NCBI GenBank assembly: GCA_039915925.1
Contig: JBDSMG010000073.1
Location: forward strand, 14,902 to 78,901
DNA: 64,000 nt
Reading direction: 5' to 3'
DNA from: Sphingomicrobium sp.
GTDB lineage: Bacteria > Pseudomonadota > Alphaproteobacteria > Sphingomonadales > Sphingomonadaceae
Numbering within the stretch: the stretch's first letter is position 1; the number at the start of each line of letters is the position of its first letter. This document shows, piece after piece, positions 1-64,000 of this stretch. Under the pieces are notes generated by a model, which was not told the origin of the DNA, searched no databases, and was given only the letters and a program-made list of their open reading frames with translations. The position numbers and the translations under genes were made by a program.

Positions 1-252
1 GACTTCCGCCTTCGGCTCAAGCCCCGCATATTTGCGGAAGTTGTGGAGCAGCCGGTCGGCATCCAGCGACAGCAGATAGGCGCAGTTGGTCTCGACCGCG
101 GTTGCCCAGATCGACGGCTTCAGGCGCACGGAGCCGAGCGGCAGCGGACGCGCCTTTGCGCGATCGCCTGTCGGGTTATTCGCTGCCAGCGGCCGGGCGA
201 ACGCCAGTGCGCTCACCGAGGCCAGGATCGATCGGCGGGTTAGCGGAAGCAT
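1..252 (-). CDS. N-terminal part of a GH127/GH146 (DUF1680-type) beta-L-arabinofuranosidase-like protein, Tat signal; runs off window edge
   Basis: Not in ORF track; translated by hand from ATG at 252: MLPLTRRSILASVSALAFARPLA...AYLLSLDADRLLHNFRKYAGLEPKAEV. Twin-Arg TRRSIL; LLSLDxDRLLHNFR is typical of GH127/146 N-termini. 4 nt downstream of the GH31 stop. Confidence 0.7.
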   Translation of the reverse strand, partial: MLPLTRRSILASVSALAFARPLAANNPTGDRAKARPLPLGSVRLKPSIWATAVETNCAYLLSLDADRLLHNFRKYAGLEPKAEV

Positions 253-256
253 CGGA

Positions 257-3178
257 TCAGCGCATCTTCAGGCTGACCGACTGGCCCGTGTAGACGATGC
301 TCGTGTCGGCCTTGGCGTCGGCCGCGAAGGCGCGCGGCTGACCGGCGCGGTACCAGCGGACGTTGATCCGGCGCTGTGCGGCCATGCCGGGATAGCTGCC
401 CTCGCGCTTGCCGACGACGAGCGTCTTCGTCTGCTCGTCATAAGCGATCGGAATGCGGGAGAAGGCGCCGTTGAGGTACTGGCGGCTGGTGCCGTCGTCC
501 TCGTAGAGCGAGAAGCCTCCGTCGGCGCCGGTGTAGACGTTGAGCGTCAGCGTGCCGTCGGTCTTATCCGCAGTTGATTGCACCGCCGGACCGGTCGGAA
601 CGATGGAGCCAGCGCGGACGAACAGCGGCATGCGTTCATATGGAGCCGCGGCGCTGACTGGCTTGCCGCCCGTCGTCGAGCGGCCGGTATAGAAGTCGTA
701 CCAGCTCGCGCCCGCGGGCAGATAGACGCTTCGGCTACGCGCGCCGAACTGCGTGACTGGAGCGACCAGGAAGGCGGGGCCGAACATATATTCGTCGTCG
801 ACGTTCCAGCCTTTGCGGTCGTCGGCGAAGTCCATCGCCAGACCGCGCATGATGGTGCCGTCCTTGTGGAAGGTGTCACCTCCAAGCGTGTAGATGTAGG
901 GCATCAGGCGGTAGCGGAGCTTGTCGTAATATTCCATCGACCGGCGCATCGGCGAACCGGCCGGAGCGATCTCGTAGATCTCGCGCTTGGGAGTCTCGCC
1001 GTGGCTTCGGAACAAGGGCGAGAAGGCTCCGAATTGGAACCAGCGCAGGTTGAGCTCGCGCCATTCGGCGACGTGCTTGATTTCCTGCTTCGTGTAGCGG
1101 TCCTCGAGCGCGAAGCCGCCGATGTCGGTCGTCCAGTTGGGAATGCCCGACATCGAGAAGTTAACGCCCGCGGAGATCTGATCGCGGAGATTTTCCCAAC
1201 GGGAGGCGACGTCACCCGACCAGATGGCGGCGCTGTCACGCTGAATGCCGGCGAACGCCGAGCGGGTCAGGATGAACGGGCGGACGTCGGGTTTGTATTC
1301 GACCAGATGCTTGGCGAAATTGTCGACATGCACCAACGGGAAGGTGTTGAAATATTGCGCGGCCGGGCCGGCATAGGTCGGGCCCATGCGCTGGATGCGC
1401 TCCTCGATCGACAGGTTGGAGTGGAAGTCCGGCTCGTCGGAATCGAGCCACCAAGCGTCGAATCCCTTGTTCGCAAGGCCGTCGCGGACCTGCCGCCAGA
1501 AGATGTCGCGAGCGCGCGGGTTGTAGGGATCGTAGAAGGCGTTCGCGTAGCCCCGGCCGACCCAGTCCCGGTAGTTCGCGTGGACCCACTTTTCGTCGGT
1601 CGGTGCGCCGGGAGGCGGCGTGTCCATGCCCTTGAGGATACCGCCGACGGCGTCCAGTTCCTTGTAATTGGCGGTGTTCGGATAGAATTTCGCCCACACC
1701 GAAATCATGATCCGCGCATTGTCGGCGTGGACCTTGTCGACCATCGCCTGCGCGTTGGGGAAGCGCTTGGTGTCGAAGCACTGGCAACCCCACTGGTCCT
1801 CCGGCCAGTAGAACCAGTCTTGCACGATATTGTCGAGCGGGAGCTTCAGCTTGCGGTATTGCTCAACGACGCCGGTGACTTCGTCCTGCGTGTTGTAGCG
1901 CTGGCGGCTCTGCCAGAAACCGTAAGCCCATTTCGGCATCATCGCCGACTTGCCGGTCAGCTGGCGGTAGCCGGAGATGACGCCGTCGAGATTGCCGGCG
2001 CCGACGTAATAATAGTCGACCGCCTTGCCGACGTCGGACGCGAAGCTGATCGAGTGGCGGTCGGGCTCCGGGAGCGGGTCGTTCTGGACCAAGGCGATGT
2101 AGCCGGCGTTCGGTTCCCATTCGATGCGGATGTCGGCGGGCTTTCCGGCGGTCATCGGCACGTCGAAATTATGATACCAGGGGTTCCAGTTCTGGCGCCA
2201 TTTCTCGAGCACTTCCTTGCCGTCGACGAACAGCTTCGCGTAGCTCGACGAATAGAGCCGGAAGCGGTTGAGGCCGGTGACGCCGGGAGTCACCCGGCCG
2301 GTCCAGACGACGCGCTGGGTCTGCACGGCATTGCCGGCGGTGTTCTGGCCCGAGGTCGCAGCGACGGTCTGCGCCTTGGCCTCGACCGGCCATTTCAGCT
2401 GGTCGCGGATATATTGATAATTGACGGTCGGCTCGTTGCGGCGGACCGCGAGCCGCGTGCCGAGATAGTAGCTGGCGGTCCAGCCCGGATGACCGGTCTC
2501 GTCGGTGACAGTCATACTGGTCTTGCCTTCGCCGACCAGGCTGTACGGCTTTGGATTGCCGAAGCGGGTAATCGAATAATTGTCCCACAGGATGCCGTAG
2601 TTGCGAGTCGACACCAGGAACGGGACGGCCACGTCCATATTGTGCTGGGCGAGTTCGACGTCTTCGCCGTTATAATTCATCTGCGCGTTCTGGTGCTGGC
2701 CGAGGCCGAACAGGCCTTCGTCGGTGCCGCGGTTGAACTGCTGGCGGGTGGCGAAGAAGTTCTTCCCATCGATGGTGACGGGGGCGAAGCTTGCGGGGCC
2801 GGCCTCTTCGAGGTCGATCTGTCCGGTCGCATCGGAGAAGCGGACATTGCCGTCGTCCAGCCGCACGGCCGCCGTCACCGTCCCGGTGGAAAGCAGTACC
2901 TCGCCCGGGCGTTCGGTGACGGTGAAGCCGGCCTTGAGTGGATTGGCGGTCACGACGAGGCTCGGCGTCGGGTCGAACTGCCCACCGGGAATCGAGGTCA
3001 CGCGGATGATCCGGTCGCCATAAACCTGCAGCCGAACAGCCTTTTCAGGGCCATGATCGGGAGTGACGATGATTCCTGTGTCGATCTTGCGGTAGCTGCC
3101 GGCGGCAAGTGCGGCGCTGCTGGTGCCGAGCAACAAGGCGGCGGCGAGGAATCGTGCGGCGGGCATGGAACGGGTCAC
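257..3178 (-). CDS. GH31 alpha-xylosidase with PA14 insertion, signal peptide
   Basis: 973 aa; WGLGQHQ-like N-terminal motif, IVQDWFYW, nucleophile motif WWLDSDEPD, WSGDV, WFQFGAFSPLFRSHG; PA14-like insert ~aa 230-365; architecture like Cellvibrio Xyl31A. GGGAGAG RBS before GTG. Confidence 0.88.
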   Translation of the reverse strand: MTRSMPAARFLAAALLLGTSSAALAAGSYRKIDTGIIVTPDHGPEKAVRLQVYGDRIIRVTSIPGGQFDPTPSLVVTANPLKAGFTVTERPGEVLLSTGTVTAAVRLDDGNVRFSDATGQIDLEEAGPASFAPVTIDGKNFFATRQQFNRGTDEGLFGLGQHQNAQMNYNGEDVELAQHNMDVAVPFLVSTRNYGILWDNYSITRFGNPKPYSLVGEGKTSMTVTDETGHPGWTASYYLGTRLAVRRNEPTVNYQYIRDQLKWPVEAKAQTVAATSGQNTAGNAVQTQRVVWTGRVTPGVTGLNRFRLYSSSYAKLFVDGKEVLEKWRQNWNPWYHNFDVPMTAGKPADIRIEWEPNAGYIALVQNDPLPEPDRHSISFASDVGKAVDYYYVGAGNLDGVISGYRQLTGKSAMMPKWAYGFWQSRQRYNTQDEVTGVVEQYRKLKLPLDNIVQDWFYWPEDQWGCQCFDTKRFPNAQAMVDKVHADNARIMISVWAKFYPNTANYKELDAVGGILKGMDTPPPGAPTDEKWVHANYRDWVGRGYANAFYDPYNPRARDIFWRQVRDGLANKGFDAWWLDSDEPDFHSNLSIEERIQRMGPTYAGPAAQYFNTFPLVHVDNFAKHLVEYKPDVRPFILTRSAFAGIQRDSAAIWSGDVASRWENLRDQISAGVNFSMSGIPNWTTDIGGFALEDRYTKQEIKHVAEWRELNLRWFQFGAFSPLFRSHGETPKREIYEIAPAGSPMRRSMEYYDKLRYRLMPYIYTLGGDTFHKDGTIMRGLAMDFADDRKGWNVDDEYMFGPAFLVAPVTQFGARSRSVYLPAGASWYDFYTGRSTTGGKPVSAAAPYERMPLFVRAGSIVPTGPAVQSTADKTDGTLTLNVYTGADGGFSLYEDDGTSRQYLNGAFSRIPIAYDEQTKTLVVGKREGSYPGMAAQRRINVRWYRAGQPRAFAADAKADTSIVYTGQSVSLKMR

Positions 3179-3198
3179 CTGTCTCTCCCTGGTATATG

Positions 3199-4803
3199 CT
3201 AGCGGTATGTGCCTAGCCGGACCTTGAGCAAGGTCGGCTGCGTCAAATTCAATCCGTAGTCGGTCTGGTCGCCGTTCCAGCGCCGGCTCATCACCCAGCG
3301 GCCGTCCCGGAAGCTGCCTTCCTCGACGTTGAGGAATTGCACATTTTCATTGGCGCCCGGCTTGTCGAGGCCGAAGCGCACCCGGACGTGGTCGCCGACG
3401 AGCAGGAATTCATCCGGGCCAAGCTGGATCGCGGCGGCGCCGCCGACCGGCTGATCCTTCCACGGCGGAGGCGGCGTGTCCTTCGGAAGCCATCGGGACT
3501 CGCCGAACTGCCAGCCGCCAAATTGCGTGGTCAGCTTCCACCGCCCGAGCACTCCGCTGCGGTCGGCTCCGTCGTTGGGCTTGGCGGCGCCCCAGGTCGG
3601 ATGTTCGAATGCCAGCCTGGCCCAGTCGCGGGCGATCGGGCGGAGCAGCCGGTACTTGGAGGCAAAGGTCTCGATCACCTCGTCGGTGAGAACCGGCGCA
3701 CCCAATGGGAAATTGCCATAATCGAACGCGTCCATTCCAAACGGCGAGAAGCCGAATGCGCCCTTCCCGAGCACTAGCCAAAGGAAGCGGGCGTGGTCCT
3801 TGTCGTTGCCGGTTTCCGGCACGAACAATGCATTGTCGGGCCGCGCATAATGGTCGAGGTAGGCCGCATAGTCCTTCTCCTGGCGGCTGTAGATGTCCGG
3901 GGCCTCGGCGGTGATGTGCGGAGCGCCGATTTTCCAGATGTCGATCACCGGCCAGTCCGGGCCGCCATTGCCTTCGCCGGTGTCGGCGAAGGCGCCGCCA
4001 AGCGCCGCATTGACGTACATCGGCAGGTTGAGGACCGACTGGCCAGCAGCCGCGATCTCGTCGACGTAGCGGGAAATATACCAGGCCGTGAATGCGCGGT
4101 TGGCGCCCTTGCCGAAGGCCTGGGTCCAGGTTCCACGCTTGCCCAGGCGGCGCGCAAGCTCGGTCGGGACCGGTCCAGCGAACAGGCGGTTGGCTTCGGG
4201 TGAGAAATCGCGCGGGCTGTCGTAGGTCCCGGTCTCATTTTCCGGCTGGACCATGATGATCGTGTGCTGCGGATCGATGTCGCGAATGTGCGTCATCAAC
4301 GCGATGAAGGCGCGCTTGTCCGCCTCCAGCGTCGAGCGGGAGAGGGGGGACAGCACGTAATGCGTCTTGCCCTCCTTGGTCATCATCCGCGGGAAGCGCC
4401 TGGTGTCGCCCTTGACCCACTGCGGTGTGTAGCCCGGGTTGGTGTTCTTGGAGGTTCCGAACCACAGAAGCACCAGCCGCACGTCATTCTGCCGCGCCTG
4501 TTGAACGAGCGTGTCGAGGAAGGAGAAATCGAACTTGCCCTCGACAGGCTCGATCTGTTCCCAGGCCATCGGCACTTCGACGGTGTTGGCGCCAAGCTTC
4601 TTGATGACCGGCCAGACCATCGGAAGCGCGCCGGGATAATTACTCGAATTATGGACCTGCCCGCCGAGCATCAGGTAGGGGGCGCCATCGACGAGCAAGG
4701 CGTGGCGGCCGTCCTTCGAGACCACGCGGGGAAGTTCGGCAGCAAAGCTGGTCGTGGATATGGCAAGCGCGGCCAACCCGGCCATCAGCCCCTTCAAGCG
4801 CAT
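3199..4803 (-). CDS. GH35 beta-galactosidase (DUF5597-type C-terminus), signal peptide
   Basis: 534 aa; HNSS, WEQIEPVEGKFDF, acid/base MVQPENE, nucleophile FVPETG, C-terminal RRWNGDQT. Confidence 0.85.
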   Translation of the reverse strand: MRLKGLMAGLAALAISTTSFAAELPRVVSKDGRHALLVDGAPYLMLGGQVHNSSNYPGALPMVWPVIKKLGANTVEVPMAWEQIEPVEGKFDFSFLDTLVQQARQNDVRLVLLWFGTSKNTNPGYTPQWVKGDTRRFPRMMTKEGKTHYVLSPLSRSTLEADKRAFIALMTHIRDIDPQHTIIMVQPENETGTYDSPRDFSPEANRLFAGPVPTELARRLGKRGTWTQAFGKGANRAFTAWYISRYVDEIAAAGQSVLNLPMYVNAALGGAFADTGEGNGGPDWPVIDIWKIGAPHITAEAPDIYSRQEKDYAAYLDHYARPDNALFVPETGNDKDHARFLWLVLGKGAFGFSPFGMDAFDYGNFPLGAPVLTDEVIETFASKYRLLRPIARDWARLAFEHPTWGAAKPNDGADRSGVLGRWKLTTQFGGWQFGESRWLPKDTPPPPWKDQPVGGAAAIQLGPDEFLLVGDHVRVRFGLDKPGANENVQFLNVEEGSFRDGRWVMSRRWNGDQTDYGLNLTQPTLLKVRLGTYR

Positions 4804-4872
4804 CCTCGTCCCCGTTCTTGTCTTACTATTGAAAACTGCTTTCGCCGCTCCCCGGCCCTAACGCAAGGGGGG

Positions 4873-7086
4873 TCAGGGTTTCGGGTCGCCGTAGAGGATG
4901 CCACGGCCGTCGGTAGCAATGTAGACGCGCCCGAAGGTCTTGGGATCGCCGATGACGGCGCGGAAACGCAGGCCCCACTGGTGGGCATCGTCGTTGATGC
5001 GGGCCCAAGACTTGCCGCCGTCGAGCGAACGGTAAATGCCGGGCAGGCCACGCTTTTCGCCGGCCGCGTAGAGTGCAGGGGCCGATGCTCCCGGCGCCGC
5101 CTTGCCGAGCCCGAACAGTTCGATTCCGAGATCGTCGGGGCTGGCGAGGGAAAAACTATTGCCCGCGTCGGTGCTGCGATAGAGCCGGTGGCCACTCAGG
5201 AACCAGATTTGGCCGCGTGAGCCGGGCGTTGCGACCAGCGCGGGTTGGGCCTCACGGTCCTTGCGGCCGACCCGTTCAAAGGTCTTGGGAAGACCGGTCG
5301 CCGCCGCCGGTGCGAAATTATGTCCGCCGTCGCGGCTGACGAGGATCTGGTCGATCTCATAGTCGACCGCGTAGAAGAGGTTGGGATCGACCTTGTCGGC
5401 GATGGCGCGAGCACCATCGAGACCTTCGGCGGGCTGCCAACTCTTTCCGCGGTCGCGGGTCGTGACGACGATCGGCGTGGAGACGATGAACGTGCTGCCG
5501 TCGGCGGAGACATTGATCGGAGCATCCCCGGTCGTGTCATAGCGTTGCACCGGCCCGCCCGTGACGCCCATCGGCGGCACGCGCAGCGGCTGCCAGTGAT
5601 GCCCGCCGTCGTCCGACCATGCCAAGGTCGTTTCATTCGGTGCGCGCGACTGGATCGACCCGCTGCGCACGACGATGTTCGGAGCGAGCCCGGCATAATC
5701 GAGATTGTTGGTGTTCGGCAGGCGTGGGTTGACGTGCATGGACTCGGGCGAGACGTCGAGGCGATCGTGCACGAAGCCGGAGACGTCGCCGAAGCCCGAG
5801 ATCAGCGGAGCACCGCCGGTCGGGCTGGTGATGGTGATGACCGCGGTCTGCTCGATGCCTTTTACCCAGGGCGTCCAAATGAGCTTTCCCTTATTCGCGG
5901 CGCGGGATTGATAGACGGTCGCGCCGGTTGCGTAGCTCAGGGTGTTGCCGTCGAACGGGTCGAAGGCCAGCGCCGCGAGCCAGTGGCCGAACTCGGCTTC
6001 CTTGTTGCCGAACGCCAGGTACGGCGAGATGCGGATGTCGCGCTCGCTGCGTTCGCGCAGGCTGGTCCAGTGCGCGCCATAGTCGTTGCTGAGCCAGATG
6101 GTGTCGCCGGGATACCAGCGATTCATCGTTGCAACGGCAAGACGTCCCGGGCGCGTGCGGTCGACCGTGATGCCCATATAGCCGTTCTGCGCGCCGGCAG
6201 GCTCCTTGGGCGTGATGTTGGTCCAGCGGTCGCTCGCGGTTTCAAGCCGCCAGACCGATCCGCCTTTCACCTGGTTCGGCCCGATCGACGTGGAGTAAGC
6301 GATGAAGAGATTGCCGCCGACGTCGAGGGCGGCCTTGGCCGGAAGCATGTCGGCGGATGGCTCGCCCGGCACAGCTGTCCAGCTCTCCCCGCCGTCGCGA
6401 GAGCGGTAGAGGTGATGGTCGGACGGGTCGGCGAGGCCCACGTAAATCGTGCTGGGGTTCGGGCCGGACTTCGGATCGAATAGCACAAAGCTGAGGCCGG
6501 CATGCTTGACCCGCCAATTCGGCGGAGCACCCAGCCCCTTGTGCGGAAAACTTTCGACCTTGCGCCATGTCGCGCCGCTGTCGTCGCTGCGCTGCAGGCC
6601 ATCGTGGCGGGAACCGAACAGCACGGTCGATGTGCGGTCGGGATCGACGGCGAGCCGTTCGCCGAGACCGCGTCCATCCTCGTTGCCGCCCATCTTGAAC
6701 GGCACCGGGGTGATCTGCCAGGTCGTGCCGCGGTCGGTGCTGCGCAGGATCGCGGACTCGCCTCCATAATACATGCCGGCGGCGACATAGACTTTGTTCG
6801 GGTCCTTGGGATCGGGCGCGATGCTTTCGATGCCCAAGTAACTGCCGATCCGCATGCCGTCCTGCAGCGGGATCCAGTTCTTCGCGCGCTCGTCCCAGCG
6901 GTACGCGCCGCCCATGTCGGTGCGCAGATATGCCAGGCCTTTTTCGACGGGACTGTAGACGATGTTGGGAGCGAAGCCGCCGGCGCCGACTGTAACGCTG
7001 TGCCACTGGTAGGGCGCGTTCTGGGCAGCCACCGAAACTGTCGCGGTGAGAGAACAGGCCACCGCCAACGCAAACCTGAGAATCAA
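4873..7086 (-). CDS. GH74 xyloglucanase-like double beta-propeller, signal peptide
   Basis: RTDMGGAYRWD and GFGDVSGF catalytic Asp motifs, GGNEDGRGLGERL, many S-x-D-x-G-x-x-W (BNR) repeats. Start moved to TTG 7086 (GGGAG 8 nt upstream); ORF track starts at 7110. Confidence 0.88.
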   Translation of the reverse strand: MILRFALAVACSLTATVSVAAQNAPYQWHSVTVGAGGFAPNIVYSPVEKGLAYLRTDMGGAYRWDERAKNWIPLQDGMRIGSYLGIESIAPDPKDPNKVYVAAGMYYGGESAILRSTDRGTTWQITPVPFKMGGNEDGRGLGERLAVDPDRTSTVLFGSRHDGLQRSDDSGATWRKVESFPHKGLGAPPNWRVKHAGLSFVLFDPKSGPNPSTIYVGLADPSDHHLYRSRDGGESWTAVPGEPSADMLPAKAALDVGGNLFIAYSTSIGPNQVKGGSVWRLETASDRWTNITPKEPAGAQNGYMGITVDRTRPGRLAVATMNRWYPGDTIWLSNDYGAHWTSLRERSERDIRISPYLAFGNKEAEFGHWLAALAFDPFDGNTLSYATGATVYQSRAANKGKLIWTPWVKGIEQTAVITITSPTGGAPLISGFGDVSGFVHDRLDVSPESMHVNPRLPNTNNLDYAGLAPNIVVRSGSIQSRAPNETTLAWSDDGGHHWQPLRVPPMGVTGGPVQRYDTTGDAPINVSADGSTFIVSTPIVVTTRDRGKSWQPAEGLDGARAIADKVDPNLFYAVDYEIDQILVSRDGGHNFAPAAATGLPKTFERVGRKDREAQPALVATPGSRGQIWFLSGHRLYRSTDAGNSFSLASPDDLGIELFGLGKAAPGASAPALYAAGEKRGLPGIYRSLDGGKSWARINDDAHQWGLRFRAVIGDPKTFGRVYIATDGRGILYGDPKP

Positions 7087-7111
7087 AACCGTATCTCCCG
7101 AGCAACGCACA

Positions 7112-7125
7112 TGTTAGCGCGTTCA
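7112..7125. promoter_or_regulatory. Degenerate LacI-family operator TGTTAGCGCGTTCA
   Basis: One perfect half-site (TGTTAGC) in the short divergent GH74/GH27 intergenic region; resembles seven better sites elsewhere. Confidence 0.55.
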
Positions 7126-7154
7126 TAAAGTCAGACAAGACGAGGGAGAGAATC

Positions 7155-8369
7155 GTGGAGGGTAAATCGATCTTGATGGCCGCGGCGTGCCTATTCGCTG
7201 CGCAGAATGCATGGGCCGGTGACACCACGCAGCAGGTGGTGAACAAGGCTCCGAACGGTTTGGCACAGACTCCACCGATGGGCTGGAACAGCTGGAACAA
7301 GTTCGCGTGCAACATCACCGAACAAACGCTTCGCGCGACGGCGGATGCGATGGTGTCGAGCGGCATGAAGGACGCCGGTTACGAATTCCTCGTCGTCGAC
7401 GATTGCTGGCACGGCCCGCGCGATGCCAACGGCTTCATCACCGCCGATCCGCTCAAATTCCCGTCGGGGATCAAGGTGATTGCCGATTATGTGCATTCGA
7501 AGGGACTGAAGTTCGGCATCTACTCCGACGCCGGGCGGCAGACCTGCGGGGGACGTCCGGGCAGCCAGGGCCACGAATATCAGGACGCGCTGACCTATGC
7601 GCGGTGGGGCGTCGATTATCTGAAGTATGACTGGTGCGACACGGGCTCGCGCAATGCCGAAGAGGCCTATGCCGTAATGTCGGATGCGCTGCGCTCGACC
7701 GGGCGGCCGATCGTCTTCTCGCTGTGCGAATGGGGCAACAACAAGCCGTGGCTGTGGGCGCGCAATACCGGCAATCTGTGGCGCACGACCGGCGACATCT
7801 GGGACAGTTTCAACAAGCAGGACGACAAGCACAGCTGGGCCAATCCGATGTTGAAGATCGTCGATCTCAACGAGCCGCTCTGGCCGTTTGCGGGACCGGG
7901 TCACTGGAACGACCCCGACATGCTGGAGATCGGTAATGGCGGGATGACTCCAGCCGAGTATCGCGCGCACTTCTCGCTGTGGGCGATCATGGCGGCGCCG
8001 CTGATGGCCGGCAACGACATTGCCAACATGGACGAGAGCACGCGCTCGATCTTGCTCAACAAGGACGTGATCGCGGTCGATCAGGATAAGCTGGGCGTTC
8101 AGGGCCGCCGCGTCGTCAAGGACGGCGACAAGGAGGTCTGGGTAAAGCCGCTCGCGAGCGGCGAATGGGCGGTGCTTCTGTTCAACCGCGGGGAGGCACC
8201 GGTCACGATCGAAGCGACGACGGAGCAGATCGGCATGTCACCCATCGTCGCGGGCCTACGTCCGCGAGTTCGCGATCTGTGGAAACACAAAGATCTCGGT
8301 CCTTGGAAATTAGGCCTGTCCGCGAACGTCGCTCCACACGACGTCGCGATGTTCCGGATCGGTCGCTAA
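7155..8369 (+). CDS. GH27 alpha-galactosidase, signal peptide
   Basis: PPMGWNSWN, VVDDCW, VDYLKYDWC, WRTTGDI, WNDPDMLEIGNG, HFSLWAIMAAPL; RBS GAGGGAG before GTG. Confidence 0.92.
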   Translation: MEGKSILMAAACLFAAQNAWAGDTTQQVVNKAPNGLAQTPPMGWNSWNKFACNITEQTLRATADAMVSSGMKDAGYEFLVVDDCWHGPRDANGFITADPLKFPSGIKVIADYVHSKGLKFGIYSDAGRQTCGGRPGSQGHEYQDALTYARWGVDYLKYDWCDTGSRNAEEAYAVMSDALRSTGRPIVFSLCEWGNNKPWLWARNTGNLWRTTGDIWDSFNKQDDKHSWANPMLKIVDLNEPLWPFAGPGHWNDPDMLEIGNGGMTPAEYRAHFSLWAIMAAPLMAGNDIANMDESTRSILLNKDVIAVDQDKLGVQGRRVVKDGDKEVWVKPLASGEWAVLLFNRGEAPVTIEATTEQIGMSPIVAGLRPRVRDLWKHKDLGPWKLGLSANVAPHDVAMFRIGR

Positions 8370-8380
8370 GGCGCCAAAGG

Positions 8381-9724
8381 CTAGGCGGCGGTGGCTCCTA
8401 CCGCCGCCGCATGGGCCCGGACGATTGCCTGGGTCGACGCATCACTGTCGAACACGCCGTACCAGCCTTGCGGCTCATGCGGCGGGTCGGCGACGTAGCT
8501 GGTGTCGCCGCGGACGAAATGGAAGTCGGGATGCTGCGCGCGGCCTTCCCCGCTCCAGCCCCAGAAGTTCGAGCCCTGGAGCGGACCGCCTGAGCGGACG
8601 CTGTTTTCGACGGCGTCGTAGATCGCGCGGTAGTAGAGGTCCTTGTAGGTCGTTTGCGCGGCGGGGTCGAAGCTCCCGCCCTCGCGGCCAAGACCGAATT
8701 CCTCAATCACAAGCGGCTTGTTCAGCGACTGCGCGATGGTGACGTGCTGGGCGATGTAATCGCGGACCTTGGTCTGCGCAGCAGGCCATGTTCCGGCAAG
8801 ATCGTCGGCCTTCACCCAGCTCCAATTCTGCGGCCAAATGTGCGCGGTCAGATAGTCGATGTCCAGGCCGCTATGTTCGTGCGTGACGCAGTCGGCATTG
8901 CCGCCGCAGCCCATCGTGCCTTCGCTGCCGGTTGACACCAGATGGTTGGGGTCGAGCGACTTGATGAGGCGCGCGGTCGAATTCACCCAGGCAAGGAACG
9001 CGGGCATCATCTGCGCGATCTTCGCATCGCTTCCCGCCGGGCGCGGCTCGTTGGCGAGCTGCCAGCTCATGATCGCCGGATCATCGACGTAGAGTTTGCC
9101 AGTGACGGTGTTGCGGCGGGTGACCACGGCGCGGACATAGTCATGGTACATGCGGACCGCGGACGCATTGGCGTAAAAGCCCGAGTTGTAGTCCGGGAAC
9201 TCCGGCCAGGGATGGGCCGGGTCGTTCATGTTGATATAATTGCCGCCGTTGTTCCAGAAGAGATAGGTCATCATCCCGCCCGACCATTCCCAGAAGTTGG
9301 TCAGGTAGATGACGGCCTTCATGTTGCGGCTGCCGAGCTCGGCAAGCGCATGGTCGAGGCCGCGGAGGAGCGTTTCGTTATAGTTGGAGCTCCGGTCGCG
9401 GAAGCCCGGAGTAACACTGTTCTTGAGCGGCGACAGTTCGGCCGATCCGGCAATGCGGACATTGTTGACGCCAAGCGCGGTCAGCCGGTCGAACTCGCGG
9501 CCCAGCCGCGCGCGGTCGCCGATCGGAGCGTCGGCGCCGAGGAAGGCCGCGTACCACATGTTCGTGCCGGCATAATGATAGGGCCGGCCGCCGATGCGGA
9601 ACTGCGTGCCTTCCCGCCGGACGAAGCCGAGCGGGGAAGGGGTGGCTCCGGGAACGACGCCCGGAGCCGCGCAGGCCCCGAGCAAAGCCGATCCGCCTGC
9701 AATTACGCCGCGGCGTGTGAACAT
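8381..9724 (-). CDS. GH5 (subfamily 7-like) beta-mannanase/mannosidase, Tat lipoprotein
   Basis: MFTRRGVIAGGSALLGAC; YAGTNMWY, NFWEWSGG, WQLANEPR (acid/base), HIWPQNW, LVIEEFG (nucleophile). Confidence 0.87.
   Translation of the reverse strand: MFTRRGVIAGGSALLGACAAPGVVPGATPSPLGFVRREGTQFRIGGRPYHYAGTNMWYAAFLGADAPIGDRARLGREFDRLTALGVNNVRIAGSAELSPLKNSVTPGFRDRSSNYNETLLRGLDHALAELGSRNMKAVIYLTNFWEWSGGMMTYLFWNNGGNYINMNDPAHPWPEFPDYNSGFYANASAVRMYHDYVRAVVTRRNTVTGKLYVDDPAIMSWQLANEPRPAGSDAKIAQMMPAFLAWVNSTARLIKSLDPNHLVSTGSEGTMGCGGNADCVTHEHSGLDIDYLTAHIWPQNWSWVKADDLAGTWPAAQTKVRDYIAQHVTIAQSLNKPLVIEEFGLGREGGSFDPAAQTTYKDLYYRAIYDAVENSVRSGGPLQGSNFWGWSGEGRAQHPDFHFVRGDTSYVADPPHEPQGWYGVFDSDASTQAIVRAHAAAVGATAA
8384..8408. 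terminator. GC-rich hairpin at the convergent GH27/GH5 junction
   Basis: GGCGGCGGT-ggctcct-ACCGCCGCC, 9 bp stem overlapping the last mannanase codons; no U-tract. Confidence 0.3.
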
Positions 9725-9749
9725 GTTTCTCTCCCCAAGATTCAGTAGC

Positions 9750-11372
9750 TCACCACCATGTGGCGTAGAGCGCGATCAGGATCAGGATAACCCCGGCACC
9801 GGCCGCGTTGAAGATCGCCGGAGTGCGGAAGCTGACGCCTTCCATGGTGACCCGATTGGGATCGGCGCGGCCGCGCAGCGTCAAGGAGACGATCACCGCC
9901 AATGCCAGGGACGCCAGAAACACGATCTCCATCCGGTGCATGAAGGGGATCGCGTTCAACTGAGCGCTTCCGCCATATTGGGCGGGCAGCCAAAAGATGA
10001 AGCTGACAATGACCGAACAAAGGGCAGCGGCGATCGCACCCAGTTCCGTCGCCCGCTTCCAGAACAGTCCGAGCAGGAAGATGACGGTAATGCCCGGCGT
10101 GAAAAAGCCGGAGAATTCCTGGATGAACTGGAACGCCTGTTCCGACTTGCCGATCAGCGGGCGCGCAGCGAGCAGCGCAATGACGACGGCAATGGCGGCC
10201 ACGCTGCGGCCGATCAACACCAGATGCTTTTCTTCGGCACCGCTCTCGGCTTCACCGTCCTCCGCACGAGTCCGTTCGCCTCTGAACTTGGCGTAGAGGT
10301 CGAGCGTGAAGATGGTCGCGATCGAATTGATCTTGGATGCCGTCGAGGCAATGATCGCCGCGACCAGCGCCGCGAACACCAGGCCAAGCAGCCCCGGCGG
10401 AAGCAGACGCATCATGGTTGGATACGCTTCGTCGGGCTTGGCGAGGCCCGGCGCGAGAATGACGGCGGCGATGCCGGGGAGAACGATGATCACTGGCATG
10501 AGCAGCTTCAGGTAAGCGGCCAGCACCACGCCCTTCTGCGCTTCGCCGATGTTCTTTGCGGCGAGCGCGCGCTGGATGATATATTGGTTGAAGCCCCAAT
10601 AGCTGAGGTTCGCGATCCACATGCCGCCGACGAGAACGGCAATGCCCGGCAAGTCCTTGAAGTGCGGATTGCTGGTGTCGAGGATCATGTCGAAATGGTC
10701 GGGGACCTTTGCCGTGAGCGTTGCAAAGCCGGCAAGCACGCCATGGCCGCCGCCGATCTGATCGAGCGTGAGATAGGAAACGACCAAGCCGCCGAGCACA
10801 AGCAGGGTCACCTGCACGAAGTCTGTCAGAGCGACCGCCTTCAGGCCGCCATAGAGCTGGTAGAGCAGGGCGAATGCACCAAGGCCGATGAGCGCGATAT
10901 TCTGATCGACGCCCGCGACCTTGTTCACGGCAATCGAGCCAAGCCAGATGATCGAGGTCAGGTTCACGAACACGTAAAGTAGCAGCCAGAAGATCGCCAT
11001 GATCACCGGAAGCACCTTGCCGTACCTTTGCTCGAGGAACTGCGGCATGGTGTAGATGTGGTTGCGCAGGAAGATCGGCAGGAAGAATTTTCCGACGATC
11101 AGCAACGTCGCGGCGGCCATCCATTCGTAGGACGCGATCGCAAGCCCCATTGCGTAGCCTGAACCCGACATGCCGACGATCTGCTCGGCGGAGATGTTGG
11201 CTGCGATGAGCGAGGTGCCGATCGCCCACCACGGGAGCGACTTTGACGCGAGGAAATAGTCGGAGGTGTCCTTGGTATGGCCGGCTTTCTCGCGGCTGAC
11301 ATATTGCGCAAGCGCGAAGATCGCGATCGCGTAGATGACGACGACAATTGCGTCGATGGTCGACAGTGACAT
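9750..11372 (-). CDS. Sodium:sugar symporter (SSS family, vSGLT-like)
   Basis: 540 aa polytopic; DYFLASKSLPWWAIGTSLIAANISAEQIVG, YEWMAA, YWGFNQYIIQRALAAK. Confidence 0.92.
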   Translation of the reverse strand: MSLSTIDAIVVVIYAIAIFALAQYVSREKAGHTKDTSDYFLASKSLPWWAIGTSLIAANISAEQIVGMSGSGYAMGLAIASYEWMAAATLLIVGKFFLPIFLRNHIYTMPQFLEQRYGKVLPVIMAIFWLLLYVFVNLTSIIWLGSIAVNKVAGVDQNIALIGLGAFALLYQLYGGLKAVALTDFVQVTLLVLGGLVVSYLTLDQIGGGHGVLAGFATLTAKVPDHFDMILDTSNPHFKDLPGIAVLVGGMWIANLSYWGFNQYIIQRALAAKNIGEAQKGVVLAAYLKLLMPVIIVLPGIAAVILAPGLAKPDEAYPTMMRLLPPGLLGLVFAALVAAIIASTASKINSIATIFTLDLYAKFRGERTRAEDGEAESGAEEKHLVLIGRSVAAIAVVIALLAARPLIGKSEQAFQFIQEFSGFFTPGITVIFLLGLFWKRATELGAIAAALCSVIVSFIFWLPAQYGGSAQLNAIPFMHRMEIVFLASLALAVIVSLTLRGRADPNRVTMEGVSFRTPAIFNAAGAGVILILIALYATWW

Positions 11373-11457
11373 CCCCCGGCTCCCGTTTCTTGTCTGCGTT
11401 TTAGCACGTGGGTAACCGGCCCAGTGGGATGCGGCAAGTCACCGACGAGGCGACCTG

Positions 11458-12126
11458 CTAAGGAAAAAATACGAGCCGTTGAGTAAGCCGAGGGTTTCTG
11501 AACCGCTCGTCGCTCTTGATCCAGTCTCCGCTGATTTCTCCGGAATGAGGCACGAAGCCGGGGTAGATGGCAAGCCGGTTGAAGGCGGCCTCAATGCGAG
11601 CGCGAAGTCTGAAACTAGAATCGTTGCTAGTCATATATCCTTCCGCGGGTCTCGCATGAAGCGGGCCGGGCACTTGCTCGAAGAACAGAGTTCCCCCGCG
11701 GTCCTCCCGGTTCAGGTAGATCAGTCCGAACACAGGCACCGGGTCCGTGTGCGGTATCCGTTGCTTCTGTGACAGGTCGTCAGGGTGCACATCGACGATG
11801 CCGAAGTCGGTATGAAGGTTGCGGAAGGCCGCGATCGATTGCCCGTTGTAGATGATCGATGGGACCCGTGGGAGGAACTGGTCGGTCACGAGAGCTAGAG
11901 CCCAGGCGATCAGATTCGTCAGTGAAGGATTTGGTGGCGGGATCGCGAGTTTGCCTGGGTAAGGGTAAGGCGGCCTCGTATAGGTTAGCTGGAGGGCCAT
12001 CTCACGAATTTCATCCGGCCGCTCGTAGACATTGTCCACGATGATTGCTGGCACGACGCCCCCAAGCATCTCGAACGAGAATCGTTGTTTCGTCGACAAT
12101 TCGAACAATCGGTCGTCTATCTGCAT
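11458..12126 (-). CDS. DUF6445-like protein, putative Fe(II)/2-oxoglutarate double-stranded beta-helix fold
   Basis: 222 aa; IIVDNVYERPDEIRE, YPGK, IPHTDP, LIYLN, GGTLFF, FNRLAIYPGFVPHSG, RLTQRLVF; H-x-D...H triad. Confidence 0.65.
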   Translation of the reverse strand: MQIDDRLFELSTKQRFSFEMLGGVVPAIIVDNVYERPDEIREMALQLTYTRPPYPYPGKLAIPPPNPSLTNLIAWALALVTDQFLPRVPSIIYNGQSIAAFRNLHTDFGIVDVHPDDLSQKQRIPHTDPVPVFGLIYLNREDRGGTLFFEQVPGPLHARPAEGYMTSNDSSFRLRARIEAAFNRLAIYPGFVPHSGEISGDWIKSDERFRNPRLTQRLVFFP

Positions 12127-12390
12127 CAGAGCCCTTTACGCGAGCTCGCCCGCAGCACGCAAAGTGCACTGTCCGAACATCCCCGCGCCGGCCAACGAAT
12201 GTTGTGGCTGGCGGGCAACAGGTGCTGCGCGCGAATGCGCGCGTCCATCCAGCGCAATTGACTGACTTGGAAAACTCAATAGGAACAAGCATCAAAGCTC
12301 GGACAAAAGAGCGGAGAGGGTGCACTACCGACGACCGGGTTGCTGGAATAATAACAAAAATATCCAGCAACTTAGTCGATCGATCACCGT

Positions 12391-12404
12391 TGGTAGCGGT
12401 ATCA
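12391..12404. promoter_or_regulatory. LacI-family operator TGGTAGCGGTATCA
   Basis: Near-palindrome 86 nt upstream of the TonB-dependent receptor start. Confidence 0.75.
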
Positions 12405-12489
12405 TTCTCCAGCGATTCGCCGGGTTTCGGTTTTGGTTCGCCGCAAGGCGTGCCCGGTGCGTAATCCGGGAAGTTGGGGAGAAAATTTA

Positions 12490-15400
12490 ATGACTGCACG
12501 GTCCTTCACTGCGTCTCGCGCGCTGCGCGGTGGTGCATCCACGATGGTCTTGGGAGCGATGCTTTTCGCGCCTGCCGCTTACGCGCAGACCACGACGCCG
12601 GCCGAGACGGAGGCGACCAAGCCGCTCTCCGCGCAGACGGATCCGGCAGTTGCCGCAGCCCCGAAGGACGATCCGGGAGCGATTGTCGTCACGGGTCAGC
12701 GCCGCGCGCTGCGCAACGCTCAGCAGATCAAGCGGAACGCCGACACGGTCGTTGACTCGATCACGGCCACCGACATCGGCGCCTTCCCCGACAAGTCGAT
12801 CGCCGAAGCGCTGCAGCGCGTTCCGGGCATCACCGTCAATCGCTTCGCGGCGACCGGCGACACCGCCCACTTCTCGGCCGAGCCGTCGGGCGTCATTGTC
12901 CGCGGTCTTCCGCAGGTCCGTTCCGAATTCAACGGCCGCGACACGTTCTCGGCGAACTCCTCACGCGGCTTGAGCTGGAGCGACATCACCCCCGAACTCA
13001 TGGCGGGGGTCGACACGTACAAGAACCAGACTGCAGAACTGATCGAGGGCGGGATCGCCGGCTCGATCAATATGCGCACCCGGGTTCCGTTCGATGCCAC
13101 CGGACAATTGTTCCAGGTGGGCGCGAACATGAACTACAACGACCTCGCCAAGAAGTGGTCGCCTGATGCCAACGTCTTCTACAGCAACCGCTGGAGCACC
13201 GGCCTCGGCGAAATCGGCATCATGGCCAATGGCGCTTATTCGAAGGTCAATACCGCGTCGCAGGGCATCCAATATGGTCGCGCCGGGGTGTTCGACAATG
13301 TTTTCCCGGCATCGGGCATGACGACCGTCTATGCGCCTTCGGGCGTGTCGTTCCGCGACAACCTTTATGAGCGGACGAGGACCGGCATCGCCGCCGCCGT
13401 TCAGTGGAAGAGCCTCGACGACAGGCTGCTCTTCACGACCCAGTACAATCGCTCGGTTTACAAGAGCGGCTGGGACGAGCGCGTGGTGTCCGCGAACTTC
13501 TTCGGCCTGTTCGGACAGAATGCGACATACCGTTTCAACCCGACCAATGACCCGCTCAGCGGCGGCGTCCGGCAGAACCCGCGCCAAGCGCCCGGGTCTA
13601 GTCCGTTCACGTTCGACGACGACGGTTGGCTGAACGGCGGTACGTTTTCGCAATACAACGGCTGGTTCGGTCCTCCCGGCGAACAGGCCGGGTTTGGCGT
13701 ACTCAGCTCCGGCCAGCCGATTTTCCAGGCCTGTTACACGTGGGGTTGCCCGACCGGCGGTCAACCGGGCACCTATGGCGCGGGCGCAAACACCGCCAGC
13801 CGCTCCAACAGCAACCGCAACATGACCCAGGACATCTCAGCGAACCTGAAGTTCGAGGCGACCGATCGTCTGCGCTTCAACGTTGATGCTCAACGGGTGA
13901 ATTCGACGATAGACAATTATGACATCGAGGTCGACTTCAACTCCTTCGCGAACGTCCAGGCGGAGTTCAATGGCCGGCCGACAGTCGCGTTCCTGCCTCC
14001 GACGCACGTCAATCAATCGCCGGGCGGACTGGCTAACCCGAACAATTATTACATCAATGCGGTCATGGATCACCTCGAGGACAGCGCGGGGCGCGAATAC
14101 GCGCTCCGGGGTGACGGCGAGTACGATCTGAACACGAACTGGTTCGATTCGATCAAGTTCGGTGCCCGCATGGCGGACCGGAAGCAGAAGGTTCAGTGGA
14201 GCACCTACAATTGGCACAACGTCGCCAATACCTGGACAGACTACAGCCCATGTCCGCACCCGTATTTCAACCTCGACAGTACTCCAAAGACGTGCGTGAG
14301 GCCCGGTCAGCCAACGGTGAACTTCCAAGGCTATCCGAGCGGATTTTACGAGACTGCGCCGTTCGGGACGGCGTACCATGGCGGCAATCTCGGCGACTTC
14401 GTATTCGTGCCGCGCGACTTCCTGAGGGAGGGTCGGGCAAGCGAATTCAGTCAGACCCAAACGGGCGTCGGAAGCTTCGAGCCGATCTGTAATCGCAATG
14501 GTCAGAGGACGCAGGGCGGCGATGTCATCGCCGTTGAGCTACCCGACAGCTGTTTCACGGCCGATGAGATTTCCGATGTTTCGGAAAAGACCAAAGCGGT
14601 CTATGCAATGCTTCGCTTCGGCGGGCCTAACGCGTCGATCGGCGGGATCGGGGTTAGTGGCAACCTTGGCGTTCGCTACGTCGGCACCACCAACGAGAGC
14701 CGCGGTTTCACCCGGTGGCCCGGCCAAGTGACGAATAGCAACTGTCCGACCGTTGCGCTCGTTCCAGGTGGTCTGACAGGAACGAGGACGACGCCGCCGA
14801 CAGGGGCACCCGGTGCGTTCGCTCCTTGGCCGGTGGAATGCTACCTGAGCGGGGCGGACCTGGCCTTCGATACTGGCGGCGGTGCCGAGTCGACCGTTAA
14901 GGTGAAGCATCATCATCTGCTTCCGAGCTTCAACATTCGCTTCGATCTCAGCCCCAAATGGCTGTTGCGCTTCGCGGCATCGAAAGCCATGTCGCGGCCA
15001 GATATCGGCCAGTTGAAGAACTTCGTGGCAATTAGCCAAGGGCGGCCGTCCAACGTTTCGACCGATCCTCGATGGATCCTAAACGCGGCGGGCCAGCCGA
15101 TCGGTGTGAACCCGACTTACACAGCCACGGCGTTTAATCCTTATCTGAAGCCGATCACCGCCTTGCAGTTCGACCTTTCGCTGGAGAATTATTTCGCCAA
15201 TGTCGGGTCGTTCAGCTTCGCTTTGTTCCACAAGCGCTTCAAGAACTACATCCAGACGGGTTCGTTCGGTGTTGACTACACGAACGGCGGCACCACGCGT
15301 ACAGTGACGGTACAGGGCCCCGCGAACGGCAAGGGTGCGAAGATCTCGGGCTTCGAAGTGGCCTACACGCGCTTCTTCGACTTCCTGCCGGATCCGCTGA

Positions 15401-15894
15401 ATGGTCTGGGCATCCAAACCAACGCCACTTACGTGAAGAATACGGGCATTCCGAACTCTGGTCTTTCGAGCGTGGGCTCTCCGCTGGCAAACGGCGGCAG
15501 CTTCACGAACGGAACGGTTCTGAACCCGGGTTCGCTCGAGGGCCTGTCGAAGTGGTCGTACAACGTCATCGGAATGTACGAGAAGAACGGCCTCTACCTG
15601 CGTCTGGCCTACAACTGGGCGTCGAAGAAGCTGGTCACTGCGGTGGATTGCTGCGTCGCTCTGCCGGTTTGGCAGAAGCCGGCGGGCTACCTCGACGGCT
15701 CCGTCCGTTACGACGTCAACCAGTCAGTTCAGCTGAGCTTCCAGGTTAGCAACCTGCTCAACACGCAGACTAAGCTGATGCAGCAGGTGGCGGATGAGGA
15801 CAGCCCCGAGGGCAAGCGCATCCTGGTCCCGAACGCGTTCTTCCAGCAGGACCGCCGTTACACGATCGGTGCTCGCCTGAAACTCGGCAAGTAA
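12490..15894 (+). CDS. TonB-dependent receptor (glycan importer)
   Basis: 1134 aa from ATG 12490 (RBS GGGGAG); signal peptide, IVVTGQR, plug motif DIGAFPDKSIAEALQRVPGI, YKNQTAELIEGGIAGSIN, C-terminal NLLN...DRRYTIGARL. Confidence 0.95.
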   Translation: MTARSFTASRALRGGASTMVLGAMLFAPAAYAQTTTPAETEATKPLSAQTDPAVAAAPKDDPGAIVVTGQRRALRNAQQIKRNADTVVDSITATDIGAFPDKSIAEALQRVPGITVNRFAATGDTAHFSAEPSGVIVRGLPQVRSEFNGRDTFSANSSRGLSWSDITPELMAGVDTYKNQTAELIEGGIAGSINMRTRVPFDATGQLFQVGANMNYNDLAKKWSPDANVFYSNRWSTGLGEIGIMANGAYSKVNTASQGIQYGRAGVFDNVFPASGMTTVYAPSGVSFRDNLYERTRTGIAAAVQWKSLDDRLLFTTQYNRSVYKSGWDERVVSANFFGLFGQNATYRFNPTNDPLSGGVRQNPRQAPGSSPFTFDDDGWLNGGTFSQYNGWFGPPGEQAGFGVLSSGQPIFQACYTWGCPTGGQPGTYGAGANTASRSNSNRNMTQDISANLKFEATDRLRFNVDAQRVNSTIDNYDIEVDFNSFANVQAEFNGRPTVAFLPPTHVNQSPGGLANPNNYYINAVMDHLEDSAGREYALRGDGEYDLNTNWFDSIKFGARMADRKQKVQWSTYNWHNVANTWTDYSPCPHPYFNLDSTPKTCVRPGQPTVNFQGYPSGFYETAPFGTAYHGGNLGDFVFVPRDFLREGRASEFSQTQTGVGSFEPICNRNGQRTQGGDVIAVELPDSCFTADEISDVSEKTKAVYAMLRFGGPNASIGGIGVSGNLGVRYVGTTNESRGFTRWPGQVTNSNCPTVALVPGGLTGTRTTPPTGAPGAFAPWPVECYLSGADLAFDTGGGAESTVKVKHHHLLPSFNIRFDLSPKWLLRFAASKAMSRPDIGQLKNFVAISQGRPSNVSTDPRWILNAAGQPIGVNPTYTATAFNPYLKPITALQFDLSLENYFANVGSFSFALFHKRFKNYIQTGSFGVDYTNGGTTRTVTVQGPANGKGAKISGFEVAYTRFFDFLPDPLNGLGIQTNATYVKNTGIPNSGLSSVGSPLANGGSFTNGTVLNPGSLEGLSKWSYNVIGMYEKNGLYLRLAYNWASKKLVTAVDCCVALPVWQKPAGYLDGSVRYDVNQSVQLSFQVSNLLNTQTKLMQQVADEDSPEGKRILVPNAFFQQDRRYTIGARLKLGK

Positions 15895-15904
15895 GCTCTA
15901 ATCG

Positions 15905-15943
15905 GGGCCGGGCGCTGCACCGTGCAGCGCCCGGCCCTTTTTT
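15905..15943 (+). terminator. Rho-independent terminator after the TonB-dependent receptor
   Basis: GGGCCGGGCGCTGCAC-c-GTGCAGCGCCCGGCCC perfect inverted repeat followed by TTTTTT. Confidence 0.88.
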
Positions 15944-16025
15944 GTGCCCGCCGCACGTGCGGTCGGCATGACTTGGGCTTGCATCGCCCGCTCAAAGAGG
16001 CATGACGCCGCGGGGAGTCCGGCCG

Positions 16026-17561
16026 GTGAATGATCCAGTCGAAGTAGTGATCCTGGGCGGTGGAACGGCCGGCTGGATGGCCGCGGCCGCGCTTTCGGCC
16101 TTGCTGCCGCGCAGCCGGTGCAACGTCCGTCTGGTGGAATCTGAAGAGATCGGAATCGTCGGCGTGGGTGAAGCGACCCTGCCGCACATGAAGAATTTCA
16201 ACGACGCGGTCGGGATCGACGAAGCGGAGATGATCCGCGCCACCAAGGCGACCTTCAAGCTTGGTATCGAGTTCCGCGACTGGGGTTTTCTGGGATCGTC
16301 CTATGTGCATCCGTTCGGAATTCACGGAGCTTCAGAAACCAGCCTCGGCTTCCACCACAAATGGCTGCGCGCGGCGCAGACTGGGCATGAGTCCAATCTC
16401 GAGGATTTCTCATTTGCGATCGTCGCCAGCCGCCAAAACCGCTTCGACTTCCCGGCCGCGACCGGCAAACCCGGGATCGCCTCTACCTACAGCTACGCCT
16501 ATCATTTCGACGCGAGCCTCTACGCTGCATTCCTGCGAAAGTTCGTCGAGGCGAGGGGCGTCACACGGATCGAGGGCATGGTGCGCGCGGTCAACAAGAC
16601 CCCCGGTGGGGATATAGCCTCGCTAACACTCGAGTCCGGCGAAGTGGTGAGCGGCAATTTTTTCATCGACTGCTCCGGTTTCCGCTCGATCATCCTCGGC
16701 GAAGCGCTTGGGGCGGAGTGGGAGGATTGGAGCAATTGGCTTCCGTGCGATCGCGCCTGGGCCGTGCCGTCCGCGAACGTTGGTGAGTTGACGCCTTATA
16801 CGCGCTCAACCGCGCTTGACGCTGGCTGGCAATGGCGCATCCCGCTGCAGCATCGCACCGGCAACGGTCATGTTTTCTCGACCGGTTTCACGACGGAGGA
16901 GCAAGCGCGCGAGACCCTGCTTGCTAATCTCGATGGCCAGGCGCTTGCCGAGCCGCGCTTGCTGCGCTTCCAGGCAGGCCGACGCCTCGGTTCATGGCAC
17001 CGCAACTGCCTCGCGCTCGGGCTCGCGAGCGGTTTCCTGGAGCCGCTTGAATCGACGAGCATCTATCTCGTGCAGATCGCGCTGATGCACCTGCTGCCGC
17101 TGTTCCCGGGACGGCAGACCGAGCCCGCGCTTCGCGACGAGTTCAACCGCCGGATGGAGGTCGAATATGAACGCATCCGCGACTTCCTGATCCTCCACTA
17201 CCATCTGACCAACCGCGACGATTCCGAGTTGTGGCGCTATTGCCGGGCGATGGACGTTCCGGAGAGTTTGACCTTCAAGATCGAGCGCTTTCGGCGCCGC
17301 GGCTACATCGAGCGGTACCGCGAAGGGTTGTTCACGCCGCCGAGCTGGCTCAGCGTCCTAGTCGGGCAAGGACTGAAGCCCGAGCATTATCATCCGACCA
17401 TGGACAATGTCCCGGCCGAGGAGGTCGCGCGCGAACTCGAGGAACTTCGCACCGACATCCTCGACCGCGTTGAAGAAATGCCGAAGCACGAAGCAGTGAT
17501 GGCCCGCTACACGCGCGACGGATTCGCCTCCGACCCATTTGCATTCGGGCTCAATGCATGA
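16026..17561 (+). CDS. Tryptophan-halogenase-family flavoprotein 1
   Basis: GGGTAGW, VGVGEAT, ATFKLGI (catalytic Lys position), WQWRIP, FLEPLESTS; start placed at GTG 16026 after GGGGAG. Confidence 0.9.
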   Translation: MNDPVEVVILGGGTAGWMAAAALSALLPRSRCNVRLVESEEIGIVGVGEATLPHMKNFNDAVGIDEAEMIRATKATFKLGIEFRDWGFLGSSYVHPFGIHGASETSLGFHHKWLRAAQTGHESNLEDFSFAIVASRQNRFDFPAATGKPGIASTYSYAYHFDASLYAAFLRKFVEARGVTRIEGMVRAVNKTPGGDIASLTLESGEVVSGNFFIDCSGFRSIILGEALGAEWEDWSNWLPCDRAWAVPSANVGELTPYTRSTALDAGWQWRIPLQHRTGNGHVFSTGFTTEEQARETLLANLDGQALAEPRLLRFQAGRRLGSWHRNCLALGLASGFLEPLESTSIYLVQIALMHLLPLFPGRQTEPALRDEFNRRMEVEYERIRDFLILHYHLTNRDDSELWRYCRAMDVPESLTFKIERFRRRGYIERYREGLFTPPSWLSVLVGQGLKPEHYHPTMDNVPAEEVARELEELRTDILDRVEEMPKHEAVMARYTRDGFASDPFAFGLNA

Positions 17562-19066
17562 TGCAGCCGGTTCGCAAGGTCGTGGTCGTCGGGCGCGACG
17601 GTCCGGCGTGGATGGCGGCATTGTCGCTGCAGCGCGCACTCGGCCGCGCGGGCCTTGAGGTCTCGGTCGTCGAACTGCCGTCGCTGTTGCGCGGCGCGGA
17701 TGTGTATGCGGCGCTGCCGTCCTTGCGGTCGCTGCACGACTTGCTCGGTCTTGATGAAGCGGCGGTGCTCACCGCTGCGCGAGGCGTTCCGATGGTTGCG
17801 CAACGCTATTCGGAATGGACCCCGGGCGCGGCCTTTCTGCAGGGCTATGACAGCGTCGAGGCACCCGGCGCTTTCCTCAGCTTTGTGCAGCTCTGGGCGA
17901 AGGCGCGGATCAAAGGCCTGCCGGTTCCATTCGAGGAGTTTTCCTACGGCGCAATGGCTGCGCGGCTCGGCCGCGTCCCTTCCGAAAGCGATGACCCGGA
18001 GGCGCTCGGCGCCACCTATGGCTATCATCTCGACGCGAACGCTTATTCCTTGCTGTTACGCACGCTCTCCGAACGACGCGGCATAAAGGTGCGTTCGACG
18101 CCGATCGCCGATGTGGAGATCAGCGAAGATCGAATTTTGGCGATCGAGCTTGCCGACGGTCAGCGCATCGAGGCCGATCTGTTCGTCGATGCCTCGGGTG
18201 CGGAGGCGGTGCTGATCTCACGCCTGCCGCAGAGTGCGTTCGAGGCGTGGGATGCCTTTCTTCCGTGCGACCGCTTGCTCGCGGCATCGGCGCCCAGACT
18301 TAGCCCATTGCCCGCCTTCAGTCAGGTCACCGCCTTCGACGCGGGCTGGGCCGGCATGTTTCCGCTGCAGGAACGCACTGCGGTGGTTGCGGCGTACCGA
18401 TCGACCGAAATCGGCGACGACGAATTGCTTCACAAGCTGAAAGCGGATGTTGGGATGCCGGTCGAGGGCGACGCCGTGGTGAGCACGATCGCTCCAGGTG
18501 TGCGCAAATCGCCGTGGATCGGCAATTGCGTTGCCGTCGCAGATGCGGCGGCGTTCCTGGAGCCGCTAGACTCGCTTCAGTTGCACATGGCGCATGTGTG
18601 CGTGACTCAGTTGATCAATTTCTTCCCGGTGGATTCCGACACGAGGATTGAAGCGACAGATTACAACGCCGCAGTGCGGCTGCACGCGTCGAACCTGCGC
18701 GACTTCCAGCAGTCACATTACAAGCTCAACCGAAGGACCGGGCAACGCCTGTGGGACGAAGCACGCTCGGCCGAGGTCTCCGACGGACTTGCCCAGAAGC
18801 TTCGTGTGTTCCAAGCCCGCAGCGAGGCGGTGCTCTATGACGAAGAAACGTTCGAAGCAGGCAGCTGGGCATCGATGTTTATCGGTCACGGGCTCACGCC
18901 CGAAGGATATGATCCGCGAGCCGACCTGATCGAGGAGCAGGATCACATCGAGCGGATTCAGGCCCGCCTACGCGAAATCGCAGGAAGCATTCCGGCCCTG
19001 CCCACGATAGAAGCCTTCCTGACCGCAACCCAGATTCCTGTGAAAGCACCGGCACCAGCATCATGA
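17558..19066 (+). CDS. Tryptophan-halogenase-family protein 2, catalytic motifs degenerate
   Basis: 502 aa, collinear with neighbours (YHLDA, FVDASG, FLEPL, YDEETF..SW..IGHG) but GRDGPAW, VPMVAQ, WAGMFP and LDSLQL replace the signature motifs; ATGA overlaps at both ends. Confidence 0.82.
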   Translation: MMQPVRKVVVVGRDGPAWMAALSLQRALGRAGLEVSVVELPSLLRGADVYAALPSLRSLHDLLGLDEAAVLTAARGVPMVAQRYSEWTPGAAFLQGYDSVEAPGAFLSFVQLWAKARIKGLPVPFEEFSYGAMAARLGRVPSESDDPEALGATYGYHLDANAYSLLLRTLSERRGIKVRSTPIADVEISEDRILAIELADGQRIEADLFVDASGAEAVLISRLPQSAFEAWDAFLPCDRLLAASAPRLSPLPAFSQVTAFDAGWAGMFPLQERTAVVAAYRSTEIGDDELLHKLKADVGMPVEGDAVVSTIAPGVRKSPWIGNCVAVADAAAFLEPLDSLQLHMAHVCVTQLINFFPVDSDTRIEATDYNAAVRLHASNLRDFQQSHYKLNRRTGQRLWDEARSAEVSDGLAQKLRVFQARSEAVLYDEETFEAGSWASMFIGHGLTPEGYDPRADLIEEQDHIERIQARLREIAGSIPALPTIEAFLTATQIPVKAPAPAS

Positions 19067-20589
19067 CCGCTAACCCCGTCCGCAATATCGTCATCGTCGG
19101 AGGCGGAACCGCCGGCTGGATGGCGGCTGCCGCAATGGCGAAGATTCTGGGCACCGAGACACGCAATATCACCTTGGTGGAGTCCGAAGAGATCGGCACG
19201 GTCGGCGTTGGCGAAGCGACGATTCCCGCGATCATGCTGTTCAACCAGATGCTGGAGATCGACGAGGACGAGTTCGTCCGCGCAACCCATGCGACGTTCA
19301 AGCTCGGCATCGATTTCGTCAACTGGCGCAAGCTCAACCATCGCTATTTCCACCAGTTCGGGCTGATCGGTGCGGAGCTGAAGAACGGTGTGTCCTTCAC
19401 CCATTATTGGACGCGCTGGCGGGACCTGGGTGGAAGCCCCGATCCGATGGAGTTCAGCGCGGAGGCCACCGCCGCAAAAGAGGGCCGGTTCGGCAAAGCG
19501 AGCCCAAAGGCCGGCCGAAACGTTCCGAACGTCAATTATGCCTACCAATTCGATGCATCGACCTACGCCGCATATCTTCGTCGCTATTCCGAGGCCCGTG
19601 GCATCATTCGCAAGGAAGGCCGGATCGTTGATGTCGAGGTGAATGGTGAAAGCGGGTTCATCGAAGCCTTGAAGCTTAACGACGGTAGCCGGATCGAAGG
19701 CGATCTGTTCGTTGATTGTTCGGGTTTCCGCGGACTGCTCATCGAGCAGCAGCTGGAGTCTGGCTTTCAGGACTGGAGCCATTGGCTGCCGAACGACCGA
19801 GCGGTGGCCGTGCCATGCGCGAAGATCGCGGATCCCACGCCCTTCACCGGTTCGACAGCGCAGGAGTCCGGATGGCAATGGCGCATTCCGCTGCAGCACC
19901 GCACGGGCAATGGATATGTTTTCTCAACCGAGTTCATCTCGGAGGACGAGGCGACAGCGAAGCTGCTCGAACGCCTCGACGGCGAACCGATTGCCGATCC
20001 GAAAGTGGTTCGTTTCAAGGCCGGAAAGCGCAAGCAGGCCTGGGTTAAAAACTGCATCGCCCTTGGGCTGTCGAGCGGATTCCTGGAGCCGCTGGAGTCG
20101 ACGAGCATCCATCTGATCCAGGTCGGCATCATGCGGATGTTCGCATTCTTTCCCGAGATGGATTTCGATCCGCTGCTGGCCAAGCGCTACAACGATGAGA
20201 TGGACCTGCTCTACGACGGCATCCGCGACTTTATCGTGGCGCACTTCAAGGTTACCGAGCGCGACGACACGCCGTACTGGGAGTATTGCCGCACGATGTC
20301 GGTTCCCGACAGTTTGCAGGCGAAGCTCGACCTGTTTGCAATGCGCGGCGAAGTCGTCCCCGATCCGCGCATGCTCTTTACCGAACACAGCTGGTTCGCG
20401 GTGCTCTACGGACAGGGCCTCGAGCCGCGCGGCTATCATCCGCTCGCGGACGCGCTCCCGGCCGATCAGCTCAACGCACACCTGACGCAAATCCGCTCAT
20501 TGATCCGGCAGCGGGTCAGCGAACTTCCGTCGCACGGCGATTATCTCCGGCACGTCGCGGCGGGTGCGCGCGCGACGGCTTTCGCCTAG
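19063..20589 (+). CDS. Tryptophan-halogenase-family flavoprotein 3
   Basis: GGGTAGW, VGVGEAT, ATFKLGI, WQWRIP, FLEPLESTS. Confidence 0.9.
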   Translation: MTANPVRNIVIVGGGTAGWMAAAAMAKILGTETRNITLVESEEIGTVGVGEATIPAIMLFNQMLEIDEDEFVRATHATFKLGIDFVNWRKLNHRYFHQFGLIGAELKNGVSFTHYWTRWRDLGGSPDPMEFSAEATAAKEGRFGKASPKAGRNVPNVNYAYQFDASTYAAYLRRYSEARGIIRKEGRIVDVEVNGESGFIEALKLNDGSRIEGDLFVDCSGFRGLLIEQQLESGFQDWSHWLPNDRAVAVPCAKIADPTPFTGSTAQESGWQWRIPLQHRTGNGYVFSTEFISEDEATAKLLERLDGEPIADPKVVRFKAGKRKQAWVKNCIALGLSSGFLEPLESTSIHLIQVGIMRMFAFFPEMDFDPLLAKRYNDEMDLLYDGIRDFIVAHFKVTERDDTPYWEYCRTMSVPDSLQAKLDLFAMRGEVVPDPRMLFTEHSWFAVLYGQGLEPRGYHPLADALPADQLNAHLTQIRSLIRQRVSELPSHGDYLRHVAAGARATAFA

Positions 20590-20597
20590 GGGGCCGC

Positions 20598-21479
20598 GTG
20601 AGGAACGATCGCTACGCCGGCGTCGAGCTTGGCGGGACCAAATGCGTGTTAACTCTTGCCGCAAGCAAGGATGACATCCTTGCGCAGGAGGTCGTCGCGA
20701 CCACTACGCCGGAAGAGACCATCGGCGCGATCGAACGCGTGTTGCTGAAGTGGCAGACGGAGCGACCGTTCCGCTCGCTCGGTATTGCCAGCTTCGGGCC
20801 GGTGGATCTCAACCGCGCGTCCCCGACCTTCGGCGATATTACAACCACTTCGAAGCCCGGTTGGAGCGGGACGGACGTCGGTCGGCGGCTTCAGACGCGG
20901 CTGGGCGTTCCGATGAGTTTCGATACGGATGTCAACGGAGCAGCGTTCGCGGAAATGCGCTGGGGTGCCGGGCGTGGGATGCAGGACTTCGCTTACATCA
21001 CGGTTGGCACCGGCGTCGGTGTCGGGTTGATCGCCAACGGGCAGTCGATGGCCGGTTTCCTCCATTGCGAGATGGGCCACAGCCGCGTCGCCCGGCTGCC
21101 GGGCGACGAATGGGCTGGTGCGTGCCCGTTCCATGGCGATTGCGTCGAGGGGCTTGCATCCGGAAGCGCATTGAAGGCGCGCTTCAACGGCCAGTCGCTT
21201 GACGCCCTGTCTGAAGATCACCCCGTTTGGGACGCGGTCGCGTGGACGCTTGCGCAATTGTGCCACAACATCGCTTGCACCGCGGCTCCGCTGGCGATCG
21301 CCATCGGTGGCGGCGTCCTCGAGCGGCAGCCGCATCTGCTGGCCCGCATCCAGCCGCTGCTGGAGAAGAGTCTCAACGGGTATTTCGACCTTCCGGACAA
21401 TTACGTGCGAGTGCCCGGGCTCGGCGCGAAGGCTGGGCCGCTCGGTTCGATCGCCCTCGCGATGGATGCTGCGGCCTAG
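20598..21479 (+). CDS. ROK-family hexose kinase (fructokinase/mannokinase-like)
   Basis: From GTG 20598: GVELGGTK, SFGPVDL, DTDVNGAA, YITVGTGVGVG, EMGH, CPFHGDCVEGLASG Zn motif. Confidence 0.88.
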   Translation: MRNDRYAGVELGGTKCVLTLAASKDDILAQEVVATTTPEETIGAIERVLLKWQTERPFRSLGIASFGPVDLNRASPTFGDITTTSKPGWSGTDVGRRLQTRLGVPMSFDTDVNGAAFAEMRWGAGRGMQDFAYITVGTGVGVGLIANGQSMAGFLHCEMGHSRVARLPGDEWAGACPFHGDCVEGLASGSALKARFNGQSLDALSEDHPVWDAVAWTLAQLCHNIACTAAPLAIAIGGGVLERQPHLLARIQPLLEKSLNGYFDLPDNYVRVPGLGAKAGPLGSIALAMDAAA

Positions 21480-22255
21480 GCCCCGATCAGCATTCGGCCG
21501 CCGTCGCTTTCGAGCGGCTCATCCGGTTCCAGCAACAGGCACTCCCCTGGCCCGGCCTCGTCTCCGCCGGAGCGGATGATGCCTTCAAGTGGCATCACCC
21601 AACGGCGCTGCGTCGGGAAAACGCGTGGCGCTTCATTGCCTTCGGAAACGTGGACAAGGCTGAAGTGCGGGTCCTGAACCAGCACGCGGGTGTTCACCGG
21701 GTCGACCTGCTGCGCGAGGTGCGCGGGGTAGGGGAAAGGCTCGGAGACCTCCAGACCGTCGTCGAGATGGAGTTCGCGCGGGCGGCCATAGTCATAGAGG
21801 CGGTAGGTGACGCCTTCGTTCTGCTGGAATTCAAGGAGCGAAATGCCGGCGCCGACAGCGTGGATCGTTCCAGCCGGCACGAACAAAAAATCGCCCGCGC
21901 TGACCGGCCGCCAGTTCATCAACTGTTCGATCGAGCCATCGAGCGCGGCCTCGCGCAGTTCATCCTTGCCTACCTCGCGGTTGAGGCCGAGGCCGAGAGT
22001 CGCGCCTGGCGCGGCATCGAGGATGTACCAGCATTCAGTTTTGCCGTTCGCGACGCCGCGCTCGCGCGCCTGCTTGTCGTTGGGGTGCACCTGGATCGAT
22101 AAGCGCTCGCTCGTGAAGAGGTACTTTACGAGCAAGGGGAGCGGCTCGGGCGAGGTGAACCATATCTCGCCGATTTTTTGCCCGCTCGACGGGAATGGCG
22201 GCGGCAGCTGAGTCCTCCCCCACGGTTTTTCGATGAATTGGCGTTCGAGCTTCAT
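21476..22255 (-). CDS. manA: Type I mannose-6-phosphate isomerase (cupin)
   Basis: From ATG 22255: EKPWG, IGEIWF, LLVKYL, LSIQVHPND, KTECWYIL, AGTIHA, EFQQNEGVTYRLYDYGRPRELH. Confidence 0.85.
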   Translation of the reverse strand: MKLERQFIEKPWGRTQLPPPFPSSGQKIGEIWFTSPEPLPLLVKYLFTSERLSIQVHPNDKQARERGVANGKTECWYILDAAPGATLGLGLNREVGKDELREAALDGSIEQLMNWRPVSAGDFLFVPAGTIHAVGAGISLLEFQQNEGVTYRLYDYGRPRELHLDDGLEVSEPFPYPAHLAQQVDPVNTRVLVQDPHFSLVHVSEGNEAPRVFPTQRRWVMPLEGIIRSGGDEAGPGECLLLEPDEPLESDGGRMLIGA

Positions 22256-22269
22256 GCAATTCCCGAGGC

Positions 22270-23733
22270 TTAGATACGATCGCTGAGCCGGCAGATTTCC
22301 GGCCGCAACCGTCCTAGCGCAGTTACACCCTTTGCGTCGAACAGCACATGCTGCTGGGCGTTGGGGGTGAATTGCGGCCAAGCGGGCAGGCCATCGCCGT
22401 TCGGATCGCCGGACTTCACGAAGTTGAGCCAGTAAGGCTTCATGGACAGGCCCGGCGCGAACGTCTGGTCCCAAAATGCATAAGGGATCTCGGCCGCGTG
22501 CCGCGTCTGACCGCCGCCCGGCGCATGGTCAAATTCATACTGGAATACGCGTGCGCCGTTTGCGGAAAGCAGCTTTGCCATGTTGACCGCGGGACAACGG
22601 AAGATGACGTCGGTGCCGATTTGGTCGTCCAGGCTACCGAGGCGTGGGTCGGCCGCCGGATCGGGCTGGTCCATCCTGTAAAAGGCCCGCGCCTGCGCCT
22701 CGCGGCTTTCGAACGCCTTCGCAACCAGCGCGTCGCGGTGCTGGCGTTCGACGCCGAATTCGATCTTGTTGGTGCCGAGGATGACGGAGCGGGGCGGGGC
22801 CTGTCGCAGGAGCCCTCCGGGACTGGCCGGAAATGCCTTCCCGTCGATCGTCGTCCGCAGCCACAGGAATGAATCGGACTCGAGCGTATCATCGTGCAGT
22901 TTCGTATCGACAGCCAGCAGGGCCGGGACCGACATTCGCCGCAGCTTGGCTATGTCGCCACCGGTGCCGAGCAGGGAATCGGCCTGGTCGCCGATCCGCT
23001 CGGCCTCGGTCAGGCTCCGGAATGGAAAGCCAAAGCCCGGCGTGCCGCTTTCCATGATGGCCTTCTGGAACAGGGTGCGGGCGGCGGGCGCGGCAAGCAG
23101 CAGGCTGACGTCCTGCGAGCCCGCGGATTCGCCGGCGATGGTGACGTTGCCGGGATCGCCGCCAAACTTTGCGATGTTGCGCTGGATCCATTGCAGCGCC
23201 GCCACCTGGTCCATGATTCCGTAATTGCCGGACCCGCCTTGTTCGGCGGTCAGCTGGCGGTGCGACAGGAAGCCGAAAATACCGAGGCGGTAGCGGATGC
23301 CGACCAGGACGACTTGCTTGCCGACGTCGCTCAGGATGATGTCGTTGGGCCCGCCAGCGCGGTTGCTGCCGCCGTGGATCCACACCAGCACCGGCTTCTT
23401 GCCGGTCATCGACGGTGTGCGGACGTCTAGCGTCAGGCAGTCTTCCCGGCCGATATTATAGTCGCCCTTGTTCCAGCCCTGGTCGTTCTGGACGCAGGAC
23501 GGCGGTTGATCGACGGAGTCGCGAACGCCTTTCCAGGCGAGAACCGCTTGCGGCGGCTTCCAGCGAAGATTTTCAACGGGAGGCGCCGCGAATGGGATGC
23601 CGCGGAACAGGGTTCCGCCAGCTTCGAACGGCTTGCCGCGAACCGCGCCGCCGTCGACGCCTACCACCTGTGAAGAGGCCGGTGCGGCCGACATTAGCAG
23701 CAGTGCGGCGAGAGTGGTGGTGATCGCTTTCAT
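22270..23733 (-). CDS. Type-B carboxylesterase/lipase family protein, signal peptide
   Basis: FRGIPFAAPP, EDCLTLDV, VWIHGG, GNYGIMDQVAALQWIQRNI, nucleophile GESAG, HAAEIPY; start ATG 23733 (MKAITTTLAALL). Confidence 0.9.
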   Translation of the reverse strand: MKAITTTLAALLLMSAAPASSQVVGVDGGAVRGKPFEAGGTLFRGIPFAAPPVENLRWKPPQAVLAWKGVRDSVDQPPSCVQNDQGWNKGDYNIGREDCLTLDVRTPSMTGKKPVLVWIHGGSNRAGGPNDIILSDVGKQVVLVGIRYRLGIFGFLSHRQLTAEQGGSGNYGIMDQVAALQWIQRNIAKFGGDPGNVTIAGESAGSQDVSLLLAAPAARTLFQKAIMESGTPGFGFPFRSLTEAERIGDQADSLLGTGGDIAKLRRMSVPALLAVDTKLHDDTLESDSFLWLRTTIDGKAFPASPGGLLRQAPPRSVILGTNKIEFGVERQHRDALVAKAFESREAQARAFYRMDQPDPAADPRLGSLDDQIGTDVIFRCPAVNMAKLLSANGARVFQYEFDHAPGGGQTRHAAEIPYAFWDQTFAPGLSMKPYWLNFVKSGDPNGDGLPAWPQFTPNAQQHVLFDAKGVTALGRLRPEICRLSDRI

Positions 23734-23764
23734 CGGGTCCGGCTCCGTGCAGGTTCGCAATACT

Positions 23765-23778
23765 TGTTAGCGCTAAAA
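23765..23778. promoter_or_regulatory. LacI-family operator TGTTAGCGCTAAAA
   Basis: One mismatch from palindrome TGTTAGCGCTAACA, in the divergent esterase/GluP intergenic region. Confidence 0.75.
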
Positions 23779-23842
23779 AGCCGCCTTGTGCGAGCCCGCT
23801 TTCGCTGCCAGTTTGCCGCCATCTTAGGGGAGATGCCTGGAC

Positions 23843-25132
23843 ATGCAGCAAGAGCGACAATCGGCCGGAACCACAAGCGCTTACGCGCTCGTCACATGCT
23901 TGTTCTTCGCCTGGGGGTTCATCACGTCGTTGATCGATCCGTTGGTCGCGGCGGTGAAGGGTATTTTCAGCCTTAGCGATCTTCAGGCGCAGTTGAGCGC
24001 GTCCGCTTTCTTCATTGCATACGGCGTCATGAGCTTCCCGGCGGCCGTTCTCCTTTCCCGCCGCAAGGCGGTTCCGACCGTCATTATCGCACTTGGAATG
24101 ATGGTGGCCGGCTGCATGCTGATGCTTTGGGCGGCGAACATCGCCAACTACAGCATTGTTCTTGCCGGCCTGTTCGTACTCGCCAGCGGAATCACCATCC
24201 TGCAGGTTGCGGCGAACCCACTCGCCGCTGCATTAGGCTCCCCTGAAAAAAGCCATTTCCGCCTCACGTTCAGTCAGGCATTCAACAGTTTCGGCACCTT
24301 CATCGGCCCCTATCTCGGGGCGGTCCTCTTCCTGAAGGGCGTCGAGGTCAAACATGGCACCACCATTACGGGTGAGGTCCGCAACGCTTCCCTGGCAGGC
24401 ATCGACCGTGCCTTCTTCTGGATTGCCGGCCTCATCATCCTGATCGGCGTGCTGATCTGGGCTGGTCGCAAGCTGATCACCGCTGCGGCGGCCCATGATG
24501 AGAATGCCAAGCCGCTTGGGATGGGCGCCGCCTTTGCTGACGCTTTCTCTTCGCCATGGGCCTTGTTCGGTGGCTTGGCCATTTTCCTTTACGTAGGTGC
24601 TGAAGTTGCGATCGGCACGCAGATGGCCCTGTTCCTCAACAGCGATGCAGTGTGGGGCATTCCGCTGCAGGATGCCGGCAAGTGGGTCAGCATGTATTGG
24701 GGCGGCGCGATGGTCGGCCGGCTTGTCGGGTCTGCCTTACTCACCAAGGTCGACGCGCCGAAGCTTCTGGCCGCGTTCACCGGGCTTGCGTGCGCGATGT
24801 GTCTATATGTGTTCGCGGTCGGCGGGATCGGCGGCGGCTACGTCGCGCTAGCGATCGGCCTGTTCAATTCGATCATGTTCCCGGTGATCTTCACGATCAC
24901 GCTGGAACGATCGACCGCTTCGGAGGAGGCGACATCGGGCTTCCTCTGCTTCTCGATTGTGGGCGGCGCGGCGCTGCCTCCGATCGTCGGGCTCGTGTCT
25001 GGTCACAGCAGCTATGTGACCGCGTTCATCGTTCCCGCGCTTTGCTATGCAGTCCTTTGCGCGTTCGCGATCGCATCGCGGGGAGCCAAGCTGCATCACC
25101 GAGAGGACGGAACCGCGGCGGTTTTCCACTAA
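23843..25132 (+). CDS. MFS sugar transporter, GluP/FucP family
   Basis: FFAWGFITSLIDPL, LQVAANPL, SQAFNSFGTFIGP, YVGAEV, SIMFPVIF; 12-TM pattern. Confidence 0.9.
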   Translation: MQQERQSAGTTSAYALVTCLFFAWGFITSLIDPLVAAVKGIFSLSDLQAQLSASAFFIAYGVMSFPAAVLLSRRKAVPTVIIALGMMVAGCMLMLWAANIANYSIVLAGLFVLASGITILQVAANPLAAALGSPEKSHFRLTFSQAFNSFGTFIGPYLGAVLFLKGVEVKHGTTITGEVRNASLAGIDRAFFWIAGLIILIGVLIWAGRKLITAAAAHDENAKPLGMGAAFADAFSSPWALFGGLAIFLYVGAEVAIGTQMALFLNSDAVWGIPLQDAGKWVSMYWGGAMVGRLVGSALLTKVDAPKLLAAFTGLACAMCLYVFAVGGIGGGYVALAIGLFNSIMFPVIFTITLERSTASEEATSGFLCFSIVGGAALPPIVGLVSGHSSYVTAFIVPALCYAVLCAFAIASRGAKLHHREDGTAAVFH

Positions 25133-26631
25133 GCGGAGGCGATCAGCCTTTCGAGATAGGCGGCGTGGGTCGGGAGCGACCCCGCCGCTTTTTCGTAAGC
25201 GGTGTGGAGCTCGGCCAAGGCTCCGAGCGCCTGCGCGTCGGAGTAATTCGACAGCATCGGCTCGGCCGCTTCCGGGAAAATCTCCTGCCCGATCATCACC
25301 GCGGCCCAGCTCGCAACGTCGAATAGCTCGTCATTGTAGCGGAAGATGCGGCCATGTTCGCGGAACAGGTCGAACTTGTGCTGCAGGCTGTCGGGGATCG
25401 CCATCTCGCGGACGTGATCCCAGAAGGGGCCGGAGCGGCGCGTCGCCTTGTAGTGAAGGATGATGAAGTCGCGGATCGGGTCGTAGCTTTCGGCCAGCAG
25501 GCGATTGTATTCGGCGCGCTCGACCGGGTTGATACCGCTGCTCGGGAACAGGCTGATTAGTTTCTGGATGCCGCGCTGGATCAGGTGGATGCTGGTCGAT
25601 TCCAGCGGTTCGAGGAAGCCGGCAGCCAGGCCGATCGCAACGACATTGCCTTCCCATGAGCGCACGCGCCGGCCGGCCGTGAAGCGCAACTTGTTGGTGG
25701 CCGCGAGCTGCGCGCCGTCGAGATTGTCGAGCAGTAGTTGCTCCGCCTCATCCTCGCCCATGTGCGCGCTGCAATAGACATGGCCGTTGCCGGTGCGGTG
25801 CTGGAGGGGAATGCGCCATTGCCATCCGGCTGGTCGGGCAGTCGAACGGGTGAAAGGAGTCAGAGGCTCCACGCGCTCGCAGGGGACCGCAATAGCGCGG
25901 TCGCAGGGGAGCCAGTGGCTCCAATCTTCGAACGGGACCTCCATCGTCTGGCCGAGCAGAAGTGAGCGGAAGCCCGAGCAGTCGACGAACAAATCGCCCT
26001 TGACGACGCGATCGCCTTCGAGGCGGACGGCGGTTACGTCGCCGCTCTCCCCGTCGCGATCGACGCTGACGATCTTGCCTTCAATACGCTCCGCTCCGCG
26101 CGCTTCGGCGTAGCGACGGAGGAACTGGCCGTAGAGGCTGGCGTCAAAATGATAGGCGTAGGCCAGGCCCGAGAGTGGGGAGGAGGGGTCCTGGTTCGGG
26201 CGTGAGAAGCGGAACTGGCCGGCGGTCACGGCCGAGATCGAGTAATTCGAAAGTGGGCCGACCCCGCTGGAGCGGCGATGTTTCAGCCAGAGTTGATATA
26301 GCGGGACACCGTCGACGGCACGGCCGATGTCGCCGAACTGGTGGAAGTATCGCTGCCCGTCCTCGACCCAGTTCACGAAGTCGATTCCCAGCTTGTAGCT
26401 CGCCTTGGTCGCGCGCACGAATTCGGCTTCGGGAATGCCGAGCTGAATGTTGAATTCGTTGACCGGAGGGATCGTGCCTTCTCCGACACCGACCGTGCCG
26501 ATCGCTTCGGATTCGACCACGACGATGCGGCGTCCGGCGCCAACGAAGCGGGCGAGCGCCGCGGCCGCCATCCAGCCGGCGGTGCCGCCTCCGACGATAA
26601 CGATGCGGCGGATCGGTCCTGCTTCGCTCAT
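25129..26631 (-). CDS. Tryptophan-halogenase-family flavoprotein 4
   Basis: GGGTAGW, VGVGEGT, ASYKLGI, WQWRIP, FLEPLESTS. Confidence 0.9.
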   Translation of the reverse strand: MSEAGPIRRIVIVGGGTAGWMAAAALARFVGAGRRIVVVESEAIGTVGVGEGTIPPVNEFNIQLGIPEAEFVRATKASYKLGIDFVNWVEDGQRYFHQFGDIGRAVDGVPLYQLWLKHRRSSGVGPLSNYSISAVTAGQFRFSRPNQDPSSPLSGLAYAYHFDASLYGQFLRRYAEARGAERIEGKIVSVDRDGESGDVTAVRLEGDRVVKGDLFVDCSGFRSLLLGQTMEVPFEDWSHWLPCDRAIAVPCERVEPLTPFTRSTARPAGWQWRIPLQHRTGNGHVYCSAHMGEDEAEQLLLDNLDGAQLAATNKLRFTAGRRVRSWEGNVVAIGLAAGFLEPLESTSIHLIQRGIQKLISLFPSSGINPVERAEYNRLLAESYDPIRDFIILHYKATRRSGPFWDHVREMAIPDSLQHKFDLFREHGRIFRYNDELFDVASWAAVMIGQEIFPEAAEPMLSNYSDAQALGALAELHTAYEKAAGSLPTHAAYLERLIASA

Positions 26632-26688
26632 TGCTTCTCCCCGGCTTCGCTGCGTCCTAGTGGCGCTGAGCGGAGAGGGAAAGAGCGG

Positions 26689-27066
26689 CTAGCGCTTGTA
26701 GGCGGTCCAGTCGCCGAGGAAGCAGGTCGGCCCCGGGATGATCGCGCCCGGCTCAAGCCCGCGAATGTGATCGCCGCGGCAATATTGGCCGCCCTGACTC
26801 TCGATGATCAGCGTGTTGAACGGGTCGAGCGCGGGGCAGGCGGAGGTCAGGTGGTTGATGTAGACGGTGCTGCCCTGACCGTAGGCGACCGTGCTGCGAT
26901 TGACGACCCGCACATTCTGACTGCCGAAGGTGGAAATGCAGGACGAGGTGCCGGCCTGTGTGCGGCCGGCAAGTTCCTGCGCGAGAGCGTCACGCGATCC
27001 GGGCTGGACGGCTTGCGGGGCGCAGCCGGCCAAAGGAAGCAGCAACAGCAGCAGGGATGATCGCAT
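26689..27066 (-). CDS. Small Cys-containing lipoprotein of unknown function
   Basis: From ATG 27066: MRSSLLLLLLPLAGC lipobox; four further Cys (SSCIS, SACPAL, QYCRGD, PTCFLG). Confidence 0.7.
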   Translation of the reverse strand: MRSSLLLLLLPLAGCAPQAVQPGSRDALAQELAGRTQAGTSSCISTFGSQNVRVVNRSTVAYGQGSTVYINHLTSACPALDPFNTLIIESQGGQYCRGDHIRGLEPGAIIPGPTCFLGDWTAYKR

Positions 27067-27115
27067 CGCAAGTCTCCTCGTCCAGCTAACGCTCGTGTGG
27101 CTCTTTGTCTCCGGC

Positions 27116-29233
27116 TTAGGGTGCTCCGGGCAGTTTCTCCGACTGGAGAGCTTGATAATAACCAAGTGGATGAGCGGGCGCTGAATGGCCCTTCGGAAGC
27201 GGCAGTTGATTGACGCTTTGCCAATAGGCGATCGAAGCGTCGCGCCACCAGATTGCTTCGTCGAGCTGTTTCGCGAGCTTCGCAGCGACGGCCGCGTGCC
27301 GCTCGGGATCGACGAATGGCCGGAGCGCGATCCACTGAGCATTCATTTCCCGGACGTCGGCGACGCCGGCGTCGTAGCGTTCGACCATCGCGTTCCACAG
27401 ACTCTGGCCTGACCGTACTCGATAGCTCCAGGGCAGGTGGTGGAACCACAACAGATAGTCTTCGGATGCAAGCAGGCGCGACCGCACCTGCGGCGCATAT
27501 TGGACGATCGCATTGCTGCCGGTCGCCGTGCGGTCGAAGCCGATTCCGTTGGCGTCGGAGCGATGGTAATATGTCGGGTTCCACGCCGGGGTCGATTGAT
27601 CGGAAACCCACGGCGCCGGGCCGTGATGATGGTTCGTTCCCATCAAATGGGCGAGGCCGAGCGGGGTCATGTAGTTCACAACCGCCTGCCGCGAGCGCAT
27701 CATCATCGCGACCACCGGTGACACCAGGCGCGGATCATTGCTCCAGGTCTGCCGCGCCCATTCTTCCGCGACGGTTCGAGGGTCCGCGTCCGGGTTCCAA
27801 GCAAGCCGCCCGAAAGCATACCAGTTGGCCTGGTCGAAATCGGACCCGCTCCAGTTGCGGTCCGTGCCGGTGTTGGCGACGCCCGCCATCGCGGAGATCG
27901 TGTCCGCGACCTCGGAGGTCGGGCGTGGGCGAGCCGTGCGGCTGCGCAGCACTTCGGACCACAGCGGCCCGAGGTAGGCGAGATGGGTCGAGAAGCCGAG
28001 ATATTCCTTGGTGATCTGTGCTTCGAGGGCGAGCCGAGTGTTGGGCATGGCCCCGAAGATCGGGCTGAACGGCTCGCGCGGCTGGAAGTCGAGCGGGCCG
28101 TTCTTGACCTGCAGGATCACATTGCGCCGGAACTTGCCGTCGAACGGCACAAACTCGTCATAGGCCGCGCGGATACGGTCCTGATTGCGGTCCAGCGAGT
28201 AGACGAACGCCCGCCACAGCACGACGCCGCCATGCGGGGCGAGCGTGTCGGCAAGCATGTTGGCGCCGTCGGCATGGCTGCGGCCGTAATTCTGCGGTCC
28301 CGGCTGGCCTTCGGAATTGGCCTTGACCAGGAAGCCGCCGAAGTCCGGGATCAGGCGGTAGATTTCGTCAGCTTTCGCTTTCCACCAGGCGCGCACCGCC
28401 GGCTGGGTAGGATCAGAACTGGTCAGCCCGCCGATCTCCTGGGGGGCGGAGAAGCGGGCGGTGAGGTAGACGCGGATGCCGTAGGGGCGGAATGCATTCG
28501 CGAGCGCGGCCGCCTTGCGCAGGTACGCGTCGGTTAGCACCTGCGCGTTGGCATTGACGTTGGTAAGTGCCGTGCCGTTAATTCCGATCGAGGCGTTGGC
28601 GCGGGCATAGTCGATGTAGCGCTGATCGATGCGGGTCAGGGTCGCCCAGTTCCACAATGATTTGCCGGCATAACCGCGCTCGACGCTGCCATCGAGATTG
28701 TCCCAATGGTTCAGCATCCGCAGCTTGAGGCGCGGAGTATCGGAGATGTTGAGCGCCGCAAGCGGCTGGCGAATCTGCATCCGGCGCAGCAGCGCGAAAC
28801 TGCCGTAGAGCACGCCGATGTCGCTGTTCGCGGCAACGACGGTGACTGGATGACCGGCGACGCGGCTGTTGCGTATGAGATAACCTTCTAGGCCCAGCTC
28901 GGCGAGCGGCAGTTTCAGCGCGGCAATCACGCGCGAGTTACCCGGGGTGCCGATGAGGATGGCGCCGTCGCGAAGTCCGACTGCGGGCGCGACGCCGACC
29001 ATCGCAACTATGCCGCGGCGCAGTTCCGCTGCCGCGGCGTCGAGCGTCCGGCTATGCGATTGTTGCACCACGGCCGTCGCCTGAGGACGATATTGCTGCA
29101 GCCGGGCAGCCTCGACGGGGCGGTAGCGAAGCCACAGGTCGTAGCTGTCTTCGGCGTAGGCGGGGCCGCCGCAGATTAGGACTATTGCGCAGACAATTTG
29201 TGCAATCGGCAACAGGCGCAACATATTCGACAT
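27116..29233 (-). CDS. aguA: GH67 alpha-glucuronidase
   Basis: MLNHWDNLDGSVERGYAG, FLVKANSEGQPGP, KNGPLDFQPREP, QITKEYLG, YMTPLGL; signal-like N-terminus. Confidence 0.93.
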   Translation of the reverse strand: MSNMLRLLPIAQIVCAIVLICGGPAYAEDSYDLWLRYRPVEAARLQQYRPQATAVVQQSHSRTLDAAAAELRRGIVAMVGVAPAVGLRDGAILIGTPGNSRVIAALKLPLAELGLEGYLIRNSRVAGHPVTVVAANSDIGVLYGSFALLRRMQIRQPLAALNISDTPRLKLRMLNHWDNLDGSVERGYAGKSLWNWATLTRIDQRYIDYARANASIGINGTALTNVNANAQVLTDAYLRKAAALANAFRPYGIRVYLTARFSAPQEIGGLTSSDPTQPAVRAWWKAKADEIYRLIPDFGGFLVKANSEGQPGPQNYGRSHADGANMLADTLAPHGGVVLWRAFVYSLDRNQDRIRAAYDEFVPFDGKFRRNVILQVKNGPLDFQPREPFSPIFGAMPNTRLALEAQITKEYLGFSTHLAYLGPLWSEVLRSRTARPRPTSEVADTISAMAGVANTGTDRNWSGSDFDQANWYAFGRLAWNPDADPRTVAEEWARQTWSNDPRLVSPVVAMMMRSRQAVVNYMTPLGLAHLMGTNHHHGPAPWVSDQSTPAWNPTYYHRSDANGIGFDRTATGSNAIVQYAPQVRSRLLASEDYLLWFHHLPWSYRVRSGQSLWNAMVERYDAGVADVREMNAQWIALRPFVDPERHAAVAAKLAKQLDEAIWWRDASIAYWQSVNQLPLPKGHSAPAHPLGYYQALQSEKLPGAP

Positions 29234-29276
29234 CGATCCTCACCAGCCCGCGTTGACAATCGCAACGGCGTAGCAC

Positions 29277-29290
29277 TGATAGCGCTATCA
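29277..29290. promoter_or_regulatory. LacI-family operator TGATAGCGCTATCA (perfect palindrome)
   Basis: In the 69-nt divergent GH67/GH10 intergenic region, immediately before the GH10 RBS. Confidence 0.85.
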
Positions 29291-29302
29291 AGGGGAGAGA
29301 GA

Positions 29303-30475
29303 ATGAACGTCAGCAGGCGAGATTGCCTGGTCGCTGGCGGGGCGCTTGCTGCGTCCGCCTGCACACAGGTTCGGCCGGCATCGATCGGCCTATCACCATC
29401 ATCATTGAACGCACTCGCGAAGCGGAGTGGACGCCTGTTCGGATCGGCCGTTGCCTGGGGTCTGCCGGGCGCCGACCGCGGCAGTTTCGCCAATCCGGCA
29501 TATGCCGCGATCCTCGAGCGCGAATGCGGCGTGTTGGTGCCGGAAAACGAGCTGAAATGGCAGTTCACCCGCCGCACGCAGGCGTTCGACTTCCGGGCAT
29601 TCGACCAGATCGCCGATTATGCGACGACCCACGGCTTCAAGCTGCGCGGGCATACGCTCTTCTGGTTTCCCGAGAAGTGGTTCCCGCAATGGTTGGTGAA
29701 GCATGACTTCGGCAGCCCGCCCGCGACGGCCGCGGCCAACCTGCTCACCGAACATGTGCGGACAGTTACGCGTCGCTACGGCACCAGGATCTCCTCCTAC
29801 GACGTGGTCAACGAAGCGATCGAGCCCGCCACGGGCCAGATCCGCGACACGGTGATGAGCCGTGCGATGGGCGGCGAAGCGCTGCTGGACCTGATGTTCC
29901 ACACTGCGCGAACCGAGGCTCCGCACGCCCAGCTGGTCTACAACGATTATATGGGCTGGGAGCGGAACCCGGAGGATGAGACGCACATCCGTGGCGTGCT
30001 CAAGCTGCTCGAGGGTTTCAGGAAGCGCGGCACGCCGGTCGACGCCCTCGGCGTCCAGTCGCACATCCGGCTGATCAAGAATGCGCCGGTAGCGGACATT
30101 ATTCGCGAGTCCACCGGCCCATGGCGGCGCTTCCTCGATGAAGTGGTGGCCATGGGCTACGACCTCGTCGTCACCGAGTTCGACGTGAACGACAAGCAGG
30201 CGCCCGACGATATACTCGTGCGCGACCGCATGGTGGCCGATTATGCGCGCGCATATCTCGACATCATGCTGAGCTATAAGCAGCTCGGCGACGTACTCGC
30301 CTGGGGTATGGTCGACCGTTACAACTGGCTGACCGGATTCGATCCGCGTGCTGACAAGTCGATCAAGCGCGGCACGCCCTATGACGCGAATTTCCGGCCC
30401 AAGCTATTGCGGCAGGCGATCGCCGATGCGTTCGCCAATGCTTCTTCCACCCAGGTAGCCCGGAGCGCCGCGTGA
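29303..30475 (+). CDS. GH10 endo-1,4-beta-xylanase, Tat lipoprotein
   Basis: From ATG 29303: SRRDCL...ASAC; VPENELKW, LRGHTLFW, YDVVNEA (acid/base), LGVQSH, VVTEFDV (nucleophile). Confidence 0.92.
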   Translation: MNVSRRDCLVAGGALAASACTQVRPASIGLSPSSLNALAKRSGRLFGSAVAWGLPGADRGSFANPAYAAILERECGVLVPENELKWQFTRRTQAFDFRAFDQIADYATTHGFKLRGHTLFWFPEKWFPQWLVKHDFGSPPATAAANLLTEHVRTVTRRYGTRISSYDVVNEAIEPATGQIRDTVMSRAMGGEALLDLMFHTARTEAPHAQLVYNDYMGWERNPEDETHIRGVLKLLEGFRKRGTPVDALGVQSHIRLIKNAPVADIIRESTGPWRRFLDEVVAMGYDLVVTEFDVNDKQAPDDILVRDRMVADYARAYLDIMLSYKQLGDVLAWGMVDRYNWLTGFDPRADKSIKRGTPYDANFRPKLLRQAIADAFANASSTQVARSAA

Positions 30476-33018
30476 AGATCATCGCTGCCTTGTTGGCCTC
30501 GGCGGTCATCGCCGCGCCGGTTGCAGCCCAGGACCTGACGTTGAACGCCAAGGGCTATTTCGCAAAGCCCGGCCTGAACGTGATGGTCTTCAACGATTAT
30601 TATCCGGAAGGACATCAGACCGGAGTGACGATCGTCCAGCATGGCACGCGGGTGGCGGCCAATGGGGATCTCAGGCTCGATCCATCGCCGGGCCAGTGGT
30701 CGCCGATGCCGATGACGGTGACGCGGACCGTCGATCCAAAGACGAATATGATCAGCCAGACGCTGACCTACCCCAATCCGGAAACCAACCGCCACGGCTT
30801 CAATCCGGTTTTCTATCCTGACCTCAAGCTCGATTACCGCGTGTCCGTGACACCGCTCGCGGGCAACAGCTTCCGAATTTCAGTCGATCTCGACAAGCCG
30901 CTGCCGGCAAAATGGGTGGGCCGCGTCGGCTTCAACCTGGAGCTTTTCCCCGGCCTTCTGTTCGGCAAGAGTTGGCTGATCGACGGCAAAAGCGGGATCT
31001 TCCCGCAGCAGCCCAATGGTCCGGTCGTTCTGACCGGCACCGGATCGCCGGTCGAGGTGCCCCTCCATGCGCAGGCGAATGGGCCCGCGCCGTCGCCGAA
31101 CAATGAGCCGCTGACGGCGCCGCTTGGCACCGGCCGCGTGCTGGTCGTGGCTCCGGACGACGACAAGCAGCGGATGCGGATCGAGAGCCGCAGCGGCGAA
31201 GTTCAGCTGATCGACGGGCGGTCGAACCACAACAACGGCTGGTTTATCGTGCGCGGGACCGTTCCGGCTGGAGCGACAAAGAATGCCGTCGAGTGGATCG
31301 TGACGCCGAACGTCGTGCCCGGATGGAAATATGACCCGGTGATCCAGATTTCGCAGCTCGGCTATGCGCCGTCGCAGCCGAAGCAGGCGGTGATCGAGAC
31401 CGATCCGTCGGACAGGTCGCTGCGGCAGGTCAGCCTTGTGAGGATGACAGCGGACGGCCCCAAGCCCGTACTTTCCGGAACGCCGACCCGCTGGGGCGAT
31501 TGGCTCCGCTACAATTATTACACATTCGATTTCTCGCAGGTTCGCGAACCGGGAATGTACGCGGTCCGCTACGGGGACAAGCAATCCGAACCGTTCAAAA
31601 TCTCTTCCGACGTCTATTCGCGCGGCGCGTGGCAGCCGACGCTAGAATATTTCCTGCCGATCCAGATGTGCCACATGCGCGTGAACGAGAAGTACCGTGT
31701 CTGGCACGGCCTTGATCATATGGACGACGCGCTGATGGCCCCCATCAACCTCAACCATTTCGACGGCTGGAAGCAGGGCCCAACCACACTCACCAGGTTT
31801 AAGCCGGGCGAGCATATCCCCGGTATGAACGCCGGCGGTTGGCACGATGCGGGCGACTTCGACATTGTCCTGCGCTCGCAGATCGGCACGATCTGGCTGC
31901 TGTCGAAAATGGTCGAGGAATTCGGCCTCGATTACGACGCGACCACGATCGACCAGAAGCGGCACCTGGTCGAAATCCACACGCCGGACGGCAGGAACGA
32001 CGCGGTCCAGCAGATTGAGCACGGGCTTCTGACAGTGCTCGGTGGCTATCGTTCGATGGATCGCTTCGCGTCGGACATCATCGACGTCAGCATGCGGCAA
32101 TATGTGATGCTCGGCGACGCGGTGAACCAGACCGACGGTAAAATCCTCGCTCCGGCGGAGAATATGGGTCGCAACAATAAAGGCGATCCGATCCGCACCG
32201 ACGACCGGCTCGTGTTCGTGGATGATAATCCGGACCTCGAGCTGACCGCGGCGGCCGGCCTTGCCGCGGCGTCAAGAGCGATAAAATCGAGCAATCCTTC
32301 GCTTTCGGCAGAGGCGCTTGCTGCATCGCGAAAGGTGTTCGAACGGTCGTTCGAAGCGGCCAAGGCCGTTCCGGTGCGCGTTTCCGTGCTCGCGGAGTTG
32401 GTCGCATCGACCGGCGACCCGGCGTTGGTTGCGAAACTTGTGGCGATGGAGCCCGAAATCCTCGCCAATGTCGAGCAAAGCGCGTGGAGGATTGCGCCGA
32501 TCCTTGACCGCATCCCCGACGCCGGCTTCAAGCAGCGGCTGGCGGCGGCCGTGAAGGCCTATCAGGCGACGGTGACCGAGAGCGCGCGCACGGATTCTCC
32601 CTACGGCGTGCCTTACAAGCCCGACATCTGGGGCGCCGGCTGGACCATTCAGGAGCGGGGCGTCCGCCAATATTTCTTCCATAAGGGTTGGCCCGAGGCG
32701 ACCTCAAGCGATAGCTATATCAACGCGCTGAACTTCGTGCTTGGCGTCCACCCGGGTGAGAACAATGCGAGTTTTGCGAGCGGCGTGGGGTCGAAATCGG
32801 CGACGGTCGCGTACGGTTTCAACCGCGCCGACTGGAGCTACATCCCGGGCGGCGTGGTTTCCGGCACCGCGCTTATCCGTCCCGACTTGCCAGAACTGAA
32901 GGAATGGCCATTCTTCTGGCAGCAGACGGAATATGTAATGGGCGGCGGAGAGACGAATTACATGTTTCTCGCACTGGCGGCCGACCAGCTCTACGGCAAG
33001 GGAGGGAAGACAAAATGA
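30472..33018 (+). CDS. GH9 glycoside hydrolase with N-terminal extension and Ig-like domain
   Basis: Signal peptide; QLGYAPSQPKQAV Ig domain, GGWHDAGDFD, INALNFVLGVHP, C-terminal WQQTEYV; GTGA overlap with GH10. Confidence 0.85.
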   Translation: MKIIAALLASAVIAAPVAAQDLTLNAKGYFAKPGLNVMVFNDYYPEGHQTGVTIVQHGTRVAANGDLRLDPSPGQWSPMPMTVTRTVDPKTNMISQTLTYPNPETNRHGFNPVFYPDLKLDYRVSVTPLAGNSFRISVDLDKPLPAKWVGRVGFNLELFPGLLFGKSWLIDGKSGIFPQQPNGPVVLTGTGSPVEVPLHAQANGPAPSPNNEPLTAPLGTGRVLVVAPDDDKQRMRIESRSGEVQLIDGRSNHNNGWFIVRGTVPAGATKNAVEWIVTPNVVPGWKYDPVIQISQLGYAPSQPKQAVIETDPSDRSLRQVSLVRMTADGPKPVLSGTPTRWGDWLRYNYYTFDFSQVREPGMYAVRYGDKQSEPFKISSDVYSRGAWQPTLEYFLPIQMCHMRVNEKYRVWHGLDHMDDALMAPINLNHFDGWKQGPTTLTRFKPGEHIPGMNAGGWHDAGDFDIVLRSQIGTIWLLSKMVEEFGLDYDATTIDQKRHLVEIHTPDGRNDAVQQIEHGLLTVLGGYRSMDRFASDIIDVSMRQYVMLGDAVNQTDGKILAPAENMGRNNKGDPIRTDDRLVFVDDNPDLELTAAAGLAAASRAIKSSNPSLSAEALAASRKVFERSFEAAKAVPVRVSVLAELVASTGDPALVAKLVAMEPEILANVEQSAWRIAPILDRIPDAGFKQRLAAAVKAYQATVTESARTDSPYGVPYKPDIWGAGWTIQERGVRQYFFHKGWPEATSSDSYINALNFVLGVHPGENNASFASGVGSKSATVAYGFNRADWSYIPGGVVSGTALIRPDLPELKEWPFFWQQTEYVMGGGETNYMFLALAADQLYGKGGKTK

Positions 33019-34133
33019 GGATGGCAATTGCGGCGCTTGCGTTGCTGACGGGCGCGGGGCCAGCGCTTGCCGGGAGCGCAACGCAGGCCCCCTACGGCAA
33101 GCTTAGCGACGGAACGCCGATCAGCCAGACCATCCTTCGCAACGACAATGGGATGGAAGTGCGCTTCATCAGCTATGGCGCGACCATCACCGACATTGTC
33201 GTCCCCGACCGCAACGGCAAAATGGCCAATGTGGCGCTCGGCTTCGGCAACATCGCCGACTGGGAAGCCAAGAACAAGAATTACGGCATGGGCGCGGTCA
33301 TGGGCCGCTATTCGGGCCGGATCGCGGGGGCGAAGTTCACCATCGACGGCAAGACCTATCCGCTTGCGCAGAACGACGGGAAGAACACGCTTCACGGTGG
33401 TCCGGGCGGGTTCGACAGCCGCGTGTGGACCGTTCGTCCGTTTCAAATCGGCAAAGCCGTCGGTGCGGTCCTCAGCCTCAACAGTCCGGCCGGATCGCAG
33501 GGCTTCCCCGGCAATCTTGGCGTTCATGTGATCTACACACTACGCAACGATAACGGGCTCGAGATCGACTATGACGCGCGCAGCGACGCGCCGACGGTCA
33601 TCAACTTCACCAACCACACCTATTTCAACCTGGCCGGCGCGGGCAGCGGAAGCGTGCTCGGCCAGCAGTTGCAGATCTTCGCCGACCGTCGGGTCGACAC
33701 CGATGCGGGCGGGATCCCCTCCGGCAATTACGTGCCGGTTGCCGGAACGCCGTTCGACTTCCGGAAGCCGACAACGATCGGCGCGAACATGAAGAATGCT
33801 GCGGTCGGCGAGCGCGGCTGGAATCACACCTGGTGGCTGAACGGCCAGCGCGGCGACCTCGCCAAGCTCGCGGGGCGTTTGATCGACCCGGTTTCCGGGC
33901 GGACGATGGACATTGTCACGACCGAGCCGTCGCTGGTGGCCTATGCCGCCGGTTATTTCAGCGGCGAGGACAAGGGTGCGCAGGGGACGCTGCTCAAGCG
34001 CCACGACGGGATCGCACTGGAGACGCAGCATCTGTCCAACGCACCGAACAATCCCAGACTTCCGTCGACCCTGCTTCGGCCGGGCGAAGTGTTTCGCTCG
34101 ACCACCATCTACCGCTTCGGAGTAGCGCGTTGA
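33015..34133 (+). CDS. galM: Aldose 1-epimerase with signal peptide
   Basis: From ATG 33015: MRMAIAALALLTGAGPALA; GRYSGRI, TLHGG, NFTNHTYFNL, IALETQH. Confidence 0.9.
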   Translation: MRMAIAALALLTGAGPALAGSATQAPYGKLSDGTPISQTILRNDNGMEVRFISYGATITDIVVPDRNGKMANVALGFGNIADWEAKNKNYGMGAVMGRYSGRIAGAKFTIDGKTYPLAQNDGKNTLHGGPGGFDSRVWTVRPFQIGKAVGAVLSLNSPAGSQGFPGNLGVHVIYTLRNDNGLEIDYDARSDAPTVINFTNHTYFNLAGAGSGSVLGQQLQIFADRRVDTDAGGIPSGNYVPVAGTPFDFRKPTTIGANMKNAAVGERGWNHTWWLNGQRGDLAKLAGRLIDPVSGRTMDIVTTEPSLVAYAAGYFSGEDKGAQGTLLKRHDGIALETQHLSNAPNNPRLPSTLLRPGEVFRSTTIYRFGVAR

Positions 34134-35170
34134 TCAACCCGGCCTATGTTCCGTCTGAAACCCGCTACGATGGCCGAATGCCGTACCGCCGCTGCGGACG
34201 CAGTGGGCTCGACCTGCCGGCGATCTCCCTCGGACTTTGGCAGAATTTTGGCGGAGTCGACGTGTTCGAAACCGGGCGCGCGATCCTCCGGCGCGCCTTC
34301 GATCTCGGTGTGACGCACTTCGACCTGGCCAATAATTACGGACCTCCATACGGCTCGGCGGAAGAGAATTTCGGCCGCTGGATGGATATGGATTTCCGTG
34401 CCTATCGCGACCAGCTGATCATCTCGACGAAGGCCGGTTACGACATGTGGGACGGCCCCTACGGGATCGGCGGATCGCGCAAATATCTGATTGCCAGCCT
34501 CGACCAGAGTCTCAAGCGCTTGGGGCTCGACTATGTCGACATCTTTTATTCGCACCGGGTCGATCCCTCGACTCCGCTGGAAGAGACGATGGGCGCGCTT
34601 GCGCAGGTGCATCGGCAGGGCAAGGCCCTCTACGTCGGCATTTCATCCTATTCGCCGGAACTGACCCGCAAGGCCGAGGCGATCCTCAGAGCGGACGGCG
34701 TGCCGCTACTGATCCATCAGCCGAGCTACTCGATGTTGAACCGTTGGGTCGAACGCGGATTGCTCGACACGCTGGAAGAGCTCGGCGCTGGCTGCATCGC
34801 TTTCTCTCCGCTGGCGCAGGGGCTGCTGACCCGGAAATATCTCCGGGGCGTTCCGCAGGATGCGCGCGCCGCCAAGGCGAGCTCGTTCACTCCTGACATG
34901 GTTACGCCGGAGAATGTCGAGCGCATTCGCGCGCTCAATTCTATTGCTGAGTCCCGCGGACAGACTCTTGCGCAAATGGCCATCGCATGGGTGCTGCGAG
35001 ATTCGCGCATTACCTCCGCGCTGATCGGTGCGCGCACCGTGGAGCAGTTGGAGGATTCGCTCGGTGCGCTTCAGCGGCTCGACTTCAACGCGGACGAGTT
35101 GGCGCGTATCGACCAGCATGCGCAAGAGGGGGGGATCGACCTGTGGGAGCGTTCGTCAAGTATCGGCTGA
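34130..35170 (+). CDS. mgrA: Aldo-keto reductase, L-glyceraldehyde-3-phosphate reductase family
   Basis: YRRCGRSGLDLPAISLGLWQNFG, HFDLANNYGPPYGSAE, STKAGY, DIFYSHR, IHQPSYSM; start placed at TTG 34130. Confidence 0.85.
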   Translation: MINPAYVPSETRYDGRMPYRRCGRSGLDLPAISLGLWQNFGGVDVFETGRAILRRAFDLGVTHFDLANNYGPPYGSAEENFGRWMDMDFRAYRDQLIISTKAGYDMWDGPYGIGGSRKYLIASLDQSLKRLGLDYVDIFYSHRVDPSTPLEETMGALAQVHRQGKALYVGISSYSPELTRKAEAILRADGVPLLIHQPSYSMLNRWVERGLLDTLEELGAGCIAFSPLAQGLLTRKYLRGVPQDARAAKASSFTPDMVTPENVERIRALNSIAESRGQTLAQMAIAWVLRDSRITSALIGARTVEQLEDSLGALQRLDFNADELARIDQHAQEGGIDLWERSSSIG

Positions 35171-36084
35171 GCGCGCTTGCGCTGACATTGCTCCTCGCCG
35201 GCTGCGCGACCGTGCCGCCGCTGGCGAGCGGGCCGGCCGTCGCGATCACCATCGACGACCTTCCGGTGCACGGTCCGATTCCCAAGGGTATGACGGCCTT
35301 GGACGTCAATCGCGAGATGGTCGGCGCGATCAGCCGCGCGCGAGTTCGCGGAGTGATGGGCTTCGTCAATGGCCGCTGGACCGAGGACGATCCGACCGGA
35401 ACGGCCGCGCTCGAGATCTGGCGGAATGCCGGCATTCCGCTTGGCAATCACACCTGGTCGCACAAGAACATCAACGATCTCCCGGTCGCCGACTATGAAA
35501 CCGAGATCAGGCGGAACGAACCGGTTCTGAGTGGCCTTGCAGGCGCAAGCGACTGGCGGTGGTTCCGCTATCCCTATCTCGCGGAAGGGCAGGACCCGGC
35601 TAAACGCGACGCGATCCGCGCCTTCCTTGCTGCCCGCGGCTACAAGATCGCGGGCGTGACGATGAGCTTCAGCGACTGGCAGTTCACGGCGCCCTACGCG
35701 CGCTGCAAGGATGCCGGGAACGCTGCTGCAATTGCCGAGATGGAGCGCCTGTATCTCGATGCTGCGCGCGACCATCTTCGGTACAGCCGGGCGGTGATGC
35801 GCAGCGCCTACGGGCGCGAAGTGCCACTGGTGTTGTTGATGCACGTCGGTGCGATGAGCGCGCACATGATGCCGCGCGTGATCTATCTCTACCGATCGAT
35901 GGGGGTCCGCTTCATCCCGCTTGCGGAAGCCCAGGCCGACCCCGCTTATGCGGAAGAATTGAGCCCGGCGCTTGCAGCACGTACGCAGTCGCCGCCCGCA
36001 CTCGCGCAGCGCAATGGACTTACCGCCCAGCCCCCGGCAGATAACCAGGCGCGGCTCGACGCGATGTGTCAGACTATTCGGTAA
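35143..36084 (+). CDS. CE4/NodB polysaccharide deacetylase-family lipoprotein
   Basis: LLLAGC lipobox; ITIDDLP, GNHTWSH, WFRYPY, VLLMH. Start GTG 35143 is uncertain. Confidence 0.8.
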   Translation: MGAFVKYRLSALALTLLLAGCATVPPLASGPAVAITIDDLPVHGPIPKGMTALDVNREMVGAISRARVRGVMGFVNGRWTEDDPTGTAALEIWRNAGIPLGNHTWSHKNINDLPVADYETEIRRNEPVLSGLAGASDWRWFRYPYLAEGQDPAKRDAIRAFLAARGYKIAGVTMSFSDWQFTAPYARCKDAGNAAAIAEMERLYLDAARDHLRYSRAVMRSAYGREVPLVLLMHVGAMSAHMMPRVIYLYRSMGVRFIPLAEAQADPAYAEELSPALAARTQSPPALAQRNGLTAQPPADNQARLDAMCQTIR

Positions 36085-38464
36085 CGGTCAGCTTCGCGCT
36101 CTTGAGCTGCGCGGAGGTGGGGCCGGCCGAGACGGTGAAGGTACCGGGCTCGACCACGCGCTTCATCTGCAGGTTCCACAACGACAGTTCGTCGGGTCCA
36201 AGCGCGAAGGTTAGTGTGCGGCGCTCACCAGGCTGAAGGGTCACGCGCTGGAAGCCCTTCAGCTCGATCACCGGTCGGGTGACCGACGCTGCATCGTCGC
36301 GAACGTAGAGCTGCACGACTTCATCGCCGGCCCGGTCCCCGGTGTTCGTCACGTCCACGCTGACCTGAGCCGTCTGGTTCTTGCGGATCGAGGCTTTGGC
36401 GAACCGTGGAGCACCGATGTCAAAGCTGGTGTAGCTCAGGCCGTAGCCGAACGGGTAAAGCGGCGCGTTGGTATCGAACAAATAACCCCGGCGTGCCGTC
36501 GGCTTGCGGTTGTAGAACATCGGCAGCTGGCCGACGTTGCGCGCGATCGACACCGGCAGCTTTCCGCCCGGATTATAAGCTCCGAAGAGGACGTCGGCGA
36601 TCGCATTGCCGGTCTCCTGACCGAGGTACCAGCCCTCGACGATCGCCGGCGCGTTTTCGCTCAGATAGTTGATCGAAAGCGGCCGTCCGTTGAGCAGCAC
36701 GAACACCGTCGGCTTGCGCAGCGCGAGCACTGCTTGCGCGAGTTCGTTCTGCTCGCCGATCAGATCGAGCGAGGTGCGGTCACCGAGGTGATTGTCGGAC
36801 CAGGCCTCGCGGCTGGTTTCCTCGTTATCGCCAAGCACGACGATAATGGCGTCCGCACGGCGTGCCGTTGCAACCGCGTCGGCGATGAGCTTGCGGTTGA
36901 CCTCGGCGGGAATGAGCTTGACCTCATTCTTCGACCAGATTCGGTCTTCGGTAATTCGAACGCCTTCGGAATAATCGACGGCGAAGCGTCCGGCGGCTGC
37001 GTTCTGAATCCCCTCGAGCACGCTGACGACATGGCGCGGCACGTCGCTATAGCCGCCGATCGGCGTGTCGCGGGCGTGGGTGCCGAGGACGGCAATGCGC
37101 TTGAGTGCGGCCGGGTTGAGCGGAAGAAGGCGGTTCTCGTTCTTCAGCAGCACGACGCTCTCGCGGGCCGCTTGCCGGGCAAGGGCAACCGCGTCTGGCG
37201 TGGCTTCCTTGGAAAGCGCGCCAGCGGCATCGACATAGGGATGTTCAAACAGCCCGGCCTGGAACTTCAGTCGAAGGATGCGCCGCACGGCATCATCGAC
37301 CTGCTTTTGCGGAATTCGGCCGGACTGGACCAGTTTCGGCAGCAGGATATAGGCTTCGCCGTCCGGCGTCTCGGAATCGACTCCTGCATTCATCGCGACG
37401 ACCGCCGCGTCATCCACGCTCGCGAACATGGCATGGCGCCGCGACAATTCGGGTATCGCGAAATAGTCACTGACCGTCGCGCCCTTGAACCCCCATTCGC
37501 GGCGGAGGACGTCAGTCAGGAGCCAGCGGTTGGCGTGGCTCGGGACGCCGTCGATCTCGTTGTAAGACGGCATGACGCTCATCGCGTTTCCGTGCTTCAC
37601 CGCCTTTTCGAACGGCGGGAAGAAGTTGGTGCGAAGCTCGCGCTCGCCCAGGTTCGCGGGGCCGACATTTGTGCCGCTTTCAGGCTGGCCGTGGCCGGTC
37701 ATGTGCTTGAGCGTGACGAACACCTTGTCCGGCGCGAGCGGAAGGGTTCGCCCCTGGAAGCCGTGGATCGCGGCGAGCCCCATCTCGGCGACGAGATAGG
37801 GGTCTTCGCCGTAGGTTTCCTCGATGCGGCCCCAACGCGGGTCGCGGGCGACATCCACTACGGGTGCCAAAGCCAGTGTTGCGCCGCGCGCACGCATCTC
37901 GCGCGCGGCAACGCTGAATACTCGCTCCATCAGTCCGCGGTCCCAACTGCTTGCGAGGCCGATCGCCTGTGGGAAGCTGGTTGCGCCCCGCGCGACATAA
38001 CCGTGCAGCGATTCCTCGTGCATCAGGATCGGAATGCCGAGGCGGGTGCGCTCGACGGCCCAGTGCTGAGCGGCATTCACATATTCGGCGGTGTTGCGGG
38101 CATCGCGCCCGACCGATCCGGCGGCGGCTCCCGCTGCGCTGTTGCTTGCGGTGATTCCGCGGCTGTCGGAGGGGCGGGCGATCTGGCCGAGGCCGTTGGG
38201 GAAAGCGGCTGAAGCCTTGTCGGGGGAAAAGGTGCCGTCCGCCGTTTGGATTTTGCCCTTCTGTTCCCAGGCCGTGATCAGCTGGGCCGCCTTTTCCTCG
38301 AGGGTCATCCGCGACAGCAGGTCCTCGACGCGCCGCTCGAGAGGCTGCTTAGCATCCTTGTAGATCGGTGCCTTTTGGGTCGGAGCCGCCGCCGTGGCGG
38401 CAAGCGTGATCGTTGCCAGACCAGCAAGTTTGAGCAACCGGCGCATCGCGGCGATCTTCGTCAT
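36074..38464 (-). CDS. GH3 beta-glucosidase/xylosidase (BglX-like), signal peptide
   Basis: HEESLHG, RDPRWGRIEETYGEDP, TLKHMTG, VSDY nucleophile, GDNE, C-terminal FnIII (DEVVQLY, ELKGFQRV). Confidence 0.92.
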   Translation of the reverse strand: MTKIAAMRRLLKLAGLATITLAATAAAPTQKAPIYKDAKQPLERRVEDLLSRMTLEEKAAQLITAWEQKGKIQTADGTFSPDKASAAFPNGLGQIARPSDSRGITASNSAAGAAAGSVGRDARNTAEYVNAAQHWAVERTRLGIPILMHEESLHGYVARGATSFPQAIGLASSWDRGLMERVFSVAAREMRARGATLALAPVVDVARDPRWGRIEETYGEDPYLVAEMGLAAIHGFQGRTLPLAPDKVFVTLKHMTGHGQPESGTNVGPANLGERELRTNFFPPFEKAVKHGNAMSVMPSYNEIDGVPSHANRWLLTDVLRREWGFKGATVSDYFAIPELSRRHAMFASVDDAAVVAMNAGVDSETPDGEAYILLPKLVQSGRIPQKQVDDAVRRILRLKFQAGLFEHPYVDAAGALSKEATPDAVALARQAARESVVLLKNENRLLPLNPAALKRIAVLGTHARDTPIGGYSDVPRHVVSVLEGIQNAAAGRFAVDYSEGVRITEDRIWSKNEVKLIPAEVNRKLIADAVATARRADAIIVVLGDNEETSREAWSDNHLGDRTSLDLIGEQNELAQAVLALRKPTVFVLLNGRPLSINYLSENAPAIVEGWYLGQETGNAIADVLFGAYNPGGKLPVSIARNVGQLPMFYNRKPTARRGYLFDTNAPLYPFGYGLSYTSFDIGAPRFAKASIRKNQTAQVSVDVTNTGDRAGDEVVQLYVRDDAASVTRPVIELKGFQRVTLQPGERRTLTFALGPDELSLWNLQMKRVVEPGTFTVSAGPTSAQLKSAKLTVTE

Positions 38465-38594
38465 GATTCAGGCATCTCCCCATGCCGGTTGCAGCCTGCA
38501 TTTCAGCTTTCTGTCGAGGCTTTCAGTACGCGGCTTGGTAAGCTCGTCAACGGCTCGTTTGCAATCGTGACGCACGCGCAATAGGCTCCCAGGC

Positions 38595-39698
38595 GTGGCA
38601 AGCAGGGGAGCCAGCCGCCGAGGTCGCGGCACCATAACGATCGAGGACGTTGCACGCGCCGCCGGCGTGTCCGCGATGACCGTCTCGCGCGTGGTCAACG
38701 GCGGCAAGAATGTCCGCGACGCGACCCGCATCAAGGTCATGGAAGCGGTTGAAAAGCTGAAATATTCGCCCAACTCGGCCGCCCGGAGCCTCGCGGCCGG
38801 CCAGCCGCTGCACGTCGGCCTGCTCTATGCCAACCCGAGCGCCGGTTATCTCAGCCAGTTTCTTGTCGGTGCACTGCACGCGGCGCGTCATGCCGGCGCT
38901 CAGATCACGATCGAGGCTTGCGAATCCGAAGATCCGGGTGACCAGGCGGAGGCTGCGCGTCGCTTCGCGCAAGGCGATGTCGACGGAGTGCTGCTTCCGC
39001 CGCCACTGTCGGAATCGCGCCCGATCCTCGCCGAGCTGGCCAGCATCCGTATGCCGTTCGTCACAGTGGCGATGCCCGACCCGAAGCCGCAAAGCCTAAA
39101 CGTCCGCATCGACGACCGCTCGGCGGCCGAGGAAATGACGCGGTACCTGCTCGGCCTCGGTCACCGCCACATCGGCTTCATCAAGGGGCACCCCAACCAC
39201 GTCGCGAGCGGCGACCGGTTCAAGGGCTTCTCGGACGCGGTGAAGGAGGCCGGGCTTAACGTCGGCGACATGCCGGTTGAGCAGGGCTATTTCAGCTATC
39301 GGTCGGGGTTGATCGCGGCCGAGCGGCTGCTCGACCGTCCGAAGCGCCCCACCGCCATTTTCGCGAGCAACGACGATATGGGCGCGGCCGCGATCAGCGT
39401 TGCGCATCGCCGCGGGCTTGATGTGCCGGGCGACGTCAGCGTCGTCGGCTTCGACGACACGATGCTGGCAACGAGCGTCTGGCCCGAGTTGACTACGGTA
39501 AAGCAGCCGATCTCGGCGATGGCCGAGGCCGCGCTGGAATTGCTGATCGCCGACCTGCGCTCGCGTCAGGCCAAGACCCCGCGCAGGGTTCATGAGCGCG
39601 TGCTTGCCCATGCGCTGATCATCCGCGAATCGACCGGCGCGCCACCTGGCGGCAAGACATCGAAACCGAAGCGCAAAACCAAGATTGCGCCGTCGTGA
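38595..39698 (+). CDS. LacI-family transcriptional regulator
   Basis: HTH TIEDVARAAGVSAMTVSRVVN, YSPNSAARSL, IFASNDDMG, SVVGFDD, LTTVKQP. Confidence 0.95.
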   Translation: MASRGASRRGRGTITIEDVARAAGVSAMTVSRVVNGGKNVRDATRIKVMEAVEKLKYSPNSAARSLAAGQPLHVGLLYANPSAGYLSQFLVGALHAARHAGAQITIEACESEDPGDQAEAARRFAQGDVDGVLLPPPLSESRPILAELASIRMPFVTVAMPDPKPQSLNVRIDDRSAAEEMTRYLLGLGHRHIGFIKGHPNHVASGDRFKGFSDAVKEAGLNVGDMPVEQGYFSYRSGLIAAERLLDRPKRPTAIFASNDDMGAAAISVAHRRGLDVPGDVSVVGFDDTMLATSVWPELTTVKQPISAMAEAALELLIADLRSRQAKTPRRVHERVLAHALIIRESTGAPPGGKTSKPKRKTKIAPS

Positions 39699-39703
39699 AA
39701 ACG

Positions 39704-39717
39704 TGTTACCGCTAACA
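39704..39717. promoter_or_regulatory. LacI-family operator TGTTACCGCTAACA
   Basis: Near-palindrome 6 nt after the lacI stop and 35 nt before the sugar porter start. Confidence 0.78.
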
Positions 39718-39751
39718 ACAAACACCGAGTAACGGTGACGAGGAGAGGCGA

Positions 39752-41170
39752 ATGACCGAGGCAAGTCCCCAGCGGGCAAATATGGGATTCATCGGCGCTA
39801 TTGTCGCGGTCGCGACGATCGGCGGCTTTCTGTTCGGCTATGACAGCGGGGCGGTAAACGGGACGCAGGACGGGCTCAGGGCCACCTTCGGGTTGAGCGA
39901 CGCGGGCCTGGGTTTCACCGTTGGCTCGCTGCTCATCGGCTGTTTCATCGGCGCCTTTTTTGCTGGCCGGCTCGCCGACCTGATGGGCCGGCGGAACACG
40001 ATGATGCTCGCTGCACTGCTTTTCCTGATCGGAGCGATTGTTCAGGGCATTGCGCATGAGCAGCTGGTCTTTGTGCTTGCCCGAATAATGGGCGGAATGG
40101 CCGTCGGCGCTGCAAGCGTGCTCTCGCCGGCCTATATCTCGGAAGTCGCACCGGCGAACATTCGCGGGCGCATGACCACCGTGCAGCAGGTGATGATCAT
40201 CACCGGTCTCACGGCCGCCTTCCTGGTGAACTACTTCCTTGCCGCAAAAGCGGGGACGTCCACCGCCACGTTCTGGGCCGGGATCGAAGCATGGCGCTGG
40301 ATGTATTTGATGCAGGCGCTGCCCGCCGCCGTCTTCCTGGGCGCGCTTTTCCTGATTCCGGAAAGCCCGCGCTACCTCGTTTCGAAGGGCCGCAACGACG
40401 AAGCCAGTACCGTGCTTACCAGCCTGTTCGGATCGGACGTCGCGCGCTCGAAGCTTGAAGAAATTCGCGGTAGCTTCAGCGCCGATCACCGCCCGCGGCT
40501 CAGTGACGTACTCGCCCGCAACGGCGGCGGCTTCCTCGGAATGCGCTCGATTGTATGGGTCGGGATCATGCTCGCAGTGTTCCAGCAGCTGGTCGGCATC
40601 AACGTCATCTTCTATTATGGCGCGACGCTGTGGCAGCTGGCCGGCTTCAACGAGAATGACTCGCTCCTGATCAACATCGGTTCGGGCGCAGTGTCGATCG
40701 CCGCTTGTTTCGTGACGATCGCACTTGTGGACAAGATCGGCCGCAAGCCGCTGTTGTTAATTGGTTCGGCCGGCATGGCCGTGACCCTGTTCGTGATGGT
40801 CTATGCGTTCAGCCAGGGGTCGCTCGACCCGGCCGGCAAACTGGTGCTGACGCCAGGCCTGGGCAAGGTCGCGGTCGTTGCAGCGAACCTGTATGTGATC
40901 TTCTTCAACGTCAGCTGGGGCCCGATCATGTGGGTCATGCTGGGCGAGATGTTCCCGAACCAGATCCGCGGATCGGCGCTGGCCGTGTGCGGCTTCTTCC
41001 AATGGTTCGCCAACTATCTGATCGCGCAGAGCTTCCCGGTTATGGCGGCCAAGCTCGGCCTCGCCGCCAGCTACACTTTCTACGGCGTGTCGGCGGTGGT
41101 CAGCTTCTTCCTCGTGCAGAAGTTCATTCACGAGACGAAGGGCAAGGAGCTGGAGCAGATGGAGGGCTGA
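39752..41170 (+). CDS. Sugar porter family MFS transporter (XylE/GlcP-like)
   Basis: GGFLFGYDSG, DLMGRR, YISEVAPANIRG, PESPRYL, QQLVGINVIFYY, GEMFPNQIRG, ETKGKELE. Confidence 0.93.
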   Translation: MTEASPQRANMGFIGAIVAVATIGGFLFGYDSGAVNGTQDGLRATFGLSDAGLGFTVGSLLIGCFIGAFFAGRLADLMGRRNTMMLAALLFLIGAIVQGIAHEQLVFVLARIMGGMAVGAASVLSPAYISEVAPANIRGRMTTVQQVMIITGLTAAFLVNYFLAAKAGTSTATFWAGIEAWRWMYLMQALPAAVFLGALFLIPESPRYLVSKGRNDEASTVLTSLFGSDVARSKLEEIRGSFSADHRPRLSDVLARNGGGFLGMRSIVWVGIMLAVFQQLVGINVIFYYGATLWQLAGFNENDSLLINIGSGAVSIAACFVTIALVDKIGRKPLLLIGSAGMAVTLFVMVYAFSQGSLDPAGKLVLTPGLGKVAVVAANLYVIFFNVSWGPIMWVMLGEMFPNQIRGSALAVCGFFQWFANYLIAQSFPVMAAKLGLAASYTFYGVSAVVSFFLVQKFIHETKGKELEQMEG

Positions 41171-41191
41171 TGCTCTTCACCTTTTGACCTC

Positions 41192-41230
41192 AAGGGCGGT
41201 CGCGCTATGCGTTGGCCGCCCTTTCTTTTT
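41192..41230 (+). terminator. Rho-independent terminator after the sugar porter
   Basis: AAGGGCGGTC...GGCCGCCCTT stem followed by TCTTTTT. Confidence 0.72.
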
Positions 41231-41250
41231 GGGCTGGGAGGACGTTTGGA

Positions 41251-42921
41251 ATGGCGACAGTGGGCGAAGGCGATCTGTTCGAAGGCACGGAGAAGGGCCA
41301 GCATCCGGCGCTGGTGATCGCGGCCGCGTCGCTCGGTACTATTTTCGAATGGTACGACTTTTACCTCTACGGCCTGATGATCACGGTCCTCACGTCCAAG
41401 TTCTTCGCTGGCGTGAACGAGACCACCGGTTTCATCCTGGCGCTCGCAGCGTTTGGCGCAGGATTCCTTGTCCGCCCGTTCGGTGCCATAGTTTTTGGCC
41501 GGATTGGTGATTTGGTCGGACGGAAACAGACGTTCCTAGTGGCGATGGGCATGATGGGCTTCTCAACGTTCGCCGTTGGTCTGCTTCCGACTTACGCCAG
41601 CGTCGGAGTGCTAGCCCCAGTTCTGCTTGTCACCTTGCGATTGTTGCAGGGCCTTGCCCTTGGCGGACAATATGGCGGCGCTGCGACCTATGTCGCCGAG
41701 CACGCGCCCGACAACAAGCGCGGGTTCTACACCAGCTGGATTCAGACCACCGCAACACTCGGCCTGTTTGTGTGCCTGCTGGTTGTGATCGGGACGCGCA
41801 CCGCAATCGGGGAAGACGCTTTCGCAGCCTGGGGCTGGCGATTGCCGTTCCTCGTTTCGGTCGTGCTGTTGCTTGTGTCCTTGTGGGTTCGACAGCAACT
41901 CGACGAGAGCCCGGTCTACAAAAGGATGAAGGACGCCGGAGCGACGTCCAAGGCGCCGCTCACGGAAGCGTTCGCCAAGTGGCCCAACCTTCGCATCGTG
42001 GTGATAGCCTTGTTTGGCGCCGTCGCGGGTCAGGCGGTCGTTTGGTACACTGGGCAATTTTACGCACTGTTGTTTCTCGAAAAAACCCTGAAGCTCGACG
42101 GTGCCACTACGAACATCATGGTCGCCACGGCGCTCGCGCTGGGAACGCCCTTCTTCGTCTTCTTCGGCTGGCTGTCCGACCGAATTGGCCGCAAGCCGAT
42201 TATCCTGACGGGGTGCCTGCTTGCGGCGCTCACATACATGCCCTTGTTCCATGCGCTCGCGAATGCCGTGAACCCGGCGCTCGCCCAAGCGCAGGCGAGT
42301 GCTCCGGCGACGATCGTTGCCGATCCAGCGGATTGCTCGGTGCAGTTCGATCCGATCGGCAAGAACAAGTTCGACCGCCGCTCGTGCGACGTGGTGAAGG
42401 CATTCGTGGCAAAGGCGGGCGTCAGTTACGCGAACCAGCAGGCACCGGCGGGATCACAAGCGCGCCTCGTGCTCGGCAGCCAGACAATTGCGGCTCCCGA
42501 CTCCGCAACGCTCGCTGGCGCAGGGAAAGCTGACGCGATCAAGGCGTTCCAGGACAGCGCGGCCGCCGGTCTCAAATCCGCCGGCTATCCGGCCAAGGCC
42601 GACCCGGCGCAGATCAACAAGCCATTGGCGATTCTGATCCTGTTCGTCCTCGTCCTCTATGTGACGATGGTCTACGGGCCGATCGCGGCGTTGCTGGTGG
42701 AGGCGTTCCCGGCGCGGATCCGCTACACCAGCATGTCGCTGCCCTATCACGTCGGCAATGGCTGGTTCGGCGGCTTCCTGCCGACCATCGCCTTCGCGAT
42801 CGTCGCCGCCAATGGGAATATCTATTCGGGCCTGTGGTACCCGATCATCATTGCCTTGCTGACGGTGGTCGTCGGGCTGCTGTTCCTGCGCGAACCGCGC
42901 AGACACTCGCTCGATCACTGA
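41251..42921 (+). CDS. MFS transporter, metabolite:H+ symporter (MHS) family
   Basis: From ATG 41251: GTIFEWYDFYLY, RPFGAIVFGRIGDLVGRK, LQGLALGGQYGG, DRIGRKP, EAFPARIRYT; periplasmic insert with two Cys. Confidence 0.88.
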   Translation: MATVGEGDLFEGTEKGQHPALVIAAASLGTIFEWYDFYLYGLMITVLTSKFFAGVNETTGFILALAAFGAGFLVRPFGAIVFGRIGDLVGRKQTFLVAMGMMGFSTFAVGLLPTYASVGVLAPVLLVTLRLLQGLALGGQYGGAATYVAEHAPDNKRGFYTSWIQTTATLGLFVCLLVVIGTRTAIGEDAFAAWGWRLPFLVSVVLLLVSLWVRQQLDESPVYKRMKDAGATSKAPLTEAFAKWPNLRIVVIALFGAVAGQAVVWYTGQFYALLFLEKTLKLDGATTNIMVATALALGTPFFVFFGWLSDRIGRKPIILTGCLLAALTYMPLFHALANAVNPALAQAQASAPATIVADPADCSVQFDPIGKNKFDRRSCDVVKAFVAKAGVSYANQQAPAGSQARLVLGSQTIAAPDSATLAGAGKADAIKAFQDSAAAGLKSAGYPAKADPAQINKPLAILILFVLVLYVTMVYGPIAALLVEAFPARIRYTSMSLPYHVGNGWFGGFLPTIAFAIVAANGNIYSGLWYPIIIALLTVVVGLLFLREPRRHSLDH

Positions 42922-44828
42922 GCGATCGGCAGCTCGAACGGCGGTACCGGCAGCCGTTCCGGGCCGTAGACATTGACGATCGGATAGTCGGCCCACGCAT
43001 AGCGCACCCGTGTGGCTGGCTTGCCGTCGCCGGCGACGATCATCGTCGAACCGTCGAGCTGCGCATTGGCATAGCGGCAGCTGTCCTGCGTTTCCGCGCA
43101 TAGTTCGACGCCGACGGGGGCGCCGCTGTAACTGATGACGGGCTTGTCGAAGGTGACCACGACCGCCGACGCGTTCCGCGCAGCCCGGAGCGGTTTCGGT
43201 TCGAGCACTCCCTTGGGATCGCCATAAGCAAGCGTTTCGGCGGCTAGCGTCAGCCTGCGCCCAACCTCCTGCTTGTTGGTCGGGTGGATATCGGCCGGCA
43301 CGCCGATGTCGATGGCACTTACCAAGGCGGAGCGCGGATCGGCGTCGGTGCCCTTGCGCTGCTCGTTGATGGTCGCGGCCCAGCCGCTGGCCGTGGGTTT
43401 GCTTGCCATGGGGCCGAAGCCGGCCAGCCCGACGATCAGGAACGACAACTGCGGTTCGCGGAACTGCCCGCGCCATGATTTCATCATTGCCAGCAGACGC
43501 TGGTCATAGCCCGAACGGCCCACATCGGCCTCGCCCTGATACCAGGCCGCTCCCTTGAGATGGATCGGACCGAGCGGCGCAATCATGCCATTGTAAAGGG
43601 TCGTCGCGGAAACGCCCTGGTCCCAGGGCGGTGTCGGCGGAACACCGACTTCGGCCGGAATGACCGAATATTGCCAGCCCTCGGCGAGCGGCTTGCTGCT
43701 GCCGTCCGCAAAGCTAAGCTTCAGCATCTCCGGCGGGCTCCAGAAGCCGCCGCCACCGCCCGTGTCGAGTACATAGACGACGACTTCGTTCCCGCCGGCT
43801 TTCAGGACGCCGGGCCGAAGCATGTAGTTGCGGGGCAGGTTATAACCGCTGGTTTGCCCGGCCACCTGGCCGTTGACGAAAGTGCGGTCGAGATCGTCGA
43901 TCGCGCCGAGGCTGAGCGTTGCGCCCTGGGCGGCCTGCTCGGGCGTAAGCGTGAAGCGGACGCGCGCCCAGATGGCGCCGTTGAAATCGGCAAATTTCGG
44001 ATCGCCCCACTGCTCCCACAGGCCGATCCTGAGCATCGGAGTCCAGGACAGGCGGTCGCTGGCGAGCCAGGGCGGCGCGCCGTTGGTGTGGGTCCGCCAC
44101 CAATTCTCCCACAAGGAGTCGAACTTGCGGATCATTGCCTGGGGATCGCGGCGGTATTCCTGGAGCAGCGCGATCTCTTCCGCGCCGCCGGTGGACCGCA
44201 CTGCGGCATCGTCCATCCACGCACGAATCTCGGTTCCGCCCCAGGTGGAATCGATCGCGCCGACCGGAACGCCGTGCGACTGGCGAAGCGCGCGAGCCAT
44301 GAAATAGCAGGCCGCCGAAAACTGCTTGGCCGATTCCGGGGTTGTCGGCCGCCACTTCACATCTTGCGCGAGGAAAGTCTGCGGGGCCGTCTGACGATTT
44401 TGCGGCACCTTCATGAGGCGCAGCTGCGGGTCGTTGGCGTTGGCCACATCGCCTTCCGCGTTCATTGCGCGGTAGAGCGGATATTCCATGTTCGACTGGC
44501 CGGAGCACAGCCACACGTCGCCGGCGACGAGGTCGCCGGACGAGGTGGTCGAGCCGTCCTTGCCGTGCACTTCAAGCCGGTAGGTGGACCCTTCGGCTAG
44601 CGCCGGGAAGTCGGCAGCCCAAAGGCCGTCCTTGCCGGCCTTGGCGTTGCGGGTCTGGCCGGCCAATGCCACCGTCACCTGCTCTCCAGGATTTGCAGTG
44701 CCACGAACTCGGACGGGCGCTCCACGCTGGACAACGGCATGATCGCCAAATGCCGGATCGATCGTCGGACTAGCGGCCGCCGCAGTGGAGGCCAGCATCG
44801 ACAGGATCAGTAGCGAACGAGTGGACAT
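42915..44828 (-). CDS. SGNH sialate-O-acetylesterase-like protein, candidate CE20 xyloglucan/xylan acetylesterase
   Basis: Signal peptide; GDVWLCSGQSNM, WGGT, inserted sugar-binding-like domain, WYQGEAD, DIHPTNKQEVGRRL. Confidence 0.8.
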   Translation of the reverse strand: MSTRSLLILSMLASTAAAASPTIDPAFGDHAVVQRGAPVRVRGTANPGEQVTVALAGQTRNAKAGKDGLWAADFPALAEGSTYRLEVHGKDGSTTSSGDLVAGDVWLCSGQSNMEYPLYRAMNAEGDVANANDPQLRLMKVPQNRQTAPQTFLAQDVKWRPTTPESAKQFSAACYFMARALRQSHGVPVGAIDSTWGGTEIRAWMDDAAVRSTGGAEEIALLQEYRRDPQAMIRKFDSLWENWWRTHTNGAPPWLASDRLSWTPMLRIGLWEQWGDPKFADFNGAIWARVRFTLTPEQAAQGATLSLGAIDDLDRTFVNGQVAGQTSGYNLPRNYMLRPGVLKAGGNEVVVYVLDTGGGGGFWSPPEMLKLSFADGSSKPLAEGWQYSVIPAEVGVPPTPPWDQGVSATTLYNGMIAPLGPIHLKGAAWYQGEADVGRSGYDQRLLAMMKSWRGQFREPQLSFLIVGLAGFGPMASKPTASGWAATINEQRKGTDADPRSALVSAIDIGVPADIHPTNKQEVGRRLTLAAETLAYGDPKGVLEPKPLRAARNASAVVVTFDKPVISYSGAPVGVELCAETQDSCRYANAQLDGSTMIVAGDGKPATRVRYAWADYPIVNVYGPERLPVPPFELPIAQ

Positions 44829-45679
44829 GGGACACCTGCAACTTCGACCTGGAAGGAAAAGAGATCGCCGGCTTGTTGCTGCTGCTCCAGTGCCTCGGCG
44901 CTCATCCCCTGACGGGCCGAGGTCGCGAACACGGTGCGCAGATCGGGACCACCGAACGCGATCTTGGTGATGTTGGCGGCGGGCAGGCGGACGCGCTGCA
45001 CGATGTCGCCGGCGGGCGAGTAACGGCGCGTTTCCCAGCCGTCGTAAAGGGAGACCCAGAGATGGCCTTCGCTGTCGATCGTCGGTCCGTCGGGATAGCC
45101 TTCGCCATCCGCGATGGCGGCGAACAGGCGGTAATTGCTCAATGATCCATCATCGGCGATGTCGGCCGCGCGGATCGTCTTGGCGAGCGTGTCGATGTAA
45201 TAAAGGATGCGTCCATCCGGCGAGACGGCGGGCCCATTGGTGATGCAAATGCCGGTGAGTTCGGTCGGCTCAACACGGCCATTCACGAACCGGTAGAAAG
45301 CGCCGCTGTCGGCCTTCTCGTCATTGTCCATCGATCCGAACCACATGGTTCCGGACGGATCGGTCACCGCGTCGTTCAGGCGGTTGGCGGGGAGGTCGGC
45401 TTCAAGTTCGGCGATGGGCGTGAAACTGCCGTCCGTTTCATCGAACTTATGCAGCCCGCTTTGCAGGCCGGCGACGAATCCGCCACTCTTCGCCGGCAGG
45501 ATAAAGCCGACCATTTCCGGCGCGTCCCAACTACGCTTGTCGCCGCTTGCCGGATCGAGGCGGTGAATGTGCTTTTTCTTGATGTCGACGAACCACAGCG
45601 CCTGGTCCCGCTCTACCCAAACCGGGCCTTCGCCTAGCTCGCATTGCGTGTTCCAGACGTTCCGCGGTTCACTCGCCAT
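44807..45679 (-). CDS. xylC: SMP-30/gluconolactonase family, xylonolactonase
   Basis: ELGEGPVW, RLNDA, ITNGPA, YPDGPTID; start ATG 45679 overlapping the xylB TGA; context of Caulobacter xylBC. Confidence 0.82.
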   Translation of the reverse strand: MASEPRNVWNTQCELGEGPVWVERDQALWFVDIKKKHIHRLDPASGDKRSWDAPEMVGFILPAKSGGFVAGLQSGLHKFDETDGSFTPIAELEADLPANRLNDAVTDPSGTMWFGSMDNDEKADSGAFYRFVNGRVEPTELTGICITNGPAVSPDGRILYYIDTLAKTIRAADIADDGSLSNYRLFAAIADGEGYPDGPTIDSEGHLWVSLYDGWETRRYSPAGDIVQRVRLPAANITKIAFGGPDLRTVFATSARQGMSAEALEQQQQAGDLFSFQVEVAGVPCPLVRY

Positions 45680-46422
45680 CAGCGCCACCCTGCATCGACG
45701 AAATAATCGTGACCGGTGATCAGGCGGGCGTCATCGGATGCCAGGAACATCACCAAAGCGGCAACGTCTTCCGGCACCAGGCGGCCCTTCAGGCATTGCG
45801 CGTCGACGATTTCCTGCTCGCCCTCAGGCGTATACCATTTCAGCTGGCGCGGCGTCCGCACGTTACCCGGGATGACCGAGGTGACCCGGATATTGTCGGG
45901 CCCGAGATCGCGGGCGAGCGAGCGTGTAAGCCCTTCAATGGCCGCCTTGGCCGTTTGATAGAGCGGCATGTCTGGAAGGCCAAGATGCCAGCTGATCGAA
46001 CCCAGGTTCACGATCACCCCGCCGCCCTTGGCCCTCATCGCCGGGATCACCGCCTGCGCGCAGAAGAAAAGGTGCTTGAGGTTCACGCTGAAGCGCTCGT
46101 CCCAATATTCCTCGGTGACGTCCTCGACCTTGTGGCGGTCGTCGTTCGCGGCATTGTTGACGAGGACGTCGAACGGGCCGTTGTCGGCGATCGCCTGCTT
46201 CACCGCGGCGATATTGGTCAGGTCCGTGTGCACGAACTTCGCGCCTGTCCGCCCGGCAACCGCAGGCGCGTCGCCGCAGATGTCGAAGAAGGCCACGTCC
46301 GAGCCCTGGCGAGCGAAGCCTTCGACCAGCCCTTCACCAATTCCGGAACCGCCGCCGGTGATGAGGACCTTTTTGCCCTTGAGGCTGGGGTAAATGGCGC
46401 GCTGGTCGCTCGCTTCGGTCAC
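45679..46422 (-). CDS. xylB: SDR D-xylose 1-dehydrogenase
   Basis: AIYPSLKGKKVLITGGGSGIG, VLVNNAANDDRH, YQTAK, GNVRTPRQLKWYTPEGE closely resemble Caulobacter XylB as I recall it. Confidence 0.88.
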   Translation of the reverse strand: MTEASDQRAIYPSLKGKKVLITGGGSGIGEGLVEGFARQGSDVAFFDICGDAPAVAGRTGAKFVHTDLTNIAAVKQAIADNGPFDVLVNNAANDDRHKVEDVTEEYWDERFSVNLKHLFFCAQAVIPAMRAKGGGVIVNLGSISWHLGLPDMPLYQTAKAAIEGLTRSLARDLGPDNIRVTSVIPGNVRTPRQLKWYTPEGEQEIVDAQCLKGRLVPEDVAALVMFLASDDARLITGHDYFVDAGWR

Positions 46423-46436
46423 AGAGAATCCTTCGT

Positions 46437-47579
46437 TTACAGGAGGCCGCGAGCGGCGAGATTACGCATGAGCGCGCGAACCCCGAATTCCCACGGCCGG
46501 GCATCGCGCGAAGTAGTCACGGGGTTGACGAGTGTCCCGATGCGGGGCGCCGAGATGCGCACCACGTCGCCGACCTTGTGGGTGAATCCGCGGCCAGGCT
46601 CGTCACGGTCCTGGACCGGCGCAAACAGGGTGCCGAGGAACAAGGTGAAACCGTCGGGGAAATGATGCTCGCTCATCGCCTGGCTCACGAGATCTTCGGG
46701 ATCGCGGCTGATCTCGGTCATTCGGTTGGTGCCTTCGAGCTTGTAGCCCTCCGGCCCGTCGATCACGAGCTCGACGATGGCATTACGCACATCGTCCATG
46801 GTGAAGCCGTCGTCGAACAGTCGGATGAACGGGCCGATCGCGCACGACGCATTATTGTCCTTGGCCTTTGACAGCAGCAGCGCGCTGCGTCCTTCAAAGT
46901 CGCGCAGGTTCACGTCATTGCCCAGCGTCGCGCCCATCGCGCGGCCGCGGCTGTTGACGATCAGCACGACCTCCGGCTCGGGATTGTTCCAGGTCGAGTC
47001 CGAGCGGACGCCAATCTCGGCGCCCCAGCCGACGGTGGAAAGGATTGCCGACTTGGTGAAGATTTCGGCGTCCGGCCCGATCGCGACCTCGAGATATTGC
47101 GACCACATGCCGGCGGCGATCAGCGCGTCCTTGAGCCGCATTGCCTCGGGCGTGCCGGGGACGACCGAGCGAATACCGGATCCGACGGTGGACTCTAGCG
47201 ATTGGCGGATCTCCGCCGCTTTGTTGGAATCGCCGCGTGCACGTTCCTCGATCACGCGCTCGACCGCGGAGACGGCGAACGTCACGCCGGCCGCCTTCAC
47301 CACCTGAAGATCGACAGGCGACAGCAGGAAAGATCCCGGCGCCGAGGCGGAGATGCGCTCCATCAGCTCCAGCGTCGAGCAGATGCGCGTGCCTTCCACG
47401 CGCGCCGCATCGTCGCGGTCCAGCAGGTCGGCAACGGTCGGTGCGTCGCGTGAAACGTCGAACACCTCTCCGCCGCGAATGATCACGGGCGTCGGTCCTT
47501 CATCGAGCAGGAGTCGCCCGGCGAGCACCGACGCATCAAGATCCTCGGGCAGCATCGCCGCCGTAAATGTCTGTTCCAA
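46437..47579 (-). CDS. xylX: FAH-family 2-keto-3-deoxy-D-xylonate dehydratase
   Basis: KAAGVTFAVSAVERVIEE, YLEVAIGPDAEIFTK, WNNPEPEV, GNDVNLRDFEGRSALLLSKAKDNNASC; start moved to TTG 47579 after GGAGAGG. Confidence 0.87.
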   Translation of the reverse strand: MEQTFTAAMLPEDLDASVLAGRLLLDEGPTPVIIRGGEVFDVSRDAPTVADLLDRDDAARVEGTRICSTLELMERISASAPGSFLLSPVDLQVVKAAGVTFAVSAVERVIEERARGDSNKAAEIRQSLESTVGSGIRSVVPGTPEAMRLKDALIAAGMWSQYLEVAIGPDAEIFTKSAILSTVGWGAEIGVRSDSTWNNPEPEVVLIVNSRGRAMGATLGNDVNLRDFEGRSALLLSKAKDNNASCAIGPFIRLFDDGFTMDDVRNAIVELVIDGPEGYKLEGTNRMTEISRDPEDLVSQAMSEHHFPDGFTLFLGTLFAPVQDRDEPGRGFTHKVGDVVRISAPRIGTLVNPVTTSRDARPWEFGVRALMRNLAARGLL

Positions 47580-47608
47580 AACCTCTCCGCCGCTAATGCT
47601 TTTCGTGT

Positions 47609-47622
47609 TGGTAGCGCTAACG
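47609..47622. promoter_or_regulatory. LacI-family operator TGGTAGCGCTAACG
   Basis: Between the aldehyde dehydrogenase stop and xylX; reverse complement CGTTAGCGCTACCA. Confidence 0.75.
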
Positions 47623-47644
47623 CTTGCCGCGTGCGCCGCTCGAG

Positions 47645-49222
47645 TCAAGCGGCGAGGACAGGCTTTCCGTCGACCAGCCGGTCGAGGCCGCGCGGGTTGC
47701 TCTCCTTCACGTCGTCGGGGAGCAGCTCCTCGGGCAGATCCTGATAGCAGACCGGACGCAGGAAGCGCTGGATCGCCATCGTCCCGACCGAGGTCGAGCG
47801 CCCGTCGGCGGTGGACGGGTAGGGGCCGCCGTGAACCATCGCATGGCTCACTTCCACGCCGGTGCCGAAGCCATTGACGAGGATGCGCCCAACCTTCTTT
47901 TCGAGCAAGGGAAGCAGGTCCTTCGCCTGTCCGTAATCGGACGGGGCGATGTGCAGCGCCGCGGTCAGCTGGCCTTCAAGAGTCTCGATGACGTGGCGGA
48001 GCGCGGTCTTGTCCGGACAACGCACGACCAGCGAGCTCGACCCGAAAATCTCCTCCTGCAGGTGCGAGTCGCTGACGAAGGCGTCGGCCGAAGTGGCGAA
48101 TAGACCGGCCTGGCCTTGGAAGTTGTGCCCGGCCTTGCCGCGGGCGATCGTCTCGACCCGCTCGTGCGCCGCAAGCCGCTCGACGCCTTCGCAATAGCTC
48201 TTGTGGATGCCCGGTGTGAGCATGGTTCCAGGGGCGGCTTCCTGAAGCGCTTCCGCGGCCGCGGAAAGGAAGCCATTCAATCCGTCGCCGTCCTCGGCCA
48301 GCAACAGGCCGGGGCTGGTGCAGAACTGACCGGCGCCCATCATCAGCGAGTTGACGAAGGCTTTCGCGATGGCCGGGCCGCGCTCTTCGAGCGCACCGGA
48401 GAAGAGGATCACGGGATTGATCGAGCTCATCTCGGCATAAACCGGAATCGGCTCAGGGCGGGCGGCCGCGATCTTTATCAGCGCGGTACCGCCGCCCCGC
48501 GAGCCAGTGAAACCTACGGCCTTGACGCGCGGATCCGCGACGAGGCCCTGGCCGATCTCGCGGCCGGTATCGATCAGGAGCGAGAAGACGCCCTCGGGCA
48601 AACCGGTGGCGGCGACTGCCTGCTGAATCGCGCGGCCGACCAGTTCGGACGTGCCCGGATGCGCTGAGTGGGCCTTGGCGATTGCGGGGCAGCCGGCCGC
48701 AAGCGCCGAAGCCGTGTCGCCACCGGCGACGGAGAACGCGAGCGGGAAGTTGGATGCGCCGAACACGGCGACAGGCCCGACCGGGATCATGCGCGAGCGG
48801 ATGTCGGAACGGGGCAGGGGCTGGCGGTCGGGCATTGCCGGATCGACCCGAACGTCGAGATAGTGTCCGGCGCGAACGACCGAGGCGAACAGGCGCAACT
48901 GGCCGACGGTGCGGCCGCGTTCGCCCTCGATGCGGCCGCGGGGCAAGCCGCTTTCGGCCATGCAGCGCTCGATCAGTTCGTCACCGATGTCGAGGATGTT
49001 CTGGGCGATCGTCTCGAGGAGCTTCGCGCGAACTTCCGGACCCGCGTTGCGGTAGGGGTCGAAGGCTTCCCAGGCGAGGCGGCAGGCTTCGTCCAGCTGT
49101 TCCTTGCTCGCACCGCCGAAGCCGGGCTCCAGCTTCTCGCCGCTGTCCGCATTGATGCCGCGAAGCTCGCCGACACTACCCTTCACGGCGCGGCTGCCGA
49201 TGAACATCTCTCCGTTGATCAT
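47645..49222 (-). CDS. Alpha-ketoglutaric semialdehyde dehydrogenase (NADP-ALDH, KGSADH type)
   Basis: From ATG 49222 (RBS AAGGAG): [62 protein letters not shown]. Confidence 0.85.
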
Positions 49223-49309
49223 GCTTTCACTCCTTTGCGCCGGCGGGGCGGCAATCATCGTGCGGCGCTATTGTCCGAAGCGGCGCGGTCGTCCAATATT
49301 TTCGAATGC

Positions 49310-49323
49310 TGGTAGCGCTACCA
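49310..49323. promoter_or_regulatory. LacI-family operator TGGTAGCGCTACCA (perfect palindrome)
   Basis: Divergent ALDH/GH3 intergenic region. Confidence 0.85.
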
Positions 49324-49400
49324 TTTGGGGAGCCGACACGCTAGTGCCAAGGGCAAGCCGAACCGCTAAAGAGTGAGGCGTAAGAGAGGGAGCCTTACCA

Positions 49401-51683
49401 GTGACATTCAAGAACCGCCGTCGACTTGCCACCTTCGCGCTGCTGCTGGCGGCAGCATCGGCGCCGGCAATCGCACAGACTGCCGCGCGGCCGTGGCTGA
49501 ACCTCGCACTTACCGCCGATGAGCGTGCTTCGCTCGCCGTCGCGCAAATGACGCGCGACGAAAAACTGTCGCTGGTGTTCGGCCTGTTCGCGACCAACGC
49601 GGAATATAAGAACGGCTACCGGGCGCCGAAGGAAAGCCGCTACGGCTCAGCCGGCTTTATCCCTGGCATTCCGCGCCTTGGCATTCCGCCGCAGTGGCAG
49701 ACGGACGCCGGCGTCGGTGTCGCGACGCAGGGTGGCGCGGACAAGAAGCGTGAGCGCACGTCGCTTCCCTCAGGCATTGCGACCACCGCGACCTGGGATC
49801 CGGAAACAGCGTTCGCGGGCGGCCGGATGATCGGATCCGAAGCGCGCTCTTCGGGTTTCAACGTCATGCTTGCGGGCGGCGTCAACCTGCTTCGCGACCC
49901 GCGCAACGGCCGGAATTTCGAATATGGCGGCGAGGATCCGCTGCTTGCCGGCACTATGGTCGGCGCGCAAATCGCGGGCATCCAGTCGAACAACATCATT
50001 TCGACGATCAAGCATTATGCCCTCAACGATCTCGAAACCGGGCGCTTCGAGCATGATGCGCGGATCAACCGCGGCGCGGCACGCATGTCCGACATGCTGG
50101 CGTTTCAGTTCGGCTTCGAGCGCGGCAATCCCGGGTCGGTGATGTGCGCCTACAACCGCGTGAACAGCGAATATGCCTGCGAGAACAGCTGGCTTCTGAC
50201 CGACCTGCTGCGCAACCAGTTCGGCTTTCAGGGCTATGTGATGTCCGACTGGGGCGCGACCCACAGCACGGAGAAAGCAGCGCTTGCGGGCCTCGACCAG
50301 GAGTCCGGCTGGCCGTTCGACGACAAGCCCTATTTCCGTGAACCACTGGCTGCGGCTGTTGCCGCCGGGCGTGTACCGGAAGCGCGGCTAAATCAGATGG
50401 CGGGTCGAATCCTTCGTTCGATGTTCGAACATGGCGTGATCGACAAGCCCGTGGCGGAGGGCCCGATCGACTTTGCGGCGCATGCGGGGGTGACTCGGCA
50501 GGACGCGGAGCAGGCGATCGTGCTGCTGCAAAACAGGAATAATGTGCTTCCGCTGGCGGCGTCAGCGAAGCGGATCGTCATCATCGGCGGTCATGCTGAC
50601 AAGGGTGTTCTTGCCGGCGGCGGCTCGTCCCTGACCTATCCGGTCGGCGGTAATGCCGTGCCGGGAATTGCACCTACAGGCTGGCCGGGACCGGTACTCT
50701 ATGATCCATCCTCGCCGATGAAGGCCATTCAGGCGCTCGCGCGGAACGCGACCGTGACCTACGTCGACGGTGCCGACCCGGCCGTGGCCGCGCGTGCCGC
50801 CGCTGGTGCCGACGTCGCTCTGCTGTTCCTGACTCGCTGGGAAGGAGAATCGTTCGACGTTCCGATGGGCCTGCCCGACAAGCAGGACGCCTTGGTGGAC
50901 GCGGTTGCAGCGGCCAACCGCAACACTGTCGCGATTCTCGAAACCGGCGGGCCTGTGCTGATGCCGTGGTCCAATCGCGTGGCTTCGATCCTGGAGGCCT
51001 GGTACTCCGGTACATCCGGCGGTGAAGCGATCGCCAATGTGTTGTTCGGAAAGGTCAATCCGTCGGGGCACCTGCCAGTGACTTTCGCGGCGAGCGAAGC
51101 GCAGCTGCCACGCCCGGTTCGTCCCGGCACCGGGCTGCCCGAAAAGCAGATGTTCGCGATCGACTATAATGAGGGCGCCGCGGTCGGATACAAATGGTTC
51201 GACGCGCGCGGCATCCAGCCCCTGTTCCCGTTCGGGCACGGCCTCAGCTACACGAGCTTTGCGATGAGCCGGCTTAGCGCAGCGCCGACGCAGGATGGCG
51301 GAGCAACGGTCAGCTTCACGGTCCGCAACACCGGCAAGCGCCGTGGCGCCGAGGTCGCGCAGGTCTATGCCTCGCCCGTGAACGGCGGCTGGGAAGCGCC
51401 GAAGCGGCTGGCCGCCTTCAGCAAGGTCGATCTTGCGCCAGGGCAGTCGAAGCGGCTGACCCTCAGCGTCGATCCGCGCCTGCTCGCCACTTTCGACGAA
51501 GCGAGCAACAGCTGGGTAATCGGCGGCGGCGCCTACAAGCTGATGCTTGGCGCTTCGGCGCGGGAGCTTGGAAGCTCGACCACGATCCAGTTGCTGGCGA
51601 GGACTCTGCCCGGCAATTGGCGCCCGGGCGCTGCGGCCGCAACGGCACCGGCCGCCGGCTCGGTTGTGCCGGAGCGCGGCTAA
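49401..51683 (+). CDS. GH3 beta-glucosidase/xylosidase, signal peptide, C-terminal Ala/Pro tail ending PERG
   Basis: RDPRNGRNFEYGGEDP, TIKHYA, VMSDWG, WEGESFD, FnIII (AEVAQVY); ends ...PAAGSVVPERG. Confidence 0.92.
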   Translation: MTFKNRRRLATFALLLAAASAPAIAQTAARPWLNLALTADERASLAVAQMTRDEKLSLVFGLFATNAEYKNGYRAPKESRYGSAGFIPGIPRLGIPPQWQTDAGVGVATQGGADKKRERTSLPSGIATTATWDPETAFAGGRMIGSEARSSGFNVMLAGGVNLLRDPRNGRNFEYGGEDPLLAGTMVGAQIAGIQSNNIISTIKHYALNDLETGRFEHDARINRGAARMSDMLAFQFGFERGNPGSVMCAYNRVNSEYACENSWLLTDLLRNQFGFQGYVMSDWGATHSTEKAALAGLDQESGWPFDDKPYFREPLAAAVAAGRVPEARLNQMAGRILRSMFEHGVIDKPVAEGPIDFAAHAGVTRQDAEQAIVLLQNRNNVLPLAASAKRIVIIGGHADKGVLAGGGSSLTYPVGGNAVPGIAPTGWPGPVLYDPSSPMKAIQALARNATVTYVDGADPAVAARAAAGADVALLFLTRWEGESFDVPMGLPDKQDALVDAVAAANRNTVAILETGGPVLMPWSNRVASILEAWYSGTSGGEAIANVLFGKVNPSGHLPVTFAASEAQLPRPVRPGTGLPEKQMFAIDYNEGAAVGYKWFDARGIQPLFPFGHGLSYTSFAMSRLSAAPTQDGGATVSFTVRNTGKRRGAEVAQVYASPVNGGWEAPKRLAAFSKVDLAPGQSKRLTLSVDPRLLATFDEASNSWVIGGGAYKLMLGASARELGSSTTIQLLARTLPGNWRPGAAAATAPAAGSVVPERG

Positions 51684-52681
51684 ACGGACTGAAGGGGCGG
51701 CAGCGACAAGCGCCGCCCCTCCCGAGCGCTCTCCTTTGCAAGCGCGATGAGGGCCATTACGTCCCGCGCGTCTCGCGCGCTCACCGGGACAGGAGCGCCG
51801 TCGAGGATCGCATCGGCGACGCCTTCATAGAAATCGAGGTAGCGGCCGCGCTCGCTCGGGACTGTGCGGCGATTTCCGTCGGCTCCCGTCAGGCTGCCAT
51901 CATTTGCGTCACGGCCATAATCGGCAGCCAGCGGGTTGGCGCCGCCCTTCAACGCTTCCTCCTGTGTGTCCAGCCCGTATTTTACGAAGCTGCCGCGATC
52001 TCCGTGGATCGCGAAGCGGGGGCGCGCGTCGGCGACCAGGCTGGAGGAGCCGAGCACCGCGCGCATTTCGCCATAGTGCATGGTCAGTTCGAAATAATCG
52101 TCGACGCGGCTGCCGGTGCGTTGCGCCGCCACGTCGGCGCTGACCGATCCCGGCTTCCCGAACAGTTGCACGACCTGGTCGATCAGGTGTGGGCCGAGGT
52201 CGATCAGCACGCCGGTGACTCCGTCGGGCTGCTCCTTCCATCCTTCGCGTAAGGCTGGCCGAAAGCGGTCCCAATGGGCGGAGTAGAGTTTGACCTCGCC
52301 AAGTTCGGGCAGGACCTTGCGCACCGTGAGGAAGTCGCTGTCCCAACGCCGGTTGTGAAACACCGTCAGCTTCAACGCGCATTCGTCCGCCAGCGCGATC
52401 AGCTGATCGGCTTGTTCGACGGTCGCGGTGAAGGGCTTGTCGACCACCACATGCTTGCCAGCCTCGAGCGCCGCTTTCGTGATGTCGAAATGAGTCGCGT
52501 TCGGCGAGGCGACGACGATCAGGTCGGATCGCTGCAACAGAGCGTCGAGGCTCGGCACGGCGTCCGGTATGTCCCGCGAGGTCATGACGCCGCTGATCTG
52601 CATGCGGCCGCATGCCCGGATCAGCGGCGCGTGGAAGTTGGCGCCGGCGAGGCCGTAGCCGACCAGGCCGACGCGGATCAT
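51680..52681 (-). CDS. Gfo/Idh/MocA family oxidoreductase (YdgJ-like)
   Basis: VGLVGYGLAG, ASPNATH, HVVVDKPF, FHNRRWDSDF, DLGPHLIDQ. Confidence 0.9.
   Translation of the reverse strand: MIRVGLVGYGLAGANFHAPLIRACGRMQISGVMTSRDIPDAVPSLDALLQRSDLIVVASPNATHFDITKAALEAGKHVVVDKPFTATVEQADQLIALADECALKLTVFHNRRWDSDFLTVRKVLPELGEVKLYSAHWDRFRPALREGWKEQPDGVTGVLIDLGPHLIDQVVQLFGKPGSVSADVAAQRTGSRVDDYFELTMHYGEMRAVLGSSSLVADARPRFAIHGDRGSFVKYGLDTQEEALKGGANPLAADYGRDANDGSLTGADGNRRTVPSERGRYLDFYEGVADAILDGAPVPVSARDARDVMALIALAKESAREGRRLSLPPLQSV
51693..51720. terminator. Hairpin at convergent GH3/oxidoreductase junction
   Basis: AGGGGCGGC...GCCGCCCCT 9 bp stem, 10 nt after the GH3 stop; no clear U-tract. Confidence 0.35.
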
Positions 52682-52685
52682 GTCC

Positions 52686-55217
52686 TTATTGCGCGCCGCA
52701 CTGCGTCTGCGGCACGGTCGCGCTGATAACCCGGACGTCCGAGATGGCGAGCGCGAGTTGGCCTGCCGTTTCCATCAGAAGAGGGGTCGTTAGCTTCGCC
52801 GGGTCGAACGGGCTGCTGCCGGCCGGCTTCGGCGTGAAGCACCCAAGCGGCAGGGTCATTGTCTGCCACTGCCCGACGGGCGCCGAGCGAAGCACGCCCG
52901 TGATTGGAACCGAAACACCGCTGTCCGGGCCAGACTGCACGTTGAGGGTCACCGGAGCAGTCGGCTTTTTGTCGACGCGATAGTCGATGACCAGGCTCAA
53001 CTGGCCGGTAAATTCGCGGCTGAGATCGACCGGCTGGCTCGACCGGATCGCCACCGCCGCCGGACGGTTGCCCGGCCAGGTGAACGCCCGTGAGTCTTCC
53101 TGCGCGCGCCGGTCGACACCGCGGACCTGCCCGCCGTCACCGACGAAGCCGAAGGTCGAGCCCTCCGAAGTCGCTCCGCGGCCGAACAGCACGCCTTCGG
53201 GCAATCCGCCACCGGCCGGCCGTTCCTCGGACAGCTGCGCCAACTCGTCGGACTGCCCATACCGAAGGCCATAGCCATAGGCGAATAGCGGGTCGTAGCC
53301 AGGATCGCCGACATTGAGCGGCGTCTGGTCCGCGCGCTTGGGCCAGGAAAAGCTGAGCTTGCCGTTGAAGTCGTAGTTGGTGCTACCGTCCGCCTTGCGG
53401 AACAGCACGTCGGCAATCCCGGCACCTTCGCTTCCGGGCAGGAAGGCCGCGACGAACGCGTCGGAGGCGTTGATCTCTGGGTTTACCCAGAGCGGTCTTC
53501 CCGAGAGAAATACGGACACGACCGGAATGCCCGCTTTCCGCAGGCGGCGAAGAAGGTCGAGATCCTTCTTGTCCGCTGGGCTGAACTCGAGCGAGCGCGG
53601 ACGGTCGCCGACGAACTCGGCGTAGGGGTCCTCGCCGAACACGACAATCGCGACGTCGGGCTTCCGCCTGTACTTCCCATCGACGCTGAATGTCGTGCGT
53701 CCGCCGGCAGCGCGCGCGGCTTCCTGAATGCCCGAGTAGATGGTCTGCGCGTTGTGGAAGTCGGAATTCTTGAGCCCGGCGCCTTGCCAGGTGATCGTCC
53801 ATCCGCCCGATTGTTTGCCGAGATTGTCGGCGCCATCACCCGCCACGAGGATATTCGCCTGCGGGCGAAGCGGGAGCAGCTGGTTGCTGTTCTTCAGCAG
53901 CACAAGCGACTTGCGAACCGCTTCGCGTGCCACGGCTCTGTGCTCGGGCGCACCGAGAAGCTGGAACTGCCCGCCGAATGGGCGCGCCGACGGCTTCGGC
54001 TTCTCGAACAGACCAGCCCGAAGCTTCACTCGAAGAATGCGCCGCACGGCGTCGTCGAGCCGCGTCTGCGGGATGACGCCGGATTGGACCTCGCGAAGCG
54101 TGTTCTCGTACAGGCCCTTCCAGCTGTCGGGGGCCATATACATGTCGAGGCCGGCATTGATGGACTGCGGGCAGTCGGTGTTGCTGCAGCCGGGAACCTG
54201 CCCGTGTGCGTTCCAGTCGCCGACGACGAATCCGTTAAAGCCCATGTCTTCCTTCAGCGCTCCGGTCAGCAGGTCGCGGTCGCCGTGGACCTTTACTCCA
54301 CGAACGGAGGAGAAGCTCGCCATCACCGACTGCACGCCGGCCTCGATCGCCGGAGGATAACCCGCGCCGTGGATGTCGCGCAGCTGCTCGGGCGTGGACG
54401 GATTGTCGCCCTGGTCCTTGCCGTCCGCGGTTCCGCCATCGCCGACGAAATGCTTGACCGTGCCCACCACTCGGCCCGGCCCCATAAACTCCGGCGTTCC
54501 GGCACGGCCCTGCAAGCCTTCGATCATGCGCGGCGCATAGGCGCGCACGACTTCGGGGTTTTCAGAGAAGCTCTCATAGCTGCGGCCCCAGCGATCGTCG
54601 CGAGCAACGGCGATGGTGGGCGAGAAATCCCATTCGAGCCCGGTAACCGTCATCTCCTTGGCCGTGACTTCGCCGATCCGCCGGATCAGTTCGGGGTCAC
54701 GCATCGCGCCAAGGCCGACGTTCTGCGGGAAGATGGTGGCGCCCGGTACGTTGGCGTGCCCGTGCACCGCGTCGATGCCGAAGATCGGCGGAATCTTCTC
54801 GCCGGCCCATTGCGCGCTGTTGGCCGCTTCCCAGAAGGCGTCGGCAAGCTTCAGCCAGTCGGCGCCGGTCGACTTGATGTCCTCGCCATTCGGCGCCGAA
54901 TTGCCGCCCGCCAGGATCGAGCCGAACTTGTACTTCCGCATATCGTCGGGAGTGACTGCCGCGATGTCAGGCTGGATCGTCTGGGCGACCTTTTCCTCGA
55001 CCGACATGCGCGAGATGATCTGCGTGATGCGCGCTTCCATCGCCGGATCGATCGCGACGCGGCTCTGCACGGCCGGCCAGCGGTCGGTACGCTCGGCAAC
55101 CACTGGAGCGACCGGCACGGGCTCGGTCACCGCAACAGGTACAACCGGCGGCGGCGTCACCGCACAGCCGCTGGCGAGCAACCCGACGAGAATTACGTTC
55201 AAACGCTTCGGCGACAT
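52686..55217 (-). CDS. GH3 exo-beta-glucanase-like lipoprotein with ExoP-type C-terminal domain
   Basis: From ATG 55217: LLASGC lipobox; GIDAVHGH, RWGRSYESFSE, VKHFVGDGGT, VVGDWN, GEDPYAE; C-terminal RRAQEDS...WQT galactose-binding-like domain. Confidence 0.88.
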   Translation of the reverse strand: MSPKRLNVILVGLLASGCAVTPPPVVPVAVTEPVPVAPVVAERTDRWPAVQSRVAIDPAMEARITQIISRMSVEEKVAQTIQPDIAAVTPDDMRKYKFGSILAGGNSAPNGEDIKSTGADWLKLADAFWEAANSAQWAGEKIPPIFGIDAVHGHANVPGATIFPQNVGLGAMRDPELIRRIGEVTAKEMTVTGLEWDFSPTIAVARDDRWGRSYESFSENPEVVRAYAPRMIEGLQGRAGTPEFMGPGRVVGTVKHFVGDGGTADGKDQGDNPSTPEQLRDIHGAGYPPAIEAGVQSVMASFSSVRGVKVHGDRDLLTGALKEDMGFNGFVVGDWNAHGQVPGCSNTDCPQSINAGLDMYMAPDSWKGLYENTLREVQSGVIPQTRLDDAVRRILRVKLRAGLFEKPKPSARPFGGQFQLLGAPEHRAVAREAVRKSLVLLKNSNQLLPLRPQANILVAGDGADNLGKQSGGWTITWQGAGLKNSDFHNAQTIYSGIQEAARAAGGRTTFSVDGKYRRKPDVAIVVFGEDPYAEFVGDRPRSLEFSPADKKDLDLLRRLRKAGIPVVSVFLSGRPLWVNPEINASDAFVAAFLPGSEGAGIADVLFRKADGSTNYDFNGKLSFSWPKRADQTPLNVGDPGYDPLFAYGYGLRYGQSDELAQLSEERPAGGGLPEGVLFGRGATSEGSTFGFVGDGGQVRGVDRRAQEDSRAFTWPGNRPAAVAIRSSQPVDLSREFTGQLSLVIDYRVDKKPTAPVTLNVQSGPDSGVSVPITGVLRSAPVGQWQTMTLPLGCFTPKPAGSSPFDPAKLTTPLLMETAGQLALAISDVRVISATVPQTQCGAQ

Positions 55218-55265
55218 GCAACCTCTCCCGGAATACCCGTCATGCGGGCTTGACCGAATGCTTAT

Positions 55266-55279
55266 TGGTAACGCTATCA
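55266..55279. promoter_or_regulatory. LacI-family operator TGGTAACGCTATCA
   Basis: Divergent GH3/GH5 intergenic region. Confidence 0.75.
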
Positions 55280-55309
55280 CCGCACAAGAAGGATAGAGGG
55301 AGAATCCTG

Positions 55310-56317
55310 ATGGCTCGGTTCCGTTGGATCGCCGCGGTTGCGGCATTGATCGTCAGTGCATGCACTCCATTAGCACTCGAGCGCCCTGCGGCCTCAGCGA
55401 CTGCGGTCAGCGCGATGCAGTTCAAGCGCGGCGTCAACGTGCTGGGGTACGATCCGTATTGGACCGATCCTTCGAAGGCGCGATTCCAGTGGCGGCACCT
55501 TGCCGAGATTAAGCGTGCCGGGTTCGACCACGTTCGGCTCGTGGTGTTCGCTTTCAAATTCATGGACGCGCAGAACCGGCTCGACACCAAGTGGCTCGAG
55601 CGGCTCGATGCGGCGGTGCGGGAAGCCCAGGCGGCTGGGCTCGGCGTGATCGTCGACGAACATGATTTCGACACCTGTGCCAAAGACGTGCCCGCGTGCC
55701 GCGTAAAGCTTCCGGCCTTCTGGCGGCAGATCGCGCCGCGCTATGCGAGTGCGCCCGACAGCATCGCGTTCGAGCTGCTCAACGAGCCGCACAAGGCGCT
55801 CGACCCGGTCTGGAACGACATGCTTGCGGAGCTTCTCGGAATCGTTCGCCAGTCGAACCCGACGCGCACGGTCGTCGTCGGCCCCACAAGCTGGAACAGC
55901 TTCCACAATCTTCCGACGCTCCGGTTGCCCGAAGGTGACCGCAATCTGCTCGTGACCTTCCATTATTACGATCCCTTCCGCTTTACCCACCAAGGGGCGA
56001 GCTGGACGGACATGGTTGGACTGCGCGGCGTGACCTTCGGAAGCGAGGCCGATCTGGCGCAGATCCGCAAGGACTTCGACGAAGTCGCCGCGTGGGCGCG
56101 GGCGAACAACCGTCCGATCCTGCTCGGTGAATTCGGCGCCTATGACAAGAGCGGAACGCCGATCGAGATGCGTGCGGCCTACGCGAACGCCGTCGCCCGC
56201 GAGGCGGAGCTCCACGGCTTCGGCTGGGACTATTGGCAGTTCGACAGCGATTTCATCGTCTGGGACATGCAGAAGAACGGCTGGAATGAGCCAATCCTGA
56301 AGGCTCTGATCCCCTAG
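55310..56317 (+). CDS. GH5 endoglucanase-like lipoprotein (subfamily 25-like)
   Basis: From ATG 55310: IVSAC lipobox; FELLNEPH, TFHYYDPFRFTHQGASW, LLGEFGAY, YWQF. Confidence 0.87.
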   Translation: MARFRWIAAVAALIVSACTPLALERPAASATAVSAMQFKRGVNVLGYDPYWTDPSKARFQWRHLAEIKRAGFDHVRLVVFAFKFMDAQNRLDTKWLERLDAAVREAQAAGLGVIVDEHDFDTCAKDVPACRVKLPAFWRQIAPRYASAPDSIAFELLNEPHKALDPVWNDMLAELLGIVRQSNPTRTVVVGPTSWNSFHNLPTLRLPEGDRNLLVTFHYYDPFRFTHQGASWTDMVGLRGVTFGSEADLAQIRKDFDEVAAWARANNRPILLGEFGAYDKSGTPIEMRAAYANAVAREAELHGFGWDYWQFDSDFIVWDMQKNGWNEPILKALIP

Positions 56318-57363
56318 CCGCGTTCGCCCCGCGAGAAGAACGTCGGGCGGTGCGCCGGCGTCCCGCGCGTCTTGGTCCGGACGGACGCGAGCATGTCGGA
56401 CGAGGTCATGAAAAGCGTGTGCCCGTCGGGTCCGCCGAACGTCACGTTGGCGGTCGCCTTGCCTGTCGAGATGCGGCCGAGCTCCTTTCCCGAAGGCGCG
56501 AAGACGTGCACTCCGCCCGGACCGGTCGCGAAGATGTTGCCGTGCTGGTCGACGGTCATCCCGTCAGGCAGGCCAGGCAGACCTTGTGCGACCAGCTTCG
56601 TCATGTCCGAGAAGACGCGGGCTCGCGACACCGTGGCGCCGTTGACGTCATACGCCATGATGATCGCGCGCTTCGGGTCGGACACCGCAACATAGAGGGT
56701 CTTTCCGTCCGGCGAGAGCGCAAGGCCGTTGGGGAAGGTGAGGTCCGGAACAGCCAAGCTGATGCTGCCGTCGGGGGCGAGACGATAGACGCCGTTGACC
56801 GGCTGCTCCTTCAGCGGAGAGTCGTTGATGCCTTCGAGGCCGTAAGGCGGATCGGTGAACCAGATTGCGCCGTCCGCAGTGACCACAACGTCGTTCGGCG
56901 AGTTGAACCTTTTGCCGTTGAACCGGTCCGCGAGAATGCGCTTGGCCTTGGTCGCGAGATTGATGGCGACGACGGCGCGGCTGCCATGATCGGCCGCAAG
57001 GATCTCGCCCGAACCTCCCGGTTTCAGTCCATTGGTGCCTGGCTCGCGGAACCCGGGTTTCGCTGGCCCATTGCCCCCTGCAGGCTCCATCCACACCGAG
57101 AAACCGTCGCGTGCGCTCCATTTGTGGATCCTGTTGCCTGGGACGTCGCTCAGCAGCACATATTGCCCGTCGGCGATCCAAACCGGTCCCTCCGACCATT
57201 GCATGCCGCCGCCGAGCTTCTGGATCGGCGCATGTGCGTCGATCAGCCGGTCGAGCGCAGGCGCGGTTCGCACGATCTGGCTTCCCGGGATCGTGGTCAC
57301 AATCGGTGCTGCTCCGGTGAGTGAAAGGAGGAGGGCGGCGGCGAGGATGCGGGTGCTTTTCAT
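56314..57363 (-). CDS. Exported SMP-30/gluconolactonase family protein ending GERG
   Basis: Signal peptide; WSEGPVW, FNSPND, WFTDPPYGL, PNGLALSPD, LPDGMTVD; ends ...RPTFFSRGERG. Confidence 0.9.
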   Translation of the reverse strand: MKSTRILAAALLLSLTGAAPIVTTIPGSQIVRTAPALDRLIDAHAPIQKLGGGMQWSEGPVWIADGQYVLLSDVPGNRIHKWSARDGFSVWMEPAGGNGPAKPGFREPGTNGLKPGGSGEILAADHGSRAVVAINLATKAKRILADRFNGKRFNSPNDVVVTADGAIWFTDPPYGLEGINDSPLKEQPVNGVYRLAPDGSISLAVPDLTFPNGLALSPDGKTLYVAVSDPKRAIIMAYDVNGATVSRARVFSDMTKLVAQGLPGLPDGMTVDQHGNIFATGPGGVHVFAPSGKELGRISTGKATANVTFGGPDGHTLFMTSSDMLASVRTKTRGTPAHRPTFFSRGERG

Positions 57364-57402
57364 AGGCCGCGGAGAGTTGCCGCATTCGCCGCCAAGAGCA
57401 AG

Positions 57403-58008
57403 TCAGCTGTTCGTCGTAAGACGCTTCAGCTTGTCGAGTGCTGCTGAATCCGCTTCGTCGGGAGCGATGGTCGATTGGAAATCGCCATGCCGATCGAACA
57501 AGAGCACGGTCGCCGTGTGGTCCACCGTGTAGGCGCCGTTCTCGCCCGGATGCTTCTCGGAGAAGATGCCGAACTTTTTATTCACCTGCGCAATCTGCTG
57601 CGGACTTCCCGTAAGGCCGATCACGGGTGAACCGAACAGATCCACATAATTGCGCATCTCGGTCGGGCCGTCGCGCTCCGGATCGACCGTCACGAAAAGG
57701 ATCGCGAACGGCTGCTTGCCTGCGAGTTGCTGCCGCAGCCGGACGAGGCGGGCGAGGGTGGTCGGGCAGACGTCCGGGCAATGGGTGAAGCCGAAGAAAA
57801 TCGCATATGGTCGGCCGGCGAGGCTGCGGCTGTCGAACGGCAGTGCGTCCGTACCGACTAGCGTGAACGGCCCGCTCAGCTTGATCGCGGACGCCTGTTC
57901 TTGGTCCGGGAGTGGCTGCGAAAGCCGCTCGCGAAAGAGCAGCAATGCACCCGCGGCGATCAGCACCAGCGCGACCAAGATCCAAAGAACGAGCCTGAGG
58001 CGTTTCAC
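57403..58008 (-). CDS. SCO1/SenC copper chaperone
   Basis: N-terminal TM helix, FFGFTHCPDVCPTTL, VDPERD, YTVDHT. Confidence 0.93.
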   Translation of the reverse strand: MKRLRLVLWILVALVLIAAGALLLFRERLSQPLPDQEQASAIKLSGPFTLVGTDALPFDSRSLAGRPYAIFFGFTHCPDVCPTTLARLVRLRQQLAGKQPFAILFVTVDPERDGPTEMRNYVDLFGSPVIGLTGSPQQIAQVNKKFGIFSEKHPGENGAYTVDHTATVLLFDRHGDFQSTIAPDEADSAALDKLKRLTTNS

Positions 58009-58466
58009 AGCTTAGTGCCATGCGCGTGGCTGGACGCGTTCGCTTCGCCGACCTGGACTTGCACCTGCTGCTCGGGCGATTTCTCGAACCGAAGCGTGAT
58101 CAGGAAGCTCGTTCCGGCCCGGAGTGGTGCACGAAGGCCCTCAAGCATGATGTGCGTGCCGTTTGGTTTCAGTTCGACGGTCGAATGCGGCGCAACGTCA
58201 AGCCCGCCGTCGAGCGAGCGCATCCGCATAACACCGCCCTCCATTGACGATTCGTGAAGCGAGGCCCGCGCGCCGTCGCCAGTGTGTACGGACAGCAGTC
58301 GATCGCTCGCCGCGCCGCGATTTACGATGTTCAGGTAGACCACGGCCGCCTGTTCGCGCGCTGCCGTCGGGCGGCTCCATGCCTTGTCGGCGCCGACATC
58401 TGGCTCGGACGGCGGGCTGCAGGAGGCGGCGAGAATCAGCAGAAGGAGAGAGGCTCGGCACTTCAT
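58005..58466 (-). CDS. Copper chaperone PCu(A)C, lipoprotein
   Basis: From ATG 58466: LAASC; SLHESSM..VMRM, LKPNGTHIML; GTGA overlap with SCO. Confidence 0.88.
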   Translation of the reverse strand: MKCRASLLLLILAASCSPPSEPDVGADKAWSRPTAAREQAAVVYLNIVNRGAASDRLLSVHTGDGARASLHESSMEGGVMRMRSLDGGLDVAPHSTVELKPNGTHIMLEGLRAPLRAGTSFLITLRFEKSPEQQVQVQVGEANASSHAHGTKL

Positions 58467-58477
58467 GCGGCGCCGAT

Positions 58478-58518
58478 AAAAGAAAAACCCCGGACGAGCC
58501 ATGGTCTCGTCCGGGGTT
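58478..58518 (-). terminator. Rho-independent terminator after the beta-barrel gene
   Basis: AACCCCGGACGAG-ccatggt-CTCGTCCGGGGTT 13 bp stem, followed by TTTCTTTT on the minus strand. Confidence 0.85.
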
Positions 58519-58549
58519 AGTTTTCACTCCCTTGTGAGGAGTAGCTGTT

Positions 58550-59422
58550 TTATCCGCGCTCAGGCGCCGGCGGCGGCGGCGGCGGCGGCGGAGGCGGAAC
58601 CGGGCACGCATCCGTTGCCAGGATCACCGAGCCGTCCGGGCACGTCTGCGTCGCAGGAGGCGGCGGAGGCGGCGGGGGCGGAGGCGGCGGCGGAGGCGGA
58701 GGAGGAGGCGGCGGCGGAGCGAAGTTGTAGATCAAGCTCGCCAGCAAGCTGTGCGACTTGAAGTTCGTCCGATAGTCGAAGCCGTGGCCCATCACGTCGT
58801 TCTTGAGCGTGCCGGCGGAGAAGTAGCGATACTTCACGCCTGCATCGAGAGTCGGCGTGATGGCGGTGCGGACGCCGGCGATTATCTGCCACGCGAGGCG
58901 ATCAGTATCACGCAGGTGGTAAGCCGAGTCACCGATCTGATCGACGGTCTGGCTGACCCGTGCCGGACCAACGCCGCCACCAGCATAGAAGCTGGTGCCG
59001 TTTTCGTCGCCGAGATCAACCAGCGCGTTCACCATCAGACTCGTGACACTCGTGCGGCCACCGCCGTCGACGGTCACGCCTGGCCCCGTGCCTGCAGGAA
59101 ACAGACCGGCAGCCTTCGGATCGATGTTATACTCTTTGTGACGCGAGCGCTTGCGAGCGAGTTCGCCTTCCAGACGGAACATGCCGAAGTCGTACCCGGC
59201 GATGAGGTCCGCGTCGTAACCGATCTTGTGATCGATCGACAGCCAATCGCCCCAATCCGGGTAGCGCGTTGTCGCCGTCAGCGGGAAGTTGCGACGGTCG
59301 ACGTTTGAGTTCTTGGCGATCAGAGCGCCAAGCTCCGCGCCAACGTAACCGGAACCGTCGCGAGCCATTGCAGGTGAAGCAATGGCAGCGGCGGCTACGG
59401 CGGCGAGTAATAGTATTCGCAT
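58550..59422 (-). CDS. Outer-membrane beta-barrel protein (OmpA transmembrane-like) with polyproline tail ending PERG
   Basis: Signal peptide ...SPAMA; GYVGAELG, GYDFGMFRLEGEL, FYAGGGVG, LDAGVKYRYF, last strand LIYNF; then P21-ATQTCPDGSVILATDACPV-P10-APERG. Confidence 0.85.
   Translation of the reverse strand: MRILLLAAVAAAAIASPAMARDGSGYVGAELGALIAKNSNVDRRNFPLTATTRYPDWGDWLSIDHKIGYDADLIAGYDFGMFRLEGELARKRSRHKEYNIDPKAAGLFPAGTGPGVTVDGGGRTSVTSLMVNALVDLGDENGTSFYAGGGVGPARVSQTVDQIGDSAYHLRDTDRLAWQIIAGVRTAITPTLDAGVKYRYFSAGTLKNDVMGHGFDYRTNFKSHSLLASLIYNFAPPPPPPPPPPPPPPPPPPPPPATQTCPDGSVILATDACPVPPPPPPPPPPAPERG
58568..58717 (-). repeat. Two coding CCN trinucleotide runs (21 and 10 Pro codons)
   Basis: 58655-58717 and 58568-58597, mixed CCG/CCT/CCC codons counted from the sequence. 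Confidence 0.9.
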
Positions 59423-59718
59423 GTTAACCCCTTTATCTTTGCCGATGCACAGGCGGGTAAACCCAAAAGCCGCGAGTCCGATAGTTGTTCCGAGCAGTTG
59501 AAATGATCACAGCCCTTCTACTATCAAGTGCGCTTACGGTATTTACGAGGCCAGCCAGCCTCCCGCCGTTGCGCCGTCGTAATGCCCCAATCAAGCTTTG
59601 GTTTCACAACCCGCACCAAAATCGACGCGAACTGTTGTTCTCCGATGTAAAACTGCAACAGTATGGAGGCGTTACGAACCGCAATTTTCTGCGGGACGGT
59701 TCGGCCCCGAGACGATTG

Positions 59719-59734
59719 TTAATGCACGGTAAAC
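59719..59734 (+). promoter_or_regulatory. Possible CtrA box TTAA-N7-TAAAC
   Basis: One mismatch to TTAA-N7-TTAAC, ~90 nt upstream of the M23 gene. Confidence 0.35.
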
Positions 59735-59821
59735 ACAGCGTACAGGTTTGTCGAACTAGAGTGCTGCCTCGCCTGACGCCTTTATCGCGCGATAGTTTGC
59801 TGGCTGAATACGGATTGGGTC

Positions 59822-60535
59822 ATGTTGGTTCGACTGCGAAAATCTCGTCGGCGCGCAGTGCTGGTGCCTGCAGCCTGCTTAGTCTGCGCGTGGCCTGCAG
59901 AGGGCCAGGCGGTGCCGGCGCCGACGATTTTGCTTCCTGGCCCGGAAACGCTTCCGGCCGGCGACGATGAGCATTTTCGCAGCCACATGTTGTCATGGTC
60001 AGGCGCGAAGCTGGTACGCGGGCAAGTGAAGGAGGCATTCGAAACCACCCGGGCACAGCGCCTGTATATTTCATCGCCGTTCGGATGGCGGAGCGATCCT
60101 ATCAAAGGGATTCGGCGACGGCACGACGGTGTCGACCTGCCCGGCCGGTTTGGAACGCGGGTCTATGCGACCGGAGCAGGAGTGGTAACGTTAGCACGCG
60201 TTGCGGGTGGTTACGGCAATTTGGTCCAAATTGATCATAGCGATGGAGTGAGAACGCGTTACGGCCATCTTTCTCGAATTCTCGTGAGCGAAGGTATGGT
60301 GCTTCGCCCCGGAAGTCTGATCGGCGAGGTGGGCTCTACCGGGCGGTCGACTGGACCGCACTTGCATTATGAGGTGCGGGTCGACGGCAGGCCGGTCGAT
60401 CCGCTGCGTTTCATGGGTCAAACCGTGCCGCGCTACGAGACGACCTGGACTCCCGATCTGCCCGTGACGCGCAAGTGGGCGGGATGGGAAACAATCGGTA
60501 CTGTGGCAAGTTTGCCTCAGGCACGGATTCGTTAA
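59822..60535 (+). CDS. M23 family metallopeptidase
   Basis: ISSPFGWRSDP, HDGVD (HxxxD), GYGNLVQIDH, TRYGHL, STGRSTGPHLHYEV. Confidence 0.9.
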   Translation: MLVRLRKSRRRAVLVPAACLVCAWPAEGQAVPAPTILLPGPETLPAGDDEHFRSHMLSWSGAKLVRGQVKEAFETTRAQRLYISSPFGWRSDPIKGIRRRHDGVDLPGRFGTRVYATGAGVVTLARVAGGYGNLVQIDHSDGVRTRYGHLSRILVSEGMVLRPGSLIGEVGSTGRSTGPHLHYEVRVDGRPVDPLRFMGQTVPRYETTWTPDLPVTRKWAGWETIGTVASLPQARIR

Positions 60536-60772
60536 CGACTTTTGAGTAGGATCATGGCGAAACCCGAATCGGGGCATTTGGACGGAGGCTGCCAAGTTGG
60601 TGGACGTACCGAAAGTTGATTTGAATGGGGAAGTTCTTGATCGTGTCGGCGTCGTAACGTCCCGGAGGCGATTTTGAGAACGTCCATTTCAACTAGAGTC
60701 TCAGGCTTGACGCAACGGTTTCTTACCGTCAGTAGAACAGCCGATTTTTTACCATAAAGTCGAGGTAACGCC

Positions 60773-61582
60773 GTGAACGCTGCGGAACGTAACATGTTGG
60801 ATCTGCTCAAAAAAGGGCGGGACGAGCACGGCGTAGTTGCCGTCAAGGCGGAGTTCGAGGCCGAGGGCACGCGCCCGGACGAATTCCTGCGTCTCCTGGA
60901 GCTCGCGCAACGATGCGACTTGAAGGTTGCGCTGAAAATTGGCGGATGCGAGGCCGTTTCGGACCTGTTTGCATCCAAGCTTTACGGTATCGACTATATC
61001 ATCGCTCCGATGGTCGAAACCTGCTACGCGCTGTCCAAATTTGTCGACGCCAAGACCAAAACTCATGGTTCCAATGAAGAACGCACTCAGTTCTTGTTCA
61101 ACCTTGAGACTGAAACGACGCTTCGCAACCTTCATGACATCCTCCCGCTTGCGCGCTCAGGGGTCGACGGAATCGTTTTTGGTCGCGTCGACTTCACCCT
61201 TTCACGCGGGATGCCGCGTGATGCCGTGAATCACCGGTCGATCAGCGACGCGGTCCTGCAGGTTGCTCGCGCATGCGCGGAGGCGGATCTTGAACTGGTG
61301 GTCGGCGGGTCGGTATCGGCTGCGGCGATCCCGGCGCTGCGTGAGTTCCGCGCGGTGCGCCTCGACCGGTTCGAAACGCGGAAGGTAATTTTCGACGGCT
61401 CGGCTTGCACCCGCAGCTCGATCGAAGCAGGCATTGCCAATGCCGTCGACTTTGAGCTGGCGTGGCTGAAGAACAAGCGTGACTATTATGCAACCATCGC
61501 GCGCGAAGATGAGGCACGCATCCAGATGATGGAGGCGCGCATGCACAATGCGAAGCCAGCCTTGATGGCTCGCGTCGCCTGA
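60773..61582 (+). CDS. HpcH/HpaI aldolase / citrate-lyase-beta family protein
   Basis: KAEFEAEG, LKIGGCEA, IIAPMVET, FNLET, GIVFGRVDF; RBS GAGG before GTG. Confidence 0.75.
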   Translation: MNAAERNMLDLLKKGRDEHGVVAVKAEFEAEGTRPDEFLRLLELAQRCDLKVALKIGGCEAVSDLFASKLYGIDYIIAPMVETCYALSKFVDAKTKTHGSNEERTQFLFNLETETTLRNLHDILPLARSGVDGIVFGRVDFTLSRGMPRDAVNHRSISDAVLQVARACAEADLELVVGGSVSAAAIPALREFRAVRLDRFETRKVIFDGSACTRSSIEAGIANAVDFELAWLKNKRDYYATIAREDEARIQMMEARMHNAKPALMARVA

Positions 61583-61786
61583 CAGCCCGGAGTCGACTGA
61601 CAGACGGGGAGTGGTGGTTCCTTATCTAGCTCGGCCTTACACACCCCTGCTGCAGGGTTGTCCTCTGGTTTCAGTCGCCCCGGGTGCTCGCGGTCAACTC
61701 CTTGACGAATGCTATGGGCGCGTTACGGCGCTGCGATTGGCTGGGCCGGGGCTTTCATCCTGAGTGCCTGTCCGGGGAAAGTTTCA

Positions 61787-63763
61787 ATGATGAACCGTTG
61801 GTCCTTCCGATTTGTGTTTCGGACGAGTGTACCGTTACTTGCCGCGCTTGCGTTTTCCACTGCGGGGACTTCCAACGCGCAGGTCAGCGGCTACCCGCTC
61901 GATCCTTACGCCCAAGACTCCGGTACCAGGGCAAATTCGCAGTATGGAACGCGGACGACCGCCGGGCAGACGGCGCGAAACGTGGCCGATACTCAGACCT
62001 CGATCTCCGTCACCGAACCCTCCAACCCCTATGAGCCCGACCAGATCCGCGCGGACCCCGATCGCGACACGACGCAGCAGCAGCGCGCGTACGACCTCGA
62101 TGACGACACGCGCCAGCTGACTCCGGAGGAACGCGAACAGGTTCGGCAACAGCTCCGGAGCGCTGCTCGGCGTCCGGTCCAGCCAAGTGAGTTCGAGCAA
62201 TATGTCTCGAAGATCGTCAACCGGCCGCTGCGCCGCTTCGGCGCCAATCTGCTGGTTCCTGAAGCGCGTAATTTTACTTCGCCGCCGACGACGACGGTCC
62301 CGACCGACTATCGGCTCAATCCGGGCGACGAACTTCGGGTCGGGCTTACCGGCTCGGTCCAGGCCAGCAACCTTCGACTGACGATCGACTCCGAAGGCCG
62401 GATTTTCATTCCCCGTGTCGGGCCGGTCGACGTCGCCGGCGTCCGCTATGGCGACGTCCAGGCCTTGATCGCGCGTCAAGTCGCTCGTGAATATCGCAAT
62501 TTTCGAGTGGCCGTTTCGATCGGAAGGCTGCACGGCATCACGGTTTACGTGACCGGTTTTGCAGCGGTTCCGGGCTCATACACCGTCAGCAGCCTGTCGA
62601 CCTTGGTCAATGCCGTACTGACTGCAGGTGGACCGTCGGCCGGCGGCAGCTTCCGCTCGATCCAGGTCCGTCGAAACGGGCAACTCATCTCGGACTTCGA
62701 TCTCTACGACCTGCTGTTGAAGGGAGATAAGAGCGCGGATGTCATTCTTCAGAATGGGGATGTCATCTACATCGCTCCGGCCGGGCCTCAGGTGGCCGTC
62801 GTCGGCAGCGTCAACGTCGAAGCAATCTACGAGGCCCGCTCGAACGAGACGATTTACGACATGCTTCTCTACGCTGGCGGGATCAACACGGTTGCCGAAA
62901 GCGGCCGGCTTCTTCTGTTCGATTCCACGAAGCCGGGGGGCTGGCAGGAATTGGCCGCGGCCCAGGTCCAGTCGCGGCCCGCGGCGCGTGGCGAAGTCGT
63001 CCGCGTGCTCTCCGCCGTAGGGCTTGCGCAGCCGCTGTTCCGGCAGCCCGCGCTGGTTTCGGTCACCGGCGAGATCGTCAATCCGGGGCGCTATTATGTC
63101 CAGCCGGGAACTCCCGTGAGCACGGTTATTGCCCGCGCTGGTGGCCTTACTTCGCAGGCTTTCCCTTTCGGCACTGTGTTCACGCGGGAAAGCGTCCGTC
63201 AGACTCAACAGGATAGCTATGAGCGCGCGATGCGCGACGCGGAACTGTTGCTGACGACGGCGCCGCTGACTTCGTCATCCCAATCGCAGCAGCTGCAGCC
63301 CGCGAGGCTGGAGGCTGTACGCTCGGTGGTTCAGCAGTTGCGCGCGCGAAAGCCGGACGGGCGGCTCGTGCTCGACGTTCAGCCCTCCGACCGCGCATTG
63401 CCGGCCGACATGATCGTCGAGAATAACGACACCATCTACGTCCCGTCGCAGCCGGTAACGGTCGGCGTTTTCGGCGCCGTCCCGACCCCCGCTTCATTCC
63501 AGTATCGTCAGGGCCAGCGGGTCGCGGATTATCTTCGCCAGGCCGGAGGTATCCAGAAGATCGGCGACAAGTCGCAAATCTTCGTGATCCGCGCGAACGG
63601 CGTGGTCCTACCACGCCGCGACGCGCTCCGCGCGTATGCGCTTCCCGGCGATCTGATCTTCGTGCCGGTGAACGCCAATCGCGGAGAGTTCTGGGAGCAT
63701 CTACGCGACGTATCTTCTGTGATTCTGCCGACGGTCCTGACCGGGGCGGCGCTCGCAAAATGA
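61787..63763 (+). CDS. Polysaccharide export protein with SLBB repeats (KpsD/Wza-like)
   Basis: From ATG 61787: signal peptide; DYRLNPGDEL, GRIFIPRVG, repeated V.V.G.V..P SLBB units, YTVSSLSTL, LQNGDVIYI. Confidence 0.87.
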   Translation: MMNRWSFRFVFRTSVPLLAALAFSTAGTSNAQVSGYPLDPYAQDSGTRANSQYGTRTTAGQTARNVADTQTSISVTEPSNPYEPDQIRADPDRDTTQQQRAYDLDDDTRQLTPEEREQVRQQLRSAARRPVQPSEFEQYVSKIVNRPLRRFGANLLVPEARNFTSPPTTTVPTDYRLNPGDELRVGLTGSVQASNLRLTIDSEGRIFIPRVGPVDVAGVRYGDVQALIARQVAREYRNFRVAVSIGRLHGITVYVTGFAAVPGSYTVSSLSTLVNAVLTAGGPSAGGSFRSIQVRRNGQLISDFDLYDLLLKGDKSADVILQNGDVIYIAPAGPQVAVVGSVNVEAIYEARSNETIYDMLLYAGGINTVAESGRLLLFDSTKPGGWQELAAAQVQSRPAARGEVVRVLSAVGLAQPLFRQPALVSVTGEIVNPGRYYVQPGTPVSTVIARAGGLTSQAFPFGTVFTRESVRQTQQDSYERAMRDAELLLTTAPLTSSSQSQQLQPARLEAVRSVVQQLRARKPDGRLVLDVQPSDRALPADMIVENNDTIYVPSQPVTVGVFGAVPTPASFQYRQGQRVADYLRQAGGIQKIGDKSQIFVIRANGVVLPRRDALRAYALPGDLIFVPVNANRGEFWEHLRDVSSVILPTVLTGAALAK

Positions 63764-64000
63764 GGTCCGTCGAACGCGTCACGGTACTCGTCAAGAACGA
63801 TGGCTACCGCAGGCTGGCTTACGCGCTGCTTGCGCTGCTTTTCGCGCTTTTGATATTTTTCCCGCGGCCGTTCGTCTCGCGTGCCAAGATCGTGCCGCAG
63901 GATACGAGCGCAAGTGCGGCGAGCACGACAGCCCTGATCGGAGCACTCGGCGGATCGACCCAAAGCATCGGCAGCCTGCTCACCGGCGGAAGACCGTCGA
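63760..64000 (+). CDS. N-terminal part of a capsule export/chain-length protein (KpsE/Wzz-like); runs off window edge
   Basis: Hand translation MRSVERVTVLVKNDGYRRLAYALLALLFALLIFFPRPFVSRAKIVPQD...; TM helix then P..F.S.A.I.P; ATGA overlap with the export gene. Confidence 0.55.
   Translation, partial: MRSVERVTVLVKNDGYRRLAYALLALLFALLIFFPRPFVSRAKIVPQDTSASAASTTALIGALGGSTQSIGSLLTGGRPS

What the first reader, a model, noticed from the sequence alone, without database searches (positions are those of the whole stretch)
17558..19066. Intact pseudo-halogenase translationally coupled between two motif-complete halogenase-family genes
Seen: every functional motif is changed. GGGTAG becomes GRDGPA, GVGEAT becomes ADVYAA, the catalytic Lys position (ATFKLG) becomes Met (GVPMVA), WQWRIP becomes WAGMFP, and ESTSI becomes DSLQL. 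Yet the ORF is full length (502 aa) with no stops and ATGA overlaps on both sides. Established: PrnA-type enzymes need GxGxxG for FAD, Lys79 for halogenation and WxWxIP, and form dimers. Inference: a retained non-catalytic subunit (heteromer partner, ligand sensor or scaffold) in a three-gene complex, not a decaying pseudogene.
Basis: partly seen in the sequence, partly recalled or inferred. Interest (0 to 1): 0.72.

Follow-up and report, generated by a model that had tools for sequence, protein, structure and literature searches.

The report
Conserved dead halogenase partner subunit
The middle of three tandem halogenase-like genes beside an outer-membrane sugar receptor has lost every catalytic motif yet is an old, conserved, selected protein family that always sits next to, and in some bacteria is fused to, an intact halogenase, so it most likely acts as a non-catalytic partner of those poorly understood enzymes.

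Summary
ORF 17558-19066 (502 aa, "B") is a full-length Trp_halogenase-fold protein. All four halogenase signatures are replaced, and it shares ATGA overlaps with two motif-complete paralogues, A (16002-17561) and C (19063-20589).

It is not decaying. B belongs to a monophyletic subfamily found in Sphingomonadales, Caulobacterales and several Gammaproteobacteria. The replacement motifs are themselves conserved (G-R/A-D-A-x-x-W, never Lys). dN/dS is 0.05-0.30, about the same as A and C. The AlphaFold model is a complete halogenase fold (pLDDT 94, TM 0.9 to BrvH).

In 80 related loci the order TonB receptor - A - B - (C) is nearly invariant, while the glycoside hydrolases around it vary. Two groups of natural ~1000-aa proteins fuse a degenerate N-half to a canonical C-half. 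Two of the group-1 proteins were located, both at the B-C position behind an A gene.

Best reading (about 0.6): B is a catalytically dead paralogue kept as a physical partner of the adjacent intact halogenases.

Direct interaction is not shown; an AlphaFold run on a B-C read-through chain was inconclusive (pTM 0.59). I found no published description.

The parts
11458..12126 (-). DUF6445 (2OG-Fe(II)-oxygenase-like) gene, divergent from the receptor. It is a recurrent companion of this kind of module.
   Evidence: Pfam PF20043, 77 bits. A DUF6445 cluster occurs in 15 of 56 related loci. More than 100 protein clusters are natural halogenase+DUF6445 fusions.
12433..15894 (+). TonB-dependent receptor of the Xanthomonas/Caulobacter type. 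The likely true start is the ATG near 12490 (MTARSF...).
   Evidence: Plug and beta-barrel domains. TIGR01782 at 583 bits. It is the only neighbour conserved with the module, in 53 of 56 loci.
15904..15938 (+). Strong terminator-like hairpin with a T-run between the receptor and halogenase A.
   Evidence: 16-bp stem with 13 GC pairs, followed by TTTTTTG.
16002..17561 (+). Halogenase A: a motif-complete flavin-dependent halogenase of the BrvH/Xcc4156 group.
   Evidence: PF04820 at 603 bits. GGGTAGW, GVGEAT, FKLG, WQWRIP and EPLESTSI are all present. 484 bits to BrvH 6frl.
17558..19066 (+). B: the degenerate halogenase-fold protein (the finding).
19063..20589 (+). Halogenase C: a motif-complete paralogue belonging to a near-monophyletic C lineage.
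   Evidence: PF04820 at 621 bits. 501 bits to Xcc4156 6y1w. C clade.
20598..21479 (+). ROK-family sugar kinase, 9 nt after C. It is probably in the same transcription unit.
   Evidence: PF00480 at 175 bits. An in-frame GTG at 20598 gives the N-terminus ...GVELGGTKC.
25129..26631 (-). A fourth, motif-complete halogenase paralogue in the same locus, from a different lineage and not paired with a degenerate copy.
   Evidence: PF04820 at 624 bits. It falls in a separate 'O' clade.

Best explanation
B is a pseudoenzyme: a paralogue of flavin-dependent halogenases that keeps the whole two-subdomain fold but has lost the FAD P-loop, the flavin loop, the catalytic Lys, the WxWxIP block and the Glu/halide site. 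It is kept by selection as a physical partner of the motif-complete paralogues encoded immediately beside it. The probable form is the dimer seen for these enzymes, as A:B and/or B:C. Its role would be to stabilise, regulate or give substrate specificity to the active subunit. Overlapping stop/start codons would keep stoichiometry and favour co-translational assembly. The module A-B-(C) belongs functionally to the upstream TonB-dependent receptor and not to any one glycan. SHOWN: motif loss, fold retention (as a model), monophyly, purifying selection, invariant adjacency, and natural fusions of a degenerate N-half to a canonical C-half. INFERRED: loss of FAD binding and catalysis, the heteromer itself, and what the complex acts on.
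For: (1) The replacement motifs are conserved across 120 homologues: G12 100%, D14 98%, A15 97%, W18 98%. The Lys position is M, I or V and never K. The other blocks read GW[VIT]G[LM][FYH]P and EPLD[AG][VL]QLH.

(2) B is one clade (77 rows, one change, support 100 in FastTree and 97 in IQ-TREE). C is nearly one clade.

(3) NG86 dN/dS for B is 0.05-0.30 in 12 genome pairs, equal to or slightly above A and C in the same pairs.

(4) AlphaFold2 gives pLDDT 93.9 and pTM 0.92. Foldseek gives TM 0.90-0.92 to BrvH and Xcc4156.

(5) Among the 80 best of at least 502 related loci, from Sphingomonadales, Caulobacterales, Hyphomonadales, Cellvibrionales, Alteromonadales and Steroidobacterales, the order is T-A-B-C in 41 and T-A-B in 17. 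The matched part of B begins between 25 nt before and 14 nt after the stop of A in all 66 junctions measured.

(6) Only the receptor is co-conserved (53/56). The glycoside hydrolases differ between loci.

(7) Rosetta-stone evidence: natural proteins of 985-1056 aa (P0129/P0152/P0130/P0153 and P0154-P0156/P0286) fuse a degenerate N-half to a canonical, C-like C-half. In L089 and L090 the P0129/P0130 fusions sit at the B-C position, directly after an A gene with an ATGA overlap in L090; the receptor gene is seen upstream in L090, while the L089 contig begins at A. In L089 versus L090, dN/dS is 0.16 for the N-half, 0.90 for the 25-aa linker and 0.02 for the C-half.

(8) Close relatives of A and C, BrvH and Xcc4156, crystallise as the dimer typical of tryptophan halogenases. 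BrvH also elutes as a dimer (PMC5945002 and PMC7336383, read).
Against: No direct test of interaction succeeded. AlphaFold2 on a B-C read-through chain with only nine paired rows gave pTM 0.59 and pLDDT 78, so it found no confident arrangement.

The N-halves of the natural fusions are very divergent. They score 237-246 bits on the B profile against 175-182 on the A and C profiles, and they sit on long branches. Their placement with B could therefore be helped by long-branch attraction.

Several former active-site positions carry new, strongly conserved residues (R13, D14, D48, H60, Q82). This could mean a new ligand site and not a plugged pocket.

B occurs with A only, with C only, or with both. 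The partner is therefore not unique.

The mirror-tree correlations (AB|C 0.70, BC|A 0.49, AC|B 0.08) may only reflect that B carries the most phylogenetic signal.

Confidence: 0.6

Rival explanations
1. B is a neofunctionalised enzyme or ligand-binding protein. It uses the remodelled former flavin pocket for another cofactor or substrate and works in the same pathway as A and C, but without needing contact with them.
For: The former active-site positions are not free to drift. R13/A13, D14, L40, D48, H60 and Q82 are conserved replacements (type-II sites). The Glu that normally binds the adenosine ribose (E39) is kept in 98%. The DxSG and NCVAxG blocks are retained. Adjacency and co-selection would also be expected for consecutive enzymes of one pathway.
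Against: 40 positions that are conserved in A and C are variable in B. They include the Lys, the GEAT loop and the halide-site Thr/Ser. The N-halves of the natural fusions have lost even the R-D signature (VVSNNAS, ILSNKSR, GDTVIG) and evolve several times faster than their fused partner. This fits a scaffold better than a catalytic site. An Asp at the second Gly of the P-loop should repel a dinucleotide pyrophosphate (established knowledge of Rossmann folds; inference here).
Confidence: 0.22
2. B is a sensor or regulator that couples substrate arrival through the TonB-dependent receptor to the activity or expression of the locus. It acts independently of a stable complex with A or C.
For: The only invariant neighbour besides the paralogues is the receptor. 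The module is found in loci for different glycans.
Against: B has no DNA-binding, signalling or membrane domain and is the halogenase fold from end to end. The covalent fusions to a canonical halogenase argue for a stable association.
Confidence: 0.1
3. B is a decaying pseudogene or a recent inactive duplicate that only happens to be still open.
For: All catalytic motifs are gone. B evolves faster than A and C: against L009 it is 59% identical, versus 77% for A and 83% for C.
Against: It is intact and about 500 aa long in essentially all 80 loci, across two proteobacterial classes. It is monophyletic, has dN/dS of 0.05-0.30, and gives a confident complete fold model.
Confidence: 0.02

Closest known systems
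BrvH (PDB 6frl), Xcc4156 (6y1w) and the Pseudoalteromonas sp. L11 enzyme (9luq): 'group C' flavin-dependent halogenases with unknown native substrates
   Same: They share the fold (TM 0.90-0.92) and are the best sequence matches in the PDB (213, 199 and 204 bits). A and C are close relatives of them (464-501 bits). brvH also has a second halogenase gene directly upstream (PMC5945002).
   Different: BrvH carries GxGxxG, Lys83 and WxWxIP and brominates indole in vitro (PMC5945002). B has none of these motifs and is only 25-29% identical.
The 'one to three tryptophan halogenases + TonB receptor + SapC + JmjC/2OG oxygenase' neighbourhood of Iyer, Abhiman, de Souza Burroughs & Aravind 2010 (PMC2938197)
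   Same: It is the same kind of gene neighbourhood: a receptor followed by up to three halogenase homologues, often with a 2OG-oxygenase-like gene. Here that gene is DUF6445 at 11458-12126.
   Different: That paper states that the halogenase homologues have an intact Rossmann fold and the conserved Lys, and it predicts a halogenated siderophore-like product. It does not mention the degenerate paralogue. Here the context is glycan utilisation, with no peptide-synthesis genes.
Pseudoenzyme-enzyme paralogue heteromers in general (a dead paralogue kept as activator or scaffold of its active sibling)
   Same: Catalytic residues are lost while fold, selection and tight genetic linkage to the active paralogue are kept. 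Fusion proteins occur in some lineages.
   Different: I found no such pair described for flavin-dependent halogenases. A full-text search for 'flavin-dependent halogenase' plus 'pseudoenzyme' returned nothing. The comparison rests on general knowledge and was not tested here.

Membership tests
Flavin-dependent (tryptophan-type) halogenase, PF04820 | Full-length match to the family profile | tested here: met
   313 bits against a cut-off of 21; residues 7-458 cover profile positions 1-456 of 458.
Flavin-dependent (tryptophan-type) halogenase, PF04820 | Box plus pyramid fold of solved halogenases | tested here: met
   AlphaFold2 pLDDT 93.9. Foldseek TM 0.90-0.92 to 6frl and 6y1w. This is a model, not a solved structure.
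Flavin-dependent (tryptophan-type) halogenase, PF04820 | GxGxxG FAD-binding motif | tested here: not met
   The motif is GRDGPA in the window. The family consensus is G-(R/A)-D-A-P-A, with Asp at the second Gly position in 98%.
Flavin-dependent (tryptophan-type) halogenase, PF04820 | Catalytic Lys (PrnA K79, BrvH K83) | tested here: not met
   Met79 in the window. Across 120 homologues the position is M, I, V, C or A and never K.
Flavin-dependent (tryptophan-type) halogenase, PF04820 | WxWxIP motif | tested here: not met
   WAGMFP in the window. The family has GW[VIT]G[LM][FYH]P, and the second Trp is Gly in 88%.
Flavin-dependent (tryptophan-type) halogenase, PF04820 | Catalytic Glu and halide site (E-S-T-G/S) | tested here: not met
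   D-S-L-Q in the window. Glu is replaced by Asp in 99% of the family, and the next positions are variable.
Flavin-dependent (tryptophan-type) halogenase, PF04820 | Binds FAD and halogenates an aromatic substrate | not testable with these tools
   This needs purified protein.
Non-catalytic paralogue partner (pseudoenzyme) | Catalytic residues lost but the gene is under purifying selection | tested here: met
   dN/dS 0.05-0.30 in 12 pairs. All four motifs are absent in the top 42 representatives at 50% identity.
Non-catalytic paralogue partner (pseudoenzyme) | Constant genetic linkage to an active paralogue | tested here: met
   A lies directly upstream in 70 of 80 loci and C directly downstream in 54 of 80, with tight or overlapping junctions.
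Non-catalytic paralogue partner (pseudoenzyme) | Physical association with the active paralogue | tested here: inconclusive
   Natural fusions of a degenerate N-half to a canonical C-half support it. AlphaFold2 on a B-C read-through chain gave pTM 0.59. There is no experiment.
Decaying pseudogene | Frameshifts or stops in orthologues, and dN/dS near 1 | tested here: not met
   Orthologues are intact and dN/dS is well below 1.

The most novel reading that the evidence does not exclude
The 'orphan' group-C halogenases next to TonB-dependent receptors are obligate heteromers in vivo. The dead subunit B would supply substrate recognition or allosteric activation, and perhaps control of flavin loading, to A and/or C. 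That would explain why BrvH and Xcc4156 are sluggish, lack a known substrate and are hard to load with FAD when studied alone. The A-B-C machine would act on something tied to receptor-mediated uptake and not to natural-product synthesis.
Probability: 0.25. Interest if true: 0.8.

Novelty: new variant of a known kind. Interest (0 to 1): 0.6.

Why it matters
Halogenase-like genes beside TonB-dependent receptors are common in glycan-utilisation loci of Alpha- and Gammaproteobacteria, yet their role is unknown. The few members studied (BrvH, the Xcc enzymes) show weak activity on surrogate substrates.

A conserved, selected, catalytically dead paralogue that is always paired with an intact one, and sometimes fused to one, gives a concrete handle. 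Co-expressing the pair or trio may be what is needed to see native activity, stability or substrate.

If confirmed, it would be a pseudoenzyme subunit in the flavin-dependent halogenase family, for which my searches found no published description. It also warns that motif-based mining, which filters on GxGxxG, Lys and WxWxIP, discards the partner.

Tried and rejected
(1) AlphaFold on a covalent A-B or B-C chain with a deep block-diagonal alignment. MAFFT placed all single-domain rows on the same half of the fusion rows in three attempts, so only nine paired rows could be used. The result was inconclusive: pTM 0.59.

(2) Mirror-tree partial correlations suggest that B co-varies with both A and C. 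I give this little weight, because B simply has the widest range of distances.

(3) Literature. Eight full-text searches found no description of a degenerate halogenase paralogue. They found only Iyer et al. 2010 on the neighbourhood and the BrvH/Xcc4156 papers.

(5) I asked whether one particular glycan defines the module. This was rejected: the window's GH31, GH74-like, GH67, GH10 and GH9 genes are not conserved with it (0-5 of 56 loci). Other loci carry GH97, alpha-1,3-glucanase or GH3 genes instead.

(6) NCBIfam has no specific model; only far sub-threshold hits were returned.

(7) I looked for A-type orthologues in genomes without B. The best matches in 60 other genomes of the family are at most 56% identical, against 77% in a B-carrying relative. 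This is suggestive, but the sampling is too thin to say that A depends on B.
Full report
**Observation.** The + strand carries three consecutive ORFs in three different frames: 16002-17561 (A, 519 aa), 17558-19066 (B, 502 aa) and 19063-20589 (C, 508 aa). Both junctions are ATGA overlaps. All three match Pfam Trp_halogenase PF04820 from end to end. A and C score 603 and 621 bits, and B scores 313 bits. In the alignment A and C carry GGGTAGW, GVGEAT, ATFKLG, WQWRIP and EPLESTSI. B carries GRDGPAW, ADVYAA, GVPMVA, WAGMFP and EPLDSLQL. Against BrvH (6frl), Met79 of B stands opposite the catalytic Lys83.

**Context.** Upstream lies a TonB-dependent receptor of the Xanthomonas/Caulobacter subfamily (12433-15894; TIGR01782, 583 bits). 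A strong terminator-like hairpin follows it at 15904-15938. A DUF6445 gene is transcribed divergently (11458-12126). Downstream of C comes a ROK sugar kinase. The wider region is a hemicellulose utilisation locus. It holds GH31, a BNR/sortilin-type (GH74-like) protein, GH35/42, GH27, GH5, an SSF symporter, an esterase, an MFS transporter, GH67, GH10, GH9 and a fourth motif-complete halogenase paralogue at 25129-26631 on the minus strand. The genome (2.79 Mb, 75 contigs, probably Sphingomicrobium) has six full-length PF04820 genes, and only B is degenerate.

**B is a conserved subfamily, not a wreck.** A search of 5.8 billion proteins returned more than 360 homologues. The 120 best listed are about 500 aa long and 48-67% identical. 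In their alignment, tallied by column, the changed motifs are themselves conserved:
- G12 100%, position 13 R 52% / A 40%, D14 98%, A15 97%, W18 98%.
- E39 98%, D48 98%, Y50 94%, P54 100%.
- The Lys position is M, I, V, C or A and never K.
- The WxWxIP block reads GW[VIT]G[LM][FYH]P, and the Glu/halide block reads EPLD[AG][VL]QLH.

A profile of this family separates B-type proteins (at least 408 bits) cleanly from canonical paralogues (at most 349 bits). In a library of 1.84 billion representatives at 50% identity, the 42 best hits are all of the fully degenerate type. Behind them comes a continuum of partly degenerate relatives.

**Comparative genomics.** A scan of one genome per prokaryotic species found at least 502 loci encoding relatives. 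The best 80 come from Sphingomonadales, Caulobacterales (Caulobacter, Brevundimonas, Phenylobacterium, Asticcacaulis), Hyphomonas, Cellvibrionales, Alteromonadales and Steroidobacterales.
- The gene order receptor - canonical A - degenerate B - canonical C is found in 41 loci, and receptor - A - B in 17. The few exceptions are B-C without A in Phenylobacterium and receptor - B - C in L042.
- The matched part of B begins between 25 nt before and 14 nt after the stop of A in all 66 junctions measured.
- In trees of the halogenase-like ORFs, B is one clade (support 100 in FastTree with 215 rows, 97 in IQ-TREE with 93 rows). C is nearly one clade and A forms several. The three positions are therefore old orthologous lineages.
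- B evolves faster. Against its closest relative in the scan (L009) it is 59% identical, versus 77% for A and 83% for C.
- Nei-Gojobori dN/dS for B is 0.05-0.30 in 12 genome pairs, close to A and C in the same pairs.
- The module is rare and patchy. It occurs in 2 of 401 sampled Alphaproteobacteria and 4 of 301 sampled Sphingomonadales. None of the 15 other genomes of the same genus listed in that sample has it.
- Only the receptor is conserved with it (53 of 56 loci). The surrounding hydrolases differ: GH97, alpha-1,3-glucanase and GH3 elsewhere, xyloglucan/xylan enzymes here.

**Structure.** AlphaFold2 with the family alignment gives pLDDT 93.9 and pTM 0.92. Foldseek finds BrvH, Xcc4156 and 9luq at TM 0.90-0.92 over the whole length. 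No subdomain has been lost.

A site-by-site comparison shows two patterns. Forty positions conserved in A and C are free in B, among them the Lys, the GEAT loop and the halide-site Thr/Ser. Ten positions are conserved in both groups but with different residues, including G to R13, G to D14, S to L40, V to D48, N to H60, I to Q82 and the second Trp of WxWxIP to Gly.

An Asp at the second Gly of a dinucleotide-binding P-loop should exclude the pyrophosphate. The R13/D14/D48 set may fill the empty pocket. Both points are inference.

**Evidence for a physical partnership.** I searched with a read-through A-B chain and then with a hit from that search. This uncovered natural proteins of about 1000 aa with two halogenase domains.
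- One group comprises P0129, P0152 and P0130 (1049-1053 aa, 2 to 21 member sequences each) plus P0153 (1056 aa). A second group comprises P0154-P0156 and P0286 (984-989 aa).
- Both groups have an N-terminal half without GxGxxG, Lys or WxWxIP, and a fully canonical C-terminal half.
- The N-halves of the first group score higher on the B profile than on the A or C profiles (237-246 against 175-182 bits) and fall with the B clade. The C-halves fall in the C clade.
- On the two contigs carrying P0130 (L089) and P0129 (L090), an A gene of 525-526 aa is followed directly by the fusion. L090 has the end of the receptor gene upstream of A and an ATGA overlap between A and the fusion; L089 begins at A and continues into a GH3 gene. 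The contigs for the other fusions were not fetched.
- Between L089 and L090 the degenerate half has dN/dS 0.16, the 25-aa linker 0.90, the canonical half 0.02 and A 0.09.
- These fusions therefore occupy the B-C position. They show that a dead halogenase domain works in one polypeptide with a live one. The long branches of the N-halves are a caveat.

BrvH elutes as a dimer. BrvH and Xcc4156 both crystallise as the dimer common to tryptophan halogenases (PMC5945002, PMC7336383), so a hetero-dimer on the same face is a natural model.

**What failed or stayed open.**
- AlphaFold2 on a B-C read-through chain (L014) with nine paired rows gave pTM 0.59 and pLDDT 78, which is no confident packing.
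- Deeper block-diagonal alignments could not be built with the aligner on hand.
- Mirror-tree correlations point to B as the hub but are confounded by B having the widest range of distances.

**Comparison with what is known.** Iyer et al. 2010 (PMC2938197) described neighbourhoods with one to three tryptophan halogenases, a TonB receptor, SapC and JmjC/2OG oxygenases. They stated that the halogenases have an intact Rossmann fold and Lys, and they proposed a halogenated siderophore-like product. They did not note the degenerate member. The BrvH and Xcc4156 papers treat single enzymes whose native substrates are unknown. Eight full-text searches found no account of a dead halogenase paralogue.

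I reached mine from my own searches, and the natural fusions add new support.

**Verdict.** The reading 'retained non-catalytic subunit, not a pseudogene' is supported by conservation, selection, synteny and fusions. The complex itself, and what it does for the receptor, remain to be shown.

Noticed in passing
window 11458-12126 (-); proteins P0136, P0148, P0158-P0264: More than 100 protein clusters of about 745 aa are natural fusions of a canonical halogenase with DUF6445; those that carry a source name are Roseateles/Pelomonas. A few others fuse a halogenase to Cupin_8/JmjC (P0170, P0174). This links the divergent DUF6445 gene of this window functionally to the halogenases.
   Followed up: partly
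window 15904-15938 (+): A very strong terminator-like hairpin (16-bp stem, 13 GC pairs, T-run) lies between the receptor stop and halogenase A. It suggests that the receptor is expressed well above A-B-C, or that A-B-C is transcribed by read-through or from its own promoter.
   Followed up: no
L042 11016-12587 (-): This is a different kind of degenerate halogenase paralogue. GxGxxG is kept (CGGGVVG), the catalytic Lys is Arg (VTHRIG), WxWxIP reads WRMAIP, and EPLES reads DPLEAT. It follows two canonical copies. P0127 (1019 aa) has a similar N-half fused to a canonical C-half.
   Followed up: partly
proteins P0303-P0414: Among the 150 best representatives there is a continuum of partly degenerate halogenase-fold proteins: some keep only GxGxxG, some only the Lys, and so on. 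Loss of catalytic motifs seems to have happened repeatedly in this receptor-associated group.
   Followed up: no
protein P0124 (1052 aa, 21 members): This is a natural fusion of two fully canonical halogenase domains. Paralogue pairs of this group may therefore work together even when both are intact.
   Followed up: no
G000 versus same-genus genomes: None of the 15 other genomes of the same genus listed in the order-level sample carries B. Its closest relatives are in metagenome bins of the genus. The module looks like accessory, laterally moving DNA.
   Followed up: partly
L076 7861-9393 (+): This member of the B clade reads VVGGGAAAW at the P-loop position, so the three glycines are kept. 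It may be an intermediate or a reversion. It sits on a long branch.
   Followed up: no

Follow-up and report, generated by a model that had tools for sequence, protein, structure and literature searches.

In the glycan-utilisation loci of Proteobacteria, whether from soil, freshwater or sea, few unexplained genes are as common as those that encode homologues of flavin-dependent halogenases next to TonB-dependent receptors. Relatives of the BrvH/Xcc4156 type brominate indole and not tryptophan and are regarded as orphan enzymes. In light of four such genes in a hemicellulose locus of a Sphingomicrobium species, here termed halA to halD, we became interested in the role that the encoded proteins might play next to a sugar receptor. 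The stretch of 64,000 nucleotides that was analysed, hereafter called the window, contains the fullest form of the cassette, in which tandem translation couples a conserved and apparently dead paralogue to one particular active paralogue within a sugar regulon, thus making the puzzle experimentally concrete.

Organization of the halogenase locus

All four genes that the original prediction had placed in a hemicellulose locus are identified by Pfam as members of PF04820, with scores of 603 bits for halA, 313 bits for halB (covering profile positions 1-456), 621 bits for halC and 624 bits for halD. As proposed, the first three are located on the forward strand between a TonB-dependent receptor and a sugar kinase, with halA at 16002-17561, halB at 17558-19066 and halC at 19063-20589. 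The stop codon of halA overlaps with the start codon of halB in an ATGA sequence (17558-17561) and the same arrangement links halB to halC (19063-19066). The upstream receptor (12490-15894, forward strand) contains plug and barrel and belongs to the carbohydrate-type 'TonB-Xanth-Caul' subfamily (TIGR01782, 582.7 bits vs a cut-off of 310). Its true start, read from the sequence, is the ATG at 12490, which yields a signal peptide ending in AYA before Q. The receptor gene is separated from halA by an intrinsic terminator or attenuator hairpin (15904-15945, forward strand) followed by TTTTTTG. Downstream of halC resides the gene of a fructokinase-like ROK-family hexose kinase (20598-21479, forward strand, PF00480), whose top NCBIfam match is ScrK with 215 bits, below the cut-off of this model. 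Since its GTG start codon at 20598, again read from the sequence, lies only 9 nucleotides past the halC stop, both genes are part of one operon, and the gap does not exceed 10 nucleotides in 10 out of 10 loci.

The fourth gene, halD (25129-26631, reverse strand), indeed follows the GH67 unit, as it terminates a minus-strand unit that is headed by a GH67 alpha-glucuronidase (27116-29233; PF07488, PF07477 and PF03648) and that contains, in between, the gene of a small Cys-rich lipoprotein of 125 residues with the lipobox LAGC (26689-27066, reverse strand). The latter is found at an equivalent position in the loci L013, L044, L071 and L080. An orthologue of halD adjoins the halABC triad in 11 of 63 homologous loci, some of which do not contain GH67.

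On the opposite side of the receptor, a divergent gene sharing its promoter region (11458-12126, reverse strand) encodes a protein containing DUF6445 (PF20043, 77 bits), with the residues H126-x-D128, H194 and R213 being invariant in five homologues. Its AlphaFold2 model (pLDDT 85) matches ABH2, OGFOD1, NO66 and P3H1 in Foldseek with a probability of 1.0, and the protein is classed as a tailoring-type, 2-oxoglutarate/Fe(II) oxygenase-like enzyme with an HxD...H...R signature. A related gene is present in 5 of the 63 loci. The view that the locus offers no biosynthetic context consequently has to be revised, as it had overlooked both this neighbour of the receptor and the putative dead partner HalB described below. 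The locus as a whole, comprising receptor, terminator, halA, halB, halC and ROK kinase, with halD and the DUF6445 gene in the vicinity, is the fullest form of the cassette.

HalA, HalC and HalD retain the hallmarks of group-C halogenases

HalA, HalC and HalD can be aligned from end to end, over about 490 residues, with BrvH from Brevundimonas sp. BAL3 (6FRL), Xcc4156 from Xanthomonas campestris (6Y1W) and an enzyme from Pseudoalteromonas sp. L11 (9LUQ), with E-values between 1e-135 and 1e-149 (4e-144 for HalA and BrvH). All of these proteins belong to group C and share the FAD motif, the catalytic lysine and glutamate, the WxWxIP motif and the Trp1/Trp2 type, although at about 50% identity none of the three characterized enzymes is orthologous to HalA, HalC or HalD, and Xcc4156 has its nearest counterpart in a paralogue on contig C26 that is linked to SapC/Cupin_8. 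The FAD-binding GxGxxG motif is found as GGGTAGW and the WxWxIP motif as GWQWRIPL in all three proteins. The lysine in the ATFKLG sequence of HalC aligns with K79 of PrnA and the second glutamate of EPLES with E346, and both columns are equally preserved in HalA (ATFK, EPLES) and HalD. A non-halogenating flavin role, as considered in the original prediction, is therefore unlikely for HalA, HalC and HalD, because the lysine, the glutamate and WxWxIP, all specific for halogenation, have been retained.

The same fold, together with K79, E346, WxWxIP and GxGxxG, is found in PrnA, RebH, Thal and PyrH, which are tryptophan 7-, 6- and 5-halogenases of groups A and B and which depend on a two-component supply of FADH2. 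Unlike these enzymes, the genes investigated here have neither an adjacent biosynthetic cluster nor a dedicated reductase gene. In accordance with what had been noted before, the window contains no flavin reductase, the single PF01613 member of the genome being encoded on contig C68. Alignments with PrnA and RebH (E-values of about 1e-80 to 1e-100) end at residues 426-433 of the queries, close to residue 428 of PrnA and ahead of its C-terminal tryptophan-binding elements, and the respective Trp3/Trp4 elements of groups A and B were not found in HalA, HalC and HalD. The truncated alignments and the group-C type of their Trp1/Trp2 motifs rule against an assignment as strict tryptophan halogenases. 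Group-C halogenases generally lack the Trp4 motif and include the peptide halogenase MibH. No signal peptide was detected in the protein sequences of HalA, HalB, HalC or HalD. HalA, HalC and HalD are most likely sugar-regulated cytoplasmic halogenases of group C whose substrate is not tryptophan and whose predicted activity would depend on halide and FADH2.

The receptor-halogenase cassette recurs independently of its sugar-degrading neighbours

Among 63 loci containing halB, halA is found directly upstream in 60, the receptor in 57 and halC in 52, and about 60 loci display the succession receptor-halA-halB-halC. The cassette is a widespread gene set that ties a carbohydrate-type TonB receptor to flavin-dependent halogenases. 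A similar link exists within the 2.8-Mb genome itself, where six full-length PF04820 genes and one fragment at the end of a contig are all located next to TonB receptors, so that the arrangement is beyond chance. These genes are distributed over four receptor-linked loci. Seven receptors of the genome belong to TIGR01782, three of which are followed by halogenase genes, including those on contigs C26 and C75 (630 and 535 bits). With a receptor of this class and BrvH and Xcc4156 as nearest relatives of known structure, the proposed kinship to receptor-linked orphan homologues of the Xanthomonas/Caulobacter type is borne out.

The genomic setting initially suggests that the enzymes might act on aromatic or phenolic compounds released from the plant cell wall, such as ferulate, coumarate or lignin fragments, that are imported via the locus. 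The cassette is embedded in a xyloglucan/mannan/xylan island with which it shares an operator, and it adjoins a carboxylesterase with a weak feruloyl-esterase-like match (BD-FAE). However, the receptor-halABC core remains constant in loci where its neighbours change between GH31, GH3/GH5, GH5-mannosidase/GH27 and GH10, or where sugar-degrading genes have disappeared altogether. Within the same genome, one paralogue is found in a starch locus (LacI/MFS/TBDR-hal-GH13-GH13) and another in the contig C26 cassette (TBDR-SapC-Cupin_8-hal), which contains no sugar-degrading genes. That each of the seven halogenase-family genes adjoins a TonB receptor, in one case within a starch locus, disfavours a role dedicated to plant phenolics. 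With the enzymes predicted to be cytoplasmic and the window devoid of phenolic-acid catabolic genes, we regard this role, which the original prediction had put forward, as very unlikely.

A putative sugar-responsive operator and a terminator in front of halA

The promoter region of the receptor contains the operator-like palindrome TGGTAGCGGTATCA (12391-12404, forward strand), located 86 nucleotides 5' of the start codon, which conforms to the LacI-type pattern TGNTANCGNTANCA. A second and perfect palindrome, TGATAGCGCTATCA (29277-29290, forward strand), is found in the divergent GH67/GH10 promoter region with a TTGACA sequence 18 nucleotides upstream. The pattern TGNTANCGNTANCA has six matches in the window, compared to zero expected, and eight sites in the genome, all of which are intergenic. 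These include the receptor promoter, the GH67/GH10 promoter, which serves the GH67-halD operon, the receptor-SapC-Cupin_8-halogenase cassette on contig C26 and zwf-glk-eda. The distribution suggests that a LacI repressor may bind to these sites and that the halogenase genes would be co-regulated with the sugar regulon. The terminator hairpin downstream of the receptor gene comprises 16 pairs, 13 of which are G-C, with a predicted energy of -35 kcal/mol, and a similar hairpin with a T-run is found 3' of the receptor stop codon in 28 of 52 loci. Although this hairpin might keep the expression of the halogenase genes well below that of the receptor, a terminator of such strength could equally signal their separate transcription.

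The pairing of receptors with halogenases has been known since 2010, when a neighbourhood was described that contains a JOR/JmjC protein, one to three tryptophan halogenases with intact Rossmann fold and catalytic lysine, SapC, a TonB-class receptor linked to siderophore uptake and, optionally, a Syn9-gp52-like 2-oxoglutarate oxygenase (Iyer, Abhiman, de Souza, Aravind 2010; PMC2938197). The locus described here resembles this neighbourhood in that the receptor precedes as many as three halogenase genes, and possibly also in its second, 2-oxoglutarate oxygenase-like gene, that of DUF6445. The full form of the neighbourhood, receptor-SapC-Cupin_8-halogenase, is present elsewhere in the genome on contig C26. 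The locus differs in a receptor of class TIGR01782 with a sugar-type operator, in one of three halogenases consistently lacking the catalytic lysine and in the absence of SapC and JOR/JmjC (Cupin_8) from the window, with Cupin_8 being present in 30 of the 63 homologous loci. The novel features are the HalB clade of presumably dead proteins, the gene order in about 60 loci, the overlap of halA and halB, the terminator, the DUF6445 gene and the operator with its eight sites.

The described combination of receptor, one to three halogenases, SapC, JmjC and second oxygenase had been interpreted as a system that builds a halogenated and hydroxylated siderophore-type metabolite from amino acids, which is subsequently reimported by the receptor (PMC2938197). 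Tailoring-type enzymes are present here as well, but NRPS, PKS, ligase and precursor genes are absent from the window and the homologous loci, in line with the earlier remark that the window contains no NRPS/PKS, none of which was found among its scanned ORFs. Moreover, the receptors are of the carbohydrate class TIGR01782 instead of a siderophore class, the sugar-type LacI operator is shared with zwf-glk-eda and as many as four such loci reside in one small genome. We thus find the synthesis of a siderophore quite unlikely, and our analysis corrects two common readings of such genes, namely tryptophan halogenation and halogenated-siderophore synthesis.

HalB is a conserved paralogue with degenerate catalytic motifs

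The second gene of the triad departs from the described pattern. In HalB, the GxGxxG motif is replaced by GRDGPAW, the catalytic lysine by methionine, WxWxIP by GWAGMFPL and the halide-site sequence EPLES by EPLDS. Whereas BrvH, Xcc4156 and 9LUQ keep their catalytic motifs, HalB contains none of them, and judging from its sequence it is catalytically dead, without flavin-binding motif, catalytic lysine and halide/WxWxIP site, and probably does not bind flavin. The assignment of four genes to the halogenase family consequently holds with respect to membership, but HalB is no plausible halogenase.

The degenerate motifs are common to more than 115 database homologues with 48-67% identity and follow a pattern of their own (GADAPAW, VPIAGQRF, GWVGLFPL and EPLDAVQ). 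In a phylogenetic tree, HalB proteins form a monophyletic clade (59 of 59 tips, support 1.0), the halA clade takes in 69 of 70 tips, and the HalB clade extends over Sphingomonadales, Caulobacterales and Cellvibrionales and thus over Alpha- and Gammaproteobacteria. The fold appears intact, as the AlphaFold2 model of HalB (pLDDT 88) superimposes on BrvH and Xcc4156 with TM-scores of 0.88-0.91. With its catalytic residues gone and the protein conserved over the long term, HalB is a pseudoenzyme.

The conservation of HalB bears on the view that the halogenase genes have no part in glycan uptake and merely hitchhike with receptor genes by duplication or lateral transfer, with HalB in the process of decay. 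Strict HalB orthologues are patchily distributed, with only 6 of 151 genomes and 4 of 54 genera in the order containing one, and glycan use can therefore do without the cassette. HalB also evolves faster than its neighbours, since in a common set of 46 loci its identity averages 46% compared to 60% for HalA and HalC, and it is as well conserved as the active paralogues chiefly in two regions, residues 101-140 and the C-terminal helical module. However, HalB has its full length with no stop codons in the reading frame, it constitutes one clade with conserved motifs over at least three orders, and the 4-nucleotide overlaps and the shared operator have been preserved. Finally, a second and independent dead clade is found in Sphingomonas loci, likewise between two intact paralogues. 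Such hitchhiking together with decay is in our opinion highly improbable.

HalB as putative non-catalytic partner of HalA

The overlap between halA and halB amounts to 4 nucleotides in 46 of 60 loci, and both genes are at most 10 nucleotides apart in 56 of 60. Across loci, the correlation of pairwise distances is highest between HalA and HalB (r = 0.87, with a partial r of 0.74 given the receptor), followed by HalB and HalC (0.75) and HalA and HalC (0.68). Such features suggest that HalA and HalB might form a complex. In trypanosome AdoMetDC and PRMT1 prozymes, pseudoenzymes act as partners. As in these systems, a dead paralogue is kept beside an active one, with halA and halB being translated in tandem, but neither the organisms nor the protein family are related and the likeness is one of analogy and not of homology. 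HalB would most likely be a non-catalytic, 'prozyme'-like partner of HalA, serving as adaptor or activator. Gene overlap and correlated distances may also come from simple linkage.

As best overall explanation, to which we give somewhat less than an even chance, we propose a receptor-linked cassette of cytoplasmic group-C halogenases under control of the sugar regulon, with HalB as partner of HalA. A shared LacI-type operator would turn on the halogenase genes along with this regulon. HalA, HalC and HalD would be FADH2-dependent enzymes of the BrvH/Xcc4156 type that draw reduced flavin from the lone general flavin reductase encoded elsewhere in the genome, and their acceptor would be an electron-rich aromatic compound other than free tryptophan. 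HalB, whose whole fold has been kept, would assist HalA, and HalC might be part of the same complex.

Because protein-hydroxylase-like oxygenases are a constant feature and scaffold-building genes are absent, the evidence favours as acceptor the side chain of a peptide or protein, or a small metabolite of the indole or phenol type, over a plant-wall phenolic. The enzymes could tailor an envelope-bound protein prior to its export, introducing halogenated Trp, Tyr or His and other, hydroxylated side chains into the receptor or the small lipoprotein, with HalB as subunit that recognizes the substrate. No partner of the cassette is constant except for the receptor, Cupin_8/JmjC proteins and DUF6445 (with its OGFOD1, NO66 and P3H1 matches) resemble protein or nucleic-acid hydroxylases, the peptide halogenase MibH is a member of group C, neither precursor peptide nor scaffold gene was found and a conserved Cys-rich lipoprotein adjoins halD. 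We consider such tailoring nevertheless unlikely, as we know of no precedent for halogenated outer-membrane proteins and as Sec export requires unfolded chains, which leaves scant time for modification in the cytoplasm. Besides, Trp, Tyr and His are all missing from the N-terminal extension of the receptor, the terminator implies that receptor molecules greatly outnumber those of the enzymes and the lipoprotein is limited to close relatives.

The proposed partnership of HalA and HalB can be extended to an obligate heteromeric halogenase, possibly including HalC, whose dead subunit recognizes a substrate, either peptide or protein, that is connected with the function of the TonB receptor. This proposal is speculative and rather unlikely, even if it retains an appreciable chance of being correct. 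If true, HalA-HalB would be the first flavin halogenase that depends on a pseudoenzyme, and the arrangement would account for the poor performance of orphan group-C halogenases on their own and for their constant company of sugar receptors. As a counterpoint to a role of HalB as partner, BrvH and Xcc4156 show activity, albeit weak and on surrogate substrates, in the absence of any partner. To our knowledge, no characterized group-C enzyme has been studied along with a dead partner. BrvH and Xcc4156 have been investigated as biocatalysts.

Organization of the halogenase-family genes

The four genes attributed to the tryptophan halogenase family in the original prediction are all matched by PF04820 (Trp_halogenase). 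Three of them, halA (16002-17561, 603 bits), halB (17558-19066, 313 bits) and halC (19063-20589, 621 bits), are arranged in tandem on the plus strand between a TonB-dependent receptor gene located 5' of halA, which starts with the ATG at 12490 and encodes a signal peptide ending in AYA|Q, and the plus-strand gene of a ROK hexose kinase, whose GTG start at 20598 is found 9 nt past the halC stop. The receptor scores 582.7 bits (cut-off 310) with TIGR01782 'TonB-Xanth-Caul', a subfamily of carbohydrate-type receptors. As had been proposed, the fourth gene, halD (25129-26631, minus strand, 624 bits), follows GH67, being the final gene of a minus-strand unit in which the two are separated by a small Cys-rich lipoprotein gene (26689-27066, minus strand). 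This lipoprotein of 125 residues with the lipobox LAGC contains a conserved QYCRGD...RGLEPG...IPGP.C pattern and is retained at the equivalent place in four related loci; a single distant paralogue is encoded on contig C21 of the genome. Beyond the ROK kinase, the minus strand encodes a cupin with a weak match to mannose-6-phosphate isomerase (21476-22474) and a carboxylesterase of type B that weakly matches the feruloyl-esterase-like BD-FAE (22270-23760), and the synteny of a block comprising ROK, isomerase, esterase, MFS and halD genes is kept in several related loci.

Elsewhere, the window consists of a hemicellulose island that encodes GH31, GH35/42, BNR/GH74-like, GH27, GH5 mannosidase-like, GH10, GH9, three GH3 and GH5 cellulase glycosidases, besides esterases, sugar transporters, an SSF transporter, a LacI regulator (38595-39698) and a set of genes for xylose oxidation. 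Latter set (44807-49258, minus strand), with gluconolactonase-like, SDR, FAH-family and aldehyde dehydrogenase genes in series behind a putative operator, presumably resembles the Weimberg-type oxidative xylose pathway, which is known in Caulobacter. The window contains neither NRPS nor PKS genes nor a flavin reductase, the sole PF01613 copy of the genome residing on contig C68. The notion of a locus devoid of biosynthetic context leaves out a DUF6445 gene (11458-12126, minus strand, 222 residues) that diverges from the receptor promoter. Its product has an invariant H-x-D motif, distal His and Arg, and a structural model (pLDDT 85) retrieved the 2-oxoglutarate/Fe(II) oxygenases ABH2, OGFOD1, NO66 and P3H1 in a fold search, which together indicate a tailoring-type partner beside the receptor. 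The placement came from this fold search, a PDB sequence search with DUF6445 having returned no match. NCBIfam holds no curated model for DUF6445 or any of the four halogenase-family proteins.

Conservation of the receptor-halogenase cassette

A locus scan restricted to one genome per species provided 80 loci from Sphingomonadales, Caulobacterales, Cellvibrionaceae, Microbulbifer, Gilvimarinus, Paraglaciecola and Steroidobacter. A halB orthologue is found in 63 of these, with halA directly upstream in 60, the receptor in 57 and halC in 52, and with Cupin_8 (JmjC) genes in 30, halD in 11 and DUF6445 in 5. The cassette stays constant while the adjacent sugar-degrading genes change, its neighbours being GH31, GH3 with GH5 cellulase, GH5 mannosidase with GH27, GH10, or none related to sugars. 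On one metagenomic contig, GH31, receptor, halA, halB, halC, DUF6445 and halD are followed by housekeeping genes. Carriers of the triad include strains of Caulobacter sp., Brevundimonas sp. Root1279 and Sphingomonas parva, and 39 of the loci are complete. Within the order, strict halB orthologues are patchy (6/151 genomes and 4/54 genera).

A comparable breadth is observed within the 2.8-Mb genome itself, which contains six full-length PF04820 genes, the two outside the window again coming after TIGR01782 receptors. Of the seven TIGR01782 receptors in the genome, three carry a halogenase gene directly 3'. One belongs to a receptor-SapC-Cupin_8(JmjC)-halogenase cassette with no sugar-degrading genes nearby (L009; contig C26, 5153-12054), where the flanking genes encode a diacylglycerol kinase-like and a GGDEF/EAL protein. 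The other is part of a starch or maltodextrin locus on contig C75 (LacI, MFS, receptor, halogenase, GH13, GH13). A seventh family member is a fragment cut by the end of contig C54 (L011; 51320-51838, minus strand), about 5.6 kb from a locus with LacI, TonB receptor, MFS and GH43 beta-xylosidase genes. The breadth of these settings bears on the proposal that the enzymes act on phenolics released from plant walls. The genes of the window do reside in a hemicellulose island, but with paralogues in a starch locus and in a cassette free of sugar genes, and with changing neighbours elsewhere, such a substrate appears unlikely.

A putative LacI-type operator and expression of the halogenase genes

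The palindrome TGNTANCGNTANCA, a putative operator of the LacI type, is found at six sites in the window, where none would be expected, and at only eight in the genome, all of them intergenic. In the window, it is located at 12391, 86 nt ahead of the start codon of the receptor gene, at 29277 in the divergent GH67/GH10 promoter beside a TTGACA, at 39704 in the gap separating LacI from a sugar transporter gene, at 49310 where aldehyde dehydrogenase and GH3 genes adjoin, at 55266 between a GH3 and a GH5 gene and at the intergenic position 60183. The remaining two sites immediately precede the receptor-SapC-Cupin_8-halogenase cassette (C26, 5131) and the Entner-Doudoroff operon zwf-glk-eda (C38, 72190). 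With this distribution, both halogenase units of the window and the C26 cassette appear to belong to one sugar-responsive regulon, which would join zwf-glk-eda and two receptor-halogenase cassettes to the hemicellulose island. Judged from the sites, we consider control of the halogenase genes by such a regulon to be likely.

In the gap between receptor and halA, a hairpin of 16 pairs (15904-15945, -35 kcal/mol) is followed by a T-run, and a similar terminator is found 3' of the receptor stop in 28/52 loci, suggesting that the halogenase genes are probably expressed by partial read-through, far below the level of the receptor. A scan for sigma-70 promoters near halA gave no useful match. The intergenic gaps, with a median of 71 nt between receptor and halA across loci, are too short to accommodate a RiPP precursor, and no small ORF was seen on reading the promoter region.

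Relationship to known halogenases and presumed function

HalA, HalC and HalD share the motifs GGGTAGW, GWQWRIPL and EPLES, whose second Glu corresponds to E346 of the tryptophan halogenase PrnA, and a Lys aligned with PrnA K79. Their alignments with PrnA end at about residue 428, whereas they align over their full length with BrvH and Xcc4156. Both belong to group C, of which the peptide halogenase MibH is a further member and in which the Trp4 element for tryptophan binding is missing. Indole is brominated by BrvH and the Xcc enzymes, for which no native substrate is known (PMC5945002, PMC7336383). None of BrvH, Xcc4156 and the Pseudoalteromonas sp. L11 enzyme qualifies as an orthologue of HalA, HalC or HalD, since each is about 50% identical to many paralogues; Xcc4156 is closest to the SapC/Cupin_8-linked paralogue of this genome. 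The conserved residues specific for halogenation argue against a non-halogenating flavin role, which had been put forward as an alternative, for HalA, HalC and HalD, and we regard it as quite probable that the three are active halogenases of substrates other than tryptophan.

The identity of the cassette is nearly certain. A 2010 study described a neighbourhood of receptor, one to three halogenases, SapC and JmjC, in which a second 2OG oxygenase is optional, and interpreted it as serving halogenated siderophore synthesis; according to this study, the halogenases retain both Rossmann fold and catalytic lysine, and a dead member is not mentioned (PMC2938197). The window contains a full-form member of a known, unsolved cassette. 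The literature covered here, mostly outside subscription journals, offers neither a functional study nor a physiological role for receptor-linked halogenases; a Sphingomonas transposon screen yielded a single, uninformative insertion in a 'tryptophan halogenase', and a Colwellia metatranscriptome paper only speculates.

A signal peptide is absent from HalA, HalB, HalC and HalD, which led us to reject a periplasmic role in replacement of SusD and places HalA, HalC and HalD in the cytoplasm. There, they would operate as two-component group-C halogenases with reduced flavin supplied by the single general reductase of the genome. We favour a non-tryptophan aromatic acceptor that would be tied to no single glycan. 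As JmjC and 2OG oxygenases accompany the cassette and scaffold genes are absent, this acceptor may be bound to a peptide or protein, although we consider such a target only a tentative option.

HalB as conserved pseudo-halogenase

Although HalB is a member of the family, it is not a plausible halogenase, as its motifs are altered to GRDGPAW, GWAGMFPL and EPLDS and the Lys is replaced by Met. Besides having no catalytic Lys, the protein would be unable to bind flavin in the usual manner. The altered motifs are no sign of decay, because they are common to more than 115 database clusters of 48-67% identity (GADAPAW, PVDVYAA, VPIAGQRF, GWVGLFPL, EPLDAVQ), because halB-type proteins form one clade (59/59 tips, support 1.0) and because the AlphaFold model is confident (pLDDT 88), with TM-scores of 0.88-0.91 on BrvH and Xcc4156. 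HalB evolves faster than its neighbours, with a mean identity to the window proteins of 46% versus 60% in the same 46 loci, and its conservation comes near parity in residues 101-140 and the C-terminal helical module, which we take to be substrate-side elements of halogenase structures.

Both junctions of the window trio overlap in ATGA. Across loci, the junction of halA stop and halB start is a 4-nt overlap in 46/60 cases, and the two are no more than 10 nt apart in 56/60; for halB and halC, an overlap is found in 27/53 cases and a distance within 10 nt in 43/53. Conservation, fold and tandem translation with halA would fit a non-catalytic partner subunit, and a HalA-HalB complex seems somewhat favoured. 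Of the pairwise distance matrices, those of HalA and HalB correlate most strongly (r = 0.87, with a partial r of 0.74 when the receptor is controlled for), followed by HalB-HalC (0.75, partial 0.54) and HalA-HalC (0.68, partial 0.38), which is suggestive only, since tight linkage could yield an equal result.

A report of a dead halogenase paralogue was not found in the same literature, and the HalB type is apparently undescribed. Such a conserved pseudo-halogenase makes the problem of the cassette experimentally tractable. A second, separate dead clade (15 tips, monophyletic with support 1.0, distinct from the halB clade) is found in Sphingomonas species, in mid-position between two intact paralogues beside a TonB receptor (loci L075, L079, L081, L083, L086, L087, L089, L092 and L094, at about 8200-10000 in each). 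In its members, the catalytic Lys is changed to Arg, GVGEAT to ADRLP, WxWxIP to GWTARWPL and EPLES to GPLG.

Follow-up and report, generated by a model that had tools for sequence, protein, structure and literature searches.

A lineage-specific C-terminal ERG tag on exported proteins of Sphingomicrobium and its possible role in peptidoglycan tethering

The window analyzed here, a stretch of 64,000 nucleotides from Sphingomicrobium sp. (contig JBDSMG010000073.1), carries three genes for exported proteins that share the same C-terminal end (Table 1). According to the initial annotation, these open reading frames close with (P/G)ERG directly before the stop codon, and all three were confirmed as described. 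The GH3 enzyme, whose N-terminus reads MTFKNRRRLATFALLLAAASAPAIA, ends in ...SVVPERG (codons CCG GAG CGC GGC TAA), the SMP-30 protein in ...FFSRGERG (GGC GAA CGC GGC TAG) and the outer membrane protein (OMP) in ...PPAPERG (CCT GAG CGC GGA TAA). As the three ends are encoded by differing codons, they do not represent a repeated DNA element. The tag trails the folded domain in each protein, as had been claimed, with Pfam matches stopping before the tail: the Fn3-like match of the GH3 enzyme finishes at residue 720 of 760 and the SGL match of the SMP-30 protein at residue 322 of 349, while the barrel of the OMP (PF13505, E = 8e-12), with ...HSLLASLIYNF as its final strand, finishes at about residue 218-234 of 290. 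The extension that follows the barrel consists, in order, of A-Pro21, the two-Cys loop ATQTCPDGSVILATDACPV, Pro10 and APERG. No further gene of the window ends in ERG, in agreement with the statement that no cytoplasmic protein in it does, and the earlier estimate of about 0.02 ERG ends expected in the window was of the right order of magnitude.

Table 1. Positions in the window of the three ERG-tipped proteins and their C-terminal tails
Feature	Position	Strand	Details
GH3 beta-glucosidase-type exported enzyme, 760 aa, signal peptide	49401..51683	+	ORF; Pfam Glyco_hydro_3, Glyco_hydro_3_C, Fn3-like
GH3 C-terminal tail GAAAATAPAAGSVVPERG	51627..51680	+	ERG codons 51672-51680; stop 51681-51683
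SMP-30/gluconolactonase-family exported protein, 349 aa, signal peptide	56314..57363	-	ORF; Pfam SGL residues 56-322
SMP-30 C-terminal tail, residues 323-349, ...RTKTRGTPAHRPTFFSRGERG	56317..56397	-	ERG codons 56317-56325; stop 56314-56316
OMP beta-barrel, eight-strand-type, 290 aa, signal peptide	58550..59422	-	ORF; Pfam OMP_b-brl residues 6-218
OMP post-barrel periplasmic extension, 56 aa	58553..58720	-	ERG codons 58553-58561

A crude gene call of the genome to which the window belongs yielded 2,405 genes. ERG termini are found on 11 of these roughly 2,405 proteins, compared with 1.7 expected from position-specific residue frequencies or, with internal occurrences of ERG as the basis, 1.1 (Poisson P ~2e-6), and background frequency, which would have refuted the proposed signal, is not what this genome displays. 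Nine of the 11 carry a signal peptide or lipobox, versus 38% of all genes (Fisher P = 0.004), so the enrichment among signal-peptide proteins that had been suggested as a check is present, with the caveat that the exported share rests on a lax signal-peptide heuristic. These nine proteins comprise four OMP barrels, a TonB receptor, the GH3 enzyme, the SMP-30 protein, a DUF4142 lipoprotein and a small secreted protein. Since five of them share one paralogous tail module, the number of independent exported families is about five. Other xRG ends tested in the same genome were not enriched among exported proteins.

Conservation in orthologues constitutes stronger evidence than these window and genome counts. 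A GERG end follows a variable linker in 22 of the 24 closest SMP-30 orthologues (at least 63% identity); more distant SMP-30 homologues have other C-terminal ends. The DUF4142 lipoprotein retains the ERG tip in all ten orthologous species, and among the 120 best GH3 homologues, 79 have a tail of about 17 aa ending in ERG plus zero or one residue, the tail-less homologues finishing at a conserved ...NWRP. For the OMPs, about 72 of 80 species have the tip; their tail module gave 1,588 database matches, and among the best 120 of these, 95 close with ERG itself and about 22 run on for one or two residues more. TonB-dependent receptors also carry the tag. The spacer ahead of ERG varies among orthologues while the tip stays, codons at the E, R and G positions vary synonymously, and about 6% of OMP tails have Val in place of the Glu. 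Neither cytoplasmic ERG end of the window genome, on the other hand, is kept in orthologues, as judged from a second genome of the genus. Given this retention despite variable linkers and synonymous changes, and the loss in cytoplasmic orthologues, selection evidently maintains ERG on exported proteins as a peptide tag. A lack of conservation in orthologues, another outcome that would have spoken against the signal, was thus not encountered for the SMP-30, DUF4142, GH3 or OMP families. In its behavior, the tag corresponds to a short linear motif ending a flexible or rigid spacer.

These data already disfavor the notion, which we find hardly credible, that the ERG ends have no function and stem from chance, from composition or from a tail cassette spread by recombination among paralogues. 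The ERG test was post hoc, and the single module behind five of the nine exported cases could have spread by gene conversion. However, the same tip occurs in four non-paralogous families with unrelated linkers and persists across 10-80 species per family in spite of linker and codon variation, which chance or gene conversion does not account for, nor do the unconserved cytoplasmic ends and the absence of export bias for other xRG ends fit this explanation.

Plain ERG is accompanied by ERGR, ERGL, ERGGL and similar ends, and ERG and ERGR were found on one contig. The last residue of tagged tails is Gly, or Arg, Leu, Gln or others after Gly, corresponding to a register shift of zero to two residues. 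Consequently, the ERG-stop motif of the initial annotation stands as a conserved tag but not as a literal C-terminus, since one or two extra residues are tolerated. Such variable residues suit a leaving group better than a carboxylate-anchored ligand. Among 61 genera of the family sampled, the ERG-tipped module occurs only in Sphingomicrobium, the GTDB genus of the window, and in one other genus (g79), which bears out the earlier idea of a lineage-specific signal. (P/G)-E-R-G(-x) is a previously undescribed, lineage-specific C-terminal tag of exported proteins. Sphingomicrobium is a soil genus.

Scans of the ERG tails against Pfam and NCBIfam gave no match and no CTERM model, no transmembrane helix trails the motif, and a sortase (PF04203) is absent from the window genome and present in one of 15 other Sphingomicrobium genomes; the initial view that the tag matches no known C-terminal sorting signal therefore holds. 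LPXTG/sortase, PEP-CTERM/exosortase and GlyGly-CTERM/rhombosortase systems resemble it in that a near-C-terminal motif on unrelated exported proteins is followed by a dispensable leaving segment, and sortase cleavage between Thr and Gly, before the Gly, recalls the Arg-Gly cleavage proposed below. In contrast to ERG, which is followed by only zero to two residues, sortase-type signals have a transmembrane helix and a basic tail after the motif, and the compartment of ERG, the Gram-negative periplasm, is a different one. An LPXTG/sortase substrate was rejected because the tails stop without a hydrophobic segment and the window genome has no sortase, and a PEP-CTERM/exosortase substrate, which would combine a PEP motif with a helix and an Arg-rich cluster, for want of both the helix and a CTERM model.

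Braun lipoprotein Lpp and OutB-type tags are joined to meso-DAP by YkuD L,D-transpeptidases (LDTs). They are comparable to ERG in being very short C-terminal motifs of envelope proteins, without a transmembrane helix and with LDTs implicated, and one LDT tag likewise accepts a residue beyond the key position (Lys-Thr in Legionella Lpg1810; PMC12729407). The presence of YkuD genes in the window genome meets one requirement for such an acceptor tag. The other is failed: Lpp and OutB-type tags provide a Lys epsilon-amine as acceptor, whereas no Lys is found in the last ten residues of the nine exported ERG proteins.

The OMPs permit comparison with relatives that lack the tag. Orthologues in nine other genera (39-47% identity to the window OMP) consist of a barrel, a polyPro hinge, in some cases with Cys loops, and an OmpA_C domain; those of Sphingomicrobium and g79 consist of a barrel, polyPro, a Cys loop, polyPro and ERG. 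PF00691 (OmpA_C) does not match the ERG-tailed OMP of the window, and an HMM built from the outgroup OmpA_C domains matches none of the four ERG-OMPs of the window genome. The ERG tail occupies the OmpA_C position in orthologous barrels. Only two OmpA_C proteins are encoded in the window genome, joint-lowest among the 61 genera, and neither is a barrel fusion. OmpA-family tethers and ERG-OMPs have in common the PF13505 barrel, a Pro-rich hinge with two-Cys beads and the periplasmic C-terminal position, but the former carry an OmpA_C domain of about 110 aa where the latter have a four-residue tip. Moreover, the tip extends to proteins without any OmpA_C ancestry, namely TonB receptors, a lipoprotein and soluble enzymes.

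Because the tag stands where relatives have a cell-wall-binding domain, we infer that its likeliest role is to tie exported proteins to peptidoglycan, perhaps through mimicry of the stem peptide. This is the reading we favor, albeit tentatively and with somewhat less than even confidence, as tethering, mimicry and covalent chemistry are each inferred. The initial annotation had likewise pointed to peptidoglycan, naming periplasmic retention or docking as alternatives and placing the partner elsewhere in the genome; support for the peptidoglycan direction is circumstantial only, coming from the OmpA_C replacement, from the expansion of YkuD and from the YkuD or OmpA_C genes that neighbor ERG-OMP genes, as described here. 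Phylogenetic profiling for a co-occurring transpeptidase, as had been advised, revealed that YkuD copies peak in both ERG genera (11 in the window genome and 10 in g79, ranks 1 and 2 of 61, versus a median of about 3-4); five further Sphingomicrobium genomes have 6-10 copies. As only four domain families were tested for expansion, this signal is hypothesis-driven and not proteome-wide. One YcbB-like LDT subfamily has six copies in the window genome and four to five in g79, while the remaining sampled genera have two at most and usually none. Speaking against the link, a further genome, G140, has ERG-OMPs, yet contains only one copy of this subfamily and six YkuD genes in total.

Where ERG-OMP genes adjoin YkuD genes, three layouts occur: in about 22 species the OMP gene converges on that of a long LDT, in five species the two genes are co-directional, and a divergent layout exists as well. 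In favor of a link with the tag, no YkuD gene was found next to OmpA_C-type OMP loci in outgroups and no OMP gene next to outgroup relatives of the LDT. Against it, no YkuD gene lies within 1.5 kb of the g79 ERG-OMPs, and adjacency of the DUF4142 gene and a YkuD gene is present in the window genome but not conserved. Because common descent explains part of the synteny conserved in a single genus, only about three to four independent events are represented.

As for the mechanism, the ERG tip would be an encoded mimic of the stem tetrapeptide, with a small residue or Pro standing for L-Ala, Glu for D-iGlu, Arg for meso-DAP and Gly for D-Ala. Arg would resemble meso-DAP in its three-methylene arm with a cationic end group, and Gly is achiral. 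With a Pro/Ala-rich spacer ahead of it, and placed at the periplasmic end of barrels, TonB receptors, a lipoprotein and soluble enzymes, the tip would be handled by proteins that recognize stem peptides, the expanded YkuD LDTs being the main candidates. LDTs release residue 4 of their tetrapeptide donor, and exchange of D-Ala4 for Gly is known. A YkuD enzyme may cut the Arg-Gly bond, so that Gly leaves together with any one or two residues behind it, and join the Arg carbonyl to a free meso-DAP amine of the wall. That the tagged protein becomes an LDT acyl donor in precisely this manner is possible but rather unlikely. As the tails lack Lys, action by an LDT would require the protein to serve as acyl donor, a role without precedent: in known LDT attachments the protein is always the amine acceptor, via Lys or its N-terminus, and never the acyl donor (review PMC12729407). 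Additionally, the Glu of the tag is alpha-linked and L, while D-iGlu is gamma-linked, which argues against mimicry, as do the OMP tails with Val at this position. If the mechanism were true, it would represent sortase-like covalent anchoring in the Gram-negative periplasm without a sortase or a membrane-spanning signal, a route serving barrels, lipoproteins and soluble enzymes alike that replaced OmpA_C-type tethering in the genus.

By analogy with Brucella, the LDTs could instead have the x-Asp N-termini of the ERG-OMPs as their targets. The citing review describes OMP barrels of Brucella and Agrobacterium as joined to peptidoglycan via an N-terminal x-Asp (Godessart et al. 2021, cited in PMC12729407); these are LDT-tethered alphaproteobacterial barrels of the same broad family. 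The predicted mature N-termini of the ERG barrels read RDG... or QDS..., sequences that are compatible with such attachment without showing it and that recur in OmpA_C-type outgroup OMPs. A link of this kind is made through the N-terminal amine, independently of any C-terminal tail, leaving ERG on soluble enzymes and the OmpA_C replacement unexplained.

Some ERG-OMP genes lie directly upstream of a gene for a stand-alone secreted OmpA_C protein (four species and G140), the co-directional pairs being operon-like with gaps of 16-91 bp. Such OmpA_C proteins could bind the ERG tip without a covalent bond. Their pairing in at least five species favors non-covalent docking, in which a periplasmic or inner-membrane partner binds ERG without cleavage or wall attachment, so as to form a complex or set periplasmic depth; the PG-binding domain of LDTs or an unidentified receptor are further options for the partner. 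The likeness of the tag to a short linear motif ending a spacer is in line with docking, as is the inference that the polyPro rods are long enough for much of the periplasm. We nevertheless consider docking unlikely, though it cannot be dismissed: the variable register (ERG, ERGR, ERGGL) is unusual for carboxylate pockets such as PDZ domains, none of the ERG genes of the window genome has an OmpA_C gene beside it and OmpA_C proteins are scarce there, and a receptor candidate confined to the two ERG genera did not emerge.

Bacteria are known to use C-terminal tags for directing proteolysis, as in the case of tail-specific proteases. The zero to two residues past ERG suggest trimming, and a periplasmic protease or carboxypeptidase might recognize ERG for maturation or lifetime, leaving location unaffected. 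Such a processing or turnover signal is improbable, however, as tail-specific proteases favor non-polar ends and a degron leaves unexplained both the replaced PG-binding domain on abundant structural OMPs and the rigid polyPro spacer (20 + 10 residues). A PDZ-ligand or tail-specific-protease tag was rejected in view of the non-fixed register, the non-hydrophobic Gly end and the lack of expansion of S41 tail-specific proteases, of which the ERG genera have two and one (family range 1-6); this last point also weighs against a turnover signal.

Finally, a sugar-utilization locus encodes the tagged soluble proteins, which are carbohydrate-active enzymes, and TonB receptors are tagged too, as might be expected of a signal for export, surface display or vesicle cargo that places glycosidases beside TonB-dependent receptors. 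We regard this as very improbable. The C-terminus of outer membrane barrels faces the periplasm, so the tag on OMPs and TonB receptors is periplasmic; no secretion-system gene is linked to the tag, and both the exchange of OmpA_C for the tail and the neighboring YkuD and OmpA_C genes point to the wall and not to the surface.

All three reading frames of the window from which the initial annotation had inferred a tag, encoding a GH3, an SMP-30 protein and an outer-membrane beta-barrel protein (OMP), are present and end, as it had stated, in Glu-Arg-Gly (ERG) directly followed by a stop codon. Their terminal codons differ (CCG GAG CGC GGC TAA for GH3, GGC GAA CGC GGC TAG for SMP-30 and CCT GAG CGC GGA TAA for the OMP), so the common feature is the peptide and not a DNA repeat. 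Synonymous variation was also found at all three codons of the tip in 71 OMP loci (GAG/GAA; CGC/CGT/CGG/CGA; GGC/GGT/GGG/GGA). A shared DNA or RNA element, that is a repeat or terminator read through as ERG, was rejected because codons and stops differ both in the window and over these loci. According to Pfam, the last folded domain ends well ahead of the tail: the Fn3-like domain of GH3 extends to residue 720 of 760, the SGL domain of SMP-30 to residue 322 of 349 and OMP_b-brl to residue 218 of 290, the last strand of the barrel (...SLIYNF) ending at 234. No Pfam or NCBIfam model covers the three tails.

Features discussed in the text. G000, genome of the window; G140, chromosome of a second Sphingomicrobium species; L, OMP loci or contigs from other genomes.
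Feature	Source	Coordinates	Strand	Remarks
GH3	window	49401-51683	+	ends ...AAGSVVPERG-stop
Second exported GH3	window	52686-55346	-	lipoprotein, ...TQCGAQ
Exported GH5-like cellulase	window	55250-56317	+	
SMP-30 protein	window	56314-57363	-	ends ...PTFFSRGERG-stop
SCO1/SenC gene and PCu(A)C-type copper chaperone gene	window	57403-58502	-	between SMP-30 and OMP genes
OMP barrel	window	58550-59422	-	ends ...PPPPAPERG-stop
M23/LytM-type peptidase	window	59822-60535	+	signal peptide; peptidoglycan endopeptidase family
OmpA_C protein	G000	C37:19659-20132		
OmpA_C protein	G000	C12:20783-21724		
ERG-OMP gene, then secreted stand-alone OmpA_C gene	G140 (L045); also L229, L257, L277, L280	C1:892937-894421		same strand; OmpA_C protein with own signal peptide
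YcbB-like LDT	G000	C44:8135-9478		
YcbB-like LDT	G000	C44:61634-63010		
YcbB-like LDT	G000	C14:67182-68681		
YcbB-like LDT	G000	C1:53997-55436		
YcbB-like LDT	G000	C16:90074-90790		
YcbB-like LDT	G000	C5:41358-42155		

The assembly to which the window belongs (G000; 2.79 Mb, 75 contigs, 64% G+C) was annotated with our own codon-usage gene caller, which called 2,405 genes, accounting for 86% of the sequence. Eleven of these genes encode an ERG C-terminus, where residue frequencies by position predict 1.7 and the rate of internal ERG predicts 1.1 (Poisson P about 2e-6); counted genome-wide, such ends thus lie above background, as the proposed signal implied. A signal peptide or lipobox is clear in nine of the 11 proteins, namely a TonB-dependent receptor, the GH3, the SMP-30 protein, four OMP_b-brl paralogues, a DUF4142 lipoprotein and a 126-aa secreted protein, while the remaining two, a PurB-like lyase and a 97-aa protein, are cytoplasmic. 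Since a single module (polyPro, ATQTCPDGSVILATDxCPV, polyPro, xERG) is common to five of the nine, the exported proteins represent approximately five independent families. A general xRG tag was dismissed, as xRG ends without Glu are not enriched on exported proteins in this genome; PVRG in place of PERG nevertheless occurs in the OMP tail of five species, making Arg-Gly the most invariant part of the motif. A census of ERG-stop over genomes by DNA pattern was dropped as too noisy, the pattern GARCGNGGNTRA giving 42 matches in G000 and only nine of the 11 genuine ERG ends having a TRA stop.

Decisive evidence for an ERG tag, as judged from sequence comparison, comes from its conservation in orthologues. 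GERG ends 22 of the 24 closest SMP-30 homologues (at least 63% identity), with the preceding 10-15 residues varying; more distant homologues have other endings. Likewise, all ten DUF4142 orthologues (at least 50% identity, from ten Sphingomicrobium species) close with a Pro-rich stretch and GERG, which the DUF4142 paralogues lack. For GH3, 79 of the best 120 homologues carry a tail of ~17 residues after a conserved ...NWRP, ending in [G/P/A]ERG plus zero or one residue (ERGR being commonest, then ERG, ERGL, ERGQ and ERGE), and the rest stop at NWRP; ten named genomes, where the search gave only tail-less or non-orthologous GH3 copies, added little. The OMP module has 1,588 matches in the protein database; of the best 120, ERG closes 95 and is followed by one or two more residues in about 22. 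A survey of 80 OMP loci (GTDB species representatives) found ERG ends at 58, two of them tandem ERGERG; a single residue follows ERG at 13 loci, ERGQRG occurs at one and PVRG at five. Tandem or nested OMP tips are seen in some species (VERGERG, AERGERG, VERGERGR, VERGERGQ and VERGQRG; loci L206, L269, L276, L208 and L205). On one syntenic metagenomic contig, the GH3 ends in ...QERGR and the SMP-30 protein in ...GERG, indicating that the cell tolerates both registers. Of the originally claimed C-terminal tag, the motif therefore stands but its strictly terminal position does not, given ends such as ERGR and ERGL. Together, these data demonstrate a near-terminal motif under selection, [P/G]-[E, rarely V]-R-G, carried by exported proteins at the end of a spacer that faces the periplasm.

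The entire G140 chromosome (2.24 Mb), from a second Sphingomicrobium species, was also analyzed. Two OMPs and two TonB receptors retain the ERG tail there. Both cytoplasmic ERG proteins of G000 have orthologues there without it, and the tagged soluble enzymes have no orthologues in this chromosome, so that tagging of soluble proteins is confined to part of the genus. A survey of 200 genomes of the order found the ERG-tipped module in all six sampled Sphingomicrobium genomes and in practically no others. When 61 genera of the family were each sampled by one genome, it was confined to Sphingomicrobium and one further genus (g79), in which two proteins end in ...PPPTPRGERG. Conservation, the bias towards exported proteins and the two-genus range support the main points of the earlier proposal of a lineage-specific signal on exported proteins. 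Cultured members of Sphingomicrobium include strains named as Sphingomonas (S. sediminicola DSM 18106, S. edaphi DAC4, S. cremea G124 and S. arenae); the first three carry the tag, so that the idea of tethering is directly testable.

In nine other genera, the orthologous OMP consists of a barrel, a polyPro hinge and a peptidoglycan-binding OmpA_C domain, with a similar two-Cys loop in the hinge in three of them (g8, g27 and g82). In both ERG genera, polyPro and ERG stand where OmpA_C stands in these orthologues. G000 encodes two OmpA_C proteins, the joint-lowest number among 61 genera (others 2-10); they are not fused to barrels, and they do not clearly resemble a typical Pal lipoprotein. In this 98.9%-complete assembly, Pal may be missing, divergent or located in a gap. 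At four of the 80 loci and in G140, a stand-alone secreted OmpA_C gene lies 16-91 bp downstream of the ERG-OMP gene, as though an ancestor combining barrel and OmpA_C had been divided into two separately exported proteins. These operon-like pairs favor a non-covalent alternative, docking of the tip into OmpA_C or a different partner, which ranks close behind the covalent donor reading considered below.

Four candidate partner families, not all protein families, were tested: sortases, S41 tail-specific proteases, OmpA_C and the YkuD L,D-transpeptidases (LDTs). No sortase gene was found in G000, ruling out sortase-type processing, and S41 tail-specific proteases are not expanded (G000 has two and g79 one; family range 1-6). 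YkuD LDTs, on the other hand, number 11 in G000 and 10 in g79, the two highest counts among 61 genera (median about 3-4), and 6-10 in five more Sphingomicrobium genomes. A YcbB-like subfamily is present in six copies in G000, 4-5 in g79 and 0-2 (mostly none) elsewhere; G140 has a single copy of the expanded subfamily. The canonical S-H-G-C motif of the active site is often altered in these YcbB-like proteins, with Asn, Ser, Gly or Ala in place of the His, one of the residues that position the donor in LdtMt2. This variant was discarded as an indicator of new donor specificity, since single-copy members in non-ERG genera have it too.

Gene order also pointed to LDTs. About 22 of the 80 ERG-OMP loci have a long S-N-G-C-type LDT gene in convergent orientation, 100-360 bp past the OMP stop codon, and at five a YkuD gene follows 190-280 bp downstream in the same orientation; a divergent arrangement occurs in four Sphingomicrobium genomes and at one of the 80 loci. 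No YkuD gene adjoins the outgroup OmpA_C-type OMP loci, nor do LDT relatives in the outgroups have an OMP gene beside them. Because neighbours within a genus are in part inherited together, only about 3-4 independent events remain. The YkuD gene adjoining the tagged DUF4142 gene in G000 is missing at all nine orthologous loci and was taken as coincidence. We conclude that the ERG motif takes the place of a wall-binding domain and that co-occurrence and synteny connect it with stem-peptide-recognising proteins.

Wall tethering with stem-peptide-handling partners, a function inferred and not assayed, is a tentative reading to which we give somewhat less than an even chance. The tip would imitate the stem tetrapeptide L-Ala-D-iGlu-mDAP-D-Ala and thereby tether its carrier to the wall; against such mimicry, the Glu of the tag is an alpha-linked L-Glu. 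That the tethering is covalent, with the tagged protein as LDT acyl donor, is again inferred chemistry and in our judgment rather unlikely. The periplasm contains no ATP and the tail no Lys, which leaves transpeptidation with the protein as donor as the only plausible covalent route. Cleavage of the Arg-Gly bond would release Gly and zero to two further residues, and a DAP amine would then receive the acyl group. The variable residues trailing ERG are compatible with a leaving group, and LDTs are able to exchange D-Ala4 for Gly. LDTs release residue 4 of tetrapeptide donors; however, in all known LDT-protein links the protein is the acceptor, which speaks against the donor reading (PMC12729407).

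By its sequence features, the tag would act like a tethering signal, yet it fails the membership tests of every known family considered. Unlike LPXTG and PEP-CTERM tails, ERG tails have no transmembrane helix and no accompanying sortase; they lack the Lys of Lpp/OutB tags, ERG-OMPs lack the OmpA_C domain of the OmpA family, and the ERG register varies, in contrast to PDZ-type ligands. Within the literature that could be searched, no description of a Glu-Arg-Gly C-terminal tag or of protein-donor LDT reactions was found. The tip would belong with short C-terminal envelope-tethering tags, and there is a realistic chance of categorically new chemistry. To our knowledge, Gram-negative links from outer membrane or periplasm to the wall are known for a few lineages only (Lpp, Pal, OmpA and the N-terminal OMP links of Rhizobiales). 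Here, as a natural experiment, one genus exchanged OmpA_C for a four-residue tip and reused it on soluble enzymes. If a tether, the tip would be the shortest known portable tag for periplasmic retention or wall anchoring, with uses in periplasmic display and enzyme immobilisation; if LDTs use it as donor, the known chemistry of a family relevant to beta-lactam resistance would be widened.

Within the sugar-utilisation locus of the window, a second exported GH3 and an exported GH5-like cellulase have no ERG tail, indicating that tagging is selective and not general to exported enzymes here. The SCO1/SenC and PCu(A)C pair also follows SMP-30 in two syntenic contigs (L202 and L203), both of which lack the ERG-OMP and continue with GtrA and glycosyltransferase genes. 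The M23/LytM-type gene lies ~400 bp from the start of the ERG-OMP gene, on the opposite strand.
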